Assembly (NCBI GenBank): GCA_035531075.1
Contig: DATKTO010000026.1
Span: 49,897 to 113,896, forward strand
Length of the DNA: 64,000 bases
DNA from: Gallionellaceae bacterium
Lineage (GTDB): Bacteria; Pseudomonadota; Gammaproteobacteria; Burkholderiales; Gallionellaceae
Reading direction: 5' to 3'
The translations under genes and the position numbers were made by a program. Below the pieces are notes generated by a model that did no database searches, had not been told where the DNA came from, and worked only from the letters and a program-made list of their open reading frames with translations. Below, in pieces: positions 1 to 64,000 of the stretch (position 1 is the first letter of the stretch; every line of letters begins with the position of its first letter).

Positions 1-407
1 TACACGGTGCGATCGGGAAAACGCTCGCGTCGCCTACCACAGACTACAGCCACATCCTGGTGTTCACTCAGGAACAGAACTGCCTTATCCAGCCAACCCA
101 CCACCACCTCGCAATCGCCATCCACAAATTGGATATAAACCAATTCTGGAGCCAGCTCTCGAAGACGCTTGAAACCCTCATTCCTTGCCCGAGCAGCGGT
201 AAAAGGACGCATCATATCCAGTTCGACCACGACAACCCCCAGGCTGCGGGCCATATCCACTGAACCATCCATAGAACCGGAGTCTACATACACCACTCTT
301 CCCACTTGATCCAAAACAGATATCAGGCATTTGCGCAAACGATCTCCCTCGTTGCGGCCAATGGCCACCAACCCGACTTGCGCCGCCGGGAGTTGGATTT
401 CAGACAT
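1..407 (-). CDS. Glycosyltransferase family 2, N-terminal part (gene runs off the left edge)
   Basis: Absent from the ORF track because there is no stop in the window. My reverse-strand translation from ATG at 405-407 gives MSEIQLPAAQVGLVAIGRNEGDRLRKCLISVLDQVGRVVYVDSGSMDGSVDMARSLGVVVVELDM...YIQFVDGDCEVVVGW, a GT-A/GT2-type nucleotide-sugar fold with a DxD-like DGD. The start overlaps the stop of the upstream sulfotransferase by 8 nt. Confidence 0.7.
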   Translation of the reverse strand, partial: MSEIQLPAAQVGLVAIGRNEGDRLRKCLISVLDQVGRVVYVDSGSMDGSVDMARSLGVVVVELDMMRPFTAARARNEGFKRLRELAPELVYIQFVDGDCEVVVGWLDKAVLFLSEHQDVAVVCGRRRERFPDRTV

Positions 408-1296
408 TCGGTGCTACCCAGTTCAAGGGTTCGACCGCGGTCACTTGCTTGAAATTCCTGCAGTCGAGGTTGACGCCAAGCAATTTTCCAAGAATTTCCA
501 GGTCGCGGTCGAATTCTTCCTCTAGCCTGGTTTGTACTTTTTCACTCAACACTGGCCGCACTTGCATGCGCAATTTCATCTTGACCGCATTGCGCAAAGC
601 TTGTGGAATGAAGTGGCGACGAAACCAGGTTGCCGGTCCCGATTCGACCAGAAACCGGTAACCAGGAAATCTGCGGATACGCTCGCTGGAAACATTGTCC
701 GGTTTCAAATCTTGTATCCATGCTGGCTGACCTCGATACCCGATAAAGCGACAGATGCGTTCCAGTTCCGCTTGCGGCTCGCTAAGCAAATGGTCGAAAA
801 AAACAGGCAGTACGGCAGTACGGCCAAAAGCCTCTAAATATGGTTCGAGCTGCATGGCATAGCGCCCGTAAGCAACCAGTTCAGGGTATTTATCTATCGC
901 TTCCTCGATACCGCAGTGAAATATCCCCGTGCTCCATTCATGAATATAGTGTGAGATCAGACGATTCACTGGATGGCGCATCACATAGATGAAACGCGCA
1001 TCGGGCAGATGCTCCTTTAGTCTCCGCACGGTCTCTGGATGGGTAGGCAATTTGGTGTAATGCGTGCTCGCCTCGCCCAAGAGACTCCCCTCCTCCGCTT
1101 CGGCAAACAAACTTGAATACCATGATATTCCATTGGAATATTGGTCAGCATCGCTGAAAAAATTGGGTTCCTTCGGGGTGGACATGAATATGCCTGGCTG
1201 TCCTGCCAGCTGATCGTACAGTGACGAAGTAGCCGATTTCATTGCACCAATGATCACGAAATGCGGCAAGCGTGGCGTCAAAGAAGTCTTCTTCAT
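400..1296 (-). CDS. Sulfotransferase family protein (PAPS-dependent)
   Basis: 298 aa. It has an N-terminal PAPS 5'-phosphosulfate loop FVIIGAMKSATSSLY and a 3'-phosphate motif RHPVNRLISHY. A 4-nt overlap with the upstream GT2 suggests translational coupling. Confidence 0.85.
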   Translation of the reverse strand: MKKTSLTPRLPHFVIIGAMKSATSSLYDQLAGQPGIFMSTPKEPNFFSDADQYSNGISWYSSLFAEAEEGSLLGEASTHYTKLPTHPETVRRLKEHLPDARFIYVMRHPVNRLISHYIHEWSTGIFHCGIEEAIDKYPELVAYGRYAMQLEPYLEAFGRTAVLPVFFDHLLSEPQAELERICRFIGYRGQPAWIQDLKPDNVSSERIRRFPGYRFLVESGPATWFRRHFIPQALRNAVKMKLRMQVRPVLSEKVQTRLEEEFDRDLEILGKLLGVNLDCRNFKQVTAVEPLNWVAPNV

Positions 1297-2273
1297 GATT
1301 TAGCTTGGGTATAAGGTTTAAGCGGATTAAGCCAGTTGGTCCAGATATCCAGCCATTGTCTTTCAACGACCGTCTTGTCTGGTCGGCCCAGTAGTTGCCG
1401 AGTGCCGGATACTATCCGCCCCAACCACCATAGCAAATTTGCTGCTGTCAGGCCCAGCCAGCCATAAGTCTGATAAAAAAATCTGGTGCGGGACTCATAG
1501 AAATACTTTGGCACTCGTCTCTTTTTCCGGGTTTGCTCCTTTACCGAGGAGCTTCCGCCACGAAGATGAACGACATGCGCCTCTGGGTTGTGGGCAATCG
1601 TCCACCCGGCTTGAACGGCTCGATAACAAAATTCGATATCTTCGAAATACATGAAATAACCCTCATCAAGTAGCCCGACCTGACGAAACACATCATCCTT
1701 GATGAGTACGCAGGCAAAACTAGTCCACTCTGGACGCGCGATCTGTGTTTGAACTGGCATGGCTACGATGTATTTCCCAAAAAATCGGTCAATCATTCCG
1801 GTGTCCGACGCATCGCATAACTCGCTAAAAGGCGAGGGAAACCTGAAACAACTCACCTGACCTGTGTCGTCTGGCCATTCAAGCCGGGGGCTGACCATTC
1901 CTGCATTAGGGAATCGAATTGCTGTATCCAGTATGTTCCGGATTGCGCCTGATCGGACTAATGTATCGCTATTTAACAGTAAATAATTCCGGGCGCTGCA
2001 TGCCTTAATACCAATATTATTCCCGGCAGCAAATCCGGCATTTCTATTCGACTGAATGATGGTGGCCTTAGCTCCCACATCATTCGCGTCCAACCATGCA
2101 CGTATGACTTCGAAAGAATTATCATCGGAGCGATTATCCACCACTACGACACGGGCATCTATTTGATTTATTTCAGGAAGCAAGCTTGCGAGGCATTCTG
2201 TAACAAGGTTCGGCGTGCGGTAATTGACAATGACGACAGACAATATCGCTTGCTCAAATTGAAGTGCAGTCAT
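1293..2273 (-). CDS. Glycosyltransferase family 2
   Basis: 326 aa. LSVVIVNYRTPNLVTECLASL, VVVVDNRSDDNS and YFMYFEDIEFCYR are typical of GT2 (rhamnosyltransferase-like) enzymes. Confidence 0.85.
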   Translation of the reverse strand: MTALQFEQAILSVVIVNYRTPNLVTECLASLLPEINQIDARVVVVDNRSDDNSFEVIRAWLDANDVGAKATIIQSNRNAGFAAGNNIGIKACSARNYLLLNSDTLVRSGAIRNILDTAIRFPNAGMVSPRLEWPDDTGQVSCFRFPSPFSELCDASDTGMIDRFFGKYIVAMPVQTQIARPEWTSFACVLIKDDVFRQVGLLDEGYFMYFEDIEFCYRAVQAGWTIAHNPEAHVVHLRGGSSSVKEQTRKKRRVPKYFYESRTRFFYQTYGWLGLTAANLLWWLGRIVSGTRQLLGRPDKTVVERQWLDIWTNWLNPLKPYTQAKS

Positions 2274-2558
2274 TTATTTCAGCCCCCGAACATTGGCTGA
2301 ATTCAGGCTTCGTTGGCCGGTGCGTTCTAATGTCTTTTTTAGTTGACTGATAGATTCCTGCCAACGGTTTAAGGCAACTGTGTGATAGGCATTCCCTGAC
2401 ATCTCGCACCATGCATTAACTGACAGAGACAAGATTGTTACGGTTCCCTGCGCCACTGAATCTACATCAACATTAATCAACACACCGTTCTTGCCTGTCA
2501 CTGCAACCTCCTTTGACCAACCTGTTTTGGTGAAAACTACAGGCACACGACGGGCCAT
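2274..2558 (-). pseudogene. C-terminal relic of a GT-B (GT4-type) glycosyltransferase
   Basis: The reading frame gives ..FYSLYFEAMARRVPVVFTKTGWSKEVAVTGKNGVLINVDVDS.., which is only the last ~100 residues of a GT4 enzyme (EAMA..PVV, G.NG.L motifs). There is an in-frame stop about 10 codons upstream of the ATG. Beyond it lies AT-rich non-coding DNA, and no N-terminal Rossmann domain is present. Confidence 0.6.
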
Positions 2559-3438
2559 TGCCTCAAAATAGAGCGAGTAAAATTTCTTTTATTACGCTTT
2601 ATTTGGAAAAATCATTTAATTTCAAAAAATTAAATCATCACCGCACCAGCACCAATGAACTAATGAATTTAGTTCAATCCCTCAAATTTTTGCTTGCGAT
2701 CTGACCACAAACAGGAAGCTTTCCTCCAAGCAAGCACGATGAATATTTTTTTGCTATCCTCTTGCTGGATTGCTCATGTCAATCCGATGAATTGTGTTAT
2801 TTTTGGCGCGTGCTTTAAAAATAATTCAAAAGGACTCTGAAATATCCTCTAGCATCATGACCATTGGGATGGTTGTTTCATGTTTCAAGTCTGATGCACA
2901 AGTTTGAAGTGCAACGCCTGACTTAGGCAATATCTGATGGGAAGGCTTGTATCCAAGCCTTGGGACGGTTTCTTATCGTTCAATTAGTGGGGTCATTTTT
3001 CGCCCAACGTTGATCGCATGCCTTTCTACCGCCCTGTCAGTGCATCTGATTCGGGCAATCGTCACACGCCGCCCTCGGTTACGGCCAAGTGACATGCTGA
3101 TGCTCGCTTTGCTTTGCTTCGTTTCAACACGACGGCTATCTCGCTTTTCTTATATCCTGCCTTCTTTATGGTGTAAATCTGGTATGGTTCTTCTCGGATG
3201 ATGTGTGCAGCTCATTTCTGAAATTTAGATCCGGCCGGTCACAAAGGCAGATCTTGTAAATATTTTCGAAATTAATCACGATAGCACCGTCATTACAGCC
3301 ATACAAAAACTACTTTTTCTCCAACCCACTGGATTCTCATTCTCGCGGGAAAGTCAAAGTGTTAAGTACGCCAACATTTGTATCTGCTCCGTTGTTGAGC
3401 GTTGTTCTCAATGATGGAATTTTCAATTACGGACTGAC

Positions 3439-4953
3439 ATGCCAGAATATCTCCGAGCCCTGTTATACCTCTTGCTTTTGTCAACGGTATTTTTTGCTTT
3501 TGTGGATCGACCAGCAGTAACCATAATTGGGCGCAGTCATTTTTCGCAAAGACGAAATCTATGGTTCGGCTTAACACTTGCCGCCTTTTTGGCGCCCAGC
3601 TATTGGGTATATGCATTTATTGCCGTGCCGCTACTAATCTACGCAAACCGGCGCGAATCTAATCCCACAGCCCTATTTTTCTTTATCCTGTTCGCCCTAC
3701 CCGTAGCTACATTCACGATTCCCGGGGGGGGCTTGATCAACTATTTATTTGAACTTTCACACGCCAGGATGCTGGCACTGGTCATCCTGCTTCCCGCCTT
3801 TTTTTTCTTGATTCGGCAAAGCGACACCCTACCCTTTGGTCGTTCGGGTGCTGAAAAGTTATTAGCTGCTTATCTCTTACTAACAGTCATACTCTATCTA
3901 CGAGAAACCACCATAACGGATACCTTGCGCCAAATTTTTTATCTGTTCGTGGATGTATTTTTGCCATTTTTTGTCATTAGTCGCTCGCTAAAAAACCTGC
4001 AAACATTTAAAAATGCCTTGATGAGTCTTGTGATAGCAATCATGGTGCTAGCCCCGATCGCAGTTTTTGAGTCCTTCAGAGACTGGCTACTCTACAAATC
4101 TTTGTTCGGTATACTTGCTCTAAATGGGGGCATGACGGGATACCTTGGGCGGGATGGCATGCTTAGGGTAAGTGCCTCGGTAGGCCATCCCATTGCGCTG
4201 GGTTATCTGATGGTAGTTGGCATGGGGTTTTACTTATTTCTGCAAGGAAACATTCAGCAAAAATTTATCCGCCGATTTGGCATGGCATTGCTGGCTGCAG
4301 GTTTAATAGCCCCTTTATCACGAGGACCGTGGGTGGGGGCCAGCGTGTTATTTATTGTTTTCATTGCGACAGGCCGCAAGCCAGTCCGCCGCCTGATGGG
4401 ATTAGCACTGGCTGGATTGCTCGCCTTGCTTTTGATTTCCACGCTACCAGGAGGTGAGAGGGTGATAAATTTATTGCCATTCATCGGAACGACGGAAAAG
4501 ATCAACATAGACTATCGGGAAAACTTGATCACCAACTCAATGATTGTTATTCAGCGTAACCCATGGTTCGGCTCAATCGATTATCTGAAGACACCCGAGA
4601 TGTTGGCATTGTATGAGGGGGGGATTATTGATGTGGTTAACACCTTCATTGCAATAGCACTAGAACAAGGATTCGTTGGGTTGGGATTGTTTGTTGGTTT
4701 CTTTGCTGTGGTTGTGATCGGTGTAAGACGAGCCATGCGCTCAATTGCGGACCGGGAAAGCGACGAATACCTCCTTGGTCGGGTCCTTCTGGCCACGCTA
4801 CTGGCTATTTTAGTGATTATTGTTACCGTGAGCAGCATTTCGATTATCCCGATTGTGTACTGGTCAGTTGCTGGCTTAGGTGTAGCTTATGCTCAAATGG
4901 TGCGAAAACTGTCGGATAATAATGACTTGATCAAAGATGCTTATGCTCAATAA
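3439..4953 (+). CDS. O-antigen ligase/polymerase (Wzy_C)-like polytopic membrane protein, of the kind associated with exosortase EPS loci
   Basis: 504 aa with roughly 10-12 hydrophobic helices. The Wzy_C-like core includes GHPIALGYLMVVG and PLSRGPWVGASVLF. The sequence contains no cysteine at all, so it is not an exosortase. Confidence 0.75.
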   Translation: MPEYLRALLYLLLLSTVFFAFVDRPAVTIIGRSHFSQRRNLWFGLTLAAFLAPSYWVYAFIAVPLLIYANRRESNPTALFFFILFALPVATFTIPGGGLINYLFELSHARMLALVILLPAFFFLIRQSDTLPFGRSGAEKLLAAYLLLTVILYLRETTITDTLRQIFYLFVDVFLPFFVISRSLKNLQTFKNALMSLVIAIMVLAPIAVFESFRDWLLYKSLFGILALNGGMTGYLGRDGMLRVSASVGHPIALGYLMVVGMGFYLFLQGNIQQKFIRRFGMALLAAGLIAPLSRGPWVGASVLFIVFIATGRKPVRRLMGLALAGLLALLLISTLPGGERVINLLPFIGTTEKINIDYRENLITNSMIVIQRNPWFGSIDYLKTPEMLALYEGGIIDVVNTFIAIALEQGFVGLGLFVGFFAVVVIGVRRAMRSIADRESDEYLLGRVLLATLLAILVIIVTVSSISIIPIVYWSVAGLGVAYAQMVRKLSDNNDLIKDAYAQ

Positions 4954-5011
4954 AAGTATCCGGTAACTAAAAGGCAGCGCGAGACGGGATTTCGTATTGA
5001 TATATGCTTGA

Positions 5012-5641
5012 TCAGGCACCTGCGTGTCGCTGGACAATGCCACGATCACGCAGCAGTTGCATCACCTGGGCAATGGACTCTTCCATTGTCAGCGTTCCAG
5101 TCTCCACGATTAACTCTGGATTAATCGGAACCTCATAGGGTGAAGAGACACCAGTAAATTCCTTTATCTTTCCTGCACGTGCGAGCATATAAAGGCCTTT
5201 TACATCGCGTTGCTCACATATTTCCAACGGACAGTGGCAGTATATTTCTAGAAAGTCGCCATGCGGCACCAGTGAGCGAACGCGTTGGCGGTCACTCAGG
5301 AAAGGCGAGATGAAAGCAGTAAGTGAGATCACTCCAGTCTCAACAAATAGTTTTGCCATTTCCCCCACACGGCGGATGTTCTCGACGCGATCTTCAGCAG
5401 AAAACCCTAGATCGGAACACAATCCATGACGCACATTGTCACCATCAAATACAAAAGTGCGGCAGCCTTGCTGATGCAGTTCTTCTTCTACCGCGTGCGC
5501 CAGCGATGATTTACCCGCACCTGACAAACCCGTGAACCACAGAATCACGCTACCATGTCCGTTCATTTTCTCGCGACGCTTGCGAGTCACCGTAGCGTTG
5601 TGCCATACAACGTTGCTCGATTTCTTGGAAATGTTATCCAT
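5012..5641 (-). CDS. cysC: Adenylyl-sulfate (APS) kinase
   Basis: 209 aa with P-loop [14 protein letters not shown], followed by [27 protein letters not shown], the classic APS kinase core. Confidence 0.93.
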
Positions 5642-5733
5642 ACGACACTTTCCCGAAAATGGCGTGGGTCTCCGTTAGATTACCGCCACACCGGTTTTCC
5701 ATTGTATAAACTAAGTCTTTATTCGACCGGTCA

Positions 5734-6573
5734 CTAATAGTAATAAGCCCTCGTCTCAATTTCAGCTTTGTTGAGTATCGTTCCAATAAGGTTTTCTGCC
5801 GGCAGGAGGCGAAGGCTGTCCTCTATTTCTCGCTTGGTGGACATTCCGTTGGCCACTACCATGAGTACGCAATCGATCTGGGGTAGTAAGGCGATGGCAT
5901 CATCTGTAACGAGCATGGGGGGCAGATCAAAGATGACAATGCGCGATTCGTATCGGTCGCGCAGATCTTTAATCAGGTTCGTAATATTTTTTGAAGAAAG
6001 GGTTTCTGCTGACCTCTTCACCCGACTCTTTGTTGGCAGCACCACTAGCCTCGGCATGTCTGGATTGACGAGCACCTCTGCTAGTTCAGCCGTACCATCC
6101 AGCAGGTCATTCAAAGATTTCTCCATGGGGATTCCCAGATAAGCACCTATCTTGGGGCAACGGAGGTCAAAGTCCACCAGCACGGCTGTTTTGTTGGTTT
6201 GCTGGGCAATGCTAATGGCCAGATTGATGGCGATTACGGTCTTTCCAGCCTCCGGGGTAGGCGAAGTAATAGCCAAGGTGCGCCAGCCATTTTCTTCCAT
6301 CTTTTGCAGGATATGGGTGCGCAGAAGATCGAAGACTATGCTCTTTGCATCGCTTTTATTGAACGCGACAATACGGTTATTTTCCAGATGATCCAGCCTC
6401 AACTTGACTACGCGCGTATGCGTGTAGCTGATGTTCTCCAACTCGCCATGAGTTATATCAGTGCGCGGCTTAGTCGCTGTGCGAGGGCTATCCGCATGTG
6501 GCTGAGTAAATTCACTGGATCCGCCTGACCGCTGTTTCTTTACCTTTTCGATGGCCTGCTTGATGCGTTCCAT
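5734..6573 (-). CDS. Polysaccharide co-polymerase ATPase / tyrosine autokinase-type protein (EpsG-like, PEP-CTERM locus)
   Basis: 279 aa with a CpsD/CapB-type Walker A (ITSPTPEAGKTVIAINLA) and Walker B (VIFDLPP). The C-terminus ends in ..RAYYY. It sits directly downstream of the chain-length determinant. Confidence 0.8.
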   Translation of the reverse strand: MERIKQAIEKVKKQRSGGSSEFTQPHADSPRTATKPRTDITHGELENISYTHTRVVKLRLDHLENNRIVAFNKSDAKSIVFDLLRTHILQKMEENGWRTLAITSPTPEAGKTVIAINLAISIAQQTNKTAVLVDFDLRCPKIGAYLGIPMEKSLNDLLDGTAELAEVLVNPDMPRLVVLPTKSRVKRSAETLSSKNITNLIKDLRDRYESRIVIFDLPPMLVTDDAIALLPQIDCVLMVVANGMSTKREIEDSLRLLPAENLIGTILNKAEIETRAYYY

Positions 6574-6597
6574 TCCTTTCTCCCTCTATTAATCTGG

Positions 6598-8145
6598 CTA
6601 TGACTTTAAAAACATGATATCCAGAGGCGTGTAAACAGAAATTAGTGCGACAATGGTCGCGATCAAGGCTATAACGCCTGTGATTATCGCCAGCTTGAGC
6701 ATGCGCTTTCTGCGTGCTCCATCCTCTTGTATAGCGAGGTAGGGAACGACAACCAGCGGCCGGTAACCCAACACATGGGTGAGTGCTTCGGTTCCATATA
6801 TCCGCTTGTCGATCGATTCCAAAAACATCATTGCACCACCTGAGGAAACCATGGCCAAGAAAAAGCCCAGTAAAATAATTTTGATACGATCTGGTTTAAA
6901 TGGCTTTTCCGGTAATAGCGGTGGTTCAAGCACAGAGAAACGCCCCGATATATTCTCGGTTTCGAGATGCTCGGCAATCTTCGCATTCATTTTCTTGTTG
7001 CGGATCTCCTCATACTTTCGTTGCGCGCTGTCGCGATCACGAATGAGCACATCCAGATCCTGCCCCACCTTAGGAGTAAGTATCATCGCGCGTTCATTCT
7101 CGGATATCTTGGCTTGTAGCATTTCTCTCTGCTGCACAAGGGAAACTAGCCTGGCCTTGTCAGAATCGATTTTTGCCTGAATCCGATACATTGCCACGTT
7201 TGAAACATCGGTTGAGGATGGTTCAGGCAAAGACGTGCCGGCTGTCTTCTCCATTGACTCGATTTTGCGCTTGATTATTCTTATGTCAGGGTGTGTTTCC
7301 TTATAAAGAGCAGAAAGCCTTGTTAGCTCCGCTTGAAGTGCTGGCAGGGTCTGTGTTGGATTTTCCTGAGTCGTGCCGTGTTTGGCAGCAGAGAGCTCGA
7401 CTTCCAGTGAGCGCAGCTCCTCTCTTGTGCTCCTGTAATCCCGCTCAACCTCACGCAGATCATTTTCGGCACGCGCGAGCATGGTCATGCGCAGAGTAAG
7501 CTGTTCTGGCAAGGCCTCTTTGTGCTGCTGCTTGTAAGCAGCAATCAACGCCTCCAGGCGATCAACCTCGACTTTAAGTTTATTAGACTCCTGTGAGAGG
7601 AAAAAAGTGGTCTCCATGGCTCCCTCCTTTCTCAGTTTTACATTCCAATCCAAGAAGAGAGTAATGAGATCGTTGGTGACTTGAAAGGCCACTTCTGGGT
7701 GCCGATCCTCGAACGATAGTGTGAACGCAATGGCCTCTTGCCCCTGCCGGTTGGTGCGCATGGAATCACCAGGGCTGACTGTCTCTACAACAATGCGATC
7801 ACGCATTTTTTCAGTCAGTTCCGTAGAGTTAAGGGAAACAATATTCCACTTGAATAGACTATATTTGTTGGCAATCTGCAACAAATTTTCTCTTGTCATT
7901 ATCCGCTGCTTGATGAGATTAATCTGCTCATCTAGTTTGTTTCTGATCACGCTGGGCACTATATTGTCAGTAATCTGCAGCGACTCCACCATGATGGTTC
8001 CGGTAGCACGGTATGTCGGTGGAATAGTGATTGCGACGGCAACTGAAATCAGTAATACCGTAAGAAATACAGCGATCAGAACTGGGGCGCGGCGGCGCAT
8101 GATCGACAGATAATCAATGAAGGTTAGTTCGTATTCGGTAGCCAT
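6598..8145 (-). CDS. Polysaccharide chain-length determinant protein (Wzz/PCP, EpsF-like)
   Basis: 515 aa. It has an N-terminal TM helix plus a Wzz-type segment (PPTYRATGTIMVE), a long coiled-coil periplasmic region and a C-terminal TM helix. Confidence 0.85.
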   Translation of the reverse strand: MATEYELTFIDYLSIMRRRAPVLIAVFLTVLLISVAVAITIPPTYRATGTIMVESLQITDNIVPSVIRNKLDEQINLIKQRIMTRENLLQIANKYSLFKWNIVSLNSTELTEKMRDRIVVETVSPGDSMRTNRQGQEAIAFTLSFEDRHPEVAFQVTNDLITLFLDWNVKLRKEGAMETTFFLSQESNKLKVEVDRLEALIAAYKQQHKEALPEQLTLRMTMLARAENDLREVERDYRSTREELRSLEVELSAAKHGTTQENPTQTLPALQAELTRLSALYKETHPDIRIIKRKIESMEKTAGTSLPEPSSTDVSNVAMYRIQAKIDSDKARLVSLVQQREMLQAKISENERAMILTPKVGQDLDVLIRDRDSAQRKYEEIRNKKMNAKIAEHLETENISGRFSVLEPPLLPEKPFKPDRIKIILLGFFLAMVSSGGAMMFLESIDKRIYGTEALTHVLGYRPLVVVPYLAIQEDGARRKRMLKLAIITGVIALIATIVALISVYTPLDIMFLKS

Positions 8146-8166
8146 ATATACTCTTTATTTTTGACA

Positions 8167-9276
8167 TCAAAAATCGGTATAGGTGTACACAAGGGAAAGT
8201 CCAAGTATATTCGAGGATCCGACGTCCAACCCCTCCTGCTTGAAGTTCCGGTACAGATAATACGTTCGCAGTCCCCAGAATGAATTGAGATCGCGTTGCA
8301 GCCACACACTAGTAGTGCGATAGATGACATCCGTGACCAATTGACTCTTTCGCCACCCCAGATCAATACCCGTGTTACTGCGCTCGCTCAATGCATAATT
8401 CCAATTTGCATTCACTTGATCGACCGTTACCAAACCACCAAGACCGCTGGGTGAAACCAAGCGTTCAGCATTCACAACAAGTCCAGTTCGTTGGCCTGCG
8501 TACCGCACTAACATACCACCTTGTGTACCCATCTCGGTATCGTTCATCTTGTATCTGCCCACCTGCAACGTACCTTGCAGATAGTCCGAAAGTATCCAAT
8601 TCAGTCCCCCTAATAAGGAATCTACATAAGTGCCTGGTGAACTATTGTCTGCCGGTTCATAATCATTATGCGATGCCTTCAAAAAAGGTGTGTTGCGCTC
8701 GCTCCAGACATAACTGAACATCATGTTTTCTAATCTGGTGGCATAGCCAATGTATGTCCCCCCTGTATAAGAAACATTTTCATAAGAACCGTCAGCCGAG
8801 ATTATGCTACGTTCACTCAGGGCTTTATTCCACCTGCCCGACAGGGTACGGGAGGAACGGATACTGTCTAAAGGAACCTGAGTTGATGCATCAATACCTG
8901 CATCGCGCGTCGCAATTTCAGCATATCTGGAGGTCACACCAAATTCGCCGGCAACACTGTTGCGCAACCAGTCAATAAATACACTGGGGCTATCACGGTT
9001 ATGGATAAGATTTTCGTTCGAAGAACGTGCTATCTGAAGAGCAAGCCCTGTTTTCAACGCGTTCTCCCCAAGTCTTCCCGCAAGGGTATAACTCGGCTCG
9101 AAAAGTAATTGCCATGCACCGCTAGGATTGTTTAGAGACATGGCAGGATTGGTGTCATACTCAGCAGATATTCTTGCGGATCCGGTTTGCTGCCATGGAT
9201 CAGCCCAACCTTGACCCGAGTGAAGCACCAAGACAGTCAATAGGATGGCAAGCTTGTCAAATCGGTGCAGTTTCAA
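8167..9276 (-). CDS. Outer-membrane beta-barrel protein of PEP-CTERM-type EPS loci
   Basis: 369 aa with a signal peptide (..LHSGQGWA|DP), an alternating beta-strand pattern throughout and a C-terminal ..LSLVYTYTDF. It lies between the Wza-like and Wzz-like genes. Confidence 0.7.
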   Translation of the reverse strand: MKLHRFDKLAILLTVLVLHSGQGWADPWQQTGSARISAEYDTNPAMSLNNPSGAWQLLFEPSYTLAGRLGENALKTGLALQIARSSNENLIHNRDSPSVFIDWLRNSVAGEFGVTSRYAEIATRDAGIDASTQVPLDSIRSSRTLSGRWNKALSERSIISADGSYENVSYTGGTYIGYATRLENMMFSYVWSERNTPFLKASHNDYEPADNSSPGTYVDSLLGGLNWILSDYLQGTLQVGRYKMNDTEMGTQGGMLVRYAGQRTGLVVNAERLVSPSGLGGLVTVDQVNANWNYALSERSNTGIDLGWRKSQLVTDVIYRTTSVWLQRDLNSFWGLRTYYLYRNFKQEGLDVGSSNILGLSLVYTYTDF

Positions 9277-9375
9277 CGATGTTCTCCACTACATAAGAAA
9301 GATATATATTTTCAATTTAATTTCCAGGATAAAAGTTCAATAACGTGCGATTGATTAAAATTTCAACCAAGAAAC

Positions 9376-9939
9376 TCAAGGCACCACCAGGGTATCATCC
9401 GCTTTGAGCTGCACATTGGTCGACATGTTTTTTCCAGAAATAATATCCTTATAATTCACTGGAAATATTTCCTGCCCTGCAGGTTTTGCACGAATTACCT
9501 TAATACCGTTTTCATCCGCGAACCTGTCAAATCCGCCTGCGAGGCTGATTGCCTGCAACACGGTAATCGGCCCACTGATGATCAGTGGGCCGGGGTGAAT
9601 TACCTTTCCCGTCACGTACGCGCGATTGCCGTCAATTCCGACAATCACAACCGAGACAATAGGCTCTGGGAAGTATTCCTTCAGCTTCTTAGTAATTCGC
9701 TGCTCAACTTCTGGTGTACTGAGACCTGCCACTTCAACCCGGCCGATCAGAGGGAATGTGACGCTACCGTCTGGCAGCACTACCACCTGTTTCTGTAGGG
9801 TGTCTTCACGCCAGACAGAAATCAATACAGTGTCCCCTTGGCGTAGTTGATAAATTTCTGGTTTATCTGCCGCAATTGACAAATTAGTTCTGATGCCCAT
9901 AAAAAATATCACAAGAGCGACGAATATGAATCTATACAT
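9376..9939 (-). CDS. Polysaccharide export protein (short Wza-like, EpsE-type)
   Basis: 187 aa with a signal peptide and a Poly_export/SLBB-like sequence (YQLRQGDTVLISVW.., DGSVTFPLIGRVEVAGLS, LKADDTLVVP). Confidence 0.85.
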   Translation of the reverse strand: MYRFIFVALVIFFMGIRTNLSIAADKPEIYQLRQGDTVLISVWREDTLQKQVVVLPDGSVTFPLIGRVEVAGLSTPEVEQRITKKLKEYFPEPIVSVVIVGIDGNRAYVTGKVIHPGPLIISGPITVLQAISLAGGFDRFADENGIKVIRAKPAGQEIFPVNYKDIISGKNMSTNVQLKADDTLVVP

Positions 9940-10109
9940 GTCTAAATCTCCTTTTGAAAATTTAGTTTTTCAATTTAGAACTAATGCGATTTATGTATGT
10001 AAACTATTATTTAATGCTTTACAGGCTACATTATCTTTATCCATGTCAACAGCCTGTCGTTTCAAAAAAATTATGCCGTTTTTTTCATTTAGCTGACGAA
10101 ATCTAATTT

Positions 10110-10130
10110 TTGGCAGGATTTAGGTGCCAA
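10110..10130. promoter_or_regulatory. Inverted repeat TTGGCA-N9-TGCCAA in the intra-locus gap upstream of the Wza-like gene
   Basis: Read directly as ttggca ggatttagg tgccaa. The same half-site recurs at 10234-10246. Confidence 0.25.
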
Positions 10131-10233
10131 ACATTGAATGGAATACTACTTAATGACAAAAATGAGGAAATCAAGCCATCCCCCTCAAATAAAGATGAGG
10201 CTTATAGACGTACAAACCAGTGCAGCCCCTCGC

Positions 10234-10246
10234 TTGGCACTGCCAA
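10234..10246. promoter_or_regulatory. Inverted repeat TTGGCA-C-TGCCAA (second copy of the same half-site)
   Basis: Read directly as ttggca c tgccaa, 104 nt from the first copy in the same 338-bp gap. Confidence 0.25.
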
Positions 10247-10277
10247 AAATTACTGAACCAATTTAATTGAAGCCGAT

Positions 10278-11105
10278 TCACTTCGCTTGAATTGCGTTGT
10301 CAGGGTGTGCAACAGGTGCGGACGCATTTAGATATTCAATTTTCGCCAATGAACGCAAGTAAGCTATCTCTGTATTTGCCGCATCCTTGGATTTATTCTT
10401 AATAAGATACCGCTCAATCTGCAACGCAGCATTTTTTAATGACACGGGGCTGTCTTTGATATCGAAAATTGAATTTAACAAAGTATTCTCTCCTTCGCGG
10501 ATGAGGAATAGCTGACCTGCGTTCATTGCCTTTATCTTCGATACCATCTGCTCCGGCATGTCAGTGGTACTGCGTGATAATTGGCCGCGCGCATATTTTA
10601 CGTTATGCATGTCCATCCATCCTGCAACCTCGTCAATCGATTTGGCAGAGTCTATGAATAACTTGAGTTCATCGCTAAGATCACTTGTGGAAAAAATTAA
10701 TTGATACATATCGAATTGCTTACGCTCAGAAAAATACTCAGGGTGTTGCTGAAAATAGTCGTTAACTTCCATGATGGAAGGCTTGCTTATCCTCGTCACC
10801 ACACTTTCCAGATATGCTTGCGCAATAATCTCAGATTTTTCGCGCTCGATTGCCTGCATGACTTTGGGAGTTCGGTCTAACTTCTTTCGTATCGCTGCCT
10901 CTGTGACCAGTTGCCTGTCGATCAGCAACTCCAGAAAATGCGCAGTTGCAGCCGCTTGTTGGTCTGATTTGACAGCGGCACGTGTTAATTCATCATTGAT
11001 CTGACGAACAGTAATTTCCTTGCCATTCACTCTAGCTAAAACCTGGCCTCTTTTCTTATCCTTGTTTCCACAAGAAAGAAGGCAGACAGTTGCCACCATA
11101 ACCAT
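10278..11105 (-). CDS. Peptidyl-prolyl cis-trans isomerase, EpsD family (SurA-N/PpiC-like lipoprotein)
   Basis: The ORF track extends to 11246. I place the start at ATG 11103-11105, which gives MVMVATVCLLSCG, a lipoprotein signal with lipobox LLSC. The remainder resembles SurA-like chaperone/PPIase proteins found next to the priming transferase in PEP-CTERM loci. Confidence 0.7.
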   Translation of the reverse strand: MVMVATVCLLSCGNKDKKRGQVLARVNGKEITVRQINDELTRAAVKSDQQAAATAHFLELLIDRQLVTEAAIRKKLDRTPKVMQAIEREKSEIIAQAYLESVVTRISKPSIMEVNDYFQQHPEYFSERKQFDMYQLIFSTSDLSDELKLFIDSAKSIDEVAGWMDMHNVKYARGQLSRSTTDMPEQMVSKIKAMNAGQLFLIREGENTLLNSIFDIKDSPVSLKNAALQIERYLIKNKSKDAANTEIAYLRSLAKIEYLNASAPVAHPDNAIQAK

Positions 11106-11235
11106 AAGGGCGCAAAGAGCGCGATTGAAGGTCACAGATCCATTGAATTTTATGGACGGTAGGATGCCAAAGTTAAACAAGATTGTTCTCCCAGTAATTT
11201 TGCAGATGACGATCCGATCAAATAAGTACAAATTA

Positions 11236-12615
11236 TCAGTAAGCATTATCTTGACGCAGGACTACCCATACCGTGCGTATAATGATCCACAGATCCAGCC
11301 ATATTGACCAGTTTTGCAGGTAGTTAAGATCGTGCTCGATACGCGCCTGCATCTTCTCCAGGACTTCGGTCTCACCACGCAATCCATTTACCTGAGCCCA
11401 TCCTGTAATCCCGGGCTTTACCTTATGGCGCAACATGTAGCCTTTGATAATTTTCCGATAAAGCTCATTGTGTGCGACTGCATGGGGACGCGGGCCGACG
11501 ATACTCATCCGTCCCTGCAGTACATTGATGAACTGAGGCAACTCATCAAGCGAAGTGCGGCGCAAAAAGCTGCCAATCTTTGTGAGTCGAGCATCATTTT
11601 TCTGAGCTTGCACAATCTGCTTAGCATCTTCGACTACCGTCATGGAGCGAAACTTGTAGACAATGATCTCCTCGCCGTTTAGACCGTAGCGGCGCTGCTT
11701 GAAGATTGCAGGGCCGGGTGACGTAAGCTTGACCGCCAAAGCGATGCCCAGCATCAGTGGCGACAAGAGCAGAAGGATAAGTAAGGCGAGTGCGAAATCG
11801 CTTAAATTCTTGATCACGTTATCCACGCCGAGAAATGGTGATTCACATATTGCGACTACCGGTATACCTGCAATGTTGTCGAAACGAGCTTGCATTAGCT
11901 CGAAAATGTAAACATCCGGCAAAAAATAGATAGAGGCAGTGGTGTCATGCAAGTCATCCAAAAGAGCGCGAATACGCGGTTGAGCAGACATCGGTAGACT
12001 GATGAAGATCATTTTTACGCTATTTGAACGGACGTAATCCGCAACATCCGATATTCCCCCTAACAACGAGGGTGTAGCTGCTGAATTCCGGGATTCATCC
12101 CTATCGTCAAAATAGCCACGAACATCCATGAGAAGATAGGGATATTCCACGATGCGCGCGGCAATTTTCAGTCCGGTATCATTGGCTCCGACGATCACGA
12201 CAGAACGCATCTCTCCCACCCTGCGTAGCGTAGCAGCTATTTTGCGTACGATAAGATGGCTGACTAAGAGGGCGATCGGCGTGAGGAGGAACCAGGTTAA
12301 GATAACCTGCTCAGAATATCGGTAGGTGAGTTTGGTCGCATATCCTAAAAAGACCAAAATGGTGATTATGATTGCCCAGCCAATAAGCGTATCGCTGATA
12401 TAAGTCAACAGCCTACCATTACGCCATGTGCGATATAGATTCGTTTGCTCGTAAATGTATGATGATATGAAAAACGTGATGATAATCAGAAGCAGATAAT
12501 CACCAGTGAAAGACTCATCGTATAACCATGTAAGCAGAATCAACAACCCCCAGATCATAAATGGATCAAGTAATCGCTTAAAAAATGCGATTACAGGAAT
12601 GTCATTAACGTTCAT
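11236..12615 (-). CDS. Undecaprenyl-phosphate hexose-1-phosphate transferase (EPS priming sugar transferase, WcaJ/EpsB type)
   Basis: 459 aa. It has N-terminal TM helices, a central Rossmann-like segment and a C-terminal bacterial sugar transferase domain (PGPAIFKQRRYGLNGEEIIVYKFRSM, DELPQFINVLQGRMSIVGPRP). Confidence 0.9.
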   Translation of the reverse strand: MNVNDIPVIAFFKRLLDPFMIWGLLILLTWLYDESFTGDYLLLIIITFFISSYIYEQTNLYRTWRNGRLLTYISDTLIGWAIIITILVFLGYATKLTYRYSEQVILTWFLLTPIALLVSHLIVRKIAATLRRVGEMRSVVIVGANDTGLKIAARIVEYPYLLMDVRGYFDDRDESRNSAATPSLLGGISDVADYVRSNSVKMIFISLPMSAQPRIRALLDDLHDTTASIYFLPDVYIFELMQARFDNIAGIPVVAICESPFLGVDNVIKNLSDFALALLILLLLSPLMLGIALAVKLTSPGPAIFKQRRYGLNGEEIIVYKFRSMTVVEDAKQIVQAQKNDARLTKIGSFLRRTSLDELPQFINVLQGRMSIVGPRPHAVAHNELYRKIIKGYMLRHKVKPGITGWAQVNGLRGETEVLEKMQARIEHDLNYLQNWSIWLDLWIIIRTVWVVLRQDNAY

Positions 12616-13077
12616 TGGTTTTTAGACTCGTAACGTACGTTGGTCATCGTGCAATCCTCAAGAGTCAAGCAATAAGACCTGATTTACATTAAGTTTTCAA
12701 AGATGTTTATTTACTTTGGCCTTGAATGTGTCAAAAAATGTGGCCAATTCTCCAAACGTAACTTTCTGTCGTTTAAACCCGGTTTTGTGAGTAACTGCTA
12801 CTCCATAAACAAAACAATCACCAGAATGAAATTCAAAACCGGTTAATAAAATTGTTAATTCTAATATTTGAATTTAACTATCACATAAAATTTATGAGCT
12901 ATATATAGGTAATATCCTTATATTTATCACTCATAAAATAATTATTATTCATACTCATGCAAATATAATTTTTTACGCAGAATTAGATTCACAAGACGAC
13001 TAGACGCATGGGTTGTACAGCGCTGATATTATTTTAATTAGTATCAATATTGAACTAGCTGAAACTAGGATAGTTAT

Positions 13078-13096
13078 ACTATTTTTTAAAAATAGT
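13078..13096. promoter_or_regulatory. 19-bp palindrome ACTATTTTT-T-AAAAATAGT in the AT-rich divergent control region
   Basis: Read directly. It lies ~275 nt upstream of the PEP-CTERM gene and ~460 nt upstream of the priming transferase. The AT-rich context raises the odds of a chance match. Confidence 0.2.
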
Positions 13097-13371
13097 GTAA
13101 TCCTGACATACTATAAAAAAAGTATTTCCTGCTCATGCAAAGCGCTTTGTTCGGGCGTAGATTCATTTCCTAACGAAATCAATAGACAAACTTCGGATTG
13201 TATAAACCGAGGGAGGATTGTTGTGCCCTGCTTTTCGTACTCATCAATAGCTGTAGTTGAATACAGTTAGATAGAAAACTCACCTATAAACAGCGCAATG
13301 AAACTCCTTTGATTTAATCCTGTTCCACAAATATGTGGATGTCTGGATTGCTTTATTTACGGGAGATAATC

Positions 13372-13860
13372 ATGAGGCTTTCAGTTACAAAAACATTTTA
13401 TGCACTCTTAGCTGCAGGATTATTAGCTATCAGTAACGTAAGCCACGCGGCAGTTTACGATTTTGGAACCTTCCCGACAGAATCTGGTGGCTATACGTCA
13501 CCAAATTCCTTTCAGTCAGCCACTTTTTCGCAACCGGCAGCAACTGATGGCGGAGAAGGCGTTTTAAATTTCATGCTGAGCATTAAAAGCAATTTTTTCA
13601 GTGATTTTGGAGATAAAGTATTTATGGGCTCAATGAGTTTTGACATCACCCCAGATGCTTCTGTAGAAGACTCAATTCATTGGGGCAATGGAAGCAGATC
13701 GTCAAATATAGGCCTTACGGTGAAAGGGATTGACGTAGCCTATTCTGCATCATACGTGCCTGTTACGTCCCCTATTCCCGAGCCAGAAAGCTATGCCATG
13801 ATAATTGCAGGACTAGGCCTGATTGCATTTACGGCCCGTCGCAGAAAGATTAATGCCTAA
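13372..13860 (+). CDS. PEP-CTERM sorting-domain secreted protein (exosortase cargo)
   Basis: It has a signal peptide MRLSVTKTFYALLAAGLLAISNVSHA. The C-terminus VTSPIPEPESYAMIIAGLGLIAFTARRRKINA carries a PEP motif, a TM helix and an Arg cluster. I moved the start to ATG 13372, behind a GGGAG Shine-Dalgarno. Confidence 0.85.
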   Translation: MRLSVTKTFYALLAAGLLAISNVSHAAVYDFGTFPTESGGYTSPNSFQSATFSQPAATDGGEGVLNFMLSIKSNFFSDFGDKVFMGSMSFDITPDASVEDSIHWGNGSRSSNIGLTVKGIDVAYSASYVPVTSPIPEPESYAMIIAGLGLIAFTARRRKINA

Positions 13861-14117
13861 TGACGTGCTGTGTCGGCGGCATTTAGGATTTTTGGTTATT
13901 TTGAGCTTCAGCATGAAATGTTTCTGGCAGAATTGTCCTGTGATATTTTCAGGCCTGCGCTTAGCCATAAAGTTTTTCATTTACTCATTTACATATATAT
14001 CATGTTGTGATATGTTTTAAACAGGCTTGAAGTTCGCCTGTCTCTCTGCTGCACTATCTATTTCCTGGCTCTTTTCAGGCTGCAGCATCTCCTCAACATC
14101 TAGAATGGAGGCACATC

Positions 14118-14690
14118 ATGAAACCGTTTGATTATCCGAAAATGATATTTTCTTATCACACTGGCTGGGATGAGTTGCGCGGGATTCATCCCTCGATCGG
14201 AAAGGTATCTGTCGGCATGGTTTTACCGCTCTCGCTATTGCCAGCATTAATGATTGCGCTGGCCGGATACTTGCACGGCAACTATTACGAACCTGGCGTT
14301 AGCCTGCAGCGCTGGTACGACGTGGCGGGTCTATTTTTTCTGGCAGAGCTGGCGACTGTGCCTTTAATGGCCTGGGTCATTCATTTGATCGCAAAAGAGA
14401 AAGGTCATCCCATCCATTTTCATGACAGCTACCTGCTGGCCGCCGTAACACCTATCCCATTGTGGCTATCTGCGCTGTCGCTCCTGCTGCCGAATCTGCA
14501 GTTCAATGCGGCAATTGGATTGCTCGGACTGGTGGCCTCTGGAAGCCTGCTATACCATGGCGTGAGCACCATCTTGGGCATCAAGGAAGCGCTGGATGTC
14601 CAGGATGTGACGTACAAGGTTTTCGCCGTAGGGGCAATCGCCTGGGGTGTATTGGTCGCATTGGTGGTGCTGCCTACCATCGGAGTGTAA
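14118..14690 (+). CDS. Yip1-like polytopic membrane protein
   Basis: 190 aa with about 5 TM helices and a good SD (GGAGG). The family assignment is by general resemblance only. Confidence 0.5.
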   Translation: MKPFDYPKMIFSYHTGWDELRGIHPSIGKVSVGMVLPLSLLPALMIALAGYLHGNYYEPGVSLQRWYDVAGLFFLAELATVPLMAWVIHLIAKEKGHPIHFHDSYLLAAVTPIPLWLSALSLLLPNLQFNAAIGLLGLVASGSLLYHGVSTILGIKEALDVQDVTYKVFAVGAIAWGVLVALVVLPTIGV

Positions 14691-14788
14691 GCGGAGTCGC
14701 AGGCCCGATAAGCACGCAATCGAGCCTGGACGTATTGGCCTTTGTTTTTTCCAGAATAGCGTCAGCAGCATCCGTTCGAGCAGACCAA

Positions 14789-15796
14789 TTAAGCCTGGTA
14801 GTACTTTAGATACCACGCTACAAATTTTCCTATCCCCTCCGGCAGCGTAGTGGATGGTGTAAAACAGACTGCTCTTTTTAGATCGTCTATGTCGGCACAG
14901 GTTGCAACGACATCACCCGCCTGCATTGGCAACATGTTCTTTTCTGCTTTCTTACCCATGGCATGTTCCATGGCTGCAATAAACGTCATTAGCTCAATTG
15001 GCTTATGGTTGCCAATGTTGTATATACGATAAGGTGCAAAACTGGTCCCGGGATCCGGGCTTGCAGTGTCATATGCAGAATTTGGAGTAGCCACTTGATC
15101 CAGTATCCGCACGACACCTTCGACGATGTCATCAACATAGGTAAAATCGCGCTGCATTTTTCCTTCGTTGAATATATCAATGGAACATCCTCGCAAGATC
15201 GCACCCGCAAATAAAGAGGGAGACATGTCGGGTCTACCCCAGGGGCCGTACACGGTAAAAAAGCGCAGCCCTGTCGTGGGTAGACCATAGAGGTGACTGT
15301 AGGTGTGCGCCATCAACTCGCCGGCTTTCTTTGTTGCCGCATAGAAACTGACCGGATGGTCAACATTCTGATGCACAGAAAAAGGCATATTGGTGTTTGA
15401 ACCATAGACGCTTGAACTGCTTGCATAGACCAGATGCTCCACCTTGTTGTGACGGCAACCTTCCAGAATATTCGTAAAACCAACAATATTGCTATTTATA
15501 TAGGCATGGGGATTCTGCAAAGAATAGCGCACGCCCGGTTGTGCCGCCAGATTGACGACACTGTGGAATTTTTCGCGGGCGAATAATGCATGCATTGCAG
15601 GAGTATCTGAAATATCGAGCTTCAAGAAGCAGAATTTTGCGTAGTGATTAAGCTGTTCCAGCCTGTCATATTTCAGTTTTACGTCGTAATAATCATTAAT
15701 GTTGTCTACGCCGACTACTTCATCTCCGCGCTCCAACAGTTTTATCGCCACATGCATCCCGATAAATCCAGCCGCACCAGTCACTAATATTTTCAT
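14789..15796 (-). CDS. NAD-dependent epimerase, UDP-glucuronate 4-epimerase type
   Basis: 335 aa. MKILVTGAAGFIGMHVAIKLLERGDEVVGVDNINDYYDVKLKYDRL plus a YxxxK site (YAATKKAGE) is the typical CapI/LpsL-type SDR signature. It lies adjacent to ugd. Confidence 0.8.
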   Translation of the reverse strand: MKILVTGAAGFIGMHVAIKLLERGDEVVGVDNINDYYDVKLKYDRLEQLNHYAKFCFLKLDISDTPAMHALFAREKFHSVVNLAAQPGVRYSLQNPHAYINSNIVGFTNILEGCRHNKVEHLVYASSSSVYGSNTNMPFSVHQNVDHPVSFYAATKKAGELMAHTYSHLYGLPTTGLRFFTVYGPWGRPDMSPSLFAGAILRGCSIDIFNEGKMQRDFTYVDDIVEGVVRILDQVATPNSAYDTASPDPGTSFAPYRIYNIGNHKPIELMTFIAAMEHAMGKKAEKNMLPMQAGDVVATCADIDDLKRAVCFTPSTTLPEGIGKFVAWYLKYYQA

Positions 15797-15822
15797 ATGT
15801 TAAAAGGTCGAATATATAGCGG

Positions 15823-17127
15823 TTAGCGTCCAACGCAGTGGTATTCAAAACCGTGCGCGGACATAATCTCATGCTCGTAAACGTTACGCAGGTCGATGAA
15901 TATTTTCCCCCTCATCAGCGACTTGACTCGCTTCAGATCAAGCCCGCGGTACTGATTCCATTCAGTCATCAGTACTACCGCATCCGCACCATCGAAAGTC
16001 TCATAAACACCATCGCAGTACAGTATTTTCTCGGAAAGTAGCTGTTTTGCCTCCTTCATGCCTTCCGGATCATGGGCTCGTATGATTGCCCCTTTGTCCA
16101 TTAAAGGCGGAATAATCGCAAGCGAGGATGCATCGCGCATGTCATCAGTCTCAGGTTTAAAGGTCAAACCTAATACTGCAATCGTTTTTCCTGACTCTGT
16201 TCCCCCGAGAGCACTGCGAATTTTTTTTACCATACGCGCTTTTTGCGCCGCGTTTACCTCCACTGCTGATTCAACTATCCTGCAAGATGCACCATGCTCT
16301 TGAGCAATTCTGATCAGCGCCAGCGTGTCCTTAGGAAAACATGAGCCTCCATAACCTGGGCCGGCGTGTAAAAACTTCCTGCCGATGCGGTTATCCATTC
16401 CCATTCCTTTCGCTACGTCATGTACATCAGCACCAACTGCCTCGCAGAGTATGGACATTTCGTTAATAAAACTAATCTTGGTCGCGAGAAATGCGTTGGA
16501 GGCATATTTAATCAGCTCAGCGCTTTCCAGTGTGGTCACGAACACAAGCGTTTCGATCAGGCTGAGAGGCCGATATAACTCGCGCAACAGCGCCTCAGCG
16601 CGCTGATTATCTACGCCGATGATTACCCTGTCTGGTCTCATGAAATCTCCAATAGCGGAGCCTTCACGCAAAAACTCGGGATTAGACGCGACATCAAAAT
16701 CGGCATCTGGGTTTTCATCCTTGATTATTCTTTGTACTTGCCTCGCCGTTCCAACAGGAACAGTCGATTTGTCTACGATTACTGTATAGCCTTTCAGATG
16801 TTTGGCTATTTCCTTCGCTGCGGCATATACGTAGCTAACATCTGCATGCCCATCGCCACGTCTTGTTGGTGTGCCGACTGCAATAAAAATAAGATCTGCA
16901 TCAGCAACTGCCGAATTCATATCCGTCATGAAGTTCAGTCTACCGGTCTTGACATTCTTTTCAACCAGCGCATTTAGGCCGGGCTCATAGATTGGAATAT
17001 TACCCGCTATCAGATCATTTATTTTTTTCTCATCAACATCCATGCAGCTTACATTGGCTCCAAATTCAGAAAAACATGCACCGGAAACCAATCCTACATA
17101 TCCGGCTCCGATCATCAAAACATTCAT
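15823..17127 (-). CDS. ugd: UDP-glucose 6-dehydrogenase
   Basis: Start set at ATG 17125-17127 (MNVLMIGAGYVGLVSGACF). The catalytic region is GGSCFPKDT. Confidence 0.92.
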   Translation of the reverse strand: MNVLMIGAGYVGLVSGACFSEFGANVSCMDVDEKKINDLIAGNIPIYEPGLNALVEKNVKTGRLNFMTDMNSAVADADLIFIAVGTPTRRGDGHADVSYVYAAAKEIAKHLKGYTVIVDKSTVPVGTARQVQRIIKDENPDADFDVASNPEFLREGSAIGDFMRPDRVIIGVDNQRAEALLRELYRPLSLIETLVFVTTLESAELIKYASNAFLATKISFINEMSILCEAVGADVHDVAKGMGMDNRIGRKFLHAGPGYGGSCFPKDTLALIRIAQEHGASCRIVESAVEVNAAQKARMVKKIRSALGGTESGKTIAVLGLTFKPETDDMRDASSLAIIPPLMDKGAIIRAHDPEGMKEAKQLLSEKILYCDGVYETFDGADAVVLMTEWNQYRGLDLKRVKSLMRGKIFIDLRNVYEHEIMSAHGFEYHCVGR

Positions 17128-17373
17128 AAACGCTCTCCATATTTTTTCTTGTAATTCTCCAACCATATCAAAAAAAATATCTGCGTTATAAAAATATTTT
17201 GATAAAGATCAGGGTCAAAATTTACCCGTTTTAAATACTCCATAAAATTTCAATAAATGGATTATTGTCTTTGGCACTTGAATTATTTGCCTTTAACATC
17301 AAGATTGAAAAGTGATAGCTGGTTTAATTTTTCAGCTTATATAGATCTTTGAAAACACTAATTCATAAATAAT

Positions 17374-18423
17374 ATGAAAATATTGGTTACGGGTGGCGCA
17401 GGTTACATTGGATCGCACACTTGCATTGAGTTAATGAATGCAGGACATGACTTGATCGTTGTAGATAATTTTTCCAACAGCAAGCCGGCAGTTTTGGATC
17501 GAATTCGTGAAATATCAGGTAGGTCATTTACTTTTTTTATGGCCGATATTAGAAACAAAAAAGAAATGGAGAATATTTTTTCTCAGAGAAATATCGACGC
17601 GGTGATACATTTTGCAGGATTGAAGGCTATCGCCGAGTCCTTAGCAGAACCATTTATTTACTACGACACAAATGTCAGCGGTAGTTTAGTGTTATTCCAG
17701 GTCATGCAAAAATTTGGAGTAAAAACACTTGTATTCAGTTCTTCCGCTACGGTATATGGCGATCCTGCCAGTGTTCCAATCTTTGAGAGTTTCCCACTTA
17801 GTGCGAACAACCCATATGGAAGAAGCAAGTTGATGATCGAGGAAATTCTGCGTGACATCTCAGTAGCAGATCATTCATGGCGCATTGCATTATTACGTTA
17901 TTTCAACCCAGCAGGTGCCCATGAAAGTGGTTTAATCGGAGAGGATCCGAACGGCATCCCAAACAATCTGCTTCCGTACATTGCACAGGTTGCAGAGGGG
18001 CGGCTGGAAGCCTTATCGGTATATGGTGCTGATTACCCAACCATCGATGGCACCGGAGTAAGGGACTATATTCATGTAGTCGATCTTGCCATTGGCCATG
18101 TCAAAACATTCAACAAACTGCAAAATCAGACAGGTGTATTCACCTACAACCTCGGTACCGGGCGTGGAAATAGCGTGCTGGAGATGATTCGTGCCTTCGA
18201 GTACGCCAGTGGACGCCAAATTCCTTTCAAGATTGCGAAGCGTCGCAAGGGAGATATCGCAGTCTGTTATGCATCTACTGAATTGGCAGAACGTGAACTA
18301 GGCTGGAAGGCCGAGCGAAATATTGAACAAATGTGCGCTGACTCATGGAAATGGCAATCTACACATAGAGCGCAGACTCAAACCTCAAATGCATCGCTTT
18401 CTGTTGGGCGTGAAGGGGGCTGA
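17374..18423 (+). CDS. galE: UDP-glucose 4-epimerase
   Basis: 349 aa with MKILVTGGAGYIGSHTCIEL, SSSATVYG and YGRSKLMIEE (YxxxK). Confidence 0.93.
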   Translation: MKILVTGGAGYIGSHTCIELMNAGHDLIVVDNFSNSKPAVLDRIREISGRSFTFFMADIRNKKEMENIFSQRNIDAVIHFAGLKAIAESLAEPFIYYDTNVSGSLVLFQVMQKFGVKTLVFSSSATVYGDPASVPIFESFPLSANNPYGRSKLMIEEILRDISVADHSWRIALLRYFNPAGAHESGLIGEDPNGIPNNLLPYIAQVAEGRLEALSVYGADYPTIDGTGVRDYIHVVDLAIGHVKTFNKLQNQTGVFTYNLGTGRGNSVLEMIRAFEYASGRQIPFKIAKRRKGDIAVCYASTELAERELGWKAERNIEQMCADSWKWQSTHRAQTQTSNASLSVGREGG

Positions 18424-18460
18424 ATTTTGAGTAATCCTTATTCTTTTTTGTTGAAACTCT

Positions 18461-18739
18461 TCATTCATCGGCACCATACAACACGCGCACGATGGTTATC
18501 AAATCGTTGTCTTTTTTGTAGACTGCGATAAAAGGCATGCCCGTAATGACGACCTCCCTTGTTCCATCACAGCCGCCTTCTCGGCCACTGCCGGGTAGAG
18601 CCACCAGATTATTTAACTGTATTTTAAGTTCCGATACCACACGCATGGCTGACGCTACGCTATCCTGAAGTTGGATATTAGAAGCAATGGCAAAAATATC
18701 TCGTTCGGCTTCCGGGGTAATTTCAAGTTTGTTTGCCAT
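18461..18739 (-). CDS. parE: Type II toxin, RelE/ParE family
   Basis: Start set at ATG 18737-18739 (MANKLEITPEAERDIFAI...PFIAVYKKDNDLITIVRVLYGADE), the typical ParE layout. It overlaps the 3' end of the upstream gene by 17 nt. Confidence 0.8.
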   Translation of the reverse strand: MANKLEITPEAERDIFAIASNIQLQDSVASAMRVVSELKIQLNNLVALPGSGREGGCDGTREVVITGMPFIAVYKKDNDLITIVRVLYGADE

Positions 18740-19169
18740 CAATACGGGATTCCAATTCATTGAAGAAGTCATTTACTGGGCGCGTCATCCCCTCATCGGC
18801 AGACTTCAAGCCGATTTCAACTTGTTGGCGAAACCATTTATCTCGCTCCACAGCTTGATTAACCTTCTTCATGGCTTCTTTTCTATCCGGGCGTTTTCGA
18901 CCGGCGTCCTTCATTTGTTCCGGATCATAATTCGCCATGTCCACATTAAAGCGGCCTATGCCAATTGTCTTGCGCAGGTAATCGACAACTGTATCCATCG
19001 AGCGAAAAAAGCGAATCTTGCCGGTCCTTGCTGTAAGCACTTTTTCTGTCTCTCCGTACTTGACCGCAATATAAAATCCACTTGCCTCTCCCACTACCGA
19101 TGCGGATCGTATGGCATCGGCTTCTACCAAAGTTTTTAGTGTGGTTTGAGAAATTTTGTCATCAGCCAT
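18723..19169 (-). CDS. Putative antitoxin with a ParD-like C-terminal segment and an unassigned ~80-aa N-terminal domain
   Basis: 148 aa, in the upstream, overlapping position of a toxin partner. The C-terminal WFRQQVEIGLKSADEGMTRPVNDFFNELESRI resembles ParD-type tails. I did not recognise the N-terminal domain. Confidence 0.55.
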   Translation of the reverse strand: MADDKISQTTLKTLVEADAIRSASVVGEASGFYIAVKYGETEKVLTARTGKIRFFRSMDTVVDYLRKTIGIGRFNVDMANYDPEQMKDAGRKRPDRKEAMKKVNQAVERDKWFRQQVEIGLKSADEGMTRPVNDFFNELESRIDGKQT

Positions 19170-19406
19170 AAATAACCTCTATATACATACAACGGAGAGC
19201 AGTTTAAACATTGCTCGGTTAAATTAATAGTCATTAAATTAATATTTAAATTGTTGTTTAGCTTCAGCTATCGTCCGGTATTTATTTTTTATTTCCAGCG
19301 ACTTGGAATGTAGCATTTGTCAACAATGGTGGTGATGCTTAAGAGGATTAAGCAATATAATATTAATGACTTAGCGGACCTGCTGTTTCATTCAACTGCA
19401 CGTTAG

Positions 19407-20711
19407 TTACGTTGTGCCGAACTTGGTTTCCACCATGACACCAATTTCTTTGAGGAAGGGGGTCGGCAATATACCACCAGCGCAGACAATGATTCCATCA
19501 TTTGCTAATGTCACTTCCTTTGTTTCGTGATTCAGCACCACGTTATCTTGTCCAACACGTTTGACCGTTGATTTGAGCATGATTTTGATTTTCCCCTTCT
19601 CGGCCAGAGCATTCAGGCGATCACGATTTTTCTGTTTCCCGCGTCCAAATGCCTCGCTGCGATAAGACAGCGTAACGGTCGTATCCGGCTCCTCCGCAAT
19701 GGCGATGGCAGCCTCCAGCGCACTGTCTCCTCCGCCCACTACCAATACATGCATGTTGCGGTATTGTTCAGGATCAATTAATCGGTAAACTACTTTCGGC
19801 AAATCTTCACCAGGTACCTCAAGTTTGCGCGGTGTACCACGTCGACCGATCGCAAGCAGAATGGCCCGAGTTTGATAGCTCTGTTTCGTACTTTTGACGA
19901 TGAAGCCATTATCGGATTTATTGATGGTCTCCATGCGCTCGTTATAATTTATTTTCATACCGGTTTTTTGTATGACTTTATCCCAGAACTCCAGCAATGC
20001 CTCCTTGCTGATCTCGCCCATCTTGACTTGCCCGATAATCGGTAACTTGACTGGGGCGGTCATTGCTATCTTATTGCGAGGGTAATGGAAAATTGCACCG
20101 CCCAGTGAACTCTCCTGTTCGAGGGTGACATAGCGTAATTTTTTTTCAATCGCGCCCAGAGTACCTGCCAGACCGGCAGGACCTGCCCCGATAATGACTA
20201 CATCAAGTGGATGAGCACTGTTCTTCAGCTTGCTGATGGAATCCATGGCCTGGCTTCCCTGGCTGGCTGATTTGCGTATGAGTCCCATGCCGCCCAATTC
20301 GCCAGCGATAAATATGCCCGGCACGTTTGTTTCAAAATTGGGGCTGATTTGGGGAATATCCATTCCCCTTTTCTCAGTGCCAAATACAAGAGAAATCGCA
20401 TCATGCGGGCAGGCAGCCATGCAAGCGCCGTGTCCTATGCAGATGGTAGGATGAATTAGCACAGCTTTGCCTTTGATTATCCCGATAGCGCCTTCAGGGC
20501 AGGCAGATACACAAGATGCTGAGCCCAGACATTTATTATGATCAATCAAGGGATGCAGCGAGGAAGGCTCGGTCAGACCTGCCTCCAAAACTTCCTTGAG
20601 TTGCTCCATCGCGCTGGACTCTTTGCGACTTCGGTTATAAAAGTAAAAAAACAACACTACTGCAAACGGTATCAAATATATTTCAAGACCATGAGTTTCA
20701 ATATTCAACAT
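19407..20711 (-). CDS. Membrane-anchored ferredoxin-domain / FAD-NAD(P) oxidoreductase fusion
   Basis: 434 aa with an N-terminal TM helix followed by basic residues. Two ferredoxin-like motifs are present (CLGSASCVSACP, CIGHGACMAACP). FAD and NAD(P) Rossmann motifs follow (VVIIGAGPAGL; VLVVGGGDSALE). Confidence 0.8.
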   Translation of the reverse strand: MLNIETHGLEIYLIPFAVVLFFYFYNRSRKESSAMEQLKEVLEAGLTEPSSLHPLIDHNKCLGSASCVSACPEGAIGIIKGKAVLIHPTICIGHGACMAACPHDAISLVFGTEKRGMDIPQISPNFETNVPGIFIAGELGGMGLIRKSASQGSQAMDSISKLKNSAHPLDVVIIGAGPAGLAGTLGAIEKKLRYVTLEQESSLGGAIFHYPRNKIAMTAPVKLPIIGQVKMGEISKEALLEFWDKVIQKTGMKINYNERMETINKSDNGFIVKSTKQSYQTRAILLAIGRRGTPRKLEVPGEDLPKVVYRLIDPEQYRNMHVLVVGGGDSALEAAIAIAEEPDTTVTLSYRSEAFGRGKQKNRDRLNALAEKGKIKIMLKSTVKRVGQDNVVLNHETKEVTLANDGIIVCAGGILPTPFLKEIGVMVETKFGTT

Positions 20712-20838
20712 TGATTTAATCCGATTTGTATAAATATGAATAAGATTCTGAGAATTGCGCGAGCAACTGCAAAAGATACCTGTTTTCTAACAATTATCAG
20801 GCTGGCGCAGAATAAATTTTATTTTATATAACATATAG

Positions 20839-20852
20839 TTGAATCTATTCAA
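20839..20852. promoter_or_regulatory. FNR/CRP-family-like palindrome TTGAATCTATTCAA (TTGA-N6-TCAA)
   Basis: Read directly in the 285-bp divergent intergenic region. It is 128 nt from the flavoprotein start and 145 nt from the TPR gene start. Confidence 0.3.
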
Positions 20853-20996
20853 TACCGACTCCCCAAATGGTATTTCTCCCCGGACATTCTGTCGCATATT
20901 ACCAAGCAATCATTAAATGCGCTACCACCGAAAGATTCGGTGTATTATTATTTTAAGATCGGATGCCAGTCACCGAATCTATTTCTCACTTACTTT

Positions 20997-21554
20997 ATGG
21001 ATCAAAAGATGAAAATCGTAAAGCAACGTATATGGGCAATTTCTGGTGGAACAGCATTGCTAGCTATGTTTTTTGGGCTTGGATATGCAGTTGGCAGCAA
21101 AACCCTGCAATATCCTGTTGAAACGGCAGGCAAATTAACCTCATCCGATATTGAGCATGCCTTTGCTGGCGTTAGATCCTCTGCACATGAACCGACAATG
21201 CATGAACCAGCCGCAATGGGACTGAGTGGATTGGTGGCGGGGTTAGAAAAAAAAGTGGCAGAAAATCCAAAAAATATTGACCAGCAACTGTTATTGGCAC
21301 AGACCTACAATGAGTTGAATAATCGTGCACAGAGCCTCAAGTTATTGCACTCCCTCAATAAGCAATTTCCCGAAAATGCACAAGTAAAAATCACGCTGGC
21401 AACCATCCTGATGACAGGGGCAGATAAACAAGAGCTCAAAGAAGCATACCAAATGTTTGATGCGGCGATCGAACTGAAACCCGAAGTCGCCAGTATGGCA
21501 CGCATGTACCAGGGTGAAATTAGAGTTGAGTTAGAAAATATGGACAGGCAATAA
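20997..21554 (+). CDS. Membrane-anchored periplasmic TPR protein, CcmI C-terminal-like
   Basis: Start moved to ATG 20997 (MDQKMKIVKQRIWAISGGTALLAMFFGLGYAV is the TM anchor). The TPR-like part LEKKVAENPKNIDQQLLLAQTYNELNNRAQSLKLL.. resembles the apocytochrome-binding part of CcmI/CycH. Confidence 0.55.
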   Translation: MDQKMKIVKQRIWAISGGTALLAMFFGLGYAVGSKTLQYPVETAGKLTSSDIEHAFAGVRSSAHEPTMHEPAAMGLSGLVAGLEKKVAENPKNIDQQLLLAQTYNELNNRAQSLKLLHSLNKQFPENAQVKITLATILMTGADKQELKEAYQMFDAAIELKPEVASMARMYQGEIRVELENMDRQ

Positions 21555-21609
21555 TAACTGTTCTTAAATTTTTTAATAACATCAAAAAGTTTATAGGCAT
21601 GGCAGGCAA

Positions 21610-22524
21610 ATGAATACAAATGCGCAATCAAATTCGGCGGGGCAGCAAAAGGAGCAACGCAAACCTCAGGCTAAAGTTCGTTCCAGGGAATATGGCTGGA
21701 ATATCTTTTTGCTCGTCATCTGTGGCGTACTCGCTATGGGTTACTTTATATCCACACAAAAATTTTACAAGCCAGGCGACGACTTGGGCTACAACATGGG
21801 CCTTATTGGCGGAATAATGCTTCTGGCACTGCTGCTATATCCTTTGCGCAAACGCGTCCGCATTTTAAGGAGTTTGGGTATTCTGCCCATCTGGTTTAAA
21901 TGGCATATGATTTTCGGGATTTTGGCCCCTACTCTGATCCTGTTCCACTCTACCTTTCACATTGGTTCGATCAATGCGGGCATGGCGCTCGTTGCCATGT
22001 TATTGGTCGCAAGTAGCGGCGTATTTGGCCGTTTCTTCTACACCAAAATTCACAATGGTCTATTTGGCAGACAAGCTAATCTCAAGGAGCTTCAAGCTGA
22101 GGTGTCACAGACGGGTAACGTAAAGTCATTACTAGGTTTTGCGCCAGAAATTGAAAAACAGCTGGACGAGTTTCGCGCTCGCACCACCAGTGTCTCCAAA
22201 GGCGGTGACGCAGAATTGTGGCATTTTTCAACGATAGGTATTAAGGCAACCCTGTTGTCCCGTTCCTTGGGAAAGCAATTGCATCATGCAATGTATTCGC
22301 AGGCGAAAGAAAAAAATTGGAACCCTGCTCAAATGCAACGCCTCGATCTCATGTACGAGGAAAACAACAAACAAATACAGCTTTACATCAAAGCAGTACG
22401 GGACGTTGCTCAGTTCCATACTTATGAAAGACTGTTTTCATGGTGGCATATCTTTCATATTCCGCTGGTATATCTGCTGATATTCAGCGGCATATTTCAT
22501 GTCATATCAGTGCATATGTACTGA
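21610..22524 (+). CDS. Five-helix membrane protein with two H-x13-H pairs (putative di-haem b)
   Basis: 304 aa with four N-terminal TM helices, a ~130-aa soluble insert and a final TM helix. His99/His113 lie in KWHMIFGILAPTLILFH, and His283/His297 lie in FHIPLVYLLIFSGIFH. Confidence 0.5.
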   Translation: MNTNAQSNSAGQQKEQRKPQAKVRSREYGWNIFLLVICGVLAMGYFISTQKFYKPGDDLGYNMGLIGGIMLLALLLYPLRKRVRILRSLGILPIWFKWHMIFGILAPTLILFHSTFHIGSINAGMALVAMLLVASSGVFGRFFYTKIHNGLFGRQANLKELQAEVSQTGNVKSLLGFAPEIEKQLDEFRARTTSVSKGGDAELWHFSTIGIKATLLSRSLGKQLHHAMYSQAKEKNWNPAQMQRLDLMYEENNKQIQLYIKAVRDVAQFHTYERLFSWWHIFHIPLVYLLIFSGIFHVISVHMY

Positions 22525-22543
22525 GTGACTCCCGCCTTCTTAT

Positions 22544-24313
22544 ATGCCAACATTTCTGCGTATTTTTCTATTAGCCGGCCTCACTCTGCTAGGGAGTATG
22601 CCTGTTCAAGCGGATTCAATAGGGGACATCTTATCGCCTGGAAAACTGATTGAGGGCCATGCCAAAGTAGAAAGCGAGTGCATAAAATGCCACAAAAAAT
22701 TTGATAAGGCCGCACAAAATTCGCTATGCAAGGATTGCCACAAGGATGTGGCAAATGACATTACTGAAATGCGCGGTTATCACGGCCATTTGAAAGAACA
22801 GAAAGACTGCAAGGAATGCCACACAGATCATAAAGGGCGAGATGCCAAAATTATCGTTTTTTCATCGGATAAATTTGATCATGCGCAAACCAATTTTCAG
22901 CTTAAGGGGAGGCATTTAAGTGACAAGGTCAAGTGCAAAGATTGCCACTTGCCTGCGAAAAAATTCCGCGAAGCGCCTTACGCATGTAATTCCTGCCACA
23001 AGAAGGACGATAGGCATAAAGGCGGTTTAGGTACTGATTGTGCGAAGTGCCACGAAGAAAAGGACTGGAAGACCACCCGCTTCGACCACGCTAAAACTGA
23101 TTTCAGACTGCTGGGCAAGCATAATGAAGTCAAGTGTAAAGAGTGTCATATTGATAACCGATATAAAGACACGCCAAAACTATGCAACTCATGTCACAAA
23201 AATGACGATAAGCATAAAGGTAATTTCGGCGGGAAATGCGAAACCTGTCACTTGGAAAAGGGCTGGAGAGAAATTATTTTTGACCACGGCAAACAGACAA
23301 AATACGCACTGCGCTGGAAACATAATGAAGCGAAATGCAGCAGTTGCCACAAGGGCGATGTATTTAAAGAAAAGCTTAAGACCGATTGTGTATCGTGCCA
23401 TAAAAGAGATGACAAGCATAAAGGAAACTTTGGCGGCAAGTGTGAAAGCTGCCACGTCGAAAAAGGCTGGAAAGAAATTCTGTTCGACCATGCCAAGAAA
23501 ACAAAATACCCATTGACAGGTAAACACATGACGGCCAAATGCAGCAGTTGCCACAAAGGTGACATGAAGGAAAAATTGCCGATGGACTGTTTCTCTTGTC
23601 ATAAAAAAGACGACAAGCATAAAGGAAACTTTGGCGGCAAGTGTGAAAGCTGCCACGTCGAGAGAGAATGGAAAGAAATTCTGTTTGACCATGCAAAGTC
23701 AACCAGGTATTCCCTGCTCGGCAAGCATAAGGAAGTGAGATGCGGCAGCTGCCACAAGGGTGATCTCTATAAAGACAAGCTGCAAACCAAGTGCATTGCC
23801 TGCCACGAAAGCGATGACAAACACAAAGGCCAGCAAGGCAAAAAATGCGAGTCTTGCCACAATGAGCAATCTTGGACGAAAGTAAAATTTGATCATAGCC
23901 TGTCAACCTTCCCCTTGTTGGGCAAGCATTTTCTGGTGGAGTGCAAAAAATGCCATGCGACGCCCTTATTCAAGGATGCGAAGTCAGACTGCTGGTCCTG
24001 CCATGAAAAAGAGGATGTGCACAAGCGACGCTTGGGAACTGCATGTGATAGCTGTCATAACATGCGTAACTGGAAAGCTTGGGACTTTGACCATAATAAA
24101 ACCGGCTTCAAGCTGGAGGGGCCACATGGCAAACTTGGCTGCTATCAATGCCACAAACAGCCCATGAATAAAAAACTAAGCCTCTCCAGTTCATGCGGCA
24201 GCTGCCACGCTGGCGACGATGTGCACAACGGTGAATATGGTCGTCAGTGTGAGCGTTGTCATATAGGAACTACATGGAAAAAAGTCCGGGTGGATGGGAA
24301 ATTTATACGTTGA
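22544..24313 (+). CDS. 24-haem c-type cytochrome (eight tandem cytochrome c7-type trihaem modules), secreted
   Basis: 589 aa with signal peptide MPTFLRIFLLAGLTLLGSMPVQA. I counted 24 CxxCH motifs in groups of three. The recurring module is KCxxCH..CxSCHxxDDKHKGxxGxKCxxCH..W....FDH..T.F.L.GKH. Confidence 0.9.
   Translation: MPTFLRIFLLAGLTLLGSMPVQADSIGDILSPGKLIEGHAKVESECIKCHKKFDKAAQNSLCKDCHKDVANDITEMRGYHGHLKEQKDCKECHTDHKGRDAKIIVFSSDKFDHAQTNFQLKGRHLSDKVKCKDCHLPAKKFREAPYACNSCHKKDDRHKGGLGTDCAKCHEEKDWKTTRFDHAKTDFRLLGKHNEVKCKECHIDNRYKDTPKLCNSCHKNDDKHKGNFGGKCETCHLEKGWREIIFDHGKQTKYALRWKHNEAKCSSCHKGDVFKEKLKTDCVSCHKRDDKHKGNFGGKCESCHVEKGWKEILFDHAKKTKYPLTGKHMTAKCSSCHKGDMKEKLPMDCFSCHKKDDKHKGNFGGKCESCHVEREWKEILFDHAKSTRYSLLGKHKEVRCGSCHKGDLYKDKLQTKCIACHESDDKHKGQQGKKCESCHNEQSWTKVKFDHSLSTFPLLGKHFLVECKKCHATPLFKDAKSDCWSCHEKEDVHKRRLGTACDSCHNMRNWKAWDFDHNKTGFKLEGPHGKLGCYQCHKQPMNKKLSLSSSCGSCHAGDDVHNGEYGRQCERCHIGTTWKKVRVDGKFIR
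23006..23870 (+). repeat. Tandem in-gene module repeats (periods 198/204/201/204 nt), including a 50-nt perfect duplicate
   Basis: The anchor codons (A/G)A(G/A)-CA(T/C)-AAA-GG recur at 23012, 23210, 23414, 23615 and 23819. The string gacaagcataaaggaaactttggcggcaagtgtgaaagctgccacgtcga is identical at 23411-23460 and 23612-23661. Confidence 0.9.
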
Positions 24314-24509
24314 TTTAGAGCATTTATATAAATAATTTCAACCATATACAAAATCTCATACCGTTCGTATCAATAATATAAATCCGATAAATGGGCTTGT
24401 CGTTTCATCAGCACCTAAAGTAAATTTTCAATTGCCGGCCAAAGAAAATTTAATGCAAGTGTTCAGTGATTGCTGCTTGCGTTAAAGCTTGGAAAAACAG
24501 GGGGGGAAA

Positions 24510-25490
24510 ATGACAAAAAAATTATTCAGAAGTCTGCAAACCAAGCATCGCTTAATGATGTCTGTATTCATTGCGTTTGCCATGATTATCCTGGCGCCTG
24601 GCGTTTCTGCGCAGGCCGTGCGCAACACCAGTGATTTCAATCACATGAGGACAGGTTTTCCCCTGACTGGCGTACACACGAATGTTGAGTGTGAAACTTG
24701 CCATGTAGGCGGAATATTCAAGGGCACACCCACCGACTGTGCGGGATGTCACTCAGCCGGCAGACGTGTTGTTGCAACACCCAAACCCGTCAACCATATC
24801 ATCAGCAATGCACCTTGCGAAACCTGCCATACCAATACGGTCACTTTCCAGGGGGCGCGCTTTAACCATATTGGCGTACAACCAAGAGCCTGCATGACCT
24901 GTCACAACGGTGGGATGGGACCGGGAAAACCGGGGGGGCACGTTGTAACCAACCTGGCTTGCGATAGATGCCACAGGACAAGTGCTTGGATACCGGCAGG
25001 TTATGATCACATTGGCGTTGCACCCGGCAGCTGTGCGAACTGCCACAATGGCAGCACTGCTACAGGCAAATCTCCGTCGCATGTTGCAACTACTGCCGCT
25101 TGCGACACCTGCCATTTAAATTTTACCAGTTTCTTGGGCGCTATATTTAACCATACGGGCGTAGCACCAGGAACCTGCGGTACCTGCCATAACGGCCAGA
25201 TTTCTGGCGCAACGACTAAAGTTTCAAACCATATTCCCTATACAGGCAACGCTTGTGACTCCTGTCATACCAATACCAGTAACTACACGTCATTTTTAGG
25301 GCCTGTAATGAATCACGCTGTGATAGGGACAACCGCCTGTAAGACTTGTCACGCTACAGGAACGTCATATCTGGGGAATATGGAGAAGAAGGCTGTTACA
25401 CATAATTCACCAACTGCTGTGGATTGCGCACAATCAGGCTGCCATAAACCTGGACTGAACGGTCGAGGTACGCTGTATTTAATCTGGTGA
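24510..25490 (+). CDS. Multihaem c-type cytochrome (10 CxxCH plus one CxxxxCH), secreted
   Basis: Start set at ATG 24510, behind a G-rich SD. The signal peptide is ..ILAPGVSAQA. The ~47-aa dihaem units have the form F(N/D)H.GV.PG.C..CHNG......H......C..CH. The terminal motif is DCAQSGCH. Confidence 0.88.
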   Translation: MTKKLFRSLQTKHRLMMSVFIAFAMIILAPGVSAQAVRNTSDFNHMRTGFPLTGVHTNVECETCHVGGIFKGTPTDCAGCHSAGRRVVATPKPVNHIISNAPCETCHTNTVTFQGARFNHIGVQPRACMTCHNGGMGPGKPGGHVVTNLACDRCHRTSAWIPAGYDHIGVAPGSCANCHNGSTATGKSPSHVATTAACDTCHLNFTSFLGAIFNHTGVAPGTCGTCHNGQISGATTKVSNHIPYTGNACDSCHTNTSNYTSFLGPVMNHAVIGTTACKTCHATGTSYLGNMEKKAVTHNSPTAVDCAQSGCHKPGLNGRGTLYLIW

Positions 25491-25629
25491 TCAATAATTC
25501 ATTCCTGGTGGATGCGATGTAATTTTTGTCGCAAGCCTGCACGCAGAATGGAATTTTTAAATAAATCAAAATAGTACTCAGCCCGCTTATTTTTCTAAAC
25601 GGGTTGCTTGCCAAAGGAGTTCAAGTATT

Positions 25630-27759
25630 GTGATGAATATAAAAGTACCCCAATCTAAAAGGGTATTTTGGGCACTTTCCGCTTTCGTATGGCTTTTTTC
25701 CGACCATGTAATCGCGCAACCGCTTGAGGATATTACTTTGCAGACTGAAACAGACAGGGTAATTGCGACTATCAGGCTGAGCAGTCCGGTGCATAACATC
25801 CGCTATTTTCCTGCAAAAAAAGGAAGGACACTGGAAATACTTCTTGATAAATTACCCGATGGCTCAGTCAGCGAAGAGTGGCTGGATAATGAAGTCTTAA
25901 AATCTCCGCCATCAAATTTGGCTCCTTCTTTTACGGTAAAGACCAATCTAAAAACTACCCAGCCAAAATTGATTATTGACTTCATTCGTGAAGCTGAATA
26001 CACGGTGAATGCAGGCAGAGACGGACGAAGTATTTTAGTTGCTATCAAAATCGATAAAGTTCTGCCCAGCACCGAGGGGGGGCTAGCTTTTTTACCTGCA
26101 GCAAAACCTTTGGCTGTAGCAACTGACATCGATAAACAGGCGGCTGCACTGATGCTGCAAGGGCGTAACTCATTGGCGGCATCCGATAATTTTGCAGCGA
26201 TTGATGCCTTCAATAAACTATTGTTGCTCCCTCCCAACGATTACACACAGGATGGGCAGGAGTGGGTAGGCGTTGCAAGAGAACGCGCCGGCCAAGCGGA
26301 TAAAGCCAAGCTGGAGTATGAGCTATATTTGAAACTCTACACCGGTGGTGAGGGTTTTGAGCGGGTCAAGGCTCGTCTGGCTAAGCTGGGCAGCAAACCC
26401 ACACCGCCTTCTGTCACGGCGGAGCGAGCGACCACAAAGAAACAGGCCAAGCAAACATTAGCCTACGGCAGCTTATCCATGCACTACTATCATGGTGCCA
26501 GCAAAATTGACACGATTGCTCCGTTTAACAACACATTAACTCAATCGACCTTTTCTGCGGTGGATCAATCTGCACTCCTCACCAGTGTGGTTGCGACTGA
26601 ACGCTTTATCAGCGAGGAATATGATAGCCGCATCGTGTTTCAGGATACGGCCTACGCCAATTTTTTACCGGGGAAGACAGGCAAAAACAAGCTGAATGCG
26701 GCCTATTTTGAAGTCAAGAACAAGCTGTCAGATTATTCTGCTCGCTTTGGCCGCCAGTCCTCAAGTGGCAGTGGCGTCATGGGACGTTTTGATGGTGCGG
26801 CCGCTGGCTTTGGCCTTACCCCGTCGATGCGTGTGAACGCGGTGGCGGGCCAGCTTTCCGATTTTTCGGCAGATTCAAAACCCGTGTTTTACGGTGCCAG
26901 CATAGATATGGGGCCAGTTACGCTTTACGCAATAAATCAGACGGTGGATGGCATGCTTGATCGTAGAGCTGTAGGTACGGAGCTACGCTATTTTGAACCG
27001 TCCAGGACTGCGTTTGCCGTACTGGATTACGATACCAGTTACTCCACATTAAATATAGCGATGTTTCAGGGGAGTTTCAGCACCAGTGCTGAGCGGACGT
27101 ATAACCTGCTGCTGGATCATCGCAGAGCGCCCTACATGAGCACGAGAAATGCACTGTATGGCGCAACTACATCATCCATATCAGATCTGCTGCAAATCAT
27201 GACTGAAGATGAATTGCGCGCTCTGGCTGCAACGCGCACGGGCGCTGCCAATATGGCGCAGCTTGGGGTGACCCAGCAGATATCGCAAAGATGGCAATTA
27301 GGCGGCGACGTCAGGCTATCCAGTTATGAAGGTTTACCCGCTAGTGGCTTAACGACTTTGGAAGGGCAATTACCCGCGACGCCCGCCACGGGAAACGAAT
27401 GGACTGTATCGCCCCAGCTGATAGGAAGCAATCTTTTTTCAAGCAGTGATGTAACGGTGTTTAGCCTGAGCTATATTGCCAGCCCGCTTTACAGAGCGCA
27501 GTCATTTTATGCCTATAGTCGCGCGAATCTTACTGACAGGTGGTCCATGGATTTGGCTATGCAACTCTTTCGGCAAAACTATGATTCGGGCATGTTGATG
27601 ACCCGAATCATGCCAATGTTTAGAACGGCATATCAGATGAAGCAGAGTCTCAGTCTGGATTTTGAGGCGGGACTGGAAAATAACCACATTGAAAACGCAG
27701 ACCAGTCATCGGATGGGCAACGACAGTTCTTCTCTTTGGGTTTCCGCTGGGACTTCTAA
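25630..27759 (+). CDS. Outer-membrane protein with an AMIN-like N-terminus, TPR middle and C-terminal beta-barrel
   Basis: 709 aa with AAGGAG 10 nt upstream of the GTG start and a signal peptide (..FSDHVIA|QP). A TPR-like helical segment spans about aa 170-260. The last ~430 aa are rich in alternating strands and end in ..FFSLGFRWDF (aromatic terminus). Confidence 0.7.
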   Translation: MMNIKVPQSKRVFWALSAFVWLFSDHVIAQPLEDITLQTETDRVIATIRLSSPVHNIRYFPAKKGRTLEILLDKLPDGSVSEEWLDNEVLKSPPSNLAPSFTVKTNLKTTQPKLIIDFIREAEYTVNAGRDGRSILVAIKIDKVLPSTEGGLAFLPAAKPLAVATDIDKQAAALMLQGRNSLAASDNFAAIDAFNKLLLLPPNDYTQDGQEWVGVARERAGQADKAKLEYELYLKLYTGGEGFERVKARLAKLGSKPTPPSVTAERATTKKQAKQTLAYGSLSMHYYHGASKIDTIAPFNNTLTQSTFSAVDQSALLTSVVATERFISEEYDSRIVFQDTAYANFLPGKTGKNKLNAAYFEVKNKLSDYSARFGRQSSSGSGVMGRFDGAAAGFGLTPSMRVNAVAGQLSDFSADSKPVFYGASIDMGPVTLYAINQTVDGMLDRRAVGTELRYFEPSRTAFAVLDYDTSYSTLNIAMFQGSFSTSAERTYNLLLDHRRAPYMSTRNALYGATTSSISDLLQIMTEDELRALAATRTGAANMAQLGVTQQISQRWQLGGDVRLSSYEGLPASGLTTLEGQLPATPATGNEWTVSPQLIGSNLFSSSDVTVFSLSYIASPLYRAQSFYAYSRANLTDRWSMDLAMQLFRQNYDSGMLMTRIMPMFRTAYQMKQSLSLDFEAGLENNHIENADQSSDGQRQFFSLGFRWDF

Positions 27760-27799
27760 TCTGATTTGTTTATTTCTTTAACTTTTGCTGTTTAAAAAA

Positions 27800-28342
27800 T
27801 CAATCCGCGACTGGTCCAAAGTTCATGCCGATGGAGATACGCCGCTCGCCGCTGCGATTGATGCTTACTGAGTGGAGCACATTCGGGGCGAAGAAAACAA
27901 ACATGCCCGGCTGCGGCGTAACCAGCGTGCGGCTATGCCTGTCCACGACAACCAACTCTCCTGATTCTTGCGGGACTTGAACATAATAGACCCCGGACAG
28001 CATTTCATCATAGTCGTCATGGTCGTGTTCTGTAGTGGCCTCATTGGGCCCCATATCATTGATCCAGAAACCACTGCGCAATTTCTCATCGGGCTTTTGT
28101 AACAGATTTTTGGCATAGCTCTCAGCCTGCTCAAGCACCCGTCCTATCGCCTGAATGCGCTCGCGATGCAGATACAGATTCTCGTAACGACCGTCAAAAA
28201 AATGACTGCGCCGCAACCAATCCTCCTCACGTAATTGCACGTAGGCATCCATGATCTGCCGGTTAATATCTGCAGCTTCCGGCATGAAACCAATATGGAT
28301 GCGAGAGTTTTCCAACAGTGTTGAAGCGATCTGGTGTGTCAT
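27800..28342 (-). CDS. 2OG-Fe(II) oxygenase-like protein (2OG-FeII_Oxy_5 type)
   Basis: 180 aa. GFWINDMGPNEATTEHDHDD..LSGVYYVQVP..GMFVFFAPNVLHSVSINRSGERRISIGMNF matches the HxD...H double-stranded beta-helix pattern. Confidence 0.6.
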   Translation of the reverse strand: MTHQIASTLLENSRIHIGFMPEAADINRQIMDAYVQLREEDWLRRSHFFDGRYENLYLHRERIQAIGRVLEQAESYAKNLLQKPDEKLRSGFWINDMGPNEATTEHDHDDYDEMLSGVYYVQVPQESGELVVVDRHSRTLVTPQPGMFVFFAPNVLHSVSINRSGERRISIGMNFGPVAD

Positions 28343-28381
28343 GGCAAATCAGGTTCCGCGGATTCTATGCATGCTGAAATA

Positions 28382-29104
28382 TCAAAATTTCTCGTATCCA
28401 AGCAAATATCTCCATTGCCCCGCCTGTAGCGCGGACAGCGGTATGCGCCCGATACGGATGCGTTTCATTGCAAGCACTGTTAATCCCGCCCGTTCACACA
28501 TGCTGGCTATCTGGTGACGCTGATTACCCTTAACCGCGAAACGCAGCCTGGTTTCATTTTGCCAGCTTGCTTTGACTGGCAGCAGGCTGCCATTGATCCT
28601 AATTCCCTGGTTGAGGAGCGCGAGTCCCTCCGGCAAAATCTCACCGGCTACATCAACGATAAATTCCTGCTCAACTTTTGCTGCATCCGTAATCAATTTG
28701 CGCGCAACTCGCCAATCCTGGGTCAGTATTACCAGTCCGCTGGATTGAACCCCCAATGGGTCAGTCAGATTGAGATCCGCAAGATGACGCTTAATAAAAC
28801 GAATACCTGAGCGGTCATCTGCTGCCTGATTTTCCGGGGTAATCAGGCGCAATGCAGCCTCATGATCCTTTTCGATATCATAGCCGGCAGGTTTATGGAG
28901 CAGAATGGTTACGGGTTCAACGGGGACAGGTTTTGCGCCAGCCAAAAGCTCAATTTTGCTGTCAGGCTTTACGCGACTTCCAGGCTCTTCCACTACGATG
29001 CCATCCACAGTGACAAAGCCGTTTTCAATGTATTTTTCAGCTTCGCTGCGGCTGCAAGAAATTTTGCCCGCGAGAAGTTTGGCTAGGCGAATAGTATCGG
29101 TCAT
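28382..29104 (-). CDS. RNA pseudouridine synthase, RsuA/RluB/E/F family
   Basis: 240 aa with an N-terminal S4 domain (RLAKLLAGKISCSRSEAEKYIENGFVTVDG) and a core containing SSGLVILTQD. Confidence 0.75.
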   Translation of the reverse strand: MTDTIRLAKLLAGKISCSRSEAEKYIENGFVTVDGIVVEEPGSRVKPDSKIELLAGAKPVPVEPVTILLHKPAGYDIEKDHEAALRLITPENQAADDRSGIRFIKRHLADLNLTDPLGVQSSGLVILTQDWRVARKLITDAAKVEQEFIVDVAGEILPEGLALLNQGIRINGSLLPVKASWQNETRLRFAVKGNQRHQIASMCERAGLTVLAMKRIRIGRIPLSALQAGQWRYLLGYEKF

Positions 29105-29115
29105 ATCGAATCAGA

Positions 29116-29538
29116 CTAGTGCAGATGAATTTTTTCTATTCCCTTGTTTTCGTCATCGTCTTCATCTTGCCAATCTTCAACAATCAAAGGCTCATCCGAC
29201 AAGTCCCAGGCCATGGTATGAATTTCAATCTCGAACCATTCCCTGAACATCTCCAGTGTGCGGTCTTGTGGCCACAGCGCTTCATCATCTACCCAACCCA
29301 TCAGCATGTGCTCGAACAAAAAACTCCAGCGCTTTTCGACCCATTTCTCAGAGTCGGAATTGTCGTTGTATTGCGGAATCAGAAACACTTCATTGTCTTC
29401 CCGCAAATCTTCTACGGTCAGTGCCTCATCATCAGGATCAACATTATTCAGCCAGTCCAGGAAGGGCTGCCTGGGTCCCAGCAGTACCACCGTTCGATTG
29501 ATCGTAAAGCGCGGAATGCTGTTCATAATAAAATCCAT
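29116..29538 (-). CDS. Hypothetical highly acidic, Trp-rich cytoplasmic protein
   Basis: 140-aa ORF with coding-like composition and a C-terminal DWQDEDDDENK. I recognised no family. Confidence 0.5.
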   Translation of the reverse strand: MDFIMNSIPRFTINRTVVLLGPRQPFLDWLNNVDPDDEALTVEDLREDNEVFLIPQYNDNSDSEKWVEKRWSFLFEHMLMGWVDDEALWPQDRTLEMFREWFEIEIHTMAWDLSDEPLIVEDWQDEDDDENKGIEKIHLH

Positions 29539-29552
29539 TCAGAAAGTTAAAG

Positions 29553-29571
29553 CCCGCAACTGAATTGCGGG
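29553..29571 (-). terminator. Possible intrinsic terminator after the rubredoxin reductase operon
   Basis: The hairpin cccgcaa-ctgaa-ttgcggg has a 7-bp stem. On the minus strand it is followed by CTTTAACTTTCT, a weak U-tract. Confidence 0.4.
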
Positions 29572-29639
29572 AAGTTCTGGACTATATCAGAGGCGGGGCA
29601 GGCTTTGCCACCCGTGTGTCATTTTTTGGTAGCAGATTG

Positions 29640-30788
29640 TTATGATAATGACGGCAATTGCTGTGTGAGTGCAGCTTTCTCATTCACCGCCGATCCCATC
29701 AACGCAAAACCCAACAACTGGCCATTCGTATGATGGAATACGGCTTTGACGCCGTCAATATTACCCTCTACCTTCCATTCGCCCTGCGCGCCTGGCTCCG
29801 GCGGTGAAACTACCGTTGGGCAGGCCGGTGTCTTAACCGCCACTGGCATCGCCGGATAGTGAACAGGCATTGAGTTGCCTGTGAGTATGGGAGCCAATGC
29901 GCGGGCAGCATGCATAATGGGCATCACAAAAGGCAGCACGCGCCCTTCAACTTCTGCGCAATCGCCCAAGGCATAGATATCCTCAAAATTGGTTTGCAGC
30001 AATCCATTCACCACGATGCCACGGTTGATCTTGATGCCTGCAGCGGCTGCCAGGGCTGTGCGTGGCCTTAATCCAACCGCGGACAAAACCACATCCGCCG
30101 ATATGTTTTCACCGTTAGCCAAGGCCAGGCTAAGCTGCTCTCCCGCCTGCTCAATCTTCTGTGTGGTCGTGCCCAGATGAAACACCACCCCCTCCGCTTC
30201 CAGCTTGCGCTGAATGAAAGCTGCAGATTCCGCAGGCAACAAACGACCCAATAGCTGCGGCGCGAGATCGATCACATGCACATTGTATCCAGCTCCAACC
30301 AGATCATTGGCAAACTCGCAGCCAATCAGGCCTGCGCCGAGAATGACCACGTCCGTTTTTCCTTCGACAGCCTCTCGAAAACGACGATAATCATCCAGAT
30401 CATTCACCGACAACACCGCATCCGCTCCGTCGCCCTGCACGGGAAGACGGATGGGATCAGCTCCCAGAGCCAGTACGAGCTTGCTGTAAGGCAATACCTC
30501 TCCACTCACAGTCAGTTGTTTACGCAGTGGATCAATTGCGTTTACTTTCGAATTCGGCCTTACCTCGATTTTGACTTCAGCAGCCATTTTCGCCGCGTCT
30601 TTCATCAGCAAAGAATCGGCACTTTTTTTCTGCGCAAAGGCATTGGACAACATAGGCTTGGAATAGAAACCACCGTGATCCTCAGATAAAATAATGACAG
30701 GAGTTTCTGTATCAAGCTTACGGAATTCACGCGCTACCGTGTAGCCCGCAAGCCCGCTGCCAATGATGACTACGGGCTGTTGGCTCAT
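29640..30788 (-). CDS. Rubredoxin-NAD(+) reductase (FAD-dependent pyridine nucleotide-disulfide oxidoreductase)
   Basis: 382 aa with IIGSGLAGY (FAD) and ILGAGLIGCEF (NAD) motifs. It lies 2 nt downstream of a rubredoxin gene. Confidence 0.85.
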   Translation of the reverse strand: MSQQPVVIIGSGLAGYTVAREFRKLDTETPVIILSEDHGGFYSKPMLSNAFAQKKSADSLLMKDAAKMAAEVKIEVRPNSKVNAIDPLRKQLTVSGEVLPYSKLVLALGADPIRLPVQGDGADAVLSVNDLDDYRRFREAVEGKTDVVILGAGLIGCEFANDLVGAGYNVHVIDLAPQLLGRLLPAESAAFIQRKLEAEGVVFHLGTTTQKIEQAGEQLSLALANGENISADVVLSAVGLRPRTALAAAAGIKINRGIVVNGLLQTNFEDIYALGDCAEVEGRVLPFVMPIMHAARALAPILTGNSMPVHYPAMPVAVKTPACPTVVSPPEPGAQGEWKVEGNIDGVKAVFHHTNGQLLGFALMGSAVNEKAALTQQLPSLS

Positions 30789-30790
30789 GA

Positions 30791-30955
30791 TTACACCTCC
30801 ACCATCTCAAAGTCAGACTTGGCTACGCCGCAGTCAGGACATGACCAGTCAGCTGGAACATCATCCCAACGCGTACCTGGCTTGATACCGTGCTCGGGAT
30901 CGCCTTTTGCTTCGTCATAGATAAAACTGCACACCAAACATTGCCATACTTTCAT
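30791..30955 (-). CDS. Rubredoxin (54 aa, not in the supplied ORF track)
   Basis: My translation is [54 protein letters not shown], with the canonical CxxC...CPxCG iron site. Confidence 0.9.
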
Positions 30956-31005
30956 GATCGTTCCTTTTGATAAATGATATTAATAAATTTATATTAAACA
31001 GCTAA

Positions 31006-31473
31006 TTAAGCTTTGATCTTCGCCAGTGTATCGCGGTAGTGGTTGGCATGCTTCTCTTCTACACGAGCCAATGCTGCGAAACGCTTGGCAGCTTTTTCAA
31101 GTGTAGCCTTGAACTGTTGTGCATGGACCCTGGACTCGTCGATTTGTTCGTCGATTTCCGCAACTGCAGCATGGTTACCCTCTTCAATGGCCGTGTGACG
31201 GAACGAAGGGTACATTTCAGTGTATTCGTAGGTTTCGCCTTCAATCGCCATTTCCAGGCATCTTGCTGGCGTCATCGTCGCAGGGGGATAGAGCAGGTCC
31301 AGATGGCCCAATGCGTGTTGCACCTCCTGAGCAGCAGTTTCCTCAAATACTCTGGCTGTTTCCACGTCTCCCGCAGCGCGGCAGATTTTAGCAAAGTACA
31401 TATATTTGGTGTGTGCCATCGATTCGCCGGCAAAGGCGGATTCCAGATTTTGTATCGTGGTTGGTGCTTTCAT
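31006..31473 (-). CDS. Rubrerythrin-family diiron protein (no rubredoxin domain)
   Basis: 155 aa with NLESAFAGESMAHTKYMYFA, AQEVQHALGH, EGETYEYTEMY and EEKHANHY, which are ferritin-like ExxH diiron ligands. Confidence 0.85.
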   Translation of the reverse strand: MKAPTTIQNLESAFAGESMAHTKYMYFAKICRAAGDVETARVFEETAAQEVQHALGHLDLLYPPATMTPARCLEMAIEGETYEYTEMYPSFRHTAIEEGNHAAVAEIDEQIDESRVHAQQFKATLEKAAKRFAALARVEEKHANHYRDTLAKIKA

Positions 31474-31612
31474 AGTGTGTCTCCTTGTATGTTGTTGAGC
31501 GGTGCCTTCTGTGCACGGAACGCATATTAAGGATTTACAATGAATAAATATAATTGTATATTTAAACCAATATGATTTATTATTCTTATCAATTATCCAG
31601 GCCGGATTTCAC

Positions 31613-32533
31613 ATGACTTTAAATGAATTACGCTACATCGTTGCCGTTTCGCAGGAGCGCAACTTTCGCCGTGCAGCAGAGCGGGTATTTGTAAGCCAAC
31701 CCGCACTGTCATTGGCTATTCAGAAGCTTGAAGAAGAGCTGGGGGTGCAGATATTTGAGCGCAGCAGAACGGCGGTATCCATGACACCGATAGGCGAGCT
31801 GATCGTGGCACAGGCCCAGCGTGCGCTGGAAGAAGCAGCGCAGGTCAAGGAGATTGCCAGTCAGGGCAAGGATCAACTGGCGGGCACACTGAGGCTGGGC
31901 GCAATTTATACGGTAGGCCCGTATCTGTTGCCAGAGCTGATTCCGGTGTTGAAGCGTAAAGCGCCGCATATGCCGCTGGAAATGGAGGAGAACCAGACCG
32001 CAAATCTGGAGGCACTGCTTGCCAACGGCCGCTTGGACGTCATTATTATTGCCCTGCCCTTTGGCGGGCCCGGCATAGCCACCCAGCCGCTATATGACGA
32101 AGATTTCAGCGTGGTGGTGCCGCTGGAGCACTCATGGGTGAAAAAAAAGCAGATTAAGACCGCAGAACTGGTCACTGAAAAGATATTGCTGCTCAACAGC
32201 GGCCACTGTTTCAGCAACCAGGTACGGGAAGCCTGTGCGGAGTTCAACAGCGCAGTTGGGGAGATACAGCAAGGCAACTCGCTGGAAACGATCCGCAACA
32301 TGGTAGCCAGCGGCTTGGGGATTACCGTGTTGCCCGTTTCAGCAAACAGTGACAAATATCGCAGCCAACTTACCCGCGAAATCCCCTTCGCGCCACCGGC
32401 CCCGGCACGTCGGATCGCCCTTGCCTGGCGCAAAAGCTTTGCGCGCAAGGAGGCGATTGAAGTGCTGGCGCAGGCGATAGTTGAAACTCAGCTGGCAGGA
32501 ACTCGGCCGGTAAAAATTATGCCCGCAAAATAG
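31613..32533 (+). CDS. oxyR: LysR-family hydrogen peroxide sensor OxyR
   Basis: 306 aa with a LysR HTH (LRYIVAVSQERNFRRAAERVFVSQPALSLAIQKLEEELG). In GHCFSNQVREAC the two Cys are spaced as the redox pair C199/C208 of E. coli OxyR. It is divergent from rubrerythrin. Confidence 0.85.
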   Translation: MTLNELRYIVAVSQERNFRRAAERVFVSQPALSLAIQKLEEELGVQIFERSRTAVSMTPIGELIVAQAQRALEEAAQVKEIASQGKDQLAGTLRLGAIYTVGPYLLPELIPVLKRKAPHMPLEMEENQTANLEALLANGRLDVIIIALPFGGPGIATQPLYDEDFSVVVPLEHSWVKKKQIKTAELVTEKILLLNSGHCFSNQVREACAEFNSAVGEIQQGNSLETIRNMVASGLGITVLPVSANSDKYRSQLTREIPFAPPAPARRIALAWRKSFARKEAIEVLAQAIVETQLAGTRPVKIMPAK

Positions 32534-32554
32534 GATCCGCAAAAGCATGTGATT

Positions 32555-33439
32555 TCACCATGTTCGCATCTGGCCAAGATAAACATCCAGCCGACTCTTA
32601 AGGGTGGCAGGTGTCGTGACAATGTCACTGATCAACGAAAACAATGGATAGGGCCGGCTATCAAACAGCTGATATTTTTCAACCATCTTGAGGGTATGCA
32701 CCCCCTCCCCCGATATATCGGAAAACTGCCCTGAGGCCAGCTTGCGGCCCAACTCATGGTGGTGCGAGTTTTCACTGGTGGCGGTGGTCAATAAATCCCC
32801 CAGGCCGGCATAACCATAGGGGGTATTTGCTTCTGCTCCAAATGCCTGGACTATGGCTGACAGTTCCGACAATGCCGCAACCATCAGGTGACCACGCATA
32901 TTATCGCCAAGCTTGAGCTCATCAGAGACGCCAAACATAATGGCATAGACATTTTTCAAAATCACCGACCAGCTACTGCCCTGCATATCATTCATTTGCC
33001 GGCAGATTAACGTGCCCCCGTGAAACAGGCTGTGTACGATTTTAAAATCGTCTGAGTCAGACAATGCAACATCCGCAAATGCATAACGACCCAGCCTGAT
33101 TTCCTCGGAAATCATCGGCCCGTAAATTACGCCATAGCGCTGTTGCTCTGACAACCCCGCGGCAAACACTTGTGACGCTGTCAGCCCAGATTCATCCAGC
33201 CCTTTTGCGATGCTCAGGCACAGGCTGTCCTTGGCCAGATGCGGCGCAATCCTGCGGGTGATATCAAGGTGTGCATTTACCGGCAGGCAATAGCAGATTA
33301 CCTGGGCCGCGGCGGCCTCCTCCTCCAGAATAGTGTGGGCTGAGCGGCTCCAGACACGAACATCATGTTTTTCCGCCAGCAGGAATTCCAGGGCATGCCC
33401 CATTTCACCGTAACCCAAGATCAATACCCGCAATTTCAT
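32555..33439 (-). CDS. NAD(P)H-dependent glycerol-3-phosphate dehydrogenase family protein (short paralogue)
   Basis: Start set at ATG 33439, behind GGGGAGAG. It has MKLRVLILGYGEMGHAL (Rossmann) and ILKNVYAIMFGVSDELKLGDN, matching the GpsA KN..A motif. Confidence 0.65.
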   Translation of the reverse strand: MKLRVLILGYGEMGHALEFLLAEKHDVRVWSRSAHTILEEEAAAAQVICYCLPVNAHLDITRRIAPHLAKDSLCLSIAKGLDESGLTASQVFAAGLSEQQRYGVIYGPMISEEIRLGRYAFADVALSDSDDFKIVHSLFHGGTLICRQMNDMQGSSWSVILKNVYAIMFGVSDELKLGDNMRGHLMVAALSELSAIVQAFGAEANTPYGYAGLGDLLTTATSENSHHHELGRKLASGQFSDISGEGVHTLKMVEKYQLFDSRPYPLFSLISDIVTTPATLKSRLDVYLGQMRTW

Positions 33440-33529
33440 CAGCAACTCTCCCCGTTCCCAAACTTTCCAACAATAATATTAAAATTTCAGCCCAGACTGT
33501 AAACTGTATGAAACTCGGGCAAGCATATC

Positions 33530-34426
33530 ATGACCACCAAACACATCATTTTTGTACCAGGCAAGAATCCCAAACCCCAGGCCGCACAACATCGCGAGTT
33601 GCTATGGAAAACCCTGATAGAAGGTGTGCGTCGCGCCGATAGAACGACAGCCAACACCATGCAGATTCACTACACACAATTCCATCTGGTTAGTTGGAAT
33701 CAGCTTTTTTATCATGCATACAAGGATATCACCCCCGATATTCCGTGGATCGACGCCTTGATCAACAAACACGGACCTACTGAACAGGATATTCAGGAAG
33801 CCCGCTCCTGGCATAAACGACTGGACCGGACTCTTTTCACCATCGCAGATCATGTTCCACTCATCATCCGCTTCCTCCCTAAAGAGGTGGACAGTGCCGC
33901 CACAGAGATTAACCGCTATTTCGATAACGTCGATAACATTGCCTGTGACATACGCAAATTATTAAAACAGACACTCCGCCCCCTGCTGGAAAAAAATGAA
34001 TCCATACTTCTGATCGGCCATAGCCTGGGTTCGGTCATTGCCTACGATACTTTATGGGAGCTGTCGCACCAGGAAGGGCTGCATGGGAAAGTGGATTTCT
34101 TGACCATAGGCAGTCCTCTGGGTATGCATTATGTACAAAGACAGTTAATGGGGATGAGGGAAAATGGGAAAAAAAGTTACCCTAAGCTGATCCGCCGCTG
34201 GATTAATATTTCCTCCGAGGGCGATATCATTGCCCTTGAGCGAAATTTTCATGACAGCTTTGAAGACATGCTCAAACAAGGACTGGTTCGGTCCATTGAG
34301 GATCACAGCAAAGGAATTTACAACTACTTTCGTAGCGATGATGGCCTGAACTGCCATCGTTCATATGGCTATCTGGTCAATCCTGCCGTTGGTAGTGTCA
34401 TCGCTGATTGGTGGAAACATAATTAA
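33530..34426 (+). CDS. Alpha/beta-hydrolase (lipase-like) protein
   Basis: 298 aa with a nucleophile elbow LLIGHSLGSVIAYD. I assign no further function. Confidence 0.55.
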   Translation: MTTKHIIFVPGKNPKPQAAQHRELLWKTLIEGVRRADRTTANTMQIHYTQFHLVSWNQLFYHAYKDITPDIPWIDALINKHGPTEQDIQEARSWHKRLDRTLFTIADHVPLIIRFLPKEVDSAATEINRYFDNVDNIACDIRKLLKQTLRPLLEKNESILLIGHSLGSVIAYDTLWELSHQEGLHGKVDFLTIGSPLGMHYVQRQLMGMRENGKKSYPKLIRRWINISSEGDIIALERNFHDSFEDMLKQGLVRSIEDHSKGIYNYFRSDDGLNCHRSYGYLVNPAVGSVIADWWKHN

Positions 34427-34473
34427 CTCATTTCAAATATTGCGCTGAGCCGTCACATAAAAAATTTATCACA

Positions 34474-35622
34474 ATGTCTCAATATACTTTTTCTCCCCCC
34501 GCTGACGGTAGCATGAGCCCTAAGGCTTGGTATCAGGCTATCAGCGCTCAGCCTGGATTTTTATTTGATGCCGCACAGACGGCCGCAATAGATGATCTGG
34601 ATGTGCTTTGGCATGAGCTGATTGATTTCAAAGCAAAGCGCAACCATTTTCTGGGACGCAGCCTGCTCAGCCCTGAAGTGCCCAAAGGCTTATATTTCTG
34701 GGGTGGCGTAGGACGAGGGAAAAGCTTCTTGATGGATGTGTTTTATGCATGTGTGCCATATAAGCGCAAACGCCGCATCCATTTTCACAATTTCATGGCT
34801 GAAGTTCATCATGATATGAAAGAGTTGGCCGCTACAAAAGATCCTTTGATTGCACTGGCCGATAAAATTGCACAGTCTACCCGCTTGTTGTGTTTTGACG
34901 AGTTTCACGTCAGCGACATTGCCGATGCAATGATTTTGGGGCGCTTGATGGCCGCACTGTTTGAGCGCGGCGTGGTGATGATCATCACCTCAAATTCTTC
35001 GCCTGATGAGCTTTATCCAAACGGTTTACAGCGGCAAAAATTCTTTCCTGCCATCGACCTGCTCAAGCGCAATATGAAGATTGTCAATATAGACAGTGGC
35101 AATGACTACCGTCTGCGTGAGCTGGCAAGTGCACCGTTGTTTATTCTGACAACGCCGGATGCCGAAAGCGATCTGAGCATGGAAGCCATTTTTAAACGGT
35201 TAAGTGCGGGATCGATACAAGACAAACAGCACATTGAGGTTCAAGGCCGAAGTATTCCAGCCAGAAAGCTTGCCGCTAAAGTAGCCTGGTTCGACTTCAA
35301 AGCGATATGCAGCGGACCGCGTGCACAAGCAGATTATCTGGAAATTGCCCACCGCTTTCCCACGGTCTTTGTGTCCGACATTCCACGCATGTCGGAAAGC
35401 GAAGCTGCAGAAGCGCAGCGATTCATTTGGCTGGTAGACATACTCTACGACAACCGCGTTAAACTGGTTGCATCAGCAGCAGCCTCGCCGCAAGAGTTAT
35501 GCACTAATCCTGAAAAGGCCAACGAGTTTTCACGTACGGTGAGCCGCTTGACCGAGATGCAATCCCAGAGCTATCTGGAGTTACAACATCGAACAGAAAT
35601 CGTCACATCAAATAACGCCTGA
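34474..35622 (+). CDS. zapE: Cell division protein ZapE (AFG1-family ATPase)
   Basis: 382 aa with Walker A YFWGGVGRGKSFLMD and Walker B LLCFDEFHV. Confidence 0.88.
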   Translation: MSQYTFSPPADGSMSPKAWYQAISAQPGFLFDAAQTAAIDDLDVLWHELIDFKAKRNHFLGRSLLSPEVPKGLYFWGGVGRGKSFLMDVFYACVPYKRKRRIHFHNFMAEVHHDMKELAATKDPLIALADKIAQSTRLLCFDEFHVSDIADAMILGRLMAALFERGVVMIITSNSSPDELYPNGLQRQKFFPAIDLLKRNMKIVNIDSGNDYRLRELASAPLFILTTPDAESDLSMEAIFKRLSAGSIQDKQHIEVQGRSIPARKLAAKVAWFDFKAICSGPRAQADYLEIAHRFPTVFVSDIPRMSESEAAEAQRFIWLVDILYDNRVKLVASAAASPQELCTNPEKANEFSRTVSRLTEMQSQSYLELQHRTEIVTSNNA

Positions 35623-35701
35623 AAAAAATAGCCATCTCTGTTTTCAATCTGAAAACACAGTATTGCTTTACAAAGGGCTCTACTTTACGTAAATTCCGCA
35701 C

Positions 35702-36166
35702 ATGCAGAAATTCCTGATCCTATTTTCACTTTTATTTTTAACTGCCTGCCAAAGCACGCACGCCAGCCTCTCTGAATCCAAATCGGATACTGGCATGGAT
35801 GACGTGACAGAATATGCGTTAAGCCTGACCGGTACACCATACAAATATGGTGGCACCTCTCCCGATAGCGGATTTGACTGTAGTGGGTTTGTTGGTTATG
35901 TGTTCATGCAAAAGCTTGGCAAATCATTGCCACGCAGCAGCCGTGAACTTAGCCGCGTAGGCACTGTTCAAAAATCAGGAATGCTGAGGCCGGGCGACCT
36001 GGTGTTCTATAACACCTTGAACAAGGCTTATTCACATGTAGGAATATATTTGGGCGACGAACAATTCATTCATTCCCCAAGCAGCGGGAAAGCCGTTGCA
36101 GTTGCGAATATGAATGAGGCTTACTGGCGCAAGCGCTATAACGGCGCGCGGCGGATCATGCCCTGA
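35702..36166 (+). CDS. NlpC/P60 (C40) peptidoglycan endopeptidase lipoprotein
   Basis: 154 aa with lipobox FLTAC, catalytic GFDCSGFVGYVF and SHVGIYLG. Confidence 0.88.
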   Translation: MQKFLILFSLLFLTACQSTHASLSESKSDTGMDDVTEYALSLTGTPYKYGGTSPDSGFDCSGFVGYVFMQKLGKSLPRSSRELSRVGTVQKSGMLRPGDLVFYNTLNKAYSHVGIYLGDEQFIHSPSSGKAVAVANMNEAYWRKRYNGARRIMP

Positions 36167-37152
36167 TCACGGCCTGACTTTCTCAATTCCATTGCAAGCT
36201 GAAACACCGACATTGCGTAATAACTGCTGTTATTATATGTAGTTATTACAGCAAAGTTATTGAATCCAAACCAATATTCCTTATCAACGGGCAGGGTAAA
36301 ATCGAGCAGATAGGCATAAAAGCCGTCACCGATATTCATCTGCCCGAGATTATTCTGCGCGGAGGAATTGTTCTGCTGGGTTACGCCCAACTCTCTCCAC
36401 GCTGCAAGACTACGGGCTGCACCAACATCATTCGGACGATCAACATTTTCTACTGTAGCACGCACTGCCACAGGCTCACCCGGCTTCCAGCCATGTTGCC
36501 GGAGATAATTGGCTACACTGCCTATCGCATCATCAGCGCCCGTCAATAAATCTATTTTTCCGTCACCATCAAAATCCACTGCATTCTGGCGATAACTGCT
36601 GGGCATAAATTGCGGAATACCCAAAGCACCTGCATAGGAAGCACGTATGCTCAGCAGGTCGAAGTTCTGCTCGCGTGCCAGCAATAGATACTGTTCCAAT
36701 TCATTCCGAAAAAAATCAACCCTGCGCGGGTAATCAAAGGTAAGCGTCGTTAACGCATCCAGGGTGCGGTAGTTGCCTGCCTGGCGGCCATACAGTGTCT
36801 CCACCCCTATGATTGCGATAATTATTTCCTGAGGCACACCGTATAGTTTTTCTGCGCGCTCCAAAGCATCTGCATGTTTCTGCCAAAACTTGATTCCGCC
36901 ATCTATCCGCTTGGGGTTGATGAATGCAGCCCTGTACTCCAGCCATGGCTTGGTTGTGGATGGGGTATTCATTGCATCGATCACATCCTGACGATGCTGC
37001 GCTTGGTGAAAGACTTGCACCAATTCCTCACGCTTGAATTGATGCTTGGCCACCATCTCATTGATAAACTCAGGAATGCCGGGCATATCGGCAGCCGATG
37101 CGCCAGATAAAGCCAGCAATAAATAGACGGGGATAAGTATTCGTGTCATCAC
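36136..37152 (-). CDS. mltB: Lytic murein transglycosylase B family
   Basis: 338 aa with a signal peptide. YGVPQEIIIAIIGVETLYG and GALGIPQFMPSSY are typical MltB/Slt35 motifs. Confidence 0.88.
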   Translation of the reverse strand: MMTRILIPVYLLLALSGASAADMPGIPEFINEMVAKHQFKREELVQVFHQAQHRQDVIDAMNTPSTTKPWLEYRAAFINPKRIDGGIKFWQKHADALERAEKLYGVPQEIIIAIIGVETLYGRQAGNYRTLDALTTLTFDYPRRVDFFRNELEQYLLLAREQNFDLLSIRASYAGALGIPQFMPSSYRQNAVDFDGDGKIDLLTGADDAIGSVANYLRQHGWKPGEPVAVRATVENVDRPNDVGAARSLAAWRELGVTQQNNSSAQNNLGQMNIGDGFYAYLLDFTLPVDKEYWFGFNNFAVITTYNNSSYYAMSVFQLAMELRKSGRDQGMIRRAPL

Positions 37153-37229
37153 AATCTTAGTATTTTACTCGACAGACAGGCTCGTCACTGTTAAATTTCG
37201 ATATTATTCATTTATATTTGCACCGATAG

Positions 37230-38204
<975 letters not shown>

Positions 38205-38240
38205 GCGGCGCAGGATAAGTCTTAATAAATATTTTCGCGC

Positions 38241-38777
38241 ATGAAGAAAAACCTGGAACAGCCCGCACCTTCTGATGGTGAGTTGTTCCAGCAGGCGGTC
38301 GAAGGTGTGACGCCCATCGCACCTTCAAACCGCGTTCTTCCCTCCCCTCCCGTACGATGCAAGCCACCCCGTAGTACAGTTTTTCCGTCCCCTGCTATTT
38401 CTGACAGTTTATCCGATCACCACACCAGCGATGAGGCACCCAGCTCATTTTTGCGCTCGGGACTCAATAATATGACACTGCGCAAGCTGCGGCGCGGTCA
38501 GTGGCCTGTCCAGGACACAATCGATTTGCATGGTCATACCAGTGAAGAGGCTCGCCGTTTTCTGGTTGAATTTCTGCATCATGCCCTGCACCACGGCTTG
38601 CGTTGCGTATGTGTAATACACGGCAAAGGCTGGCGCGCAGAAGGTGGTGAAGGGATATTGAAAATTCGCGTGCGAAATTGGCTGACGCAACACCCGCAAG
38701 TGCTGGCGTTTTGTGAAGCGCCGGCGAATGCCGGTGGGGGTGGCGCAGTATGGGTGCTTTTGAAGTCAACCGGCTAA
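38241..38777 (+). CDS. Smr/MutS2-type endonuclease domain protein
   Basis: 178 aa with a C-terminal Smr domain (DLHGHTSEEARRFLVEFL..VCVIHGKG). Confidence 0.8.
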   Translation: MKKNLEQPAPSDGELFQQAVEGVTPIAPSNRVLPSPPVRCKPPRSTVFPSPAISDSLSDHHTSDEAPSSFLRSGLNNMTLRKLRRGQWPVQDTIDLHGHTSEEARRFLVEFLHHALHHGLRCVCVIHGKGWRAEGGEGILKIRVRNWLTQHPQVLAFCEAPANAGGGGAVWVLLKSTG

Positions 38778-38801
38778 GAAACCAGTGATTTAAACGCGGA
38801 T

Positions 38802-40789
<1,988 letters not shown>

Positions 40790-40863
40790 ACGTTGTGATG
40801 TGCGGCCAGTTGGATGAAATTAATAGCGAAACTATAAATTATTCAATGAAATTAAATTATTAC

Positions 40864-42153
40864 CTACTCAAGCTCGGCAGAAACCACCGGCAGAACAGGC
40901 AGATGATCAAGATCTACCCGCTCTATGCTGGCAAAGCGCTGGCTGATTTTGCGGCTGGAAATTTCCACATTGGCCGCTTCTTCGTGTGCCTTGCGGATAT
41001 TGTCGGCAAGTTTCTTCATGCGCTCGTCAAAGCGGCCGAAATCCTTGCCCAGCTTACCCAGCTCATCCTTGATGATATGTACCTGCTTGCGGGTTTCCAC
41101 ATCTTTCAGCACGGCACGCGCAGTATTCAACACCGCCATCAAGGTGGTCGGGGAGACGATCCACACGCGCTTTTGCATCGCGTAATCAACCACCTCGGGA
41201 TGATGCGCGTGGATCTCGGCAAACACCGCCTCGGCCGGAATAAACATCACCGCGCCGTCCGACGTCACATCGGGGATGATGTATTTGCCGGCAATGTCGT
41301 CAACATGCTTCTTTATGTCTGCCTTGAACTGGCGCTCTGCCACCGTGCGTTCCGTCGGACTGGCGGCAGAGAACATCAGGTGATAGTTTTCCAATGGAAA
41401 CTTTGAATCCACCGCCACCATGCCGGTGGGCTCGGGCAGCTTCAGCACGCAGTCGGCACGAGTGCCGTTGGGCAGCGTGTATTGCATCGCATAGGCCTGC
41501 GCAGGCATGATATTGCGCACCAGCCCCTCCAGCTGCACCTCGCCAAAGGCACCGCGCGAACGCTTGTCACCCAGCAGCTCCTGCAGGCTCACCACATTGG
41601 TGGTCAGTCCGTCTATCTTCTTCTGCGCCTCGTCTATGGTGGCCAGCCGCGCCATCACGTTGACGAAAGTCTCATTGGTTTTCTTGAAGCCTTCGTCCAG
41701 CCGCTCGCTGACCTTGCCGCTGATTTGTTCCAGACGCCCGTCCACCGACTTGGCCAGCGCTTCCACGCTGCCGGACAAATGCTGCGTGGCATTGCGGAAG
41801 GAATTCTGTATCAGCTCCTGGTCGGCCCTGCCCTGCTCGGCCAGCTTGGCCAGCGTCTGCGTCAGGATCTCGTTGCGCAGCGCATCCTGCTTGGCCTGCA
41901 GCGCGTGCACCGCATCGCGCGTGGCGCGCAGTTCCTCGGCCACCGCCTTGCGCAGGCGCTCGGACTGGTCGTTCTGGCTCGCGATCAGGCGGTCACCCTG
42001 CTTGTTCAGGCCATCATGCAGGTCGGACAGCATTGCACGATGCTGCTGCTCCAGCACCTTGGCTGAGTGCGCGGGCAATTGGCGCTGCATCACCAGCAGT
42101 GCAACGGCGAGCAAGAGGGTCAGTACGGTGACAACAAGCAGGATTTCAAGCAT
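40864..42153 (-). CDS. rmuC: DNA recombination protein RmuC
   Basis: 429 aa with an N-terminal TM helix, a long coiled coil and a C-terminal RmuC nuclease-like domain (ADCVLKLPE..VAVDSKFPLE..FIPAEAVF). Confidence 0.88.
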   Translation of the reverse strand: MLEILLVVTVLTLLLAVALLVMQRQLPAHSAKVLEQQHRAMLSDLHDGLNKQGDRLIASQNDQSERLRKAVAEELRATRDAVHALQAKQDALRNEILTQTLAKLAEQGRADQELIQNSFRNATQHLSGSVEALAKSVDGRLEQISGKVSERLDEGFKKTNETFVNVMARLATIDEAQKKIDGLTTNVVSLQELLGDKRSRGAFGEVQLEGLVRNIMPAQAYAMQYTLPNGTRADCVLKLPEPTGMVAVDSKFPLENYHLMFSAASPTERTVAERQFKADIKKHVDDIAGKYIIPDVTSDGAVMFIPAEAVFAEIHAHHPEVVDYAMQKRVWIVSPTTLMAVLNTARAVLKDVETRKQVHIIKDELGKLGKDFGRFDERMKKLADNIRKAHEEAANVEISSRKISQRFASIERVDLDHLPVLPVVSAELE

Positions 42154-42243
42154 AACAAATATTCAAAAAAACAATGTGTGAAGTATAAACCAAGTGACGC
42201 CCAGTCTACTGAAGCCGATAAAGTCCAGTTGCTGGCTTGATCA

Positions 42244-43194
42244 TCACGACCGAGGCAATTCTTTCCATTCCGGCAGGCAAAGCTGCCATGTGGGCATCAG
42301 GCGCGGAAACATTTCCATTCCGGCAAGTGCGCTTTGCAAGCTATTCCAGCGTAGCAGATCAAATGAATCCCGGTACAAGTACGCCACCCAGTCCGCCAGC
42401 AGCACGGCTGCATAGGTTTCTGCATCCCTAGTATCGCAGGTTGAAAGTCCTGCGCTGTGCCGGTATCCGCTCACAACGGTTGCCGCGTCATAGCCCCAGC
42501 GTTGCAGTGCAACCGCTGCTGTGCCCGCCAGAAATGTCACCTCTTCGGACAAACTCGATTCTGCTGCCGACGCAACAGGATTGAGCGCTGCTGGAAATTC
42601 CGAGAAATGAAGGTTGGCAAACAAGGCTTCTACGTGCGCCGCCAGTTCGGGTGTATTCGCCATGTGCCAGAAATTGAAGACTACGGTTTGGCGCGGCTGG
42701 GTAACTTCGGTAACGCCATGATAGGAATTCGCGTGCAGCAGGAAGCCAAAGGCTTTGTTGTATTCAGGATTAACACCGAATACGGCTTCGCCCTCTGGCG
42801 ATGAAAATAATTCCAGAACACCGCCATGTTCAGCTTGCCATTGCTTATTGAGTTGCACAACCAGGCGCGCAATTTCATAGCCCAATAGCGGCCGGTCGCT
42901 GTGTATACCAATGACTTGTCCGGGCTGCATACGTTGAGCCGTGACCAGCACACGATTGACGAGCGGCAATCCAGTAATCTCGCGCATCCTGGCGAGTATT
43001 TCAGTCTGAAAAGTTGCAGGAATAATTTCGGTAACGTCGACGAGAGAACAGCGGTAAAACGCAGCGTCACGATGCTGCCATTCAATGTCTTGCGAAAACA
43101 GCTGCTCAAGCGCAACGCACTGTTCTGGAGAGAATGCGGCATTCACCAGGAAAAAGGGGAATGGGTGATGGTGGTGGCTGGGCTGTAAAAGCAA
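42244..43194 (-). CDS. 2OG-Fe(II) oxygenase-like N-terminal domain fused to an unassigned C-terminal domain
   Basis: 316 aa. GQVIGIHSDRP...HANSYHGVTEV fits an HxD...H facial triad. The last ~130 aa are unrecognised. Confidence 0.45.
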   Translation of the reverse strand: MLLQPSHHHHPFPFFLVNAAFSPEQCVALEQLFSQDIEWQHRDAAFYRCSLVDVTEIIPATFQTEILARMREITGLPLVNRVLVTAQRMQPGQVIGIHSDRPLLGYEIARLVVQLNKQWQAEHGGVLELFSSPEGEAVFGVNPEYNKAFGFLLHANSYHGVTEVTQPRQTVVFNFWHMANTPELAAHVEALFANLHFSEFPAALNPVASAAESSLSEEVTFLAGTAAVALQRWGYDAATVVSGYRHSAGLSTCDTRDAETYAAVLLADWVAYLYRDSFDLLRWNSLQSALAGMEMFPRLMPTWQLCLPEWKELPRS

Positions 43195-43325
43195 CGACTG
43201 GACTCCTCTGTCAATTGTAATGGTCTAATAAAGGGGGAACGCTCTTTGACTTCGGCTTCCTCCAGCTTCGCAGCCACCCACGACACCCTTGCCGTGCAGC
43301 TTACTCCGGGCACGCTATAAAAAAA

Positions 43326-43341
43326 GGGCGCTTGCGCGCCC
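43326..43341. terminator. Bidirectional intrinsic terminator (GGGCGC-ttgc-GCGCCC flanked by an A-run and a T-run)
   Basis: Read directly as ataaaaaaaGGGCGCttgcGCGCCCcttctttt. On the minus strand it follows typA by ~105 nt and has a 9-T tract. Confidence 0.6.
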
Positions 43342-43447
43342 CTTCTTTTGCCTGCCTGACTACTCTATCTTGCGTTCATTTTGGTTACGGCCACCGCTAT
43401 CGCGGTTTAACCCTGCGGGTTAGCCTACACCGAAACTCGCATTTCTA

Positions 43448-45259
43448 TTAAGCGCGACCAGACCTCTTGCGCTCGTTTTCAGTCAAGTAACGCTTACGTA
43501 CACGAATCGACAGTGGTGTAATTTCGACCAGTTCATCATCATCGATAAACTCAACGGCACTTTCGAGGGTCAGTTTGATCGGTGGAGTCAAACGCACAGC
43601 TTCGTCAGTACCCGATGAACGGATGTTGGTCAGTTGCTTACCCTTGATAGGGTTAACCACCAGGTCATTGTCACGGCTATGGATACCAATAATCATGCCT
43701 TCGTATACTTTATCGCCAGGGGCAACGATCATACGGCCGCGGTCTTCCAGCTTCCACAGTGCGTAAGCTACGGCTTCACCTGAATCCTGAGAAATCAGCA
43801 CGCCGTTATGACGGCTTGGCATGTCTGGTTTAACCGGACCGTATTCATCAAACACGTGCGACATCAAACCTGTACCGCGTGTCATGGTCATAAATTCACC
43901 CTGGAAGCCGATCAGCGCGCGTGCAGGAATGCGATACTCCAAACGTACCCGGCCTTTACCATCCGGTTGCATATCCTGCAAATCGCCGCGACGACGCCCC
44001 AACTCTTCCATAACTGAACCCTGGTGCCCTTCTTCAACGTCCACGGTCAGCATTTCGTATGGTTCCTGCTTCTCGCCATTCACCGTACGATAAACAACTC
44101 GTGGCTTGGAAACCGCCATTTCAAATCCTTCACGGCGCATATTTTCCAGCAAGATGGTCAGGTGTAATTCACCACGGCCGGACACCAGTAATGAGTCCGC
44201 ATCAGCAGTGTCTTCTACACGCAGAGCAACGTTTACCAACAACTCCTTATTCAGGCGGTCACGAATCTGACGGCTTGTAATAAGCTTACCTTCCTGACCA
44301 ACCAGTGGCGACGTATTCACCTGGAAGTTCATTGAAAGTGTCGGTTCATCCACCTTGGGCATAGGTAGCGCTTCCGGCTTGCTCACATCGGCAATCGTGA
44401 CACCGATACCGATATCTTCAATACCGTTAACCAGAATAATGTCACCGACCGACGCTTCGTCCATCAACACGCGTTCAACACCACGGAAGCCAAGTACCTG
44501 ATTAACGCGCGCTTTTTTAGGTGGTTTGTCGCCGTTCAAAACCATGACTTCCTGACCCGGTTTAATTGTGCCGCGAGTCACGCGACCAACACCGATACGG
44601 CCAACAAAGCTGGAATAGTCAAGCGCTGAAATCTGGAATTGCAATGGTGCATTACTGTCGCCTTGCGGCTGTTTGACATGTTTCAATACCGTGTCAAACA
44701 GCGGGCGCATATCAGAACTTGGGGTATTGGGATCCAGGGTTGCGAAACCGTTTAAAGCTGATGCATATACAATGGGGAAATCCATCTGTTCATCAGTTGC
44801 ACCCAGCTTGTCGAACAAGTCGAAAGTCTGGTCAACTACCCATTCAGGGCGAGCACCAGGACGGTCAATTTTATTGATAACAACAATAGGCTTCAAACCA
44901 AGCGCCAAGGCTTTTTTGGTCACAAAGCGAGTTTGTGGCATCGGGCCTTCAACTGCATCTACCAGCAGCAATACGCCGTCAACCATGGACAGTACGCGCT
45001 CAACCTCGCCACCGAAGTCGGCGTGTCCAGGGGTGTCCACAATGTTTATCTGCACGCCTTCATAGGCTACCGAGCAATTCTTCGCCAGAATGGTAATGCC
45101 GCGCTCTTTTTCCAGATCGTTGCTATCCATGAAGCGTTCTGCCACCTGCTGGTGAGCAGCAAAAGTTTGAGTCTGGGCAAGCAGCTTGTCCACCATGGTT
45201 GTTTTTCCATGGTCAACGTGAGCGATGATGGCGATATTACGGAGTTGGCGCGACGACAT
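43448..45259 (-). CDS. typA: Translational GTPase TypA/BipA
   Basis: Start set at ATG 45257-45259 ([21 protein letters not shown]). DTPGHADF and NKIDR are the GTPase motifs. Confidence 0.95.
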
Positions 45260-45514
45260 GTGATGATACCTAGTACAAATCAAAGGGCGCGCATTCTACC
45301 ACAGCTTCCTTGTTCTAGAACGATTGTTTCACAACACCAGCATTTTCGGGTTTTCAAATATCAATGTTCTGGTAGCATGGCGCCCGTTTTTTGTACCGCA
45401 AAATCGCAATCTGATGAATATGTTGAAATATTGACCCAATGCCCAGCAGTAACAAAGGTAGGAGCCGGCTTTGCCACTTAAGAAATAAAAATAATATGGT
45501 TCAAGGAGATAAGA

Positions 45515-46144
45515 TTGAGAATTGATTTCAGACTACAGCAACTTGCCGCGGGTCTTTGTTTATCCATATTGGGCTTTTCCGTATCGGTGGGAACAGGGTA
45601 CGCGGCAGAAAAGACAATTGATTACACGTTGCCTGCGAGCAGATTTTATACGCCGGACACCCGGTCTTTTATGCTGGCGGCAAATGATACCGAAACTGCA
45701 AAACCCAACGCCATCACGACACCTGTAACGCCGGCAGCAGAATTCGAACCTCCGCTGCTTTCGGGCAGCAAGGCCCACCAATACTTGGGGATTGGCACAG
45801 TTGCGTTGGCGACCCTGACTGCATTGACTCCGCCCGAGGAGTGCGAGGGGAATAGCTGTCCGCCACGGGATGTGAACGGCAGGCATGCCACTTTGGCGAA
45901 AGCCACGGTAGCGATGGCGGCAGCCACTATCGTTACCGGTTTGTATGCGCACTGGCATGATATTAGTCTGGAGGAAGGATTGTCGGATCCGGACAATTTG
46001 CATGTGCTGCTGGCTGGAACGGGTGCCTTGTTGCTGGCTTATGCCGCAAACCTGTCAGCGAATTCATCCGTCCCTGTGAACCATGCAGGCATAGCCGAAG
46101 CGGGTGTGCTCGGCATGGTTGTCGCGGTTAAATTGACCTGGTAA
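45515..46144 (+). CDS. Hypothetical secreted/membrane protein with four His-capped helices
   Basis: 209 aa with a TTG start behind a strong AAGGAG SD and a signal peptide. Helices begin at AHQYLGIG, RHATLAKA, LHVLLAGT and NHAGIAEA, and there is a CEGNSC loop. Confidence 0.55.
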   Translation: MRIDFRLQQLAAGLCLSILGFSVSVGTGYAAEKTIDYTLPASRFYTPDTRSFMLAANDTETAKPNAITTPVTPAAEFEPPLLSGSKAHQYLGIGTVALATLTALTPPEECEGNSCPPRDVNGRHATLAKATVAMAAATIVTGLYAHWHDISLEEGLSDPDNLHVLLAGTGALLLAYAANLSANSSVPVNHAGIAEAGVLGMVVAVKLTW

Positions 46145-46211
46145 GCAAGAACGCAAAAATGCGATATCAACTGCACCAGCTATCTGCGGAGCCGTTAAAT
46201 TTTGGAGAGAG

Positions 46212-46778
46212 ATGATGAAAAATAAATTATCAGTGGCAATATTGTTGGCAATTGCCCTGTCGTTAACCTGTGGACTGGCAGCCGCAGAAGCGGGATTGCT
46301 AGAGGCAATCTTTACGCCACTGCGCCAAAAAGAAATCGTCCCCGTCGATAACAAACAATACAAGGATGAATGCGGTTCCTGCCACTTTGCCTATCAACCG
46401 GGTTTGTTGCCTGCAAAATCCTGGGAAAAATTGCTGTCTCCCGAGGCATTGAGCAAACATTTCGGTGCCAACGCCGAGCTCGACAAGGACACGCTGACCG
46501 TTATTCATGACTATGCAATAGCGAACGCTGCAGACAAGTCTTACCACAAGCGCTCACGAAAGATCGCACAGTCCACCGCACAGGGCGAAGCCCCAATACG
46601 CATTACTGAGGTGCGTTACATCAAGCGCAAGCACCACGAGATCCCGGAAAGGATGATCAGTGGCAACAAGGATGTGAAATCCTTAAGCTATTGCGATGCC
46701 TGCCATACTCAAGCAGCCAAGGGCGTGTTCGATACGGATACGGTGAATATCCCGAACTTTCCGGATTGGGATGATTAA
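46212..46778 (+). CDS. Dihaem cytochrome c (DHC family)
   Basis: 188 aa with a signal peptide and two CxxCH motifs (CGSCH, CDACH). The surrounding sequence is DHC-like (FAYQPGLLPAKSWEKLL, RITEVRYIKRKHHE). Confidence 0.8.
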   Translation: MMKNKLSVAILLAIALSLTCGLAAAEAGLLEAIFTPLRQKEIVPVDNKQYKDECGSCHFAYQPGLLPAKSWEKLLSPEALSKHFGANAELDKDTLTVIHDYAIANAADKSYHKRSRKIAQSTAQGEAPIRITEVRYIKRKHHEIPERMISGNKDVKSLSYCDACHTQAAKGVFDTDTVNIPNFPDWDD

Positions 46779-46801
46779 CCAAGGCAATGGCCGCCCTCGC
46801 A

Positions 46802-48208
46802 TCAGGTAGATAATTTACCCAACTGCCGTTCCATACGCGCCAATACCAGATCGCGCGGAAAGACTGTGACCAGGGCATCGACCGAGGGAGTCTGGGTCTG
46901 CCCCACCAGCATCACGCGCAAGGGCATCGCCAGTTTCGGCATTTTCAGACCGTGCTTTGTGATCAGCTCCTTGATTAGGGCAGCAACGGCAGGTGCTTCC
47001 CATGCCACACTGGCCAAGCGCTGCGCCAGTTCGTGCAGGGCAGGCAGCGCATCTGCAGTCATATGTGCATCCAGCAGTGCCTGTTCCGGGTGGAGATCGA
47101 TGTAAAACACCTCTGCGGCATCGGCCAGTTCATTGAGCGTGGCAACACGCTCTTTGTAAAGTGCAACCACCGCCTCCAGTGCCGGAGCCGCGCCAACCTT
47201 AACCCCGCGCGACTCCAGACGCGGCAGTACAAGGCTGACCAACCGCGCATTGTCTGCCAATTTCAGGTAGTGGCTGTTCAGCCAGTTCAATTTTTCAGTA
47301 TTGAACTGCGCAGCAGATGGGGTGATGTGATCGAGGTCAAACCACTCGCAGAATTGTGCGACTGAAAATACTTCTTCATCGCCGTGTGACCAGCCGAGAC
47401 GGGCCAGATAATTGATTACCGCCTCTGGCAAATAACCATCCTCGTCATACTGCATCACGCTCACCGCGCCGTGGCGCTTTGACAGCTTCTGCCCATCATC
47501 GCCCAGTATCATCGACAGATGTGCATATTGCGGCACTGTCGCACCCAAGGCCTTGAGTATATTAATCTGGCGTGGCGTATTGTTGACGTGATCGTCGCCG
47601 CGTATCACATGGGTGATTTTCATATCCCAATCGTCCACCACCACACAGAAATTGTAGGTTGGCGTGCCGTCGGCGCGTGCGATCACCAAGTCATCCAGTT
47701 CGCTGTTGGCAAACTCGATATCGCCTTTGACCAGATCTTTCCAAGCGGTTATTCCCTCGGTCGGGTTTTTAAAGCGCACCACGGGCTTCACGCCCCCTGG
47801 TACTTCAGGCAGACGCTTACCCGGCTCTGGACGCCAGCGTCCGTCATAACGCGGCTTTTCGTTGCGATCGCGTTGCGCCTCGCGCAATGCATCAAGTTCT
47901 GCCGGTGTGGTATAGCAATAATAGGCAGTGCCCGCAGCCAGCATCTGCTGGATCACTTCGCGGTAACGCGGCATGCCCTGCATTTGGTAAAAAGGACCCT
48001 CGTCGTGCTGCAAATTCAGCCATGCCATGCCATCCAGAATTGCCTGCACCGCCTCGGGGGTGGAGCGTTCGACATCGGTATCCTCGATGCGCAAGATGAA
48101 TGCGCCGCCATGCTTGCGCGCATAAGCCCAGGAAAACAACGCGGTGCGGGCGCCGCCGATATGCAGGTAGCCGGTAGGACTGGGAGCAAAACGCGTGCGA
48201 ACTGTCAT
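46802..48208 (-). CDS. gltX: Glutamate--tRNA ligase
   Basis: Start set at ATG 48206-48208 ([22 protein letters not shown]). HIGG and KLSKR are the class I signatures. Confidence 0.95.
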
Positions 48209-48316
48209 ATATAAAGCCGAAATAGGTAAAACGCGCATTTTACGCCAGAAGAATTATCAGATGAACTAAAATTGGGCAGAGCCGCTCTTAAAATACGGGC
48301 AATAAGACGATTTCCG

Positions 48317-48332
48317 ATTCTCTGCAGAGAAT
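48317..48332. promoter_or_regulatory. Perfect 16-bp palindrome ATTCTCTGCAGAGAAT upstream of msrPQ
   Basis: Read directly. It ends 66 nt upstream of the msrP start, in the 189-bp gltX/msrP divergent region. Confidence 0.3.
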
Positions 48333-48397
48333 GACATTGGACATCGACCAAGCATTGAAACACTAACAATTACACATTAGACCCATAGGAGGTTGCC

Positions 48398-49363
48398 ATG
48401 CTTATCAAGAAACCCAGCGATATAAAATCATCTGAAATTACCAGTCAACAGGCATATCTGTCACGCCGTGACTTTATCAGCTCGTCTGCACACGCCCTGG
48501 GCGTCATTACTGCGGGCCTGGCAGCACCAGGTTTGCTATTGGGCAGTCAGGAAGCTGAGGCGAACACAACAAAACTAAGTGGTTTGCGTAAAAGTGTATT
48601 GAGCGCCAATGAGCCGTTGACGCCTTACAAGGATGTCACCACTTATAACAATTTCTATGAATTCGGTACGGATAAATATTCCCCTGCGCAATTGGCGGGC
48701 ACACTGAATCCTCACCCGTGGACCATCACCGTTGAAGGCGAAGTCAAAAAACCAAAGACCTACGATATCGATGCCTTGCTTAAACTCGCACCGCTGGAAG
48801 AGCGCATTTACCGCTTGCGCTGCGTAGAAGGCTGGTCCATGGTGATTCCCTGGGCAGGCTTCCCGCTGAGTGAATTGATCAAACAGGTACAGCCCAACGG
48901 AAATGCAAAATTTGTGGAATTCATCTCCCTGCACGATCCAAAACAAATGCCGGGACAACGCACCAGCGTGCTTGACTGGCCTTATGTGGAAGGATTGCGC
49001 ATGGATGAAGCCATGCACCCTCTTACCATCCTGGCATTGGGTCTGTATGGAGAGGTGCTGCCCAAGCAGAATGGCGCGCCGGTCAGACTGGTCGCCCCCT
49101 GGAAATATGGCTTTAAAGGTGCAAAATCCATCGTCAAAATTCGTTTTTCCTCGACCCCCATCGCCAGCTCATGGATGAAAGCCAATCCGAGCGAATATGG
49201 CTACTTTGCCAACGTCAATCCAAATGTCGATCACCCGCGCTGGAGCCAGGCCAGGGAACGCCGCATCGGTGAATTTTCAAAACGCGAAACCCTGATGTTC
49301 AATGGCTATGCCGAACAAGTCGCCCATATGTACAGCGGCATGGATTTGAAGAAATTCTATTAA
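48398..49363 (+). CDS. msrP: Protein-methionine-sulfoxide reductase, molybdopterin catalytic subunit
   Basis: 321 aa with a Tat signal ([15 protein letters not shown]) and a YedY-type sulfite-oxidase-fold sequence. Confidence 0.92.
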
Positions 49364-49962
49364 TGAAATATTTTGTCCAGCTGAAAGCAGCGCTCTTCCT
49401 TGCCGGCCTTTTTCCGCTCCTGAGACTGGCCGGGCTAGCCTATTTCAGCCTGCTGGGCGCCAATCCGATCGAGTTCATCACACGCTCGCTCGGCACCTGG
49501 ACACTGGTATTGCTGCTGGTCACACTGTCCATTACTCCCCTGCGCCATATCAGCGGCTGGTCATGGCTGATCAGGCTGCGGCGCATGGCCGGTCTATTTG
49601 CATTCTTTTATGCCCTGCTGCACTTCATCACCTACATCTGGCTAGACCAGTTTTTTGACCTGAATGGCATCTACAAGGATGTCATCAAGCGGCCGTTTAT
49701 CACCATCGGCTTTACTGCTTTTGTCCTACTGGTACCGCTGGCCATCACCTCGACTAATGCGATGAGGAAAAAACTTGGCAGGCGCTGGCAGATGCTGCAC
49801 CGTCTGATTTATCCCATCGCCATTCTTGCAGTGCTGCATTACTGGCTGCTGGTGAAGCAGGACGTGACCCAACCGCTTATTTATGTAACAGTTCTCAGCG
49901 TTTTACTGGGTTACAGAGTATGGAGATACTCTTTAAACCGACGGTTCATGAAGAAAAGCTAA
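49363..49962 (+). CDS. msrQ: Protein-methionine-sulfoxide reductase, haem-binding membrane subunit
   Basis: 199 aa with a ferric-reductase-like TM domain. A 1-nt overlap (TAATG) couples it to msrP. Confidence 0.9.
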   Translation: MKYFVQLKAALFLAGLFPLLRLAGLAYFSLLGANPIEFITRSLGTWTLVLLLVTLSITPLRHISGWSWLIRLRRMAGLFAFFYALLHFITYIWLDQFFDLNGIYKDVIKRPFITIGFTAFVLLVPLAITSTNAMRKKLGRRWQMLHRLIYPIAILAVLHYWLLVKQDVTQPLIYVTVLSVLLGYRVWRYSLNRRFMKKS

Positions 49963-50444
49963 ACTCGCGTTATCAGTCGCCACTACAACTCCAATTGCGA
50001 GATCAAAAGCGCAGGGATTGACGATACCTTTATCTCTGCAACCCTCACTGTTGCATCTCTGGCTTCAGGCGGATCAGTCGAGCATTTTGACACTTGCAGT
50101 ATGCCTTGGGCTTATATGGCCGGTTACCAAACGTCTCGCACAACTGGCGCTAAAACACAAGTACCGCAAGGATTGTCTGCTTTTCCGGAAGCAGAGACTC
50201 CGGTCGCGCAAGACGGCCAGACTGGTCGCCCTGGCCGATTATTCCCCGATATCCTGCCTCGCCACACTGCATCATTAGCTTTCCAATACTTCACCCTGTT
50301 GCATAACTAAGGGTTTCCCTTATGTCCAATTAGGCAGTTTTCTTATATTTATTTCAAGGTGGCGGTATTAACCTTTCAATATAAGAAAACTGGGCTCCTT
50401 GATTAGTAGCCGGGTTTTCGATTTACAAATCCGGGAAGGCCAAT

Positions 50445-50711
50445 ATGTACGGACACTGGTACGACCACAATTGGATGTTTGGAGGAGGAATGCTGATTGG
50501 ATGGATTTGGATGGGCATGCTCTTCTTTATTCCCCTGTTCGTTATTTTTTATCTACTGAAACTTCTGCTTGGCAAAAGCATGGGTGATCGAAGCAAAAAA
50601 GAGATACCGGACATACCAACCCCACTCGACACTCTTAAGGGCAGCTATGCACGCGGTGAAATAAGCCGGGAGGAGTTTCTGCAAAAGCGGAATGATATTC
50701 TCGAAAAATAG
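50445..50711 (+). CDS. SHOCT-domain small membrane protein
   Basis: 88 aa with one TM region and a C-terminal LKGSYARGEISREEFLQKRNDIL (SHOCT). Confidence 0.7.
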   Translation: MYGHWYDHNWMFGGGMLIGWIWMGMLFFIPLFVIFYLLKLLLGKSMGDRSKKEIPDIPTPLDTLKGSYARGEISREEFLQKRNDILEK

Positions 50712-50770
50712 TGTTGTTATTCGCAAGCCAAAATTATTGTTCTACAGACTTTATCCGATAGGAGACTGAA

Positions 50771-51349
50771 ATGAAACAATCCACTCGCTTTGTTATGATA
50801 GTTGCAATCGCATACGCAGCCATGCTTGTTATTACCTCCCCCACGCTGATGGCGGCTGATCCCAAGGCACAAAATCCGTCAGGATACCCGCCATACTATA
50901 TGGGACCTGGAATGATGGGCGGTGGCTACGGCATGGGGCCCGGCATGATGTGGGACGGCAACCCTATGGGACGTCATATGGGACCCGGAATGATGGGGGG
51001 GTATGGCTATGGTGGCATGGGGCCCGGCATGATGGGCGGCAGAATGGGGCTTTTTGAAGCGCTGGATTTGACTGATGAGCAGCAAGCAAAAATCAATAAA
51101 ATCCAGGATGAAACACGCAAAACAAATTGGGCTCTGATGGGTGAAATAATGGATCAACAGTCTGAATTGCGTGATTTATACGCTGCTCCCAAACAAGATT
51201 CTGCAGCGATCGACAAAGCCTATAAAAAATTAGGCCAGATGCAGCAAAAAATGTATGACACAGGTGTGGAAGCGCAAAAACGTATGGAAGCCATTCTGAC
51301 CAAAGAACAACAGGAAAAACTACGCAAGTATTCACGCAGGGGATGGTGA
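50771..51349 (+). CDS. Periplasmic Spy/CpxP/ZraP-family protein with a Met/Gly-rich repeat region
   Basis: 192 aa with a signal peptide and four MGPGMM units (aa 44-93). The C-terminal helical part LTDEQQAKINKIQDE..LTKEQQEKLRK carries the LTxxQ motifs of the Spy/CpxP family. Confidence 0.75.
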   Translation: MKQSTRFVMIVAIAYAAMLVITSPTLMAADPKAQNPSGYPPYYMGPGMMGGGYGMGPGMMWDGNPMGRHMGPGMMGGYGYGGMGPGMMGGRMGLFEALDLTDEQQAKINKIQDETRKTNWALMGEIMDQQSELRDLYAAPKQDSAAIDKAYKKLGQMQQKMYDTGVEAQKRMEAILTKEQQEKLRKYSRRGW

Positions 51350-51407
51350 ACCCTGAACAGTTAGCCGATTCTTTGGATCAATTCCTCATGCCAGATTGGA
51401 GACTTTC

Positions 51408-51848
51408 ATGTACCAACGTATTCTGGTTCCAATTAATGGTAGCTCGACTTCTGAACGAGCTTTGCAGGAAGCAATCAAACTGGCCGACGGCAAGGCTCAA
51501 TTGCGCCTGGTATATGTGCTTGAAGAAATTTTACCGATTGGCGCCGAGGGGTATGAATACGTAAATAGTGTAGCCATGCAAAAAGCTGCGCGCAAAGCTG
51601 CTGAAAAAACACTCGCTGAGGCTGCTGAAAAAGTACAACAATCCGGGGCCTCAGCGGAAATCACTCTGCTTGATGATCTTGGTCAGGGTGTGGTCGATGT
51701 CATCAATAACGAAGCACAAAACTGTTCAGCTGACTTGATCGTCATTGGAACTCACGGTCGAACCGGTTTAACTCGACTGTTGTTAGGCAGCGTTGCAGAG
51801 GGCGTAGTGCGTGAATCGTCCGTCCCTGTATTGTTGATCCGCGCGTAA
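51408..51848 (+). CDS. uspA: Universal stress protein
   Basis: Start set at ATG 51408, behind GGAG ([12 protein letters not shown]). The C-terminal ATP motif is [19 protein letters not shown]. Confidence 0.88.
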
Positions 51849-52043
51849 TCCGGAATTGAGGATTATTTATTTCTTGAATTTCTTCCTATGAATAACCTTC
51901 CTCGATCATCGTCGACACACTTCGCCGGCACTCTTGGCCCCGTTTCACTTGCCATAACGCCATAACAAGCAGACTTACAGTTGATTGATGCAGTCATTCA
52001 GCATTGAAACAGTGACAGCAACATGATTAAACCTCCCTCCAAT

Positions 52044-52817
52044 CTAGATTCTGCTCTTCTTGATCAAGTCATAAGCGGCCTGCACTTCCTGTGCTTGCGC
52101 CGTTGCCACTGCAATCATATCTTCCGGCACTCCCTGCCCCATTAATTTGTCAGGATGGTATTGGCTCATTAATTTTCTATATGCACGCTTCACTTCCTGC
52201 TCGCTGCTGTCCTTGTTTACACCCAGTGCCTTATAGGCATCATCCAGGCCGCTACCACTGCCTGCCTGACCGCCCGCAAAGTGTGCCTGGTTAATCACCA
52301 TTGCCAGAATTTGTCTGAATGCTTCTTGGCTATATCCAAGATACTGGGCAATTTCTTTGAGCAGACTTTCTTCCGCAGGGTCAATATTTCCATCTGCCAA
52401 GGCCATCACGATCAGATAAACCAGCAACATTTGCCTCAAGCTGTTTGTGTGTCCACAAACAGCCATAAATTCATTCAAGACCGGCCTGATATCAAAGTCT
52501 TGCGCCGCGCCTTTTTTAAACAGCGCAATTGACTGCTGCCTGTGCTCAGGGCTCATTCCCAGCTTTTGAAAGAGCTGTTCAACATGGGATATTTCATTTT
52601 GCGAAATATGCCCGTCTGCCTTGGCAATTTTGCCCATCAAAATAAATACAGTACCCAGAAATACAGATTGGCGATGTGCACGACTTAGCGGGTTTACCCC
52701 CCCTATGCCATAGGATATGGAACGATCAACCATGCTTCCGAAGAAAAATGCGGCTAAGGCTCCAAAAAAGCCAAAAAAGTAAAAACCCAAAACGGCACCA
52801 ATTAACTTAAACAACAC
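52044..52817 (-). CDS. djlA: Co-chaperone DjlA
   Basis: 257 aa with an N-terminal TM helix, a TerB-like middle and a C-terminal J domain with HPD (YRKLMSQYHPDKL). Confidence 0.9.
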   Translation of the reverse strand: MLFKLIGAVLGFYFFGFFGALAAFFFGSMVDRSISYGIGGVNPLSRAHRQSVFLGTVFILMGKIAKADGHISQNEISHVEQLFQKLGMSPEHRQQSIALFKKGAAQDFDIRPVLNEFMAVCGHTNSLRQMLLVYLIVMALADGNIDPAEESLLKEIAQYLGYSQEAFRQILAMVINQAHFAGGQAGSGSGLDDAYKALGVNKDSSEQEVKRAYRKLMSQYHPDKLMGQGVPEDMIAVATAQAQEVQAAYDLIKKSRI

Positions 52818-52918
52818 AACTCCTTATTGAATAAAAAAAACAAACGATATGGCATAATTATTACGGCTGCGACACGTCATAATATTGAATATAATCAACA
52901 AAATGAACGAATACCCAA

Positions 52919-54139
52919 TTACTGAAAACGCAGCGCATCTATCGGACGCAGCATGGATGCCTTGCGTGCCGGATACCAGCCGAAAAATATACCAACCCCT
53001 CCAGCCACCACAAAGGCAGTGACAATAGAGGTGATGGTGACCACCACCGACATGCCGGTAATCACGCTCACTGCGTAAGCACCTCCCACACCGAGCAGCA
53101 CCCCTATCAGGCAGCCGATAATGGAGATAATGATCGCTTCCAGCAGGAATTGCAGCAGGATGTCCTTGCCGCGTGCGCCGATGGCCATGCGGATGCCGAT
53201 CTCGCGGGTGCGTTCGGTCACCGAGACTAGCATGATGTTCATGATGCCGATGCCGCCCACCAGCAGCGAGATAGATGCAATCGCACCCAGCATCAGCGAC
53301 ATCACCTGGGCGGTCTCTGCTGCGGTATTCGCCATGGCTGTCAGGTTGCGCACGGTGAAATCATTTTCAGCGCCTTCACGAATGCGATGACGCTGGCGCA
53401 GTAACTCGTTGATGGATTTTTCCACCTGCGGCATCACCTCTGCCGACTCGGCCTGAGTCATGATGAATCTCACCGAGCCGGCAAACTGACTGCCGAACAA
53501 TTTACGTTGCGCGGTGGTCACCGGCACCAGCACCGTGTCATCCTGATCGCGCCCGTCCAGGCTCTGGCCCTTGGCTGCCAGCACGCCCAGCACGACATAG
53601 GGACTATTTTTGATGCGTATGGTCTTGTCTACCGGGTCCTCATCAGCGAACAGATTCTGCGCCACGGTCTGTCCCAGCAGCGCTACGCGCGTTGCTGAAC
53701 GGATGTCCGAGTCGGTGAAAGGTATGCCTGACGCAAGACGCCAGTCGCGCACGGTGAGGTAGCTGGGCGTGGTGCCTATCACCTGCGTGCTCCAGTTGTT
53801 GGAGCCGTAAACCAGTTGCGCTGTACCAGGTGCGGAGGGAGCGGCGGCTGCGACCAGTGGCAATTCTTCAATGCTGAGTGCATCGTCCACGGTTAGAGAA
53901 GGCGCAGCTCCGCCCCCCATGCGCAACCCGCCGGAAGTGGTAGAGCCGGAAAGAATAATGAACAGGTTGCTGCCCATCGCGGCGATCGAAGCCTGGACCT
54001 GTTGTTGCGCCCCCTGCCCCACGGCCAGCATCAAAATCACAGCACCTACGCCGATAACCATGCCGAGCATAGTGAGGATGGTGCGCAGACGGTTGGCCCA
54101 CATTGCCATCCAGGCTTCGCTGAGCATGGCGAGCATCAT
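52919..54139 (-). CDS. ABC transporter permease, MacB/FtsX type
   Basis: 406 aa with an N-terminal TM helix, a large periplasmic domain and three C-terminal TM helices (FtsX fold). A 4-nt overlap links it to the ATPase gene. Confidence 0.88.
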   Translation of the reverse strand: MMLAMLSEAWMAMWANRLRTILTMLGMVIGVGAVILMLAVGQGAQQQVQASIAAMGSNLFIILSGSTTSGGLRMGGGAAPSLTVDDALSIEELPLVAAAAPSAPGTAQLVYGSNNWSTQVIGTTPSYLTVRDWRLASGIPFTDSDIRSATRVALLGQTVAQNLFADEDPVDKTIRIKNSPYVVLGVLAAKGQSLDGRDQDDTVLVPVTTAQRKLFGSQFAGSVRFIMTQAESAEVMPQVEKSINELLRQRHRIREGAENDFTVRNLTAMANTAAETAQVMSLMLGAIASISLLVGGIGIMNIMLVSVTERTREIGIRMAIGARGKDILLQFLLEAIIISIIGCLIGVLLGVGGAYAVSVITGMSVVVTITSIVTAFVVAGGVGIFFGWYPARKASMLRPIDALRFQ

Positions 54140-54876
54140 GCCGTTGCACCCGTATGAGCATGGTAAGGATCTTGAGCCACAGGACCATCGTAGACCACGC
54201 GTCCATCCGCCAGCCGGACCAGGCGCTGGGCGTAAGCGGCAATATCTGCTTCATGGGTAATGAGAACAATGGTGATGCCATCGCGTTTATTCAGTTCACT
54301 GAAAAACGCCATGATCTCCTTGCTGGTGTGCGTATCAAGATTACCGGTAGGCTCGTCTGCCAGCAGCAACTTGGGTTGATTAACCAGTGCTCGTGCAATG
54401 GCGACACGTTGTTGCTGGCCGCCGGAAATCTGGTTGGGGCGCGACAGATGATATTTACCCAGGCCGACTTTCTCCAGCATCACGTTGGCCTGCCTGAGGC
54501 GCTCGGCTCGCGAGATGCCACGATAGATCAGGGGCAGTGCCACATTTTCTTCAAGGTTGGCGCGCGGCAGCAGATTGAAACCCTGAAACACGAAGCCGAT
54601 TACCTGATTGCGCAGCAGCGCCAGTTCATCGCGACTCTGATGCTGCACATTGCGTCCGTTCAGGAGATAGCTGCCACTGCTGGCCACATCGAGGCAGCCC
54701 AGAATATTCATGAAGGTCGATTTGCCAGAGCCCGACGGCCCCATGATGGCGACGAACTCGCCGGGCATCACGGAAAATGATACGTCATGCAATACCGGCA
54801 CTGCACCGGCATCAGTGATGTAGCTCTTGCACAACCGCTCAATTTTAATAACCTCTTCAGTCATTTGGCTTGTCAC
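54136..54876 (-). CDS. ABC transporter ATP-binding protein, MacB/LolD type
   Basis: 246 aa with GPSGSGKST, LSGGQQQRVAIARAL and LLLADEPTGNLD. Confidence 0.92.
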   Translation of the reverse strand: MTSQMTEEVIKIERLCKSYITDAGAVPVLHDVSFSVMPGEFVAIMGPSGSGKSTFMNILGCLDVASSGSYLLNGRNVQHQSRDELALLRNQVIGFVFQGFNLLPRANLEENVALPLIYRGISRAERLRQANVMLEKVGLGKYHLSRPNQISGGQQQRVAIARALVNQPKLLLADEPTGNLDTHTSKEIMAFFSELNKRDGITIVLITHEADIAAYAQRLVRLADGRVVYDGPVAQDPYHAHTGATA

Positions 54877-56090
54877 TAGAAAAGTCTCAAACCTGAGCTG
54901 CCTGATTTTTTAGTGGACGCCTGGCGGTCTTCCAGGATGACGACGGCGCCTTCCCCGATGTCAGCACCGAGCACTTCAGTATTACGATTATCTGTGATGC
55001 CGACAGCAAATCGAATTGCTTTAGGTTGGCCGTTTTCAAGGACATAAACTGTCCCCATAGGCGTGACATCAGGCTTGTTGCGTTCACGCCTGTCTCCACC
55101 CTGGCCCGCGGATGTACTATTTGTGCCCGACTTTTCCGCCCGGCTTACTGCGTCAGCAGGGCGGAAGCGTAGGGCGGCATTGGGCACCATCACCACGTCC
55201 TTGCGCTGCGCAAGGATGATGTTCACATAGGCTGTCATGCCAGGCAACAGCGACTGGTCGGCATTATCAACCGACACCACGACGTTATAGGTCACCACGT
55301 TCTGCTGGGTGGTGGGGTTAAGTCGTACCTGATGCACCACACCCTGAAAACTGCGATTGGGGAATGCATCCACCCTGAAATTTGCCTTCTGTCCAACATG
55401 GATGCTGCCCACGTCTGCCTCGGCATAGCTGGTGTCTATCTGCATCTTGCTCAGGTTTTGTGCAATCTTGAACAGGGTCGGTGTTTGAAAACTCGCCGCC
55501 ACGGTCTGCCCGGTATTCACTTCACGCGATACAACCACCCCGGAGACCGGCGAGCGTATCACCGTGTAGGATAGATTGGTGCGGTCGCGCTTGGCCTGTG
55601 CCTCATAGACGGCAAGTTGCGCTCGGGCCGATTTTAGCGCCTGCACAGCCTGATCCAGTTCCAGCCGGGTGACATACTCCTGTGCATAAAGCCCACGCGT
55701 ACGCGCTTCATTGGCTTGTGCAAGCTCCAGCGTTGCATGTGCATTTTCCACGTTGGCAGTGCTTTGCTGCAGCTGCGCTTCTATCAGCGCCGGGTCCAGT
55801 TCCAGCAAAATCTGTCCGGCCCTTACGTGATCATTAAAATCCGCATAAATTTTCTTCACGATGCCGGATACCTGGCTTCCCACATTCACCAAGGTGACCG
55901 GATTAAGCGTGCCATTCGCCGACACGGTTTGCGTGATCGCACCGCGCTCGGTGGTGGCAGTAACATAGCGACTTTCCGCTGTCATTTTTGCGGGCATCAG
56001 CCTCCAAACAGCAAGACCTGCTGCAAGAAGCAGGGCCAGTGTGATCAGAAGAGGTTTTTTCTGCAACAGATTATTCAGCGGTAATTTCAT
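54876..56090 (-). CDS. Periplasmic adaptor (membrane fusion) protein, MacA/HlyD type
   Basis: It has an N-terminal TM helix, a coiled-coil hairpin, a lipoyl/beta-barrel pattern and a C-terminal ..GSSGLRLF. I chose the start at ATG 56090; the track's TTG at 56126 is an alternative. Confidence 0.85.
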   Translation of the reverse strand: MKLPLNNLLQKKPLLITLALLLAAGLAVWRLMPAKMTAESRYVTATTERGAITQTVSANGTLNPVTLVNVGSQVSGIVKKIYADFNDHVRAGQILLELDPALIEAQLQQSTANVENAHATLELAQANEARTRGLYAQEYVTRLELDQAVQALKSARAQLAVYEAQAKRDRTNLSYTVIRSPVSGVVVSREVNTGQTVAASFQTPTLFKIAQNLSKMQIDTSYAEADVGSIHVGQKANFRVDAFPNRSFQGVVHQVRLNPTTQQNVVTYNVVVSVDNADQSLLPGMTAYVNIILAQRKDVVMVPNAALRFRPADAVSRAEKSGTNSTSAGQGGDRRERNKPDVTPMGTVYVLENGQPKAIRFAVGITDNRNTEVLGADIGEGAVVILEDRQASTKKSGSSGLRLF

Positions 56091-56112
56091 TTTTAAATTT
56101 CGAACAATTTGC

Positions 56113-57519
56113 CTAGGGAATACCAATACTGCGTTCTTGCCGGAATTGGTTGTTAACAGATATTTGCGTCAGGTCGAGCTGGCCGATTGCCTGTGCCAGT
56201 ACAAAACGGCTGAGCAAAAAATTATATAACGCCGCGACCCGTTGTTGGCGGGCATTGGCCAGGGCGCTCTGCGCCGAAAGTGTATCCAGTATATTGCCTA
56301 CTCCCGCCTTGTAGCGCCCGAGTATCATCTTCTCGGATTCGGTAGCGGCGGTAACCAGATCATCGGCCGAGCGTAATGCCTGGCTGTTGGTCAGCATACC
56401 CTGGTAGGCTTTCCATACGTCCAGTGCAATCTGGTTGGCCAGACGGTCGCGTTCCGCAACTTTGCCTTCAATCTGTGCCTCGGCAGCGCGCGCCTGGTAG
56501 GTAGTTTTGAAGCCGGAAAACAGCGGCATGCTCAAGGTTATGCCTATACTGTTACTTTGAATCTCGGGATTCGAAAGGCCAGCCATCGCGCCCACAGTGA
56601 TCGTGGGCCTTCCGCTGGCTTTGCTTGACTGAAGCTGTGCTTCGGCTGCCTTGATCTGTGACTCTGCAGCCGCCAAGTCTGGGCGCTTTTGGCGCGCTTC
56701 CGCGATCAGCTTGCCGATATCCTGCTCGATCACCGGGTCAGGCGTTTCTTCCGCTACAGCCTGCAGCATGTAAGGCTGGGATGCATCAAAACCCATGATA
56801 GTTGCCAGCGTGCCTTGTGCATTGCTTGCCTCCCCCTCGCCCCGGATGCGATTGAGCTTCGCTTGCGACAAGGTGGTTTGCGCCTGCAAGCGATCGACCG
56901 GCGTTGCGACACCCGCCTGATAACGGGCCTGAGCTGCTGCCAGACTTTCCTGAGCCTTCAGCTCGTCGACTTGAAATGACTGCACACTGGCACGGGACGA
57001 TAGCAGCGCGTAATAGGCTTGTACGGCGCTCAGAAAGCTGCTTTGCAGCGTCGCATCGCGGCTGGCATTGGCCGCGATCAACAATTGTTTGGCATTTTCC
57101 AGCGTGGCGGAGCGTCCGCCAAAGTCATACAGCAGATAACTGGCAGACAGGCTGGCAGTCTGGCTGAGGGTGTCCACGGAGGGTTGATTAGCTGTTTGAG
57201 ATTTGTTGTTGGACACACTGCCCAGTGCAGACAGCGTGGGCAGATAAGCTGCAGTACTTACGCCAATCTGCGCCGCCTGCAGCCTGGCACTCGCCCATAA
57301 TGCGCGCGTTTGCGGGTTATTACACAGGGCCAGATCGACCACATCCGTCAGCGTTAGCGGGGAAAGTATTTTTTCTTTGGCACAGTGATCAACATCAACT
57401 GCCTGATCCAGAGGCCCATACTCAATCATAGCCTCCGTTGAAAACGGATCGATCGCCATCGCCTTCAGTGGCACGATCATGGCGACGTACATGAGGAATG
57501 CTACAAGGTGGGGTCGCAC
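56113..57519 (-). CDS. TolC-family outer-membrane efflux protein
   Basis: 468 aa with a signal peptide, no lipobox and two OEP repeats with long helical segments. Confidence 0.85.
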   Translation of the reverse strand: MRPHLVAFLMYVAMIVPLKAMAIDPFSTEAMIEYGPLDQAVDVDHCAKEKILSPLTLTDVVDLALCNNPQTRALWASARLQAAQIGVSTAAYLPTLSALGSVSNNKSQTANQPSVDTLSQTASLSASYLLYDFGGRSATLENAKQLLIAANASRDATLQSSFLSAVQAYYALLSSRASVQSFQVDELKAQESLAAAQARYQAGVATPVDRLQAQTTLSQAKLNRIRGEGEASNAQGTLATIMGFDASQPYMLQAVAEETPDPVIEQDIGKLIAEARQKRPDLAAAESQIKAAEAQLQSSKASGRPTITVGAMAGLSNPEIQSNSIGITLSMPLFSGFKTTYQARAAEAQIEGKVAERDRLANQIALDVWKAYQGMLTNSQALRSADDLVTAATESEKMILGRYKAGVGNILDTLSAQSALANARQQRVAALYNFLLSRFVLAQAIGQLDLTQISVNNQFRQERSIGIP

Positions 57520-57560
57520 AGTAATATTCTCAACAAAATTACAAAATGGCTGCGCCCGGA

Positions 57561-59936
57561 CTACTTCCCCTGTTCTACCAAATACAACCAGGTTTCCACC
57601 ACCGTATCAGGTGTCAGCGAGATCGCTGCGATGCCCTGCTGCACCAGCCACTGCGCCAGATCGGGATGATCGGAAGGCCCCTGTCCGCAGATGCCGACAT
57701 ATTTATCGGCCTTGCGGCATGCCTGTATCGCCATGCTGAGCAGCGCCTTGACCGCCGGATTACGTTCGTCAAAACCTTCCGCCACCAGCCCGGAATCGCG
57801 GTCTATTCCCAGTGTCAGCTGGGTCAGATCATTCGAACCGATTGAGTAGCCGTCGAAATACTCAAGGAACTGATCCGCCAGTATGGCGTTGGAGGGTATC
57901 TCGCACATCATGATGACGCGCAGGCCATTCACACCGCGCTTCAGGCCGTTTTTTTCGAGCTCGGCGATCACCCCTCGCGCTTCTTGCAGGGTGCGCACAA
58001 AGGGGATCATGATCTCCACATTGGTCAGTCCCATCTCGTCGCGCACACGACGCATGGCACGACATTCCAGCGCGAAACACTCGCGGAAATTGTCTGAAAT
58101 ATAGCGCGAAGCCCCCCTGAACCCGATCATGGGGTTTTCTTCGGTTGGCTCGTATTCCTTGCCGCCCAGCAGGCTGGAATATTCATTCGACTTGAAATCG
58201 GACAGCCGCACGATGACCGGCTTGGGGAAGAATGCTGCAGCAAGTGTCGCCACCCCTTCGGTCATTTTGTCGACATAGAAATCGACCGGCGTGGCGTAGC
58301 CCGCTGATTTTGTCTCGACCAATACCTTGAGTTCAGGCGACAAATTGGGGTAAGCCAGTGCCGCTTTCGGGTGCAGGCCTATCATGCGCGCAATGACAAA
58401 TTCCAGCCGCGCCAAGCCCACACCAAAGTTGGGCAGACGGCTGAAGTTGAAGGCCAGTTCGGGATTCGCCACGTTCATGCTGATTTTGACCGGAGGCTTG
58501 GGCAGTCTTTCCAGCGACACATCCAGCACTTCAAAATCCAACAGGCCATGATAAACCTTGCCTTCGTCACCATCCGAACACGAGACGGTAACATCTTGAA
58601 TAGATTTAAGAATTTCAGTCGCGTTGCCGCAACCCACCACCGCCGGAATACCCAGTTCGCGTGCGATAATCGCCGCATGACAGGTGCGGCCGCCGCGATT
58701 GGTGACGATCGCCGACGCAAGCTTCATCACCGGCTCCCAATCGGGATCGGTCATGTCAGTTACCAGCACATCGCCGGCCTGTACCTTGCCGATCTCGCTG
58801 ACATTGGCCACCATGCACACCCTGCCGCTGCCGATGCGCTGGCCGATGGCACGGCCACTCACCAGAATCTTACCCTGCTGTTTCATGCGGTAACGCCTGA
58901 GCGCATCAACGCCGCGCGATTGCACTGTTTCCGGGCGCGCCTGCAGGATGTACAGCTTGCCATCGACGCCATCCTTGCCCCATTCGATATCCATAGGCCG
59001 GGCGTAATGCTGCTCAATGGTCAGCGCATAGCGTGCCAGCTCTTCCACCTCCTGGTCATTCAATGAAAAACGCGAGCTTTCAGCTTTAGGCACCTCAATG
59101 ATGCGCACTGAACGTCCCGCCGAGCGCTCTTCGGCAAAGATCATTTTATTTGCTTTGCTGCCCATGTTGCGCCGGATCACTGCCGGCTTACCTGCCAGCA
59201 ATGCGGGTTTATAAACATAGAATTCGTCCGGATTGACAGCACCCTGCACCACCATCTCACCCAGACCGTAAGCTGAAGTTATCAGCACTACCTGGTCAAA
59301 GCCCGATTCGGTGTCCAGTGTAAACAGCACGCCGCTGGCGCCGGCATCGCTGCGCACCATGCGCTGAATGCCCGCTGACAAGGCGACATCATGATGGGCA
59401 AAACCCTGATGCACGCGGTACGAGATGGCGCGGTCATTGTAGAGCGAGGCAAACACATGCTTGATCGCGGTCAGTACATTATCCACGCCGTGAATATTGA
59501 GGAAGGTTTCCTGCTGTCCTGCGAATGAAGCATCGGGCAAATCTTCGGCAGTCGCCGAGGAGCGCACCGCGAGCGATATTTCACCGCCTTCTTCTTTAAT
59601 CATGCGCTCGTAGGCGGCGCGAATTTCACTGTCGAGGCGAGCTGGCAAGGGTGTATTGATGATCCACTTGCGTATCTGTGTGCCCGCTTGCGCCAGCGCG
59701 CTCACATCATCAGTATTAAGTTTGTCGAGCAGCGTCTGGATGCGCGTTGCCAAGCCTTCATGTGCCAGAAAATCACGGAATGCGGCTGCAGTCGTCGCAA
59801 ACCCACCCGGAACTCGAACCCCCAAGTGAGCGAGTTGGCTGATCATTTCACCCAGCGAGGCATTTTTCCCGCCTACAATGCCCACGTCGCCCATGCGCAA
59901 CGTGTCAAACGCCGCAATATATTGTTGTTTTTCCAT
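57561..59936 (-). CDS. ppsA: Phosphoenolpyruvate synthase
   Basis: Start set at ATG 59934-59936 ([31 protein letters not shown]), giving 792 aa. The phosphohistidine motif is [21 protein letters not shown]. The ORF track's 76-aa upstream extension is not supported. Confidence 0.95.
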
Positions 59937-59997
59937 GATGCAATCCGCCCTGATGTTTGACCGTATAATATGCCACTTAGTTACTGGCAGGTAAAGA

Positions 59998-60807
59998 ATG
60001 AGTAAGACACGTACAGCATTTTTTATTTCTGACCGCACCGGCATCACAGCCGAAAATCTCGGCCACAGTCTGTTGAGCCAGTTTGAAGGCGCACAGATCA
60101 AACGAGTCAGGCTGCCTTTTCTCGATTCTGTGGAAAAAGCCCGCGATGCACTCGCCCAGATCAACGAGACCTCGCTAAGCGATGGTCAGCGGCCCCTGAT
60201 ATTCAGCACCCTTATTCTGCCCGCCGTGCGCAACATCATCGAACAAAGCGATGCGCTGTTTCTCGACCTGTTTGAGATGTTCATCGTGCCACTTGAAGCA
60301 GAACTCGGCATAAGTTCTTCACATGCGGTAGGTCGCTCACACGCAGCAGATACCAATTACAATTCCCGCATGGATGCCGTCAATTATGCGCTTAATCATG
60401 ATGATGGCGGCATCACGCGCGATTTGCATCTCGCCGATATCATTCTGATCGGCGTATCACGCTGCGGCAAAACGCCCACATCCCTCTACCTTGCCATGCA
60501 GTACGGGATCTCAGCAGCCAATTACCCGCTGGTGCCTGAAGATTTCGCCTCCGAAGCATTGCCGCAGGTGCTTAAACCTTTGCGCAGCAAGCTGCATGGC
60601 CTAACCATACGCCCGGAGCGTCTGCATCAAATCCGTACAGAACGCTCCCCCAACAGCAATTATGCTGCACTTGAAAACTGTCAGCTTGAAGTCAAACAGG
60701 CAGAGAACCTGATGCGGTTCGCGAATATCCCCTATCTGGATGTCACCACCATGTCAGTGGAAGAAATAGCCACCACTATCCTGCACCAGACCGGGCTAAA
60801 ACGCTAA
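59998..60807 (+). CDS. ppsR: PEP synthase regulatory protein (bifunctional kinase/pyrophosphorylase)
   Basis: 269 aa with P-loop [15 protein letters not shown]. It is divergent from ppsA, as is usual. Confidence 0.92.
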
Positions 60808-60845
60808 GGCGGCCTTTGCCGACCTGAAATAACTGGCTAATTGCC

Positions 60846-61211
60846 TTAATTTTTTTCCTGGGCCGCAATCTCCTGATGCACTTCTTCCATGTTTAGTTTC
60901 TGGGCATGTTCAATCAGTTGCTCAAGTCCGGATGATGGCAACGCGCCTGCTTCAGAATATACGATCACATTTTCGCGGAATACCATCAGTGTCGGAATGG
61001 AACGAATCTGGAAATAACTGGCGAGTTCCTGTTCAACTTCAGTATTAACCTTGGCAAAAACGATATCGGGGTATTTGTCGGACATCTTCTCATAGGTTGG
61101 CGCGAAGGAAACACAAGGACCACACCACGGTGCCCAATAATCGACTATCACCATATTTTTCCCGCCAACTACCTGTTCAAAATTTCCCTGATTCAACTCT
61201 ATTGTTGCCAT
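60846..61211 (-). CDS. Thioredoxin
   Basis: 121 aa with the WCGPC active site (YWAPWCGPC). Confidence 0.9.
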   Translation of the reverse strand: MATIELNQGNFEQVVGGKNMVIVDYWAPWCGPCVSFAPTYEKMSDKYPDIVFAKVNTEVEQELASYFQIRSIPTLMVFRENVIVYSEAGALPSSGLEQLIEHAQKLNMEEVHQEIAAQEKN

Positions 61212-61345
61212 ATTTACCCCATGTAATTTGCGTATTTATCAATCCAGCACTTGAATATAAGCATATCATTAAATAGTTTGGATGACAAAAAATTCAATTA
61301 TTCATTATGATATGGACTTCACCAACCAGACAGAGGGATTACATA

Positions 61346-61540
61346 ATGAAAGTGAATGTAGGTAACATCGACAGAATTTTACGTATAGTAGCCGGTGTCG
61401 TTTTGATCACATTGGCAGCAACTGGAATTTTTGCCCCCTGGGGCTGGATAGGCGTAGTCCCCCTGCTGACAGGTATCTTCAAGTTTTGTCCTGCTTACAC
61501 ATTGTTTGGCTTGAGCAGTTGCCCGCTGGAAACAAAATAA
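61346..61540 (+). CDS. DUF2892 (YgaP C-terminal-like) small membrane protein
   Basis: Start set at ATG 61346, behind AGAGGG. The sequence is MKVNVGNIDRILRIVAGVVLI..LLTGIFKFCPAYTLFGLSSCP. Confidence 0.75.
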   Translation: MKVNVGNIDRILRIVAGVVLITLAATGIFAPWGWIGVVPLLTGIFKFCPAYTLFGLSSCPLETK

Positions 61541-61561
61541 ACCTTTTTTTGCGTAAACCGC

Positions 61562-61603
61562 ACGCCCGATAGACAAAGCTGTTTATCGGGCGTATCTTTT
61601 TTT
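61562..61603 (+). terminator. Intrinsic terminator
   Basis: A 10-bp stem acgcccgata / tatcgggcgt has a 12-nt loop and is followed by a 7-T tract. Confidence 0.7.
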
Positions 61604-61635
61604 ACTTCATAGTATTTTGTATATATTTAATCAAC

Positions 61636-63819
61636 ATGGGCGAACAACGCGAAACCACTGAGCTGCAGTTAACCGGCATGACCTGCGTCGCCTGCGCTGC
61701 GCGCATCGAGAAGGTTCTTAACCGCATGCCGAATGTGTCTGCCACAGTCAATTTTGCCACGGAAAAGGCGCGCATCGAATTCGACCAGCAAAACGCCGAT
61801 CTTGCCGCACTCATTGCCGCGGTACAGCGCGCCGGTTTCGACGCGCATCCTGTGCGCGATTATGCTGCCGAAAAACAGGAGCGTGCCGCAGCCTATCGCC
61901 AGCAGCGAACCCAATTCATCATCTCCTTGCTGCTCACTGCACCGCTGCTCGTCGAAATGCTGTTCATGCTGCCAATCTGGGACAGCCACTTACACGGCTT
62001 GCTGCCGCTCTGGTTACAGGCGCTGCTTGCCACACCGGTGCAATTCTGGATCGGCAAACGTTTCTTTGTAGGCGCATGGCACAGCCTGCGTGGCGGCGGC
62101 GCAAACATGGACGTGTTGGTTGCGCTCGGCACCAGTGCCGCCTATTTCCTGAGTTGTGCGGTGCTGCTGTTTAATCTCGACCAGCCGGTTTATTTCGAGG
62201 CCAGCGCCACTATCATCACGCTGGTACTGCTGGGTAAACTGCTGGAGGCGCGCGCCAAGGGCCACGCCTCCGCCGCGCTGGAAGCCTTGATTAACCTGCA
62301 ACCCAAGCTTGCCCATGTGGAACGAGACGGCGTCATGCTGGATCTTCCGGTAACAGAAGTCAGAGTGGACGAAGTCTTCCTGGTGCGCCCGGGTGAAAGT
62401 GTGCCTGTCGATGGCCTGGTGCTGGAAGGAACCTCCAGCATAGACGAATCAATGCTGACCGGGGAAAGCATGCCCAGGGAAAAACATGTTGATGACAAGG
62501 TATACACCGCCACCGTCAACCAGCGCGGCTTACTCAAGTGCCGGGCAATCGCTGTGGGCACACAGACCCAGTTGGCAGCTATTATTCGCCTAGTGGGGGA
62601 GGCACAGGGCTCAAAAGCACCGATACAGAAACTCGCCGATAAAATCGCCAGCATCTTTGTGCCGGTGGTGGTGGCGGTTGCCGTGCTGACTTTTATTGCC
62701 TGGTGGGCGCTCGGCAGCGACTTTGCCACAGCGCTCATTAGTGCCGTATCGGTTCTGGTGATTTCCTGCCCCTGCGCGCTTGGTCTGGCCACGCCAACGG
62801 CTATCGTAGTCGCGACTGGCCGTGCCGCCAGTGCGGGCATACTGGTAAAAAATGCCACGGCACTGGAGCATGCCCACAAGCTGGATGTGCTGATCGTAGA
62901 CAAGACCGGCACGTTGACCACCGGTAAACCAACCGTGACCGATTTGCAGCCCGCTGGTGGCATCGATCCTGAACAGTTGCTGCAAATTGCGGCCAGCATG
63001 GCACAGGGTTCTACCCACCCTTTATCTCGCGCCCTGCTGGCCCATGCTCAGGCACAAAACATTCAACTTTCGCCTACCAGCGCATACAAGGAACTTTCCG
63101 GCAGCGGCATATCGGCAGATATCGCCGCCGCGACTTATTTGCTGGGCTCACCTGCATTTATCTCCAGCAACAATATCGGGCTGAATGAGGCAGCGATACT
63201 CACCTTGCAACAACAGGGCAAAACAGTCATCGCCGTGGCAAGCGCAGGCGCCCTCCTGGGCTGCATTGCCCTCGCCGACACACTGCGCGACACCAGTGCC
63301 AGCGCTGTAGCACGATTAAAAAAGATGGGGATACGTGTGGTTATGCTGAGTGGCGACAACGCCGCCACCGCGCAAGCCATTGCGCACCAGGTCGGAATTG
63401 CGGAATTCCGCGCCGAAGTGTTGCCGCAGGACAAGGCTAGCCATGTGCAGTCGTTCAAAGCGCTGGGACGGCTGGTCGGCATGGTAGGCGACGGCATCAA
63501 CGACGCACCGGCCCTCGCGGCGGCAGACGTTAGCTTTGCGATGCAGAGCGGCAGCGATATCGCGATCGAAGCTGCAGACATCACCCTGATGCGCAACGAT
63601 CTGATGAGCGTGGTGGACGCGATAGATCTGTCACGCGTATCGCTGTCCAAAATCCGCCAGAATCTGTTCTTTGCTTTTGGCTATAATATTCTGGGCATCC
63701 CGCTCGCCGCGCTCGGCATGTTAAATCCGGTCATTGCCGGCGCGGCGATGGCGATGAGCTCGGTATCGGTGGTCAGCAATGCGCTGATGCTAAAACGCTG
63801 GCAGCCTTATAAGAAATAA
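61636..63819 (+). CDS. copA: Copper-translocating P1B-type ATPase
   Basis: 727 aa with one HMA domain ([12 protein letters not shown]), a CPC motif ([11 protein letters not shown]), DKTGTLT and GDGINDAP. Confidence 0.93.
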
Positions 63820-63835
63820 CAATGGAGAAAGACTT

Positions 63836-64000
63836 ATGGAGACTCTGACACTTAATATCAAAGGCATGACCTGTGGCGGCTGCGTAAAAAGTGTGACCAG
63901 CGTGCTGCAAAAAATTTCTGGCGTCTCTAAGGTTGAAGTATCACTGGAACAAAATCAAGCCAACATCACTTACGATCCCGCACAGGCAAAACTTGCACAG
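63836..64000 (+). CDS. copZ: Heavy-metal-associated copper chaperone, partial (runs off the right edge)
   Basis: My translation from ATG 63836 is METLTLNIKGMTCGGCVKSVTSVLQKISGVSKVEVSLEQNQANITYDP.., with an MxCxxC motif. Confidence 0.85.
   Translation, partial: METLTLNIKGMTCGGCVKSVTSVLQKISGVSKVEVSLEQNQANITYDPAQAKLAQ

Follow-up and report, generated by a model that had tools for sequence, protein, structure and literature searches.

The cluster PCC3 was described by He et al. 2017 (PMC5566968) and Hoover et al. 2023 (PMC9900912) as four genes, with Slit_0867-0870 and Slit_1446-1449 of Sideroxydans lithotrophicus ES-1 as examples. Most of its carriers, and the host family, are iron oxidisers (PMC5566968, PMC9900912). 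Its inner-membrane protein (IMP) is defined by about 300 aa, five transmembrane (TM) helices, SGxxG on TM4 and W-x3-H-x13-H on TM3 and TM5 (PMC5566968). The periplasmic multihaem cytochrome (MHC) has very high haem density and repeats, with 21, 24 or 27 sites in Gallionellaceae (PMC9900912), and the second MHC is rich in T, S, A and G, predicted to be extracellular, and has 10-35 sites (PMC5566968, PMC9900912). Geobacter Pcc (OmaB/OmbB/OmcB) and Tenderia Uet, compared here by description, are also porin-cytochrome clusters with periplasmic and outer MHCs; He et al. reported that PCC3 lacks homology to the Geobacter system (PMC5566968). Our literature search returned no experiment on any PCC3 component, and papers from 2025-2026 call the cluster functionally unverified. 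Because PCC3 has been predicted in the literature but is experimentally uncharacterised, the novelty of a further case is reduced, not removed. An FeS-flavoprotein partner is not mentioned in the PCC3 papers searched.

Gene content of the locus compared with PCC3 and other conduits

The six open reading frames reported by a first-pass annotation of the window (the whole 64-kb stretch of DNA analysed) were all recovered at the same positions (Table 1), and its intergenic gaps of 55, 19, 196 and 139 nt agree with these coordinates.

Table 1. Genes of the locus, with positions counted from the first nucleotide of the window.
Gene	Predicted product	Position	Strand	Basis
A	FeS-flavoprotein, membrane-anchored	19407..20711	-	Fer4 dicluster and Pyr_redox_3, N-terminal TM helix
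B	Small TPR protein, CcmH/CycH/NrfG type, N-terminal anchor	20997..21554	+	Pfam match below cutoff, 117 homologues
C	PCC3 inner-membrane protein (IMP)	21610..22524	+	304 aa, 5 TM (hydrophobic helices), motifs
D	Secreted 24-haem cytochrome c	22544..24313	+	24 CxxCH, eight c7-type trihaem units
E	Secreted T/G/A-rich cytochrome	24510..25490	+	10 CxxCH and 1 CxxxxCH
F	Outer-membrane protein (OMP), PCC3 porin	25630..27759	+	Signal peptide, AlphaFold2 barrel model, RWDF end

All of the motif and haem-number features published for PCC3 (PMC5566968, PMC9900912) are found in the locus. C agrees with the IMP definition in length, TM count and all three motifs, D with that of the periplasmic MHC in its 24 haems and eight trihaem repeats, and E with that of the second MHC in composition (T 12%, G 11%, A 9%) and number of sites. 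F has a predicted 22-strand barrel and a position that is conserved in 53 of 80 loci. The two ES-1 clusters were matched by description, not by sequence, and the assignment rests on the published criteria together with a tblastn survey of 80 loci from species-representative genomes. The order IMP, MHC, MHC, OMP is kept across these 80 species-level genomes; C was recovered from all of them, D from 74, E from 71 and F from 53. IMP identity to C ranges from 45 to 83% among the loci, and C itself is 100% identical to a protein from a Gallionellaceae metagenome-assembled genome; flanking genes are common only to the window and its closest relative. Homologues of D with 21, 24 or 27 haems follow the IMP in 74 of the 80 loci, and the haem count across PCC3 loci varies from 10 to 91. 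The core order C-D-E-F is thus conserved across the Gallionellaceae, and because it is kept in 80 genomes, the locus is another case of a kind already described. We are nearly certain that it encodes, in a Gallionellaceae bacterium, a porin-multihaem-cytochrome conduit of the PCC3 type. The relation to the PCC3 candidates that the first-pass annotation had raised is borne out both by the full set of published defining features and by the gene order shared with 80 loci of Gallionellaceae type, and its description of the composition as non-canonical was overstated, since the gene set is the canonical PCC3 make-up. The locus shares with PCC3 the four core genes and their order, the IMP motifs, a 24-haem periplasmic MHC, an outer MHC whose 11 sites lie between the 10 and 18 reported, and the host family. 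The locus differs in a divergent FeS-flavoprotein as conserved fifth partner, in a CcmI-like TPR gene between flavoprotein and IMP in the window's clade, and in an outer cytochrome at minimum size.

The haem-binding motifs of D and E, counted correctly in the first pass, make up 34 of the 37 CxxCH of the window (six-frame open reading frames of at least 60 aa), which is far from chance. In D the sites form triplets spaced 16-18, 18 and 32-33, at 24.5 aa per haem in a K-rich chain, and a PDB sequence search matches it only to 3ouq (E=0.003), titled "cytochrome c family protein". D is predicted to be the periplasm-spanning wire of PCC3. The supply of His, 49 for the 24 haems of D and 23 for the 11 of E, is enough for bis-His ligation throughout. 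E is the smallest form of the "extracellular" MHC of PCC3; the first-pass annotation had placed it in the periplasm as a second secreted cytochrome, which disagrees with the extracellular location predicted for this subunit in the literature. From its last CxxCH onward, E ends in a module with D-C-x4-C-H-K-P-x-G-x2-G-x-x-Y-x2-W, which is conserved in homologues with 10 to 42 haems and which we propose to be the part that docks on the OMP.

Like MtrCAB, MtoAB and PioAB, the locus would combine a multihaem cytochrome in or on a large outer-membrane barrel with periplasmic and outer cytochromes. It differs in that neither F nor E belongs by sequence to the corresponding families (MtrB_PioB and DmsE/MtrA), and in having a 24-haem periplasmic partner and no CymA-type quinol dehydrogenase. 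The locus holds no NapC/NirT, MtrA or MtrB family member. In line with the first-pass view on NapC/NirT, searches of the six proteins against Pfam and NCBIfam gave no match to the NapC/NirT (CymA) family. The DmsE/MtrA model TIGR03508 scores E at 32.4 bits (cutoff 192.2), and a PDB search at E<=1 returned no MtrA chain for it, in keeping with the remark that the small cytochrome does not resemble MtrA. Neither F nor any of its 26 homologues has a match to a Pfam or NCBIfam family, MtrB_PioB included. In the AlphaFold2 model of F (pLDDT 80), residues 32-140 form an N-terminal beta domain, 166-255 five TPR-like helices and 275-709 the barrel, which carries a helical insert at 505-535; the "AMIN-like" label once given to the N-terminal part found no Pfam match even at E<=10. 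MtrB is reported to have 26 strands, compared to the 22 predicted for F. Foldseek returned only generic large barrels, all with low TM scores, with protein-translocating ushers on top and MtrB outside the top 50 matches.

Whether the closest fold of F is a polysaccharide-export porin had been set as a point on which the first-pass interpretation could fail, and bears on the reading that the genes are chance neighbours and F is a TPR-bearing exporter unrelated to cytochromes. TPR helices do precede the barrel in F, as they do in PgaA, BcsC and PelB, and one PelBC chain appears in the fold search, at rank 48 (TM 0.2-0.3). Such TPR-porin exporters have a 16-strand barrel. F has 22 strands, no PgaA or BcsC family match and ushers as its top fold matches, and we rejected its assignment to the PgaA/BcsC/PelB exporters. 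An OMP homologue also follows the outer MHC in 53 of the 80 loci and occurs in metagenomic loci, and the chance-neighbour reading is effectively refuted by this synteny.

The FeS-flavoprotein and its probable inner-membrane partner

The divergent flavoprotein A is a conserved fifth component of PCC3 that is absent from the published four-gene definition. Its hydrophobic N-terminal helix is followed by R/K residues. Pfam recognises a Fer4 dicluster domain and Pyr_redox_3 (3.6e-41). The ferredoxin domain is an atypical two-cluster form, with C-x2-S/A-x2-C-x3-CP and C-x2-H-x2-C-x3-CP, and these motifs are invariant in 48 of 48 homologues. The remainder has FAD and NAD(P) dinucleotide folds of the TrxR/YpdA/FNR type, and its relatives in the PDB are 7a7b (6e-27) and TrxR-type FNRs. 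FAD binding, FeS cluster type and the use of NAD(P)H are predicted from these motifs. Membership of A in the TrxR and YpdA families was rejected, as it scores below the cutoffs of TIGR04018 (161.9 < 339.9) and TIGR01292 (84.7 < 343) and no redox-active CxxC was found in its sequence; A also has a TM helix and a ferredoxin domain that these families lack.

In 53 of the 80 loci, A (66-90% identity) is divergent from the IMP at a distance of about 300 bp, and these loci fall in both halves of the IMP tree when it is rooted at its midpoint; in at least 23 of the 80, A does not adjoin the IMP. Among the 150 best representatives of the A family, 39 are fused to an IMP-like domain, 35 in the order A-IMP and four in the order IMP-A; these fusions come from other bacteria. 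The IMP-like half is recognised by an HMM of the PCC3 IMP and carries both W-x3-H-x13-H motifs in nearly all fusions, and in both orders the topology places the FeS and FAD domains in the cytoplasm. Of another 80 loci from metagenomes, eight have A fused to an IMP-like gene and 50 have it adjacent to one. Genes with at least three CxxCH (mostly 10-47) accompany A in 54, and the module of A, IMP and multihaem genes occurs in three different arrangements. Fusion in both orders and adjacency in three arrangements argue that the cytoplasmic flavoprotein is the direct partner of the IMP. We therefore consider it very probable that A and C function together as a single unit, and propose A as the cytoplasmic module by which electrons enter or leave. 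The case for counting the flavoprotein as a cluster component is now stronger than when the first-pass annotation made it.

C has five helices, two with H-x13-H, as first described: W95-x3-H99-x13-H113 lies on TM3, S136-G-V-F-G140 on TM4 and W279-x3-H283-x13-H297 on TM5. These motifs are invariant in 14 homologues, and the four His and two Trp are invariant also in the distant fused versions. A helical insert of about 130 aa is cytoplasmic. On the basis of these motifs, C is a putative di-haem b transmembrane electron carrier. It has no Pfam or PDB match, and its structure model is poor (pLDDT 60) and gave no structural match.

The arrangement resembles NOX/FRE proteins and the two-component MsrQ-Fre of E. 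coli. In these, the third and fifth helices carry two bis-His haem sites with the His 13 residues apart, a cytoplasmic NAD(P)H flavoprotein, fused or separate, supplies the electrons, and the acceptor lies on the outer side of the membrane. C has the His pairs expected of a ferric-reductase-type protein, 13 residues apart on these two helices. Here the dehydrogenase is a flavoprotein of the TrxR type that carries a ferredoxin domain, unlike the FNR-type module of those systems, and the acceptor is a multihaem wire, not O2, Fe(III) chelates or MsrP. Homology of C to FRD/MsrQ is not supported by Pfam or hhalign: C has no Pfam match to Ferric_reduct (PF01794), the fusion P0390 reaches only 16.8 bits (cutoff 28), and hhalign of the IMP profile with the window's own MsrQ gives a probability of 0.8%.

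Proposed electron path and direction

We propose, with a probability of roughly 0.6 for the model as a whole, that a split NOX-like NAD(P)H/FAD/FeS/di-haem-b module passes electrons into a haem wire and most simply exports them. Within cytoplasmic A, electrons would pass from NAD(P)H to FAD and on to two FeS clusters, one of them probably His-ligated. A would dock on the conserved cytoplasmic face of C, where two bis-His haems b on TM3 and TM5 would be stacked across the membrane; together they would form a split NOX-like transmembrane oxidoreductase, with the TM helix of A as a sixth helix. The outer haem b of C would pass electrons to D, which would be long enough to cross the periplasm, and D to E, whose conserved C-terminal module, in or on the barrel of F, would lead to the cell surface. 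B may be an optional CcmI/NrfG-like periplasmic TPR helper.

Thermodynamically, outward flow would be simplest: NAD(P)H has a potential of about -320 mV, and the membrane potential would assist transfer to Fe(III) or another acceptor outside the cell. The system would then be a trans-envelope NAD(P)H:acceptor reductase, not an Fe(II) oxidase. PCC3 genes of ES-1 are down-regulated on Fe(II) compared to thiosulfate (PMC8788666); beyond this expression result, the argument for net outward flow is thermodynamic, and we give it about even odds. The published model runs the other way: E/F and D would carry electrons taken from Fe(II) or minerals outside the cell to the IMP, a quinone-reactive cytochrome b that would feed the quinone pool, with the flavoprotein peripheral or regulatory. 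Electron uptake is favoured by the iron-oxidising hosts and by the IMP of the second PCC3 copy of Sideroxydans CL21 (PCC3_2), which is significantly up-regulated during iron oxidation, and the loci in which A is not beside the IMP are consistent with a peripheral flavoprotein. The fusions in both orders, the adjacency conserved in three arrangements and the response of ES-1 to Fe(II) speak against the quinone-linked model, and searches of Pfam, NCBIfam and the PDB found neither quinone-site evidence nor homology to known quinol dehydrogenases for C. We consider this model unlikely.

Alternatively, the same hardware including A could run inward. Low-potential donors outside the cell (Fe(0), cathodes, reduced minerals) would then send electrons along the haem wire and through the di-haem b protein into A, and A would use them to reduce NAD(P)+ directly, for fixing CO2. 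In favour are the established A-IMP-MHC module, the need of autotrophic iron oxidisers for reductant, and the typically low potential of bis-His haems, for which D and E have His enough. On established bioenergetics, such flow would be uphill by 0.2-0.4 V for Fe(II) and would also run against the membrane potential, and the cluster has no energy-coupling subunit; we regard direct NAD(P)+ reduction as distinctly improbable.

More improbable still is that reducing power is exported only to the periplasm or cell surface for non-respiratory purposes, such as electron storage in 35 haems, oxidant defence or the prevention of Fe(III) crusts on the surface, in parallel to MsrQ-Fre feeding MsrP. MsrPQ has the same split NOX-like logic, a genuine copy of it lies within the window, and the haem count of PCC3 loci is large and variable, yet the dedicated OMP and an outer cytochrome of variable length with a fixed C-terminal module point to a path across the outer membrane. 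Returning to the outward model, we tentatively suggest that PCC3 does something other than, or more than, conduct electrons in iron oxidation, and may be the outer part of an unrecognised trans-envelope NAD(P)H:extracellular-acceptor oxidoreductase. Its engine would be a new split or fused family, built of a TrxR-type FeS-flavoprotein and a 5-TM di-haem b protein, that is NOX-like in function and non-homologous. If so, the A-IMP engine would be widespread beyond the Gallionellaceae, and iron oxidisers would gain an electron-export or reversible route that bypasses the quinone pool.

The TPR gene

The six-gene set of the first-pass annotation is upheld for the C-D-E-F core and A; its remaining member, B, does not belong to the conserved cluster. 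B is found in one of the 80 species-level loci (L001) and missing from the other 79, and in the relatives L082-L084 it stands at the syntenic chromosomal site without the other cluster genes. B is a clade-specific accessory, not a core component, and is seen in window-like gene order in L085, L086 and L164. Its start may be GTG 20940, ATG 20997 or ATG 21009. The label "CcmI-like" is only partly sustained: B itself scores 29.8 bits against PF23914, a CcmI-type TPR region after a membrane anchor, which is below the Pfam cutoff of 42, and most of its 117 homologues carry PF23914. The gene is not located in a ccm operon. B is possibly an apocytochrome chaperone. In distant loci, larger CcmH-TPR genes adjoin A.

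Gene content and membership in PCC3

The six open reading frames (ORFs) that the first-pass annotation had claimed were all found in the window (five of them in the table), and its inter-gene gaps of 55, 19, 196, and 139 nt agree with the coordinates. The sixth gene encodes B, a small TPR protein. Cytochromes D and E account for 34 of the 37 CxxCH motifs present in six-frame ORFs of at least 60 aa across the 64-kb window. Scans for promoter-like sites (14, compared to 14.6 expected by shuffling) and terminator-like sites (16, compared to a shuffled expectation of 10.3, which we judge to be close) were uninformative on co-transcription.

Features of the window (strand and content where reported)
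Feature	Position	Strand	Content
Nucleotide-sugar enzymes	14789-18423		NAD-dependent epimerase, UDP-glucose 6-dehydrogenase, GalE-like epimerase (by eye)
ParE toxin and overlapping 148-aa ORF	18461-19169	-	PF05016 (ParE); counterparts of the ORF in related loci carry PF28031 (ParC-like)
A, FeS-flavoprotein	19407-20711	-	N-terminal hydrophobic helix followed by R/K residues, ferredoxin-type domain, Pyr_redox_3 flavoprotein domain
C, inner-membrane protein	21610-22524		Five hydrophobic helices
D, 24-haem cytochrome	22544-24313		24 CxxCH
E, outer multihaem cytochrome (predicted extracellular)	24510-25490		10 CxxCH and one CxxxxCH
F, outer-membrane protein	25630-27759		AlphaFold2-predicted barrel
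Downstream conserved chromosomal genes, outside the cluster	27800-33445		2OG-Fe(II) oxygenase (Pfam match on the window ORF); S4-domain protein; rubredoxin reductase, rubrerythrin, LysR regulator, and glycerol-3-phosphate-dehydrogenase-like gene (via Pfam of L082-L086 homologues)
Unannotated ORF	45515-46144		209 aa
Dihaem cytochrome c	46212-46778	+	DHC family (PF09626, 7.8e-36)
MsrP	48398-49363	+	Oxidored_molyb (4.8e-32)
MsrQ	49363-49962	+	Ferric_reduct domain (1.3e-20)

PCC3 was described by He et al. 2017 (PMC5566968) as four components: a porin, two multihaem cytochromes (MHCs), and an inner-membrane protein (IMP). The extracellular MHC is rich in T/S/A/G, the periplasmic MHC has very many haems, and the IMP is about 300 aa long, with five transmembrane (TM) helices, SGxxG on TM4, and W-x3-H-x13-H on TM3 and TM5 (PMC5566968). 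In Gallionellaceae, the periplasmic subunit has 21, 24, or 27 sites and the commonest extracellular subunit has 10-18 (Hoover et al. 2023, PMC9900912). Every one of these features was found in the window locus. The IMP in the window, C, is 100% identical to hypothetical protein VMV48_08115 of a Gallionellaceae MAG; the MAG records for the other proteins are HUX90637.1 (A), HUX90640.1 (D), HUX90641.1 (E), and HUX90642.1 (F).

One genome per GTDB species was covered by a pattern scan based on an IMP alignment. The scan yielded 80 loci, almost all of them from Gallionellaceae, and we read their content by tblastn and ORF annotation. Homologues of C, D, E, and F are present in 80, 74, 71, and 53 of these loci, respectively, and the gene order is IMP, 21/24/27-haem MHC, variable MHC, and outer-membrane protein (OMP) wherever the contig is long enough. 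The variable (outer) MHC has 8-91 sites across the loci, and the OMP ends in R-W-D-F. The genes flanking the window cluster are shared only with its closest relative among the 80 loci, L001, and the boundary of the cluster is therefore set at A through F. The first-pass annotation had read the cluster as a trans-envelope multihaem conduit related to PCC3, and this core reading is right: by gene content and order, the cluster is a member of PCC3, an already-known, bioinformatically defined kind of predicted conduit.

The outer MHC homologue with 91 sites is an ORF of at least 2640 aa at 12969-20888 of locus L019 that runs off the end of that locus; its site count is above the record of 85 given by He et al. 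2017 (PMC5566968).

The flavoprotein and its proposed inner-membrane partner

Among candidate systems for extracellular electron transfer in neutrophilic iron oxidizers, PCC3 is one of the most widespread. It was predicted nine years ago and is still called functionally unverified in papers from 2025-2026. PCC3 itself is known; what we add is evidence, from sequence comparisons, for a unit formed by the IMP and an FeS-flavoprotein, which offers an experimental handle on the role of PCC3. Flavoprotein-related terms returned no mention of such a protein in the two key PCC3 papers. The same holds for the He et al. supplements, searched by flavoprotein-related terms and IMP tags, and for those of Zhou et al., searched by locus tags only, and the locus tags flanking both clusters of S. 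lithotrophicus ES-1 had no literature matches.

The gene for A is divergent from that of the IMP and lies about 300 bp upstream of it in 53 of the 80 loci. A is 66-90% identical across loci, compared to mostly 45-61% for the IMP (83% only in L001). Many loci without A have unrelated housekeeping genes upstream (EamA, aminotransferase, DapD), and several assemblies have two PCC3 loci, one with A and the other without. We consider loss or relocation of A to be the more likely origin of the latter state, because loci with A occur in both halves of the midpoint-rooted IMP tree and those without it fall mainly in one block. A division into two cleanly separated subtypes was rejected on the same distribution of loci with A.

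An exhaustive phmmer search with A, covering 1.84 billion 50%-identity representatives, returned 822 proteins at E<1e-30. Among the best 150 of the 822, 53 are stand-alone, 35 are fusions of A followed by the IMP (about 735-770 aa), and four are fusions in the reverse order; the rest comprise A with long extensions (21), other architectures (17), and fragments (20). The extra half of the fusions is matched by an HMM built from PCC3 IMPs, and the fusions retain both W-x3-H-x13-H motifs and (S/T)GxxGR, which are invariant in a 15-member fusion alignment. Both orders give a self-consistent topology: the anchor helix of A, the cytoplasmic domains, and then the five-TM part, or the five-TM part (N-in, C-out) and then the anchor helix of A leading back to the cytoplasm. 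This topology explains why A, a soluble-type flavoprotein, has an N-terminal TM helix.

A scan with the fusion alignment yielded 80 further metagenomic loci, whose A proteins share 32-53% identity with the query. Eight of these loci have A fused to an IMP-like gene and 50 have it next to one, and genes with at least three CxxCH (mostly 10-47) occur alongside A in 54. Three arrangements were seen: divergent; co-directional, in the order IMP, A, MHC, MHC; and fused. F-like OMPs occur in nine of the 80. As judged from conserved neighborhoods and fusions, A belongs to the PCC3 system, and the same comparisons are evidence that the PCC3 IMP and a cytoplasmic FeS-flavoprotein work together as a NOX-like unit, split or fused, that occurs well beyond Gallionellaceae. 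The single-polypeptide fusions would be easier biochemical targets.

The twenty-one representatives with long extensions among the best 150 of the 822 (P0385, P0386, P0388, P0393, and 17 others) are 945-1377 aa long; in four of them read over their full length, a long low-complexity linker rich in Pro and Ala connects A to a TPR-like C-terminal region, and an IMP domain is absent. A Sel1 and ankyrin-repeat protein of about 594 aa (L096 2867-4651) recurs in 17 A-family loci, 16 of them metagenomic; in L096, its gene lies between those of A and the OMP.

The closest solved relatives of A are YpdA/Bdr (7a7b, 6e-27) and TrxR-type ferredoxin-NADP reductases. A role as a disulfide reductase was rejected because A has no CxxC and falls far short of the NCBIfam family cutoffs. 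All 48 PCC3-linked homologues share an atypical ferredoxin domain, with the motifs C-x2-(S/A)-x2-C-x3-CP and C-x2-H-x2-C-x3-CP, and the His version characterizes almost all of the wider A family. Ferredoxin motif rules suggest a [3Fe-4S] and/or a His-ligated [4Fe-4S] cluster.

C contains W95-x3-H99-x13-H113, S136-G-V-F-G140, and W279-x3-H283-x13-H297. It has no Pfam, NCBIfam, or PDB sequence match (a PDB profile search was empty even at E<=10), the fusions match Ferric_reduct and DUF4405 only below threshold, and a poor AlphaFold2 model (14-sequence alignment, pLDDT 60) found nothing below E=0.48 in Foldseek. The window also encodes a genuine MsrP/MsrQ pair, and this MsrQ served as the ferric-reductase-domain reference. 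Because hhalign of the IMP profile against it gave a probability of 0.8%, we dropped homology and retain an analogy only: in the geometry of its His residues, C is like a ferric-reductase-domain cytochrome b, but it cannot be shown to belong to the family.

Cytochromes, outer-membrane protein, and direction of electron flow

The CxxCH spacing in D (16-18, 18, 32-33) is repeated eight times, and D therefore consists of eight c7-type trihaem units. Among solved structures, D matches only 3ouq (E-value 0.003), titled "cytochrome c family protein", which we take to be a fragment of the Geobacter dodecahaem GSU1996. With 49 His for 24 haems in D and 23 for 11 in E, bis-His ligation would be allowed throughout both. 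Assignment of E to the MtrA/DmsE family was rejected (32 bits compared to 192, with no PDB match). The last ~60 residues of E, containing the final CxxCH and a D-C-x4-C-H-K-P-x-G-x2-G-x-x-Y-x2-W segment, are conserved in most homologues, which have 10 to 42 haems, so the variation in haem number lies N-terminal to this module. The constant module is encoded just before the OMP gene, and we infer that it may dock E to F.

No Pfam or NCBIfam family matches F. In its AlphaFold2 model (pLDDT 80, from an alignment of 26 sequences), a beta domain (32-140) precedes five TPR-like helices (166-255), which are followed by a 22-strand barrel (275-709) carrying a helical insert (505-535). The description of the N-terminal beta domain as AMIN-like was unsupported, as it has no Pfam match even at E<=10. 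Among the 26 homologues, 14 match TPR_9 and none match MtrB_PioB. The first-pass annotation had raised polysaccharide-export porins as possible closest relatives of the barrel; a Foldseek search returned generic large barrels only, led by FimD ushers (TM <=0.48), in which neither MtrB nor PgaA/BcsC stands out and PelBC ranks 48th.

We propose that A would oxidize NAD(P)H in the cytoplasm and that the electrons would travel by way of FAD and two FeS clusters to C, entering at its inner haem b and leaving from its outer haem b, which would reduce D; D would reach E, which would be docked to F and face the outside. NAD(P)H lies at about -320 mV and the membrane potential favors outward electron movement. 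Electrons from Fe(II) that took the reverse route would have to climb 0.2-0.4 V in addition to the membrane potential, and the cluster encodes no coupling subunit. For these reasons, we regard export as the simplest direction of electron flow, with a probability of about 0.5. Direct reduction of NAD(P)+ by very low-potential donors seems improbable. The published model, in which electrons are taken up and delivered to quinone, is favored by the iron-oxidizing host range and by expression data from CL21, but expression in ES-1 does not favor it: both PCC3 copies are down-regulated on Fe(II) relative to thiosulfate (PMC8788666). Both ES-1 copies are weakly detected in proteomes. We regard uptake to quinone as rather unlikely, though less so than NAD(P)+ reduction. 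A dedicated cytoplasmic NAD(P)-type partner of the IMP supplies a hypothesis for the cytoplasmic terminus of the pathway that can be put to the test, and it challenges the default assumption of electron delivery to the quinone pool. The use of PCC3 genes as environmental markers of iron oxidation is affected as well.

The TPR companion and neighboring genes

Inclusion of B in the core set was not borne out. Among the 80 genomes, only L001 has B, and elsewhere the roughly 300 bp that separate A from the IMP are too short to hold it. Most of 117 B homologues have PF23914 (CcmH/CycH TPR). L086, L164, and L085 resemble the window in having B between A and the IMP, and B stands alone in L082/L083 (9001-9558) and L084 (5095-5652), between a ParE/ParC-like pair and the 2OG-oxygenase/RluF/rubredoxin-reductase genes that likewise flank the window cluster. 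None of A or C-F was found as a PCC3 remnant in these B-only loci, and in the L084 genome PCC3 is found on a different contig (L020) and lacks B. At least eight distant metagenomic loci have a larger CcmH-TPR gene directly upstream of A. From this distribution, the CcmI/NrfG-like helper is a recurrent but dispensable companion, and, as judged from gene order, no single insertion or deletion explains both the B-only state and the order A, B, C-F in the window.

In the closely related locus L085 (5965-16502), the order is A (minus strand), D homologue, B, IMP, 818-aa MHC, and OMP; the D homologue is 588 aa long and 73% identical, its gene having moved to between A and B. Related genomes are polymorphic for the presence or absence of PCC3, and the ParE/ORF pair directly upstream of the window cluster marks the left edge of this polymorphism. 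Apart from the genes of D and E, the window has a single multi-CxxCH ORF, which encodes the DHC-family cytochrome and lies between typA/bipA and gltX, downstream of the unannotated 209-aa ORF.

What the first reader, a model, noticed from the sequence alone, without database searches (positions are those of the whole stretch)
22544..24313. 24-haem periplasmic 'wire' built from eight tandem trihaem c7-type modules
I counted 24 CxxCH motifs in 589 aa, roughly one haem per 24 residues. They fall in eight groups of three. Seven groups follow the same ~66-69-aa template KCxxCH-(8-13)-CxSCHxxDDxHKGxxGxxCxxCH-xxxxW....FDH..T.F.L.G.H. Each module also supplies three extra conserved His (DKH, FDH, GKH), which is enough for bis-His ligation of all three haems, as in Geobacter PpcA-type cytochrome c7. 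Polymers of c7 modules are known from Geobacter. The dodecahaem GSU1996, with four modules, crystallised as an extended ~12 nm protein. Eight modules would be about twice that, long enough by itself to bridge a periplasm. Finding such a polymer in an apparently beta-proteobacterial context next to an OM barrel is unusual.
Basis: partly seen in the sequence, partly recalled or inferred. Interest (0 to 1): 0.7.

Follow-up and report, generated by a model that had tools for sequence, protein, structure and literature searches.

The report
Known PCC3 24-haem periplasmic cytochrome
The gene really encodes a 24-haem cytochrome made of repeated three-haem units, but it is the already described periplasmic subunit of the "PCC3" porin-cytochrome gene cluster common in iron-oxidising Gallionellaceae, so it is not a new kind of protein.

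Summary
ORF 22544-24313 (+) encodes a 589-aa secreted protein with 24 CxxCH motifs, period 66-68 aa. All 24 motifs and exactly 24 further His are invariant in 70 orthologs. Pfam calls seven cytochrome-c7 units.

It is not unusual. The gene sits in a PCC3 cluster: a 304-aa inner-membrane protein with two WX3HX13H motifs and SGXXG, the 24-haem cytochrome, an 11-haem Thr/Gly-rich cytochrome, and an outer-membrane protein predicted as a 22-strand barrel. He et al. 2017 defined this cluster. Hoover et al. 2023 reported periplasmic subunits with 21, 24 or 27 haems in 42 of 87 Gallionellaceae iron oxidisers. Sideroxydans ES-1 (Slit_1447) and CL21 carry 24-haem versions.

The order is conserved in 80 genome loci, where 24 haems is the commonest count. 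Relatives reach 94 haems. The periplasm-spanning wire idea is published but untested, and I could not measure the shape of my low-confidence model.

Two refinements. No Met is invariant in the orthologs, unlike GSU1996 with one His-Met haem per domain.

One side observation seems unreported. A membrane-anchored 2x[4Fe-4S] flavoprotein is transcribed divergently from the inner-membrane gene in about 82% of loci, even in some that lack the porin.

The parts
22544..24313 (+). Periplasmic 24-haem c-type cytochrome (PCC3 'cyt-c_p'), 589 aa. Signal peptide is residues 1-23 (22544-22612). Repeats of about 67 aa each carry three CxxCH and three distal His.
   Evidence: motifs, invariance, period. (Pfam Cytochrome_C7 6.6e-29, 7 stretches). 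(orthologs and synteny).
21610..22524 (+). PCC3 inner-membrane protein (IMP), 304 aa, five predicted TM helices. WX3HX13H sits on TM3 (W95-H113) and TM5 (W279-H297), and SGXXG on TM4 (S136). Putative dihaem-b transmembrane electron carrier with a helical loop at 140-275 that is probably cytoplasmic. Its stop is 19 bp upstream of the cytochrome start.
   Evidence: motifs; W95, H99, H113, S136, G137, G140, W279 and H283 are invariant in 30 orthologs, and H297 is at least 90% conserved. Motif definition from PMC5566968. No Pfam or PDB relative.
24489..25490 (+). Second multihaem cytochrome (PCC3 'extracellular' MHC), 333 aa from TTG 24489, or 326 aa from ATG 24510 as called by JGI. It has 10 CxxCH plus one CX4CH and is Thr/Gly/Ala/Asn-rich. 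It has a signal peptide and no lipobox.
   Evidence: motifs; T 13.1%, G 12.0%, A 8.9%. (Cytochrome_C7 1.6e-14). (weak DmsE/MtrA-family hit, 32 bits against a cut-off of 192). (JGI gene call). (a match downstream of the 24-haem gene in 70 of the 80 genome loci).
25630..27759 (+). Outer-membrane protein, 709 aa. Signal peptide, N-terminal beta-sandwich (about 32-140), TPR-like helical domain (about 166-255) and a 22-strand beta-barrel (275-708). It ends in ...GFRWDF.
   Evidence: AlphaFold2, mean pLDDT 83, barrel above 90. (Foldseek hits to porins, FadL, usher and BcsC barrels, E down to 1e-9). (present downstream in 56 of 59 genome loci with at least 6 kb of flank).
19407..20711 (-). Candidate cytoplasmic-side partner. 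A 434-aa protein with an N-terminal TM anchor (residues 9-25), a 2x[4Fe-4S] ferredoxin domain (54-108) and a TrxR/YpdA/FNR-type FAD/NAD(P)-binding domain (170-430) with no CxxC. It is transcribed divergently from the IMP operon.
   Evidence: domains, conserved anchor. (divergent and adjacent in 40/49 metagenome loci and 56/68 genome loci). (reverse look-ups).
20940..21554 (+). Small TPR protein (204 aa from GTG) lying between the flavoprotein gene and the IMP gene. It is lineage-specific and probably not a core part.
   Evidence: TPR_19; a hit to the CcmH/CycH TPR domain below the cut-off. (found only in the closest relative, L001).

Best explanation
The ORF encodes the periplasmic multihaem cytochrome of a PCC3-type porin-cytochrome gene cluster from a Gallionellaceae-like betaproteobacterium.

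Shown here. It is a Sec-exported 589-aa protein that can bind 24 c-type haems, each with a conserved second His. It is built from tandem repeats of about 67 aa that belong to the cytochrome c7/c3 superfamily. It is co-transcribed with a five-helix inner-membrane protein carrying two HX13H pairs, and it is followed by an 11-haem cytochrome and a 22-strand outer-membrane barrel.

Inferred. The 24 haems form one continuous chain, roughly 1 nm per haem by analogy with GSU1996. That chain would carry electrons between the two b-haems of the inner-membrane protein and the cytochrome lodged in or beyond the outer-membrane barrel. If so, a single polypeptide bridges most or all of the periplasm and no diffusing carrier is needed.

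The direction of flow and the physiological partner (Fe(II) or mineral oxidation, or electron export) are unknown. The repeat number changes in steps of one trihaem unit (21, 24, 27 and so on), which would change the length of the chain.
For: - Motifs and invariance.
- c7 family: PF14522, seven stretches; hhalign to PpcA, E = 5e-4; GSU1996 fragment 3OUQ, E = 0.003.
- PCC3 hallmarks as defined in PMC5566968: the IMP motifs WX3HX13H twice plus SGXXG, a second Thr/Gly/Ala-rich MHC and a barrel.
- Synteny IMP-pMHC-MHC-OMP in 80 genome loci, including Sideroxydans lithotrophicus, Sideroxyarcus, Ferrigenium, Methylotenera and Ideonella.
- Haem counts fall in multiples of three: 118 of the best 120 homologs. 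In the 80 genome loci every complete gene has 21, 24, 27 or 30 haems, with 24 the commonest.
- A one-module indel separates two otherwise identical proteins.
- Literature: periplasmic PCC3 MHCs with 21/24/27 haems occur in 42 of 87 Gallionellaceae FeOB, and their AlphaFold models are 'long and mostly linear' (PMC9900912). ES-1 Slit_1446-1449 has the same gene order with a 24-haem Slit_1447 (PMC8788666), and the ES-1 proteome table gives non-zero expression values for Slit_1447 in seven of eight samples (PMC11429942). CL21 has 24+14 and 24+12 haem clusters.
Against: - No experiment has tested PCC3 function; it was still called 'uncharacterized' in 2026 (PMC13386937).
- In ES-1 both PCC3 clusters were down-regulated on Fe(II) relative to thiosulfate, so a role in iron oxidation is doubtful.
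- My structure model was of low confidence (pLDDT 64, pTM 0.29), had no Foldseek hit and gave no coordinates, so the extended shape is not verified here.
- Some loci keep the flavoprotein, IMP and cytochrome but have no second cytochrome or matching porin nearby: L005, L071, L082/L083. The protein therefore need not work as part of its own outer-membrane conduit.
- Which of the two cytochromes enters the barrel is unknown.
Confidence: 0.8

Rival explanations
1. Periplasmic capacitor rather than wire. The 24 haems mainly store electrons, buffering the respiratory chain when donors or acceptors fluctuate, as proposed for the Geobacter c7 polymers GSU1996, GSU0592 and GSU2210. Charge and discharge would go through the inner-membrane protein. 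The outer-membrane components would be optional.
For: Geobacter c7 polymers are discussed as electron-storage devices (PMC10138318). Hoover et al. also mention capacitor behaviour. Loci with flavoprotein, IMP and cytochrome but no second cytochrome or matching porin exist in at least three lineages. Expression in ES-1 proteomes is similar across conditions.
Against: In 56 of 59 genome loci with enough flank, the outer-membrane protein gene is present downstream of the cytochrome, which suggests a conduit. Storage and conduction are not exclusive. Repeat number clusters tightly at 21-27 in Gallionellaceae, which fits a length constraint better than a capacity constraint.
Confidence: 0.25
2. NAD(P)H- or ferredoxin-linked trans-envelope conduit. 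The conserved divergent gene encodes a membrane-anchored 2x[4Fe-4S] FNR-like flavoprotein. It would dock on the cytoplasmic loop of the dihaem-b IMP and exchange electrons with it, as in NOX/FRE enzymes or MsrQ-Fre. The 24-haem chain would then connect cytoplasmic pyridine nucleotides or ferredoxin, rather than or as well as the quinone pool, with the periplasm and cell surface. The likely direction is outward, since outward electron flow runs with the membrane potential.
For: The flavoprotein gene is divergent and adjacent to the IMP gene in 56/68 genome loci and 40/49 IMP-anchored metagenome loci, down to 39% IMP identity. All three reverse look-ups from flavoprotein homologs landed next to IMP plus cytochrome. 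It persists where porin and second cytochrome are absent. The TM anchor is conserved. The flavoprotein domain is TrxR/FNR-type with no CxxC. The HX13H x2 pattern of the IMP resembles the ferric-reductase domain (PMC5566968). By the positive-inside rule its long loop is cytoplasmic. PCC3 is down-regulated on Fe(II) in ES-1.
Against: The evidence is gene neighbourhood only. About 18% of loci lack the gene, and these include second PCC3 copies within one genome. The flavoprotein is much more conserved than the cytochromes (66-90% against 50-66%), which could also mean an unrelated housekeeping role next to a shared promoter region. The IMP has no detectable sequence homology to Ferric_reduct.
Confidence: 0.3
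3. A catalytic multihaem enzyme (for example a reductase for a soluble periplasmic substrate), not an electron carrier.
For: Large multihaem proteins such as octahaem reductases and HAO are enzymes. The NCBIfam scan gave only a faint hit to HmcA.
Against: Every haem has a conserved distal His (24 of 24), and there is no CxxCK or other motif for an open coordination site. At about 24.5 residues per haem there is no room for a substrate pocket. There is no similarity to catalytic MHC families above threshold.
Confidence: 0.03

Closest known systems
PCC3 periplasmic multihaem cytochrome (He et al. 2017, PMC5566968; Hoover et al. 2023 'MMseqs2 cluster 20', PMC9900912; S. lithotrophicus ES-1 Slit_1447; Sideroxydans sp. 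CL21 PCC3 copies 1 and 2)
   Same: - Same gene order as given for Slit_1446-1449: IMP, cyt-c_p, cyt-c_e, porin.
- Same haem number (24).
- Same low residue-to-haem ratio and internal repeats.
- Same IMP motifs.
- About 60% aa identity to the copy in a Sideroxydans lithotrophicus MAG (L037), with all four parts syntenic.
   Different: Nothing essential differs. The second cytochrome here is at the small end of the range (11 haems; published range 10-35 in Gallionellaceae, up to 85 elsewhere). [quoted passage not shown]
Geobacter sulfurreducens c7 polymers: GSU1996 and GSU0592 (12 haems, four c7-type domains; PDB 3OV0/3OUQ) and GSU2210 (27 haems)
   Same: One polypeptide made of tandem trihaem c7-type units. 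Periplasmic. About 25-30 residues per haem. Described as 'nanowires of haems' (PMC10138318). Pfam places both in Cytochrome_C7.
   Different: - Sequence similarity is marginal: E = 0.003 to a hexahaem fragment, and none with the family profile.
- GSU1996 has one His-Met haem per domain. Here no Met is invariant in the orthologs and there are 24 invariant distal His.
- The Geobacter genes have not been reported in a PCC3-type cluster with an IMP and a porin (my recollection, not tested).
- In the c7 register the distal His are distributed 1+2 rather than 2+1 as in PpcA.
MtrCAB / MtoAB porin-cytochrome complexes (Shewanella, Sideroxydans)
   Same: The same logic: a multihaem cytochrome paired with an outer-membrane barrel, with or without an extracellular cytochrome. 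The 333-aa, 11-haem second cytochrome is close to the size of MtrA and gives a weak DmsE-family hit.
   Different: There is no homology above threshold (32 bits against 192). The barrel has 22 predicted strands against 26 in MtrB (the MtrB figure is from my own knowledge of PDB 6R2Q). Mtr/Mto relies on small diffusing periplasmic carriers and a CymA/ImoA quinol dehydrogenase. PCC3 instead has a 21-27-haem periplasmic protein and a dihaem-b-like IMP.
NOX/FRE ferric-reductase-domain proteins and MsrQ-Fre
   Same: Two HX13H pairs on two transmembrane helices, predicted to hold two stacked b-haems. A flavoprotein electron donor on the cytoplasmic side. A genuine MsrP/MsrQ pair lies elsewhere in the window (48398-49962).
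   Different: The PCC3 IMP gives no Pfam Ferric_reduct hit and has five helices rather than six. The flavoprotein is a separate, membrane-anchored TrxR-type protein with two [4Fe-4S] clusters. The link rests on inference from gene neighbourhood only.

Membership tests
PCC3 porin-cytochrome gene cluster (He et al. 2017) | Conserved IMP of about 300 aa with five TM helices, WX3HX13H on TM3 and TM5, and SGXXG on TM4 | tested here: met
   The IMP is 304 aa. The hydropathy scan gives helices at about 29-47, 59-77, 95-117, 121-139 and 279-301. The motifs are W95FKWH...H113, S136GVFG and W279HIFH...H297. The key residues are invariant or at least 90% conserved in 30 orthologs.
PCC3 porin-cytochrome gene cluster (He et al. 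2017) | Periplasmic MHC with a very high haem count (median 21; 21/24/27 in Gallionellaceae), a low residue-to-haem ratio and internal repeats | tested here: met
   24 CxxCH in 589 aa gives 24.5 aa per haem. Repeats of 66-68 aa. Signal peptide present.
PCC3 porin-cytochrome gene cluster (He et al. 2017) | Second MHC rich in Thr/Ser/Ala/Gly and predicted to be extracellular | tested here: inconclusive
   The composition fits (T 13.1, G 12.0, A 8.9, S 5.8%), with 10+1 haem motifs. Extracellular location cannot be tested with these tools. Its MtrA-like size leaves open that it sits inside the barrel.
PCC3 porin-cytochrome gene cluster (He et al. 2017) | Outer-membrane beta-barrel (porin) gene in the cluster | tested here: met
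   AlphaFold2 predicts a 22-strand barrel at residues 275-708 with pLDDT above 90 and a C-terminal Phe. Foldseek matches OM barrels with E down to 1e-9.
PCC3 porin-cytochrome gene cluster (He et al. 2017) | Homology and shared gene order with clusters of named PCC3 carriers (Sideroxydans, Gallionellaceae, Methylotenera and others) | tested here: met
   Among 80 genome loci the IMP was found in 77 and the OMP in 65 (56 of the 59 with at least 6 kb of downstream flank). A second cytochrome lies downstream in 70; most of the other ten are cut by a contig end. The order is the same. The set includes an S. lithotrophicus MAG (L037) and Ferrigenium sp. UT4 (L050). The ES-1 reference proteins themselves were not on hand.
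PCC3 porin-cytochrome gene cluster (He et al. 2017) | The parts form a physical electron conduit across the envelope | not testable with these tools
   No experiment exists in the literature read.
Cytochrome c7 family / c7 polymers (PpcA, GSU1996) | Significant match to the c7 family profile | tested here: met
   Pfam PF14522, E = 6.6e-29, 100 bits against a cut-off of 24.8, seven stretches.
Cytochrome c7 family / c7 polymers (PpcA, GSU1996) | Three haems per unit of about 70 aa, in the PpcA order of ligands and motifs (His, His, haem I, His, haem III, haem IV) | tested here: inconclusive
   hhalign to PpcA (sequence checked against 1OS6) aligns haems I/III/IV to C89/C131/C148, with E = 5e-4 and probability 31%. 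In that register there is one His before haem I and two between haems I and III, which is not the 2+1 of PpcA.
Cytochrome c7 family / c7 polymers (PpcA, GSU1996) | Detectable sequence homology to GSU1996 | tested here: inconclusive
   phmmer gives E = 0.0028 to 3OUQ_A over one unit. The family profile finds no PDB chain below E = 0.02.
Cytochrome c7 family / c7 polymers (PpcA, GSU1996) | One His-Met haem per domain (a GSU1996 feature) | tested here: not met
   No Met is invariant or nearly invariant in 70 orthologs, while 24 distal His are invariant. The GSU1996 feature is taken from PMC10138318.
Cytochrome c7 family / c7 polymers (PpcA, GSU1996) | c7 three-dimensional fold and an extended haem chain | tested here: inconclusive
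   AlphaFold2 without haems gave pLDDT 64 and pTM 0.29. Foldseek against the PDB returned 0 hits, and no coordinates were available.
MtrA/MtoA/DmsE decahaem family | Match to TIGR03508 above its cut-off | tested here: not met
   The 24-haem protein gave no hit. The 333-aa cytochrome scored 32 bits against a cut-off of 192.

The most novel reading that the evidence does not exclude
The conserved core of PCC3 may not be 'porin plus cytochromes'. It may instead be a trio: a membrane-anchored 2x[4Fe-4S] FNR-type flavoprotein, the dihaem-b-like IMP, and the 21-27-haem periplasmic cytochrome. In that reading the 24-haem chain is wired through the inner membrane directly to cytoplasmic NAD(P)H or ferredoxin, like a NOX or MsrQ-Fre system, rather than to the quinone pool. 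PCC3 would then be an electron-export or redox-balancing device, not an iron oxidase. In the papers I read, the flavoprotein is not mentioned as part of PCC3.
Probability: 0.25. Interest if true: 0.6.

Novelty: already known. Interest (0 to 1): 0.3.

Why it matters
PCC3 is widespread in iron-oxidising and other Proteobacteria. It is one of the few candidate systems in which a single protein could carry electrons across the whole periplasm. Its function is still untested, so it remains an open problem in extracellular electron transfer. This window adds no new kind of protein.

The comparative work done here does give three usable points:
1. Haem number changes strictly by trihaem units. One case is a one-unit difference between two otherwise identical proteins. 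This makes the protein a natural length series for testing the wire idea.
2. All haems are predicted bis-His, unlike the Geobacter c7 polymers.
3. A conserved FeS-flavoprotein neighbour suggests a testable cytoplasmic electron partner. It could explain why PCC3 does not respond to Fe(II) in Sideroxydans ES-1.

Tried and rejected
- Foldseek of the full-length AlphaFold2 model against the PDB gave 0 hits. The model is too uncertain, so it neither supports nor refutes an extended shape.
- A profile search of the PDB with the 70-ortholog alignment found nothing below E = 0.02, only short CxxCH-context matches to reaction-centre cytochromes.
- A profile search of the PDB with the IMP alignment found only spurious coiled-coil matches. 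Pfam at E <= 1 gave nothing for the IMP or for the N-terminal beta-sandwich of the outer-membrane protein.
- Promoter and terminator scans of 20500-28000 gave no more sites than shuffled sequence, so no statement on the operon comes from them.
- A literature search for '24-heme' or 'periplasm-spanning' cytochromes returned nothing relevant. Edwards et al. 2020, cited by Hoover for the periplasm-spanning remark, does not contain the term PCC3.
- A catalytic enzyme was considered and rejected, because every haem has a conserved sixth ligand.
- A chance or low-complexity artefact was considered and rejected on the shuffle test and on invariance across orthologs.
- MtrA/MtoA membership was considered and rejected because scores are far below the cut-off.
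- NCBIfam gives no family for the IMP or the outer-membrane protein.
Full report
**1. The observation**

The + strand ORF 22544-24313 is open for 589 codons. It has 24 CxxCH motifs. All 48 Cys of the protein lie in them, and there are no variant motifs (CX3-4CH, CxxCK). There are 25 further His.

Shuffling the residues 20,000 times gave a mean of 0.32 motifs and never more than 4. The distance from each motif to the third one after it is 66-68 residues from the second group onward.

Cutting the protein at the first motif of each triple gives eight segments:
- Segment 1 is 85 aa and divergent.
- Segment 8 stops before FDH/GKH. A GH39 in the mature N-terminus makes up the number.

In an alignment of 70 orthologs (60-85% identity), all 24 motifs and exactly 24 other His are invariant, and no Met is. 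The first 23 residues are a Sec signal ending VQA/DS.

**2. Family of the repeat**

Pfam places the protein in Cytochrome_C7 (PF14522, E = 6.6e-29, 100 bits against a cut-off of 24.8) with seven separate stretches. The best stretch covers residues 357-422.

That stretch, and an hhalign comparison of the ortholog profile with PpcA, put PpcA haems I, III and IV on C89, C131 and C148 (E = 5e-4, probability 31%, so weak). I had first checked my recalled PpcA sequence against PDB 1OS6.

The protein reads as a two-haem N-terminal cap, seven c7-like units and a one-haem C-terminal cap. In this register there is one distal His before haem I and two between haems I and III. PpcA has two and one.

Direct similarity to the Geobacter polymer GSU1996 is marginal (3OUQ, E = 0.0028). 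The family profile finds no solved structure. GSU1996 has one His-Met haem per domain (PMC10138318). This protein has no conserved Met. So it is a polymer of c7-superfamily units, but not a close relative of the Geobacter proteins.

**3. Surroundings**

Five genes run on the + strand with short gaps:
- a small TPR protein (20940-21554);
- a 304-aa membrane protein (21610-22524, ending 19 bp before the cytochrome);
- the 24-haem cytochrome;
- a 333-aa cytochrome with 10 CxxCH plus one CX4CH, rich in Thr, Gly, Ala and Asn (24489-25490);
- a 709-aa protein with no Pfam or NCBIfam family (25630-27759).

The membrane protein has five hydrophobic helices. WX3HX13H lies on the third and fifth and SGXXG on the fourth. 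The key residues are invariant or nearly so in 30 orthologs.

AlphaFold2 models the 709-aa protein with confidence (mean pLDDT 83, barrel above 90). It predicts a signal peptide, a beta-sandwich, a TPR-like helical domain and a 22-strand barrel ending in Phe. Foldseek matches it to outer-membrane barrels.

**4. Identification**

These four parts, in this order, are the 'PCC3' cluster defined by He et al. [quoted passage not shown] The authors proposed that the IMP binds two b-haems and that the cytochromes are molecular wires able to span the space between the membranes (PMC5566968).

Later papers add the following:
- Hoover et al. 2023 found the periplasmic subunit with 21, 24 or 27 haems in 42 of 87 Gallionellaceae iron oxidisers. 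They reported AlphaFold models that are 'long and mostly linear' and repeated the periplasm-spanning idea (PMC9900912).
- S. lithotrophicus ES-1 has Slit_1446-1449 (IMP, 24-haem cyt-c_p, 28-haem cyt-c_e, porin). Both of its PCC3 clusters are down-regulated on Fe(II) relative to thiosulfate (PMC8788666). The ES-1 proteome table gives non-zero expression values for Slit_1447 in seven of eight samples (PMC11429942).
- Sideroxydans CL21 has clusters with 24+14 and 24+12 haems.
- In 2026 PCC3 was still described as uncharacterised (PMC13386937).

**5. Comparative evidence gathered here**

More than 7,000 homologs exist in the large protein collection. Of the best 120, 118 have haem counts that are multiples of three: 21 (7), 24 (70), 27 (21), then 30 to 45.

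A scan of one genome per species returned 80 loci from Gallionellaceae, Sideroxydans, Sideroxyarcus, Ferrigenium, Methylotenera, Ideonella, Rhodocyclales and a Nitrospiraceae MAG. The closest is a Gallionellales MAG at 82% identity. In these loci:
- the IMP precedes the cytochrome in 77 of 80;
- a second cytochrome follows it in 70 of 80, and most of the other ten loci are cut by a contig end;
- the barrel protein is present downstream in 56 of the 59 with at least 6 kb of flank;
- the periplasmic cytochrome has 24 haems in most, 27 in several, 21 in a few and 30 in one, while the second cytochrome ranges from 9 to 61.

An exhaustive HMMER search of 1.84 billion cluster representatives found 1,095 clusters at E <= 1e-30. 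Of the best 149, 104 have 24 or more motifs. The largest has 94 in 2,321 aa, and the median is 25.7 residues per haem.

Eight modules is therefore the commonest form among close relatives and mid-range in the wider family. Geobacter GSU2210 already has 27 haems. The claim that such a polymer is unusual in a betaproteobacterial setting is not supported.

**6. How the repeats evolve**

Modules 4 and 5 are the most alike (79% aa, 75% DNA), and the terminal ones are the most divergent. This fits expansion in the middle of the array.

Two metagenome contigs with identical flavoprotein genes and the same called neighbouring genes carry cytochromes of 530 aa (21 haems) and 600 aa (24 haems). They differ by one 70-residue block and by no other residue. 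This is either a very recent one-module change or an assembly collapse of the repeat.

**7. Mechanism**

Shown: the protein is exported, the haem-binding capacity is 24 with 24 conserved distal His, the build is modular, and the gene is coupled to the IMP, the second cytochrome and the barrel.

Inferred: the haems form a continuous chain whose length (about 1 nm per haem, from my recollection of the roughly 12-nm, 12-haem GSU1996 crystal structure) would approach the width of a periplasm. Electrons would then pass between the periplasmic-side b-haem of the IMP (H113/H297) and the cytochrome associated with the barrel.

I could not verify the shape. The AlphaFold2 model without haems had pLDDT 64 and pTM 0.29. 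The tool returns no coordinates, and Foldseek found nothing. The direction of flow and the substrate are unknown, and the ES-1 expression data argue against a simple iron-oxidase role.

**8. A side observation that bears on mechanism**

The gene transcribed divergently from the cluster (19407-20711, - strand) encodes a 434-aa protein. It has a conserved N-terminal membrane anchor, a 2x[4Fe-4S] ferredoxin domain and a thioredoxin-reductase/YpdA/FNR-type flavoprotein domain that lacks the CxxC of true thioredoxin reductases.

Its linkage to the IMP is strong:
- It lies divergent and within 1.5 kb of the IMP gene in 56 of 68 genome loci.
- It does so in 40 of 49 metagenome loci found with the IMP as the anchor, down to 39% IMP identity.
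- All three look-ups that started from flavoprotein homologs landed next to IMP plus cytochrome.
- In L005, L071 and L082/L083 the trio is present without a second cytochrome or a matching porin.
- PCC3 copies that lack it tend to be second copies in a genome and share a different upstream gene pair.

The PCC3 papers I read do not mention this protein.

By the positive-inside rule, the long helical loop of the IMP (140-275) is cytoplasmic. This suggests, but does not show, a NOX-like or MsrQ-Fre-like input of electrons from NAD(P)H or ferredoxin to the IMP and on to the 24-haem chain.

**9. Verdict**

The object is an already described protein family in an already described gene cluster, and the wire hypothesis is already in print and still untested. 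Interest is therefore modest. The flavoprotein association and the one-module polymorphism are the only points that go beyond the literature I could read.

Noticed in passing
window 19407-20711 (-); also L001-L164: A membrane-anchored 2x[4Fe-4S] plus TrxR/FNR-type flavoprotein (no CxxC) is transcribed divergently from the PCC3 IMP gene in about 82% of loci (56/68 genome loci, 40/49 metagenome loci). It is more conserved than the cytochromes. The PCC3 papers I read do not mention it.
   Followed up: yes
L082:4063-5655 (-) vs L083:3853-5655 (-): Two contigs with identical flavoprotein genes and the same called neighbouring genes carry periplasmic cytochromes of 21 and 24 haems. They differ by exactly one 70-aa module and by no other residue. 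This is either a recent copy-number change or an assembly collapse of the repeat.
   Followed up: partly
L005 (downstream of 5958), L071 (downstream of 10004), L082/L083: In at least three lineages the flavoprotein, IMP and periplasmic cytochrome occur without a second cytochrome or a homolog of the 709-aa barrel protein nearby. In L082/L083 the next genes are tatC and molybdenum-cofactor genes. In L071 a small 262-aa gene that looks like an outer-membrane protein follows on the opposite strand; I did not test it.
   Followed up: partly
L004, L011, L017, L052, L062, L066 (about 4300-7000, + strand): PCC3 copies that lack the flavoprotein neighbour share a different upstream pair: a membrane protein of about 300 aa that looks like a permease, and a protein of about 310 aa starting MKNSP(T/V)PAEI. 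Several of these are second PCC3 copies in genomes whose other copy has the flavoprotein.
   Followed up: no
window 25630-26450 (residues 1-270 of the 709-aa protein): The barrel protein carries a periplasmic N-terminal beta-sandwich and a TPR-like helical domain ahead of the 22-strand barrel. Pfam recognises neither above threshold. They could dock the periplasmic cytochrome or bind peptidoglycan.
   Followed up: partly
window 20940-21554 (+): A small TPR protein lies between the flavoprotein and IMP genes. It is present only here and in the closest relative (L001). It has a below-threshold Pfam hit to the CcmH/CycH cytochrome-c-biogenesis TPR domain.
   Followed up: no
window 48398-49363 and 49363-49962 (+): An MsrP/MsrQ-like pair: a molybdopterin oxidoreductase with a Tat signal, and a Ferric_reduct dihaem-b membrane protein (Pfam 1.3e-20). 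It is a genuine ferric-reductase-domain protein in the same genome, for comparison with the PCC3 IMP.
   Followed up: partly
window 46212-46778 (+): A 188-aa dihaem cytochrome c (Pfam DHC, 7.8e-36) with a signal peptide.
   Followed up: no
window 29640-31473 (-): Rubredoxin reductase, rubredoxin and rubrerythrin genes lie in a row, next to a divergent LysR regulator. This looks like an oxidative-stress cluster and appears unrelated to the finding.
   Followed up: no
window 22544-27759; L081: The 709-aa barrel protein is 100% identical to a JGI metagenome protein (sample 3300031669, contig Ga0307375_10000014, and a second contig of 461 kb). The window therefore comes from, or is identical to, an environmental assembly.
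   Followed up: partly
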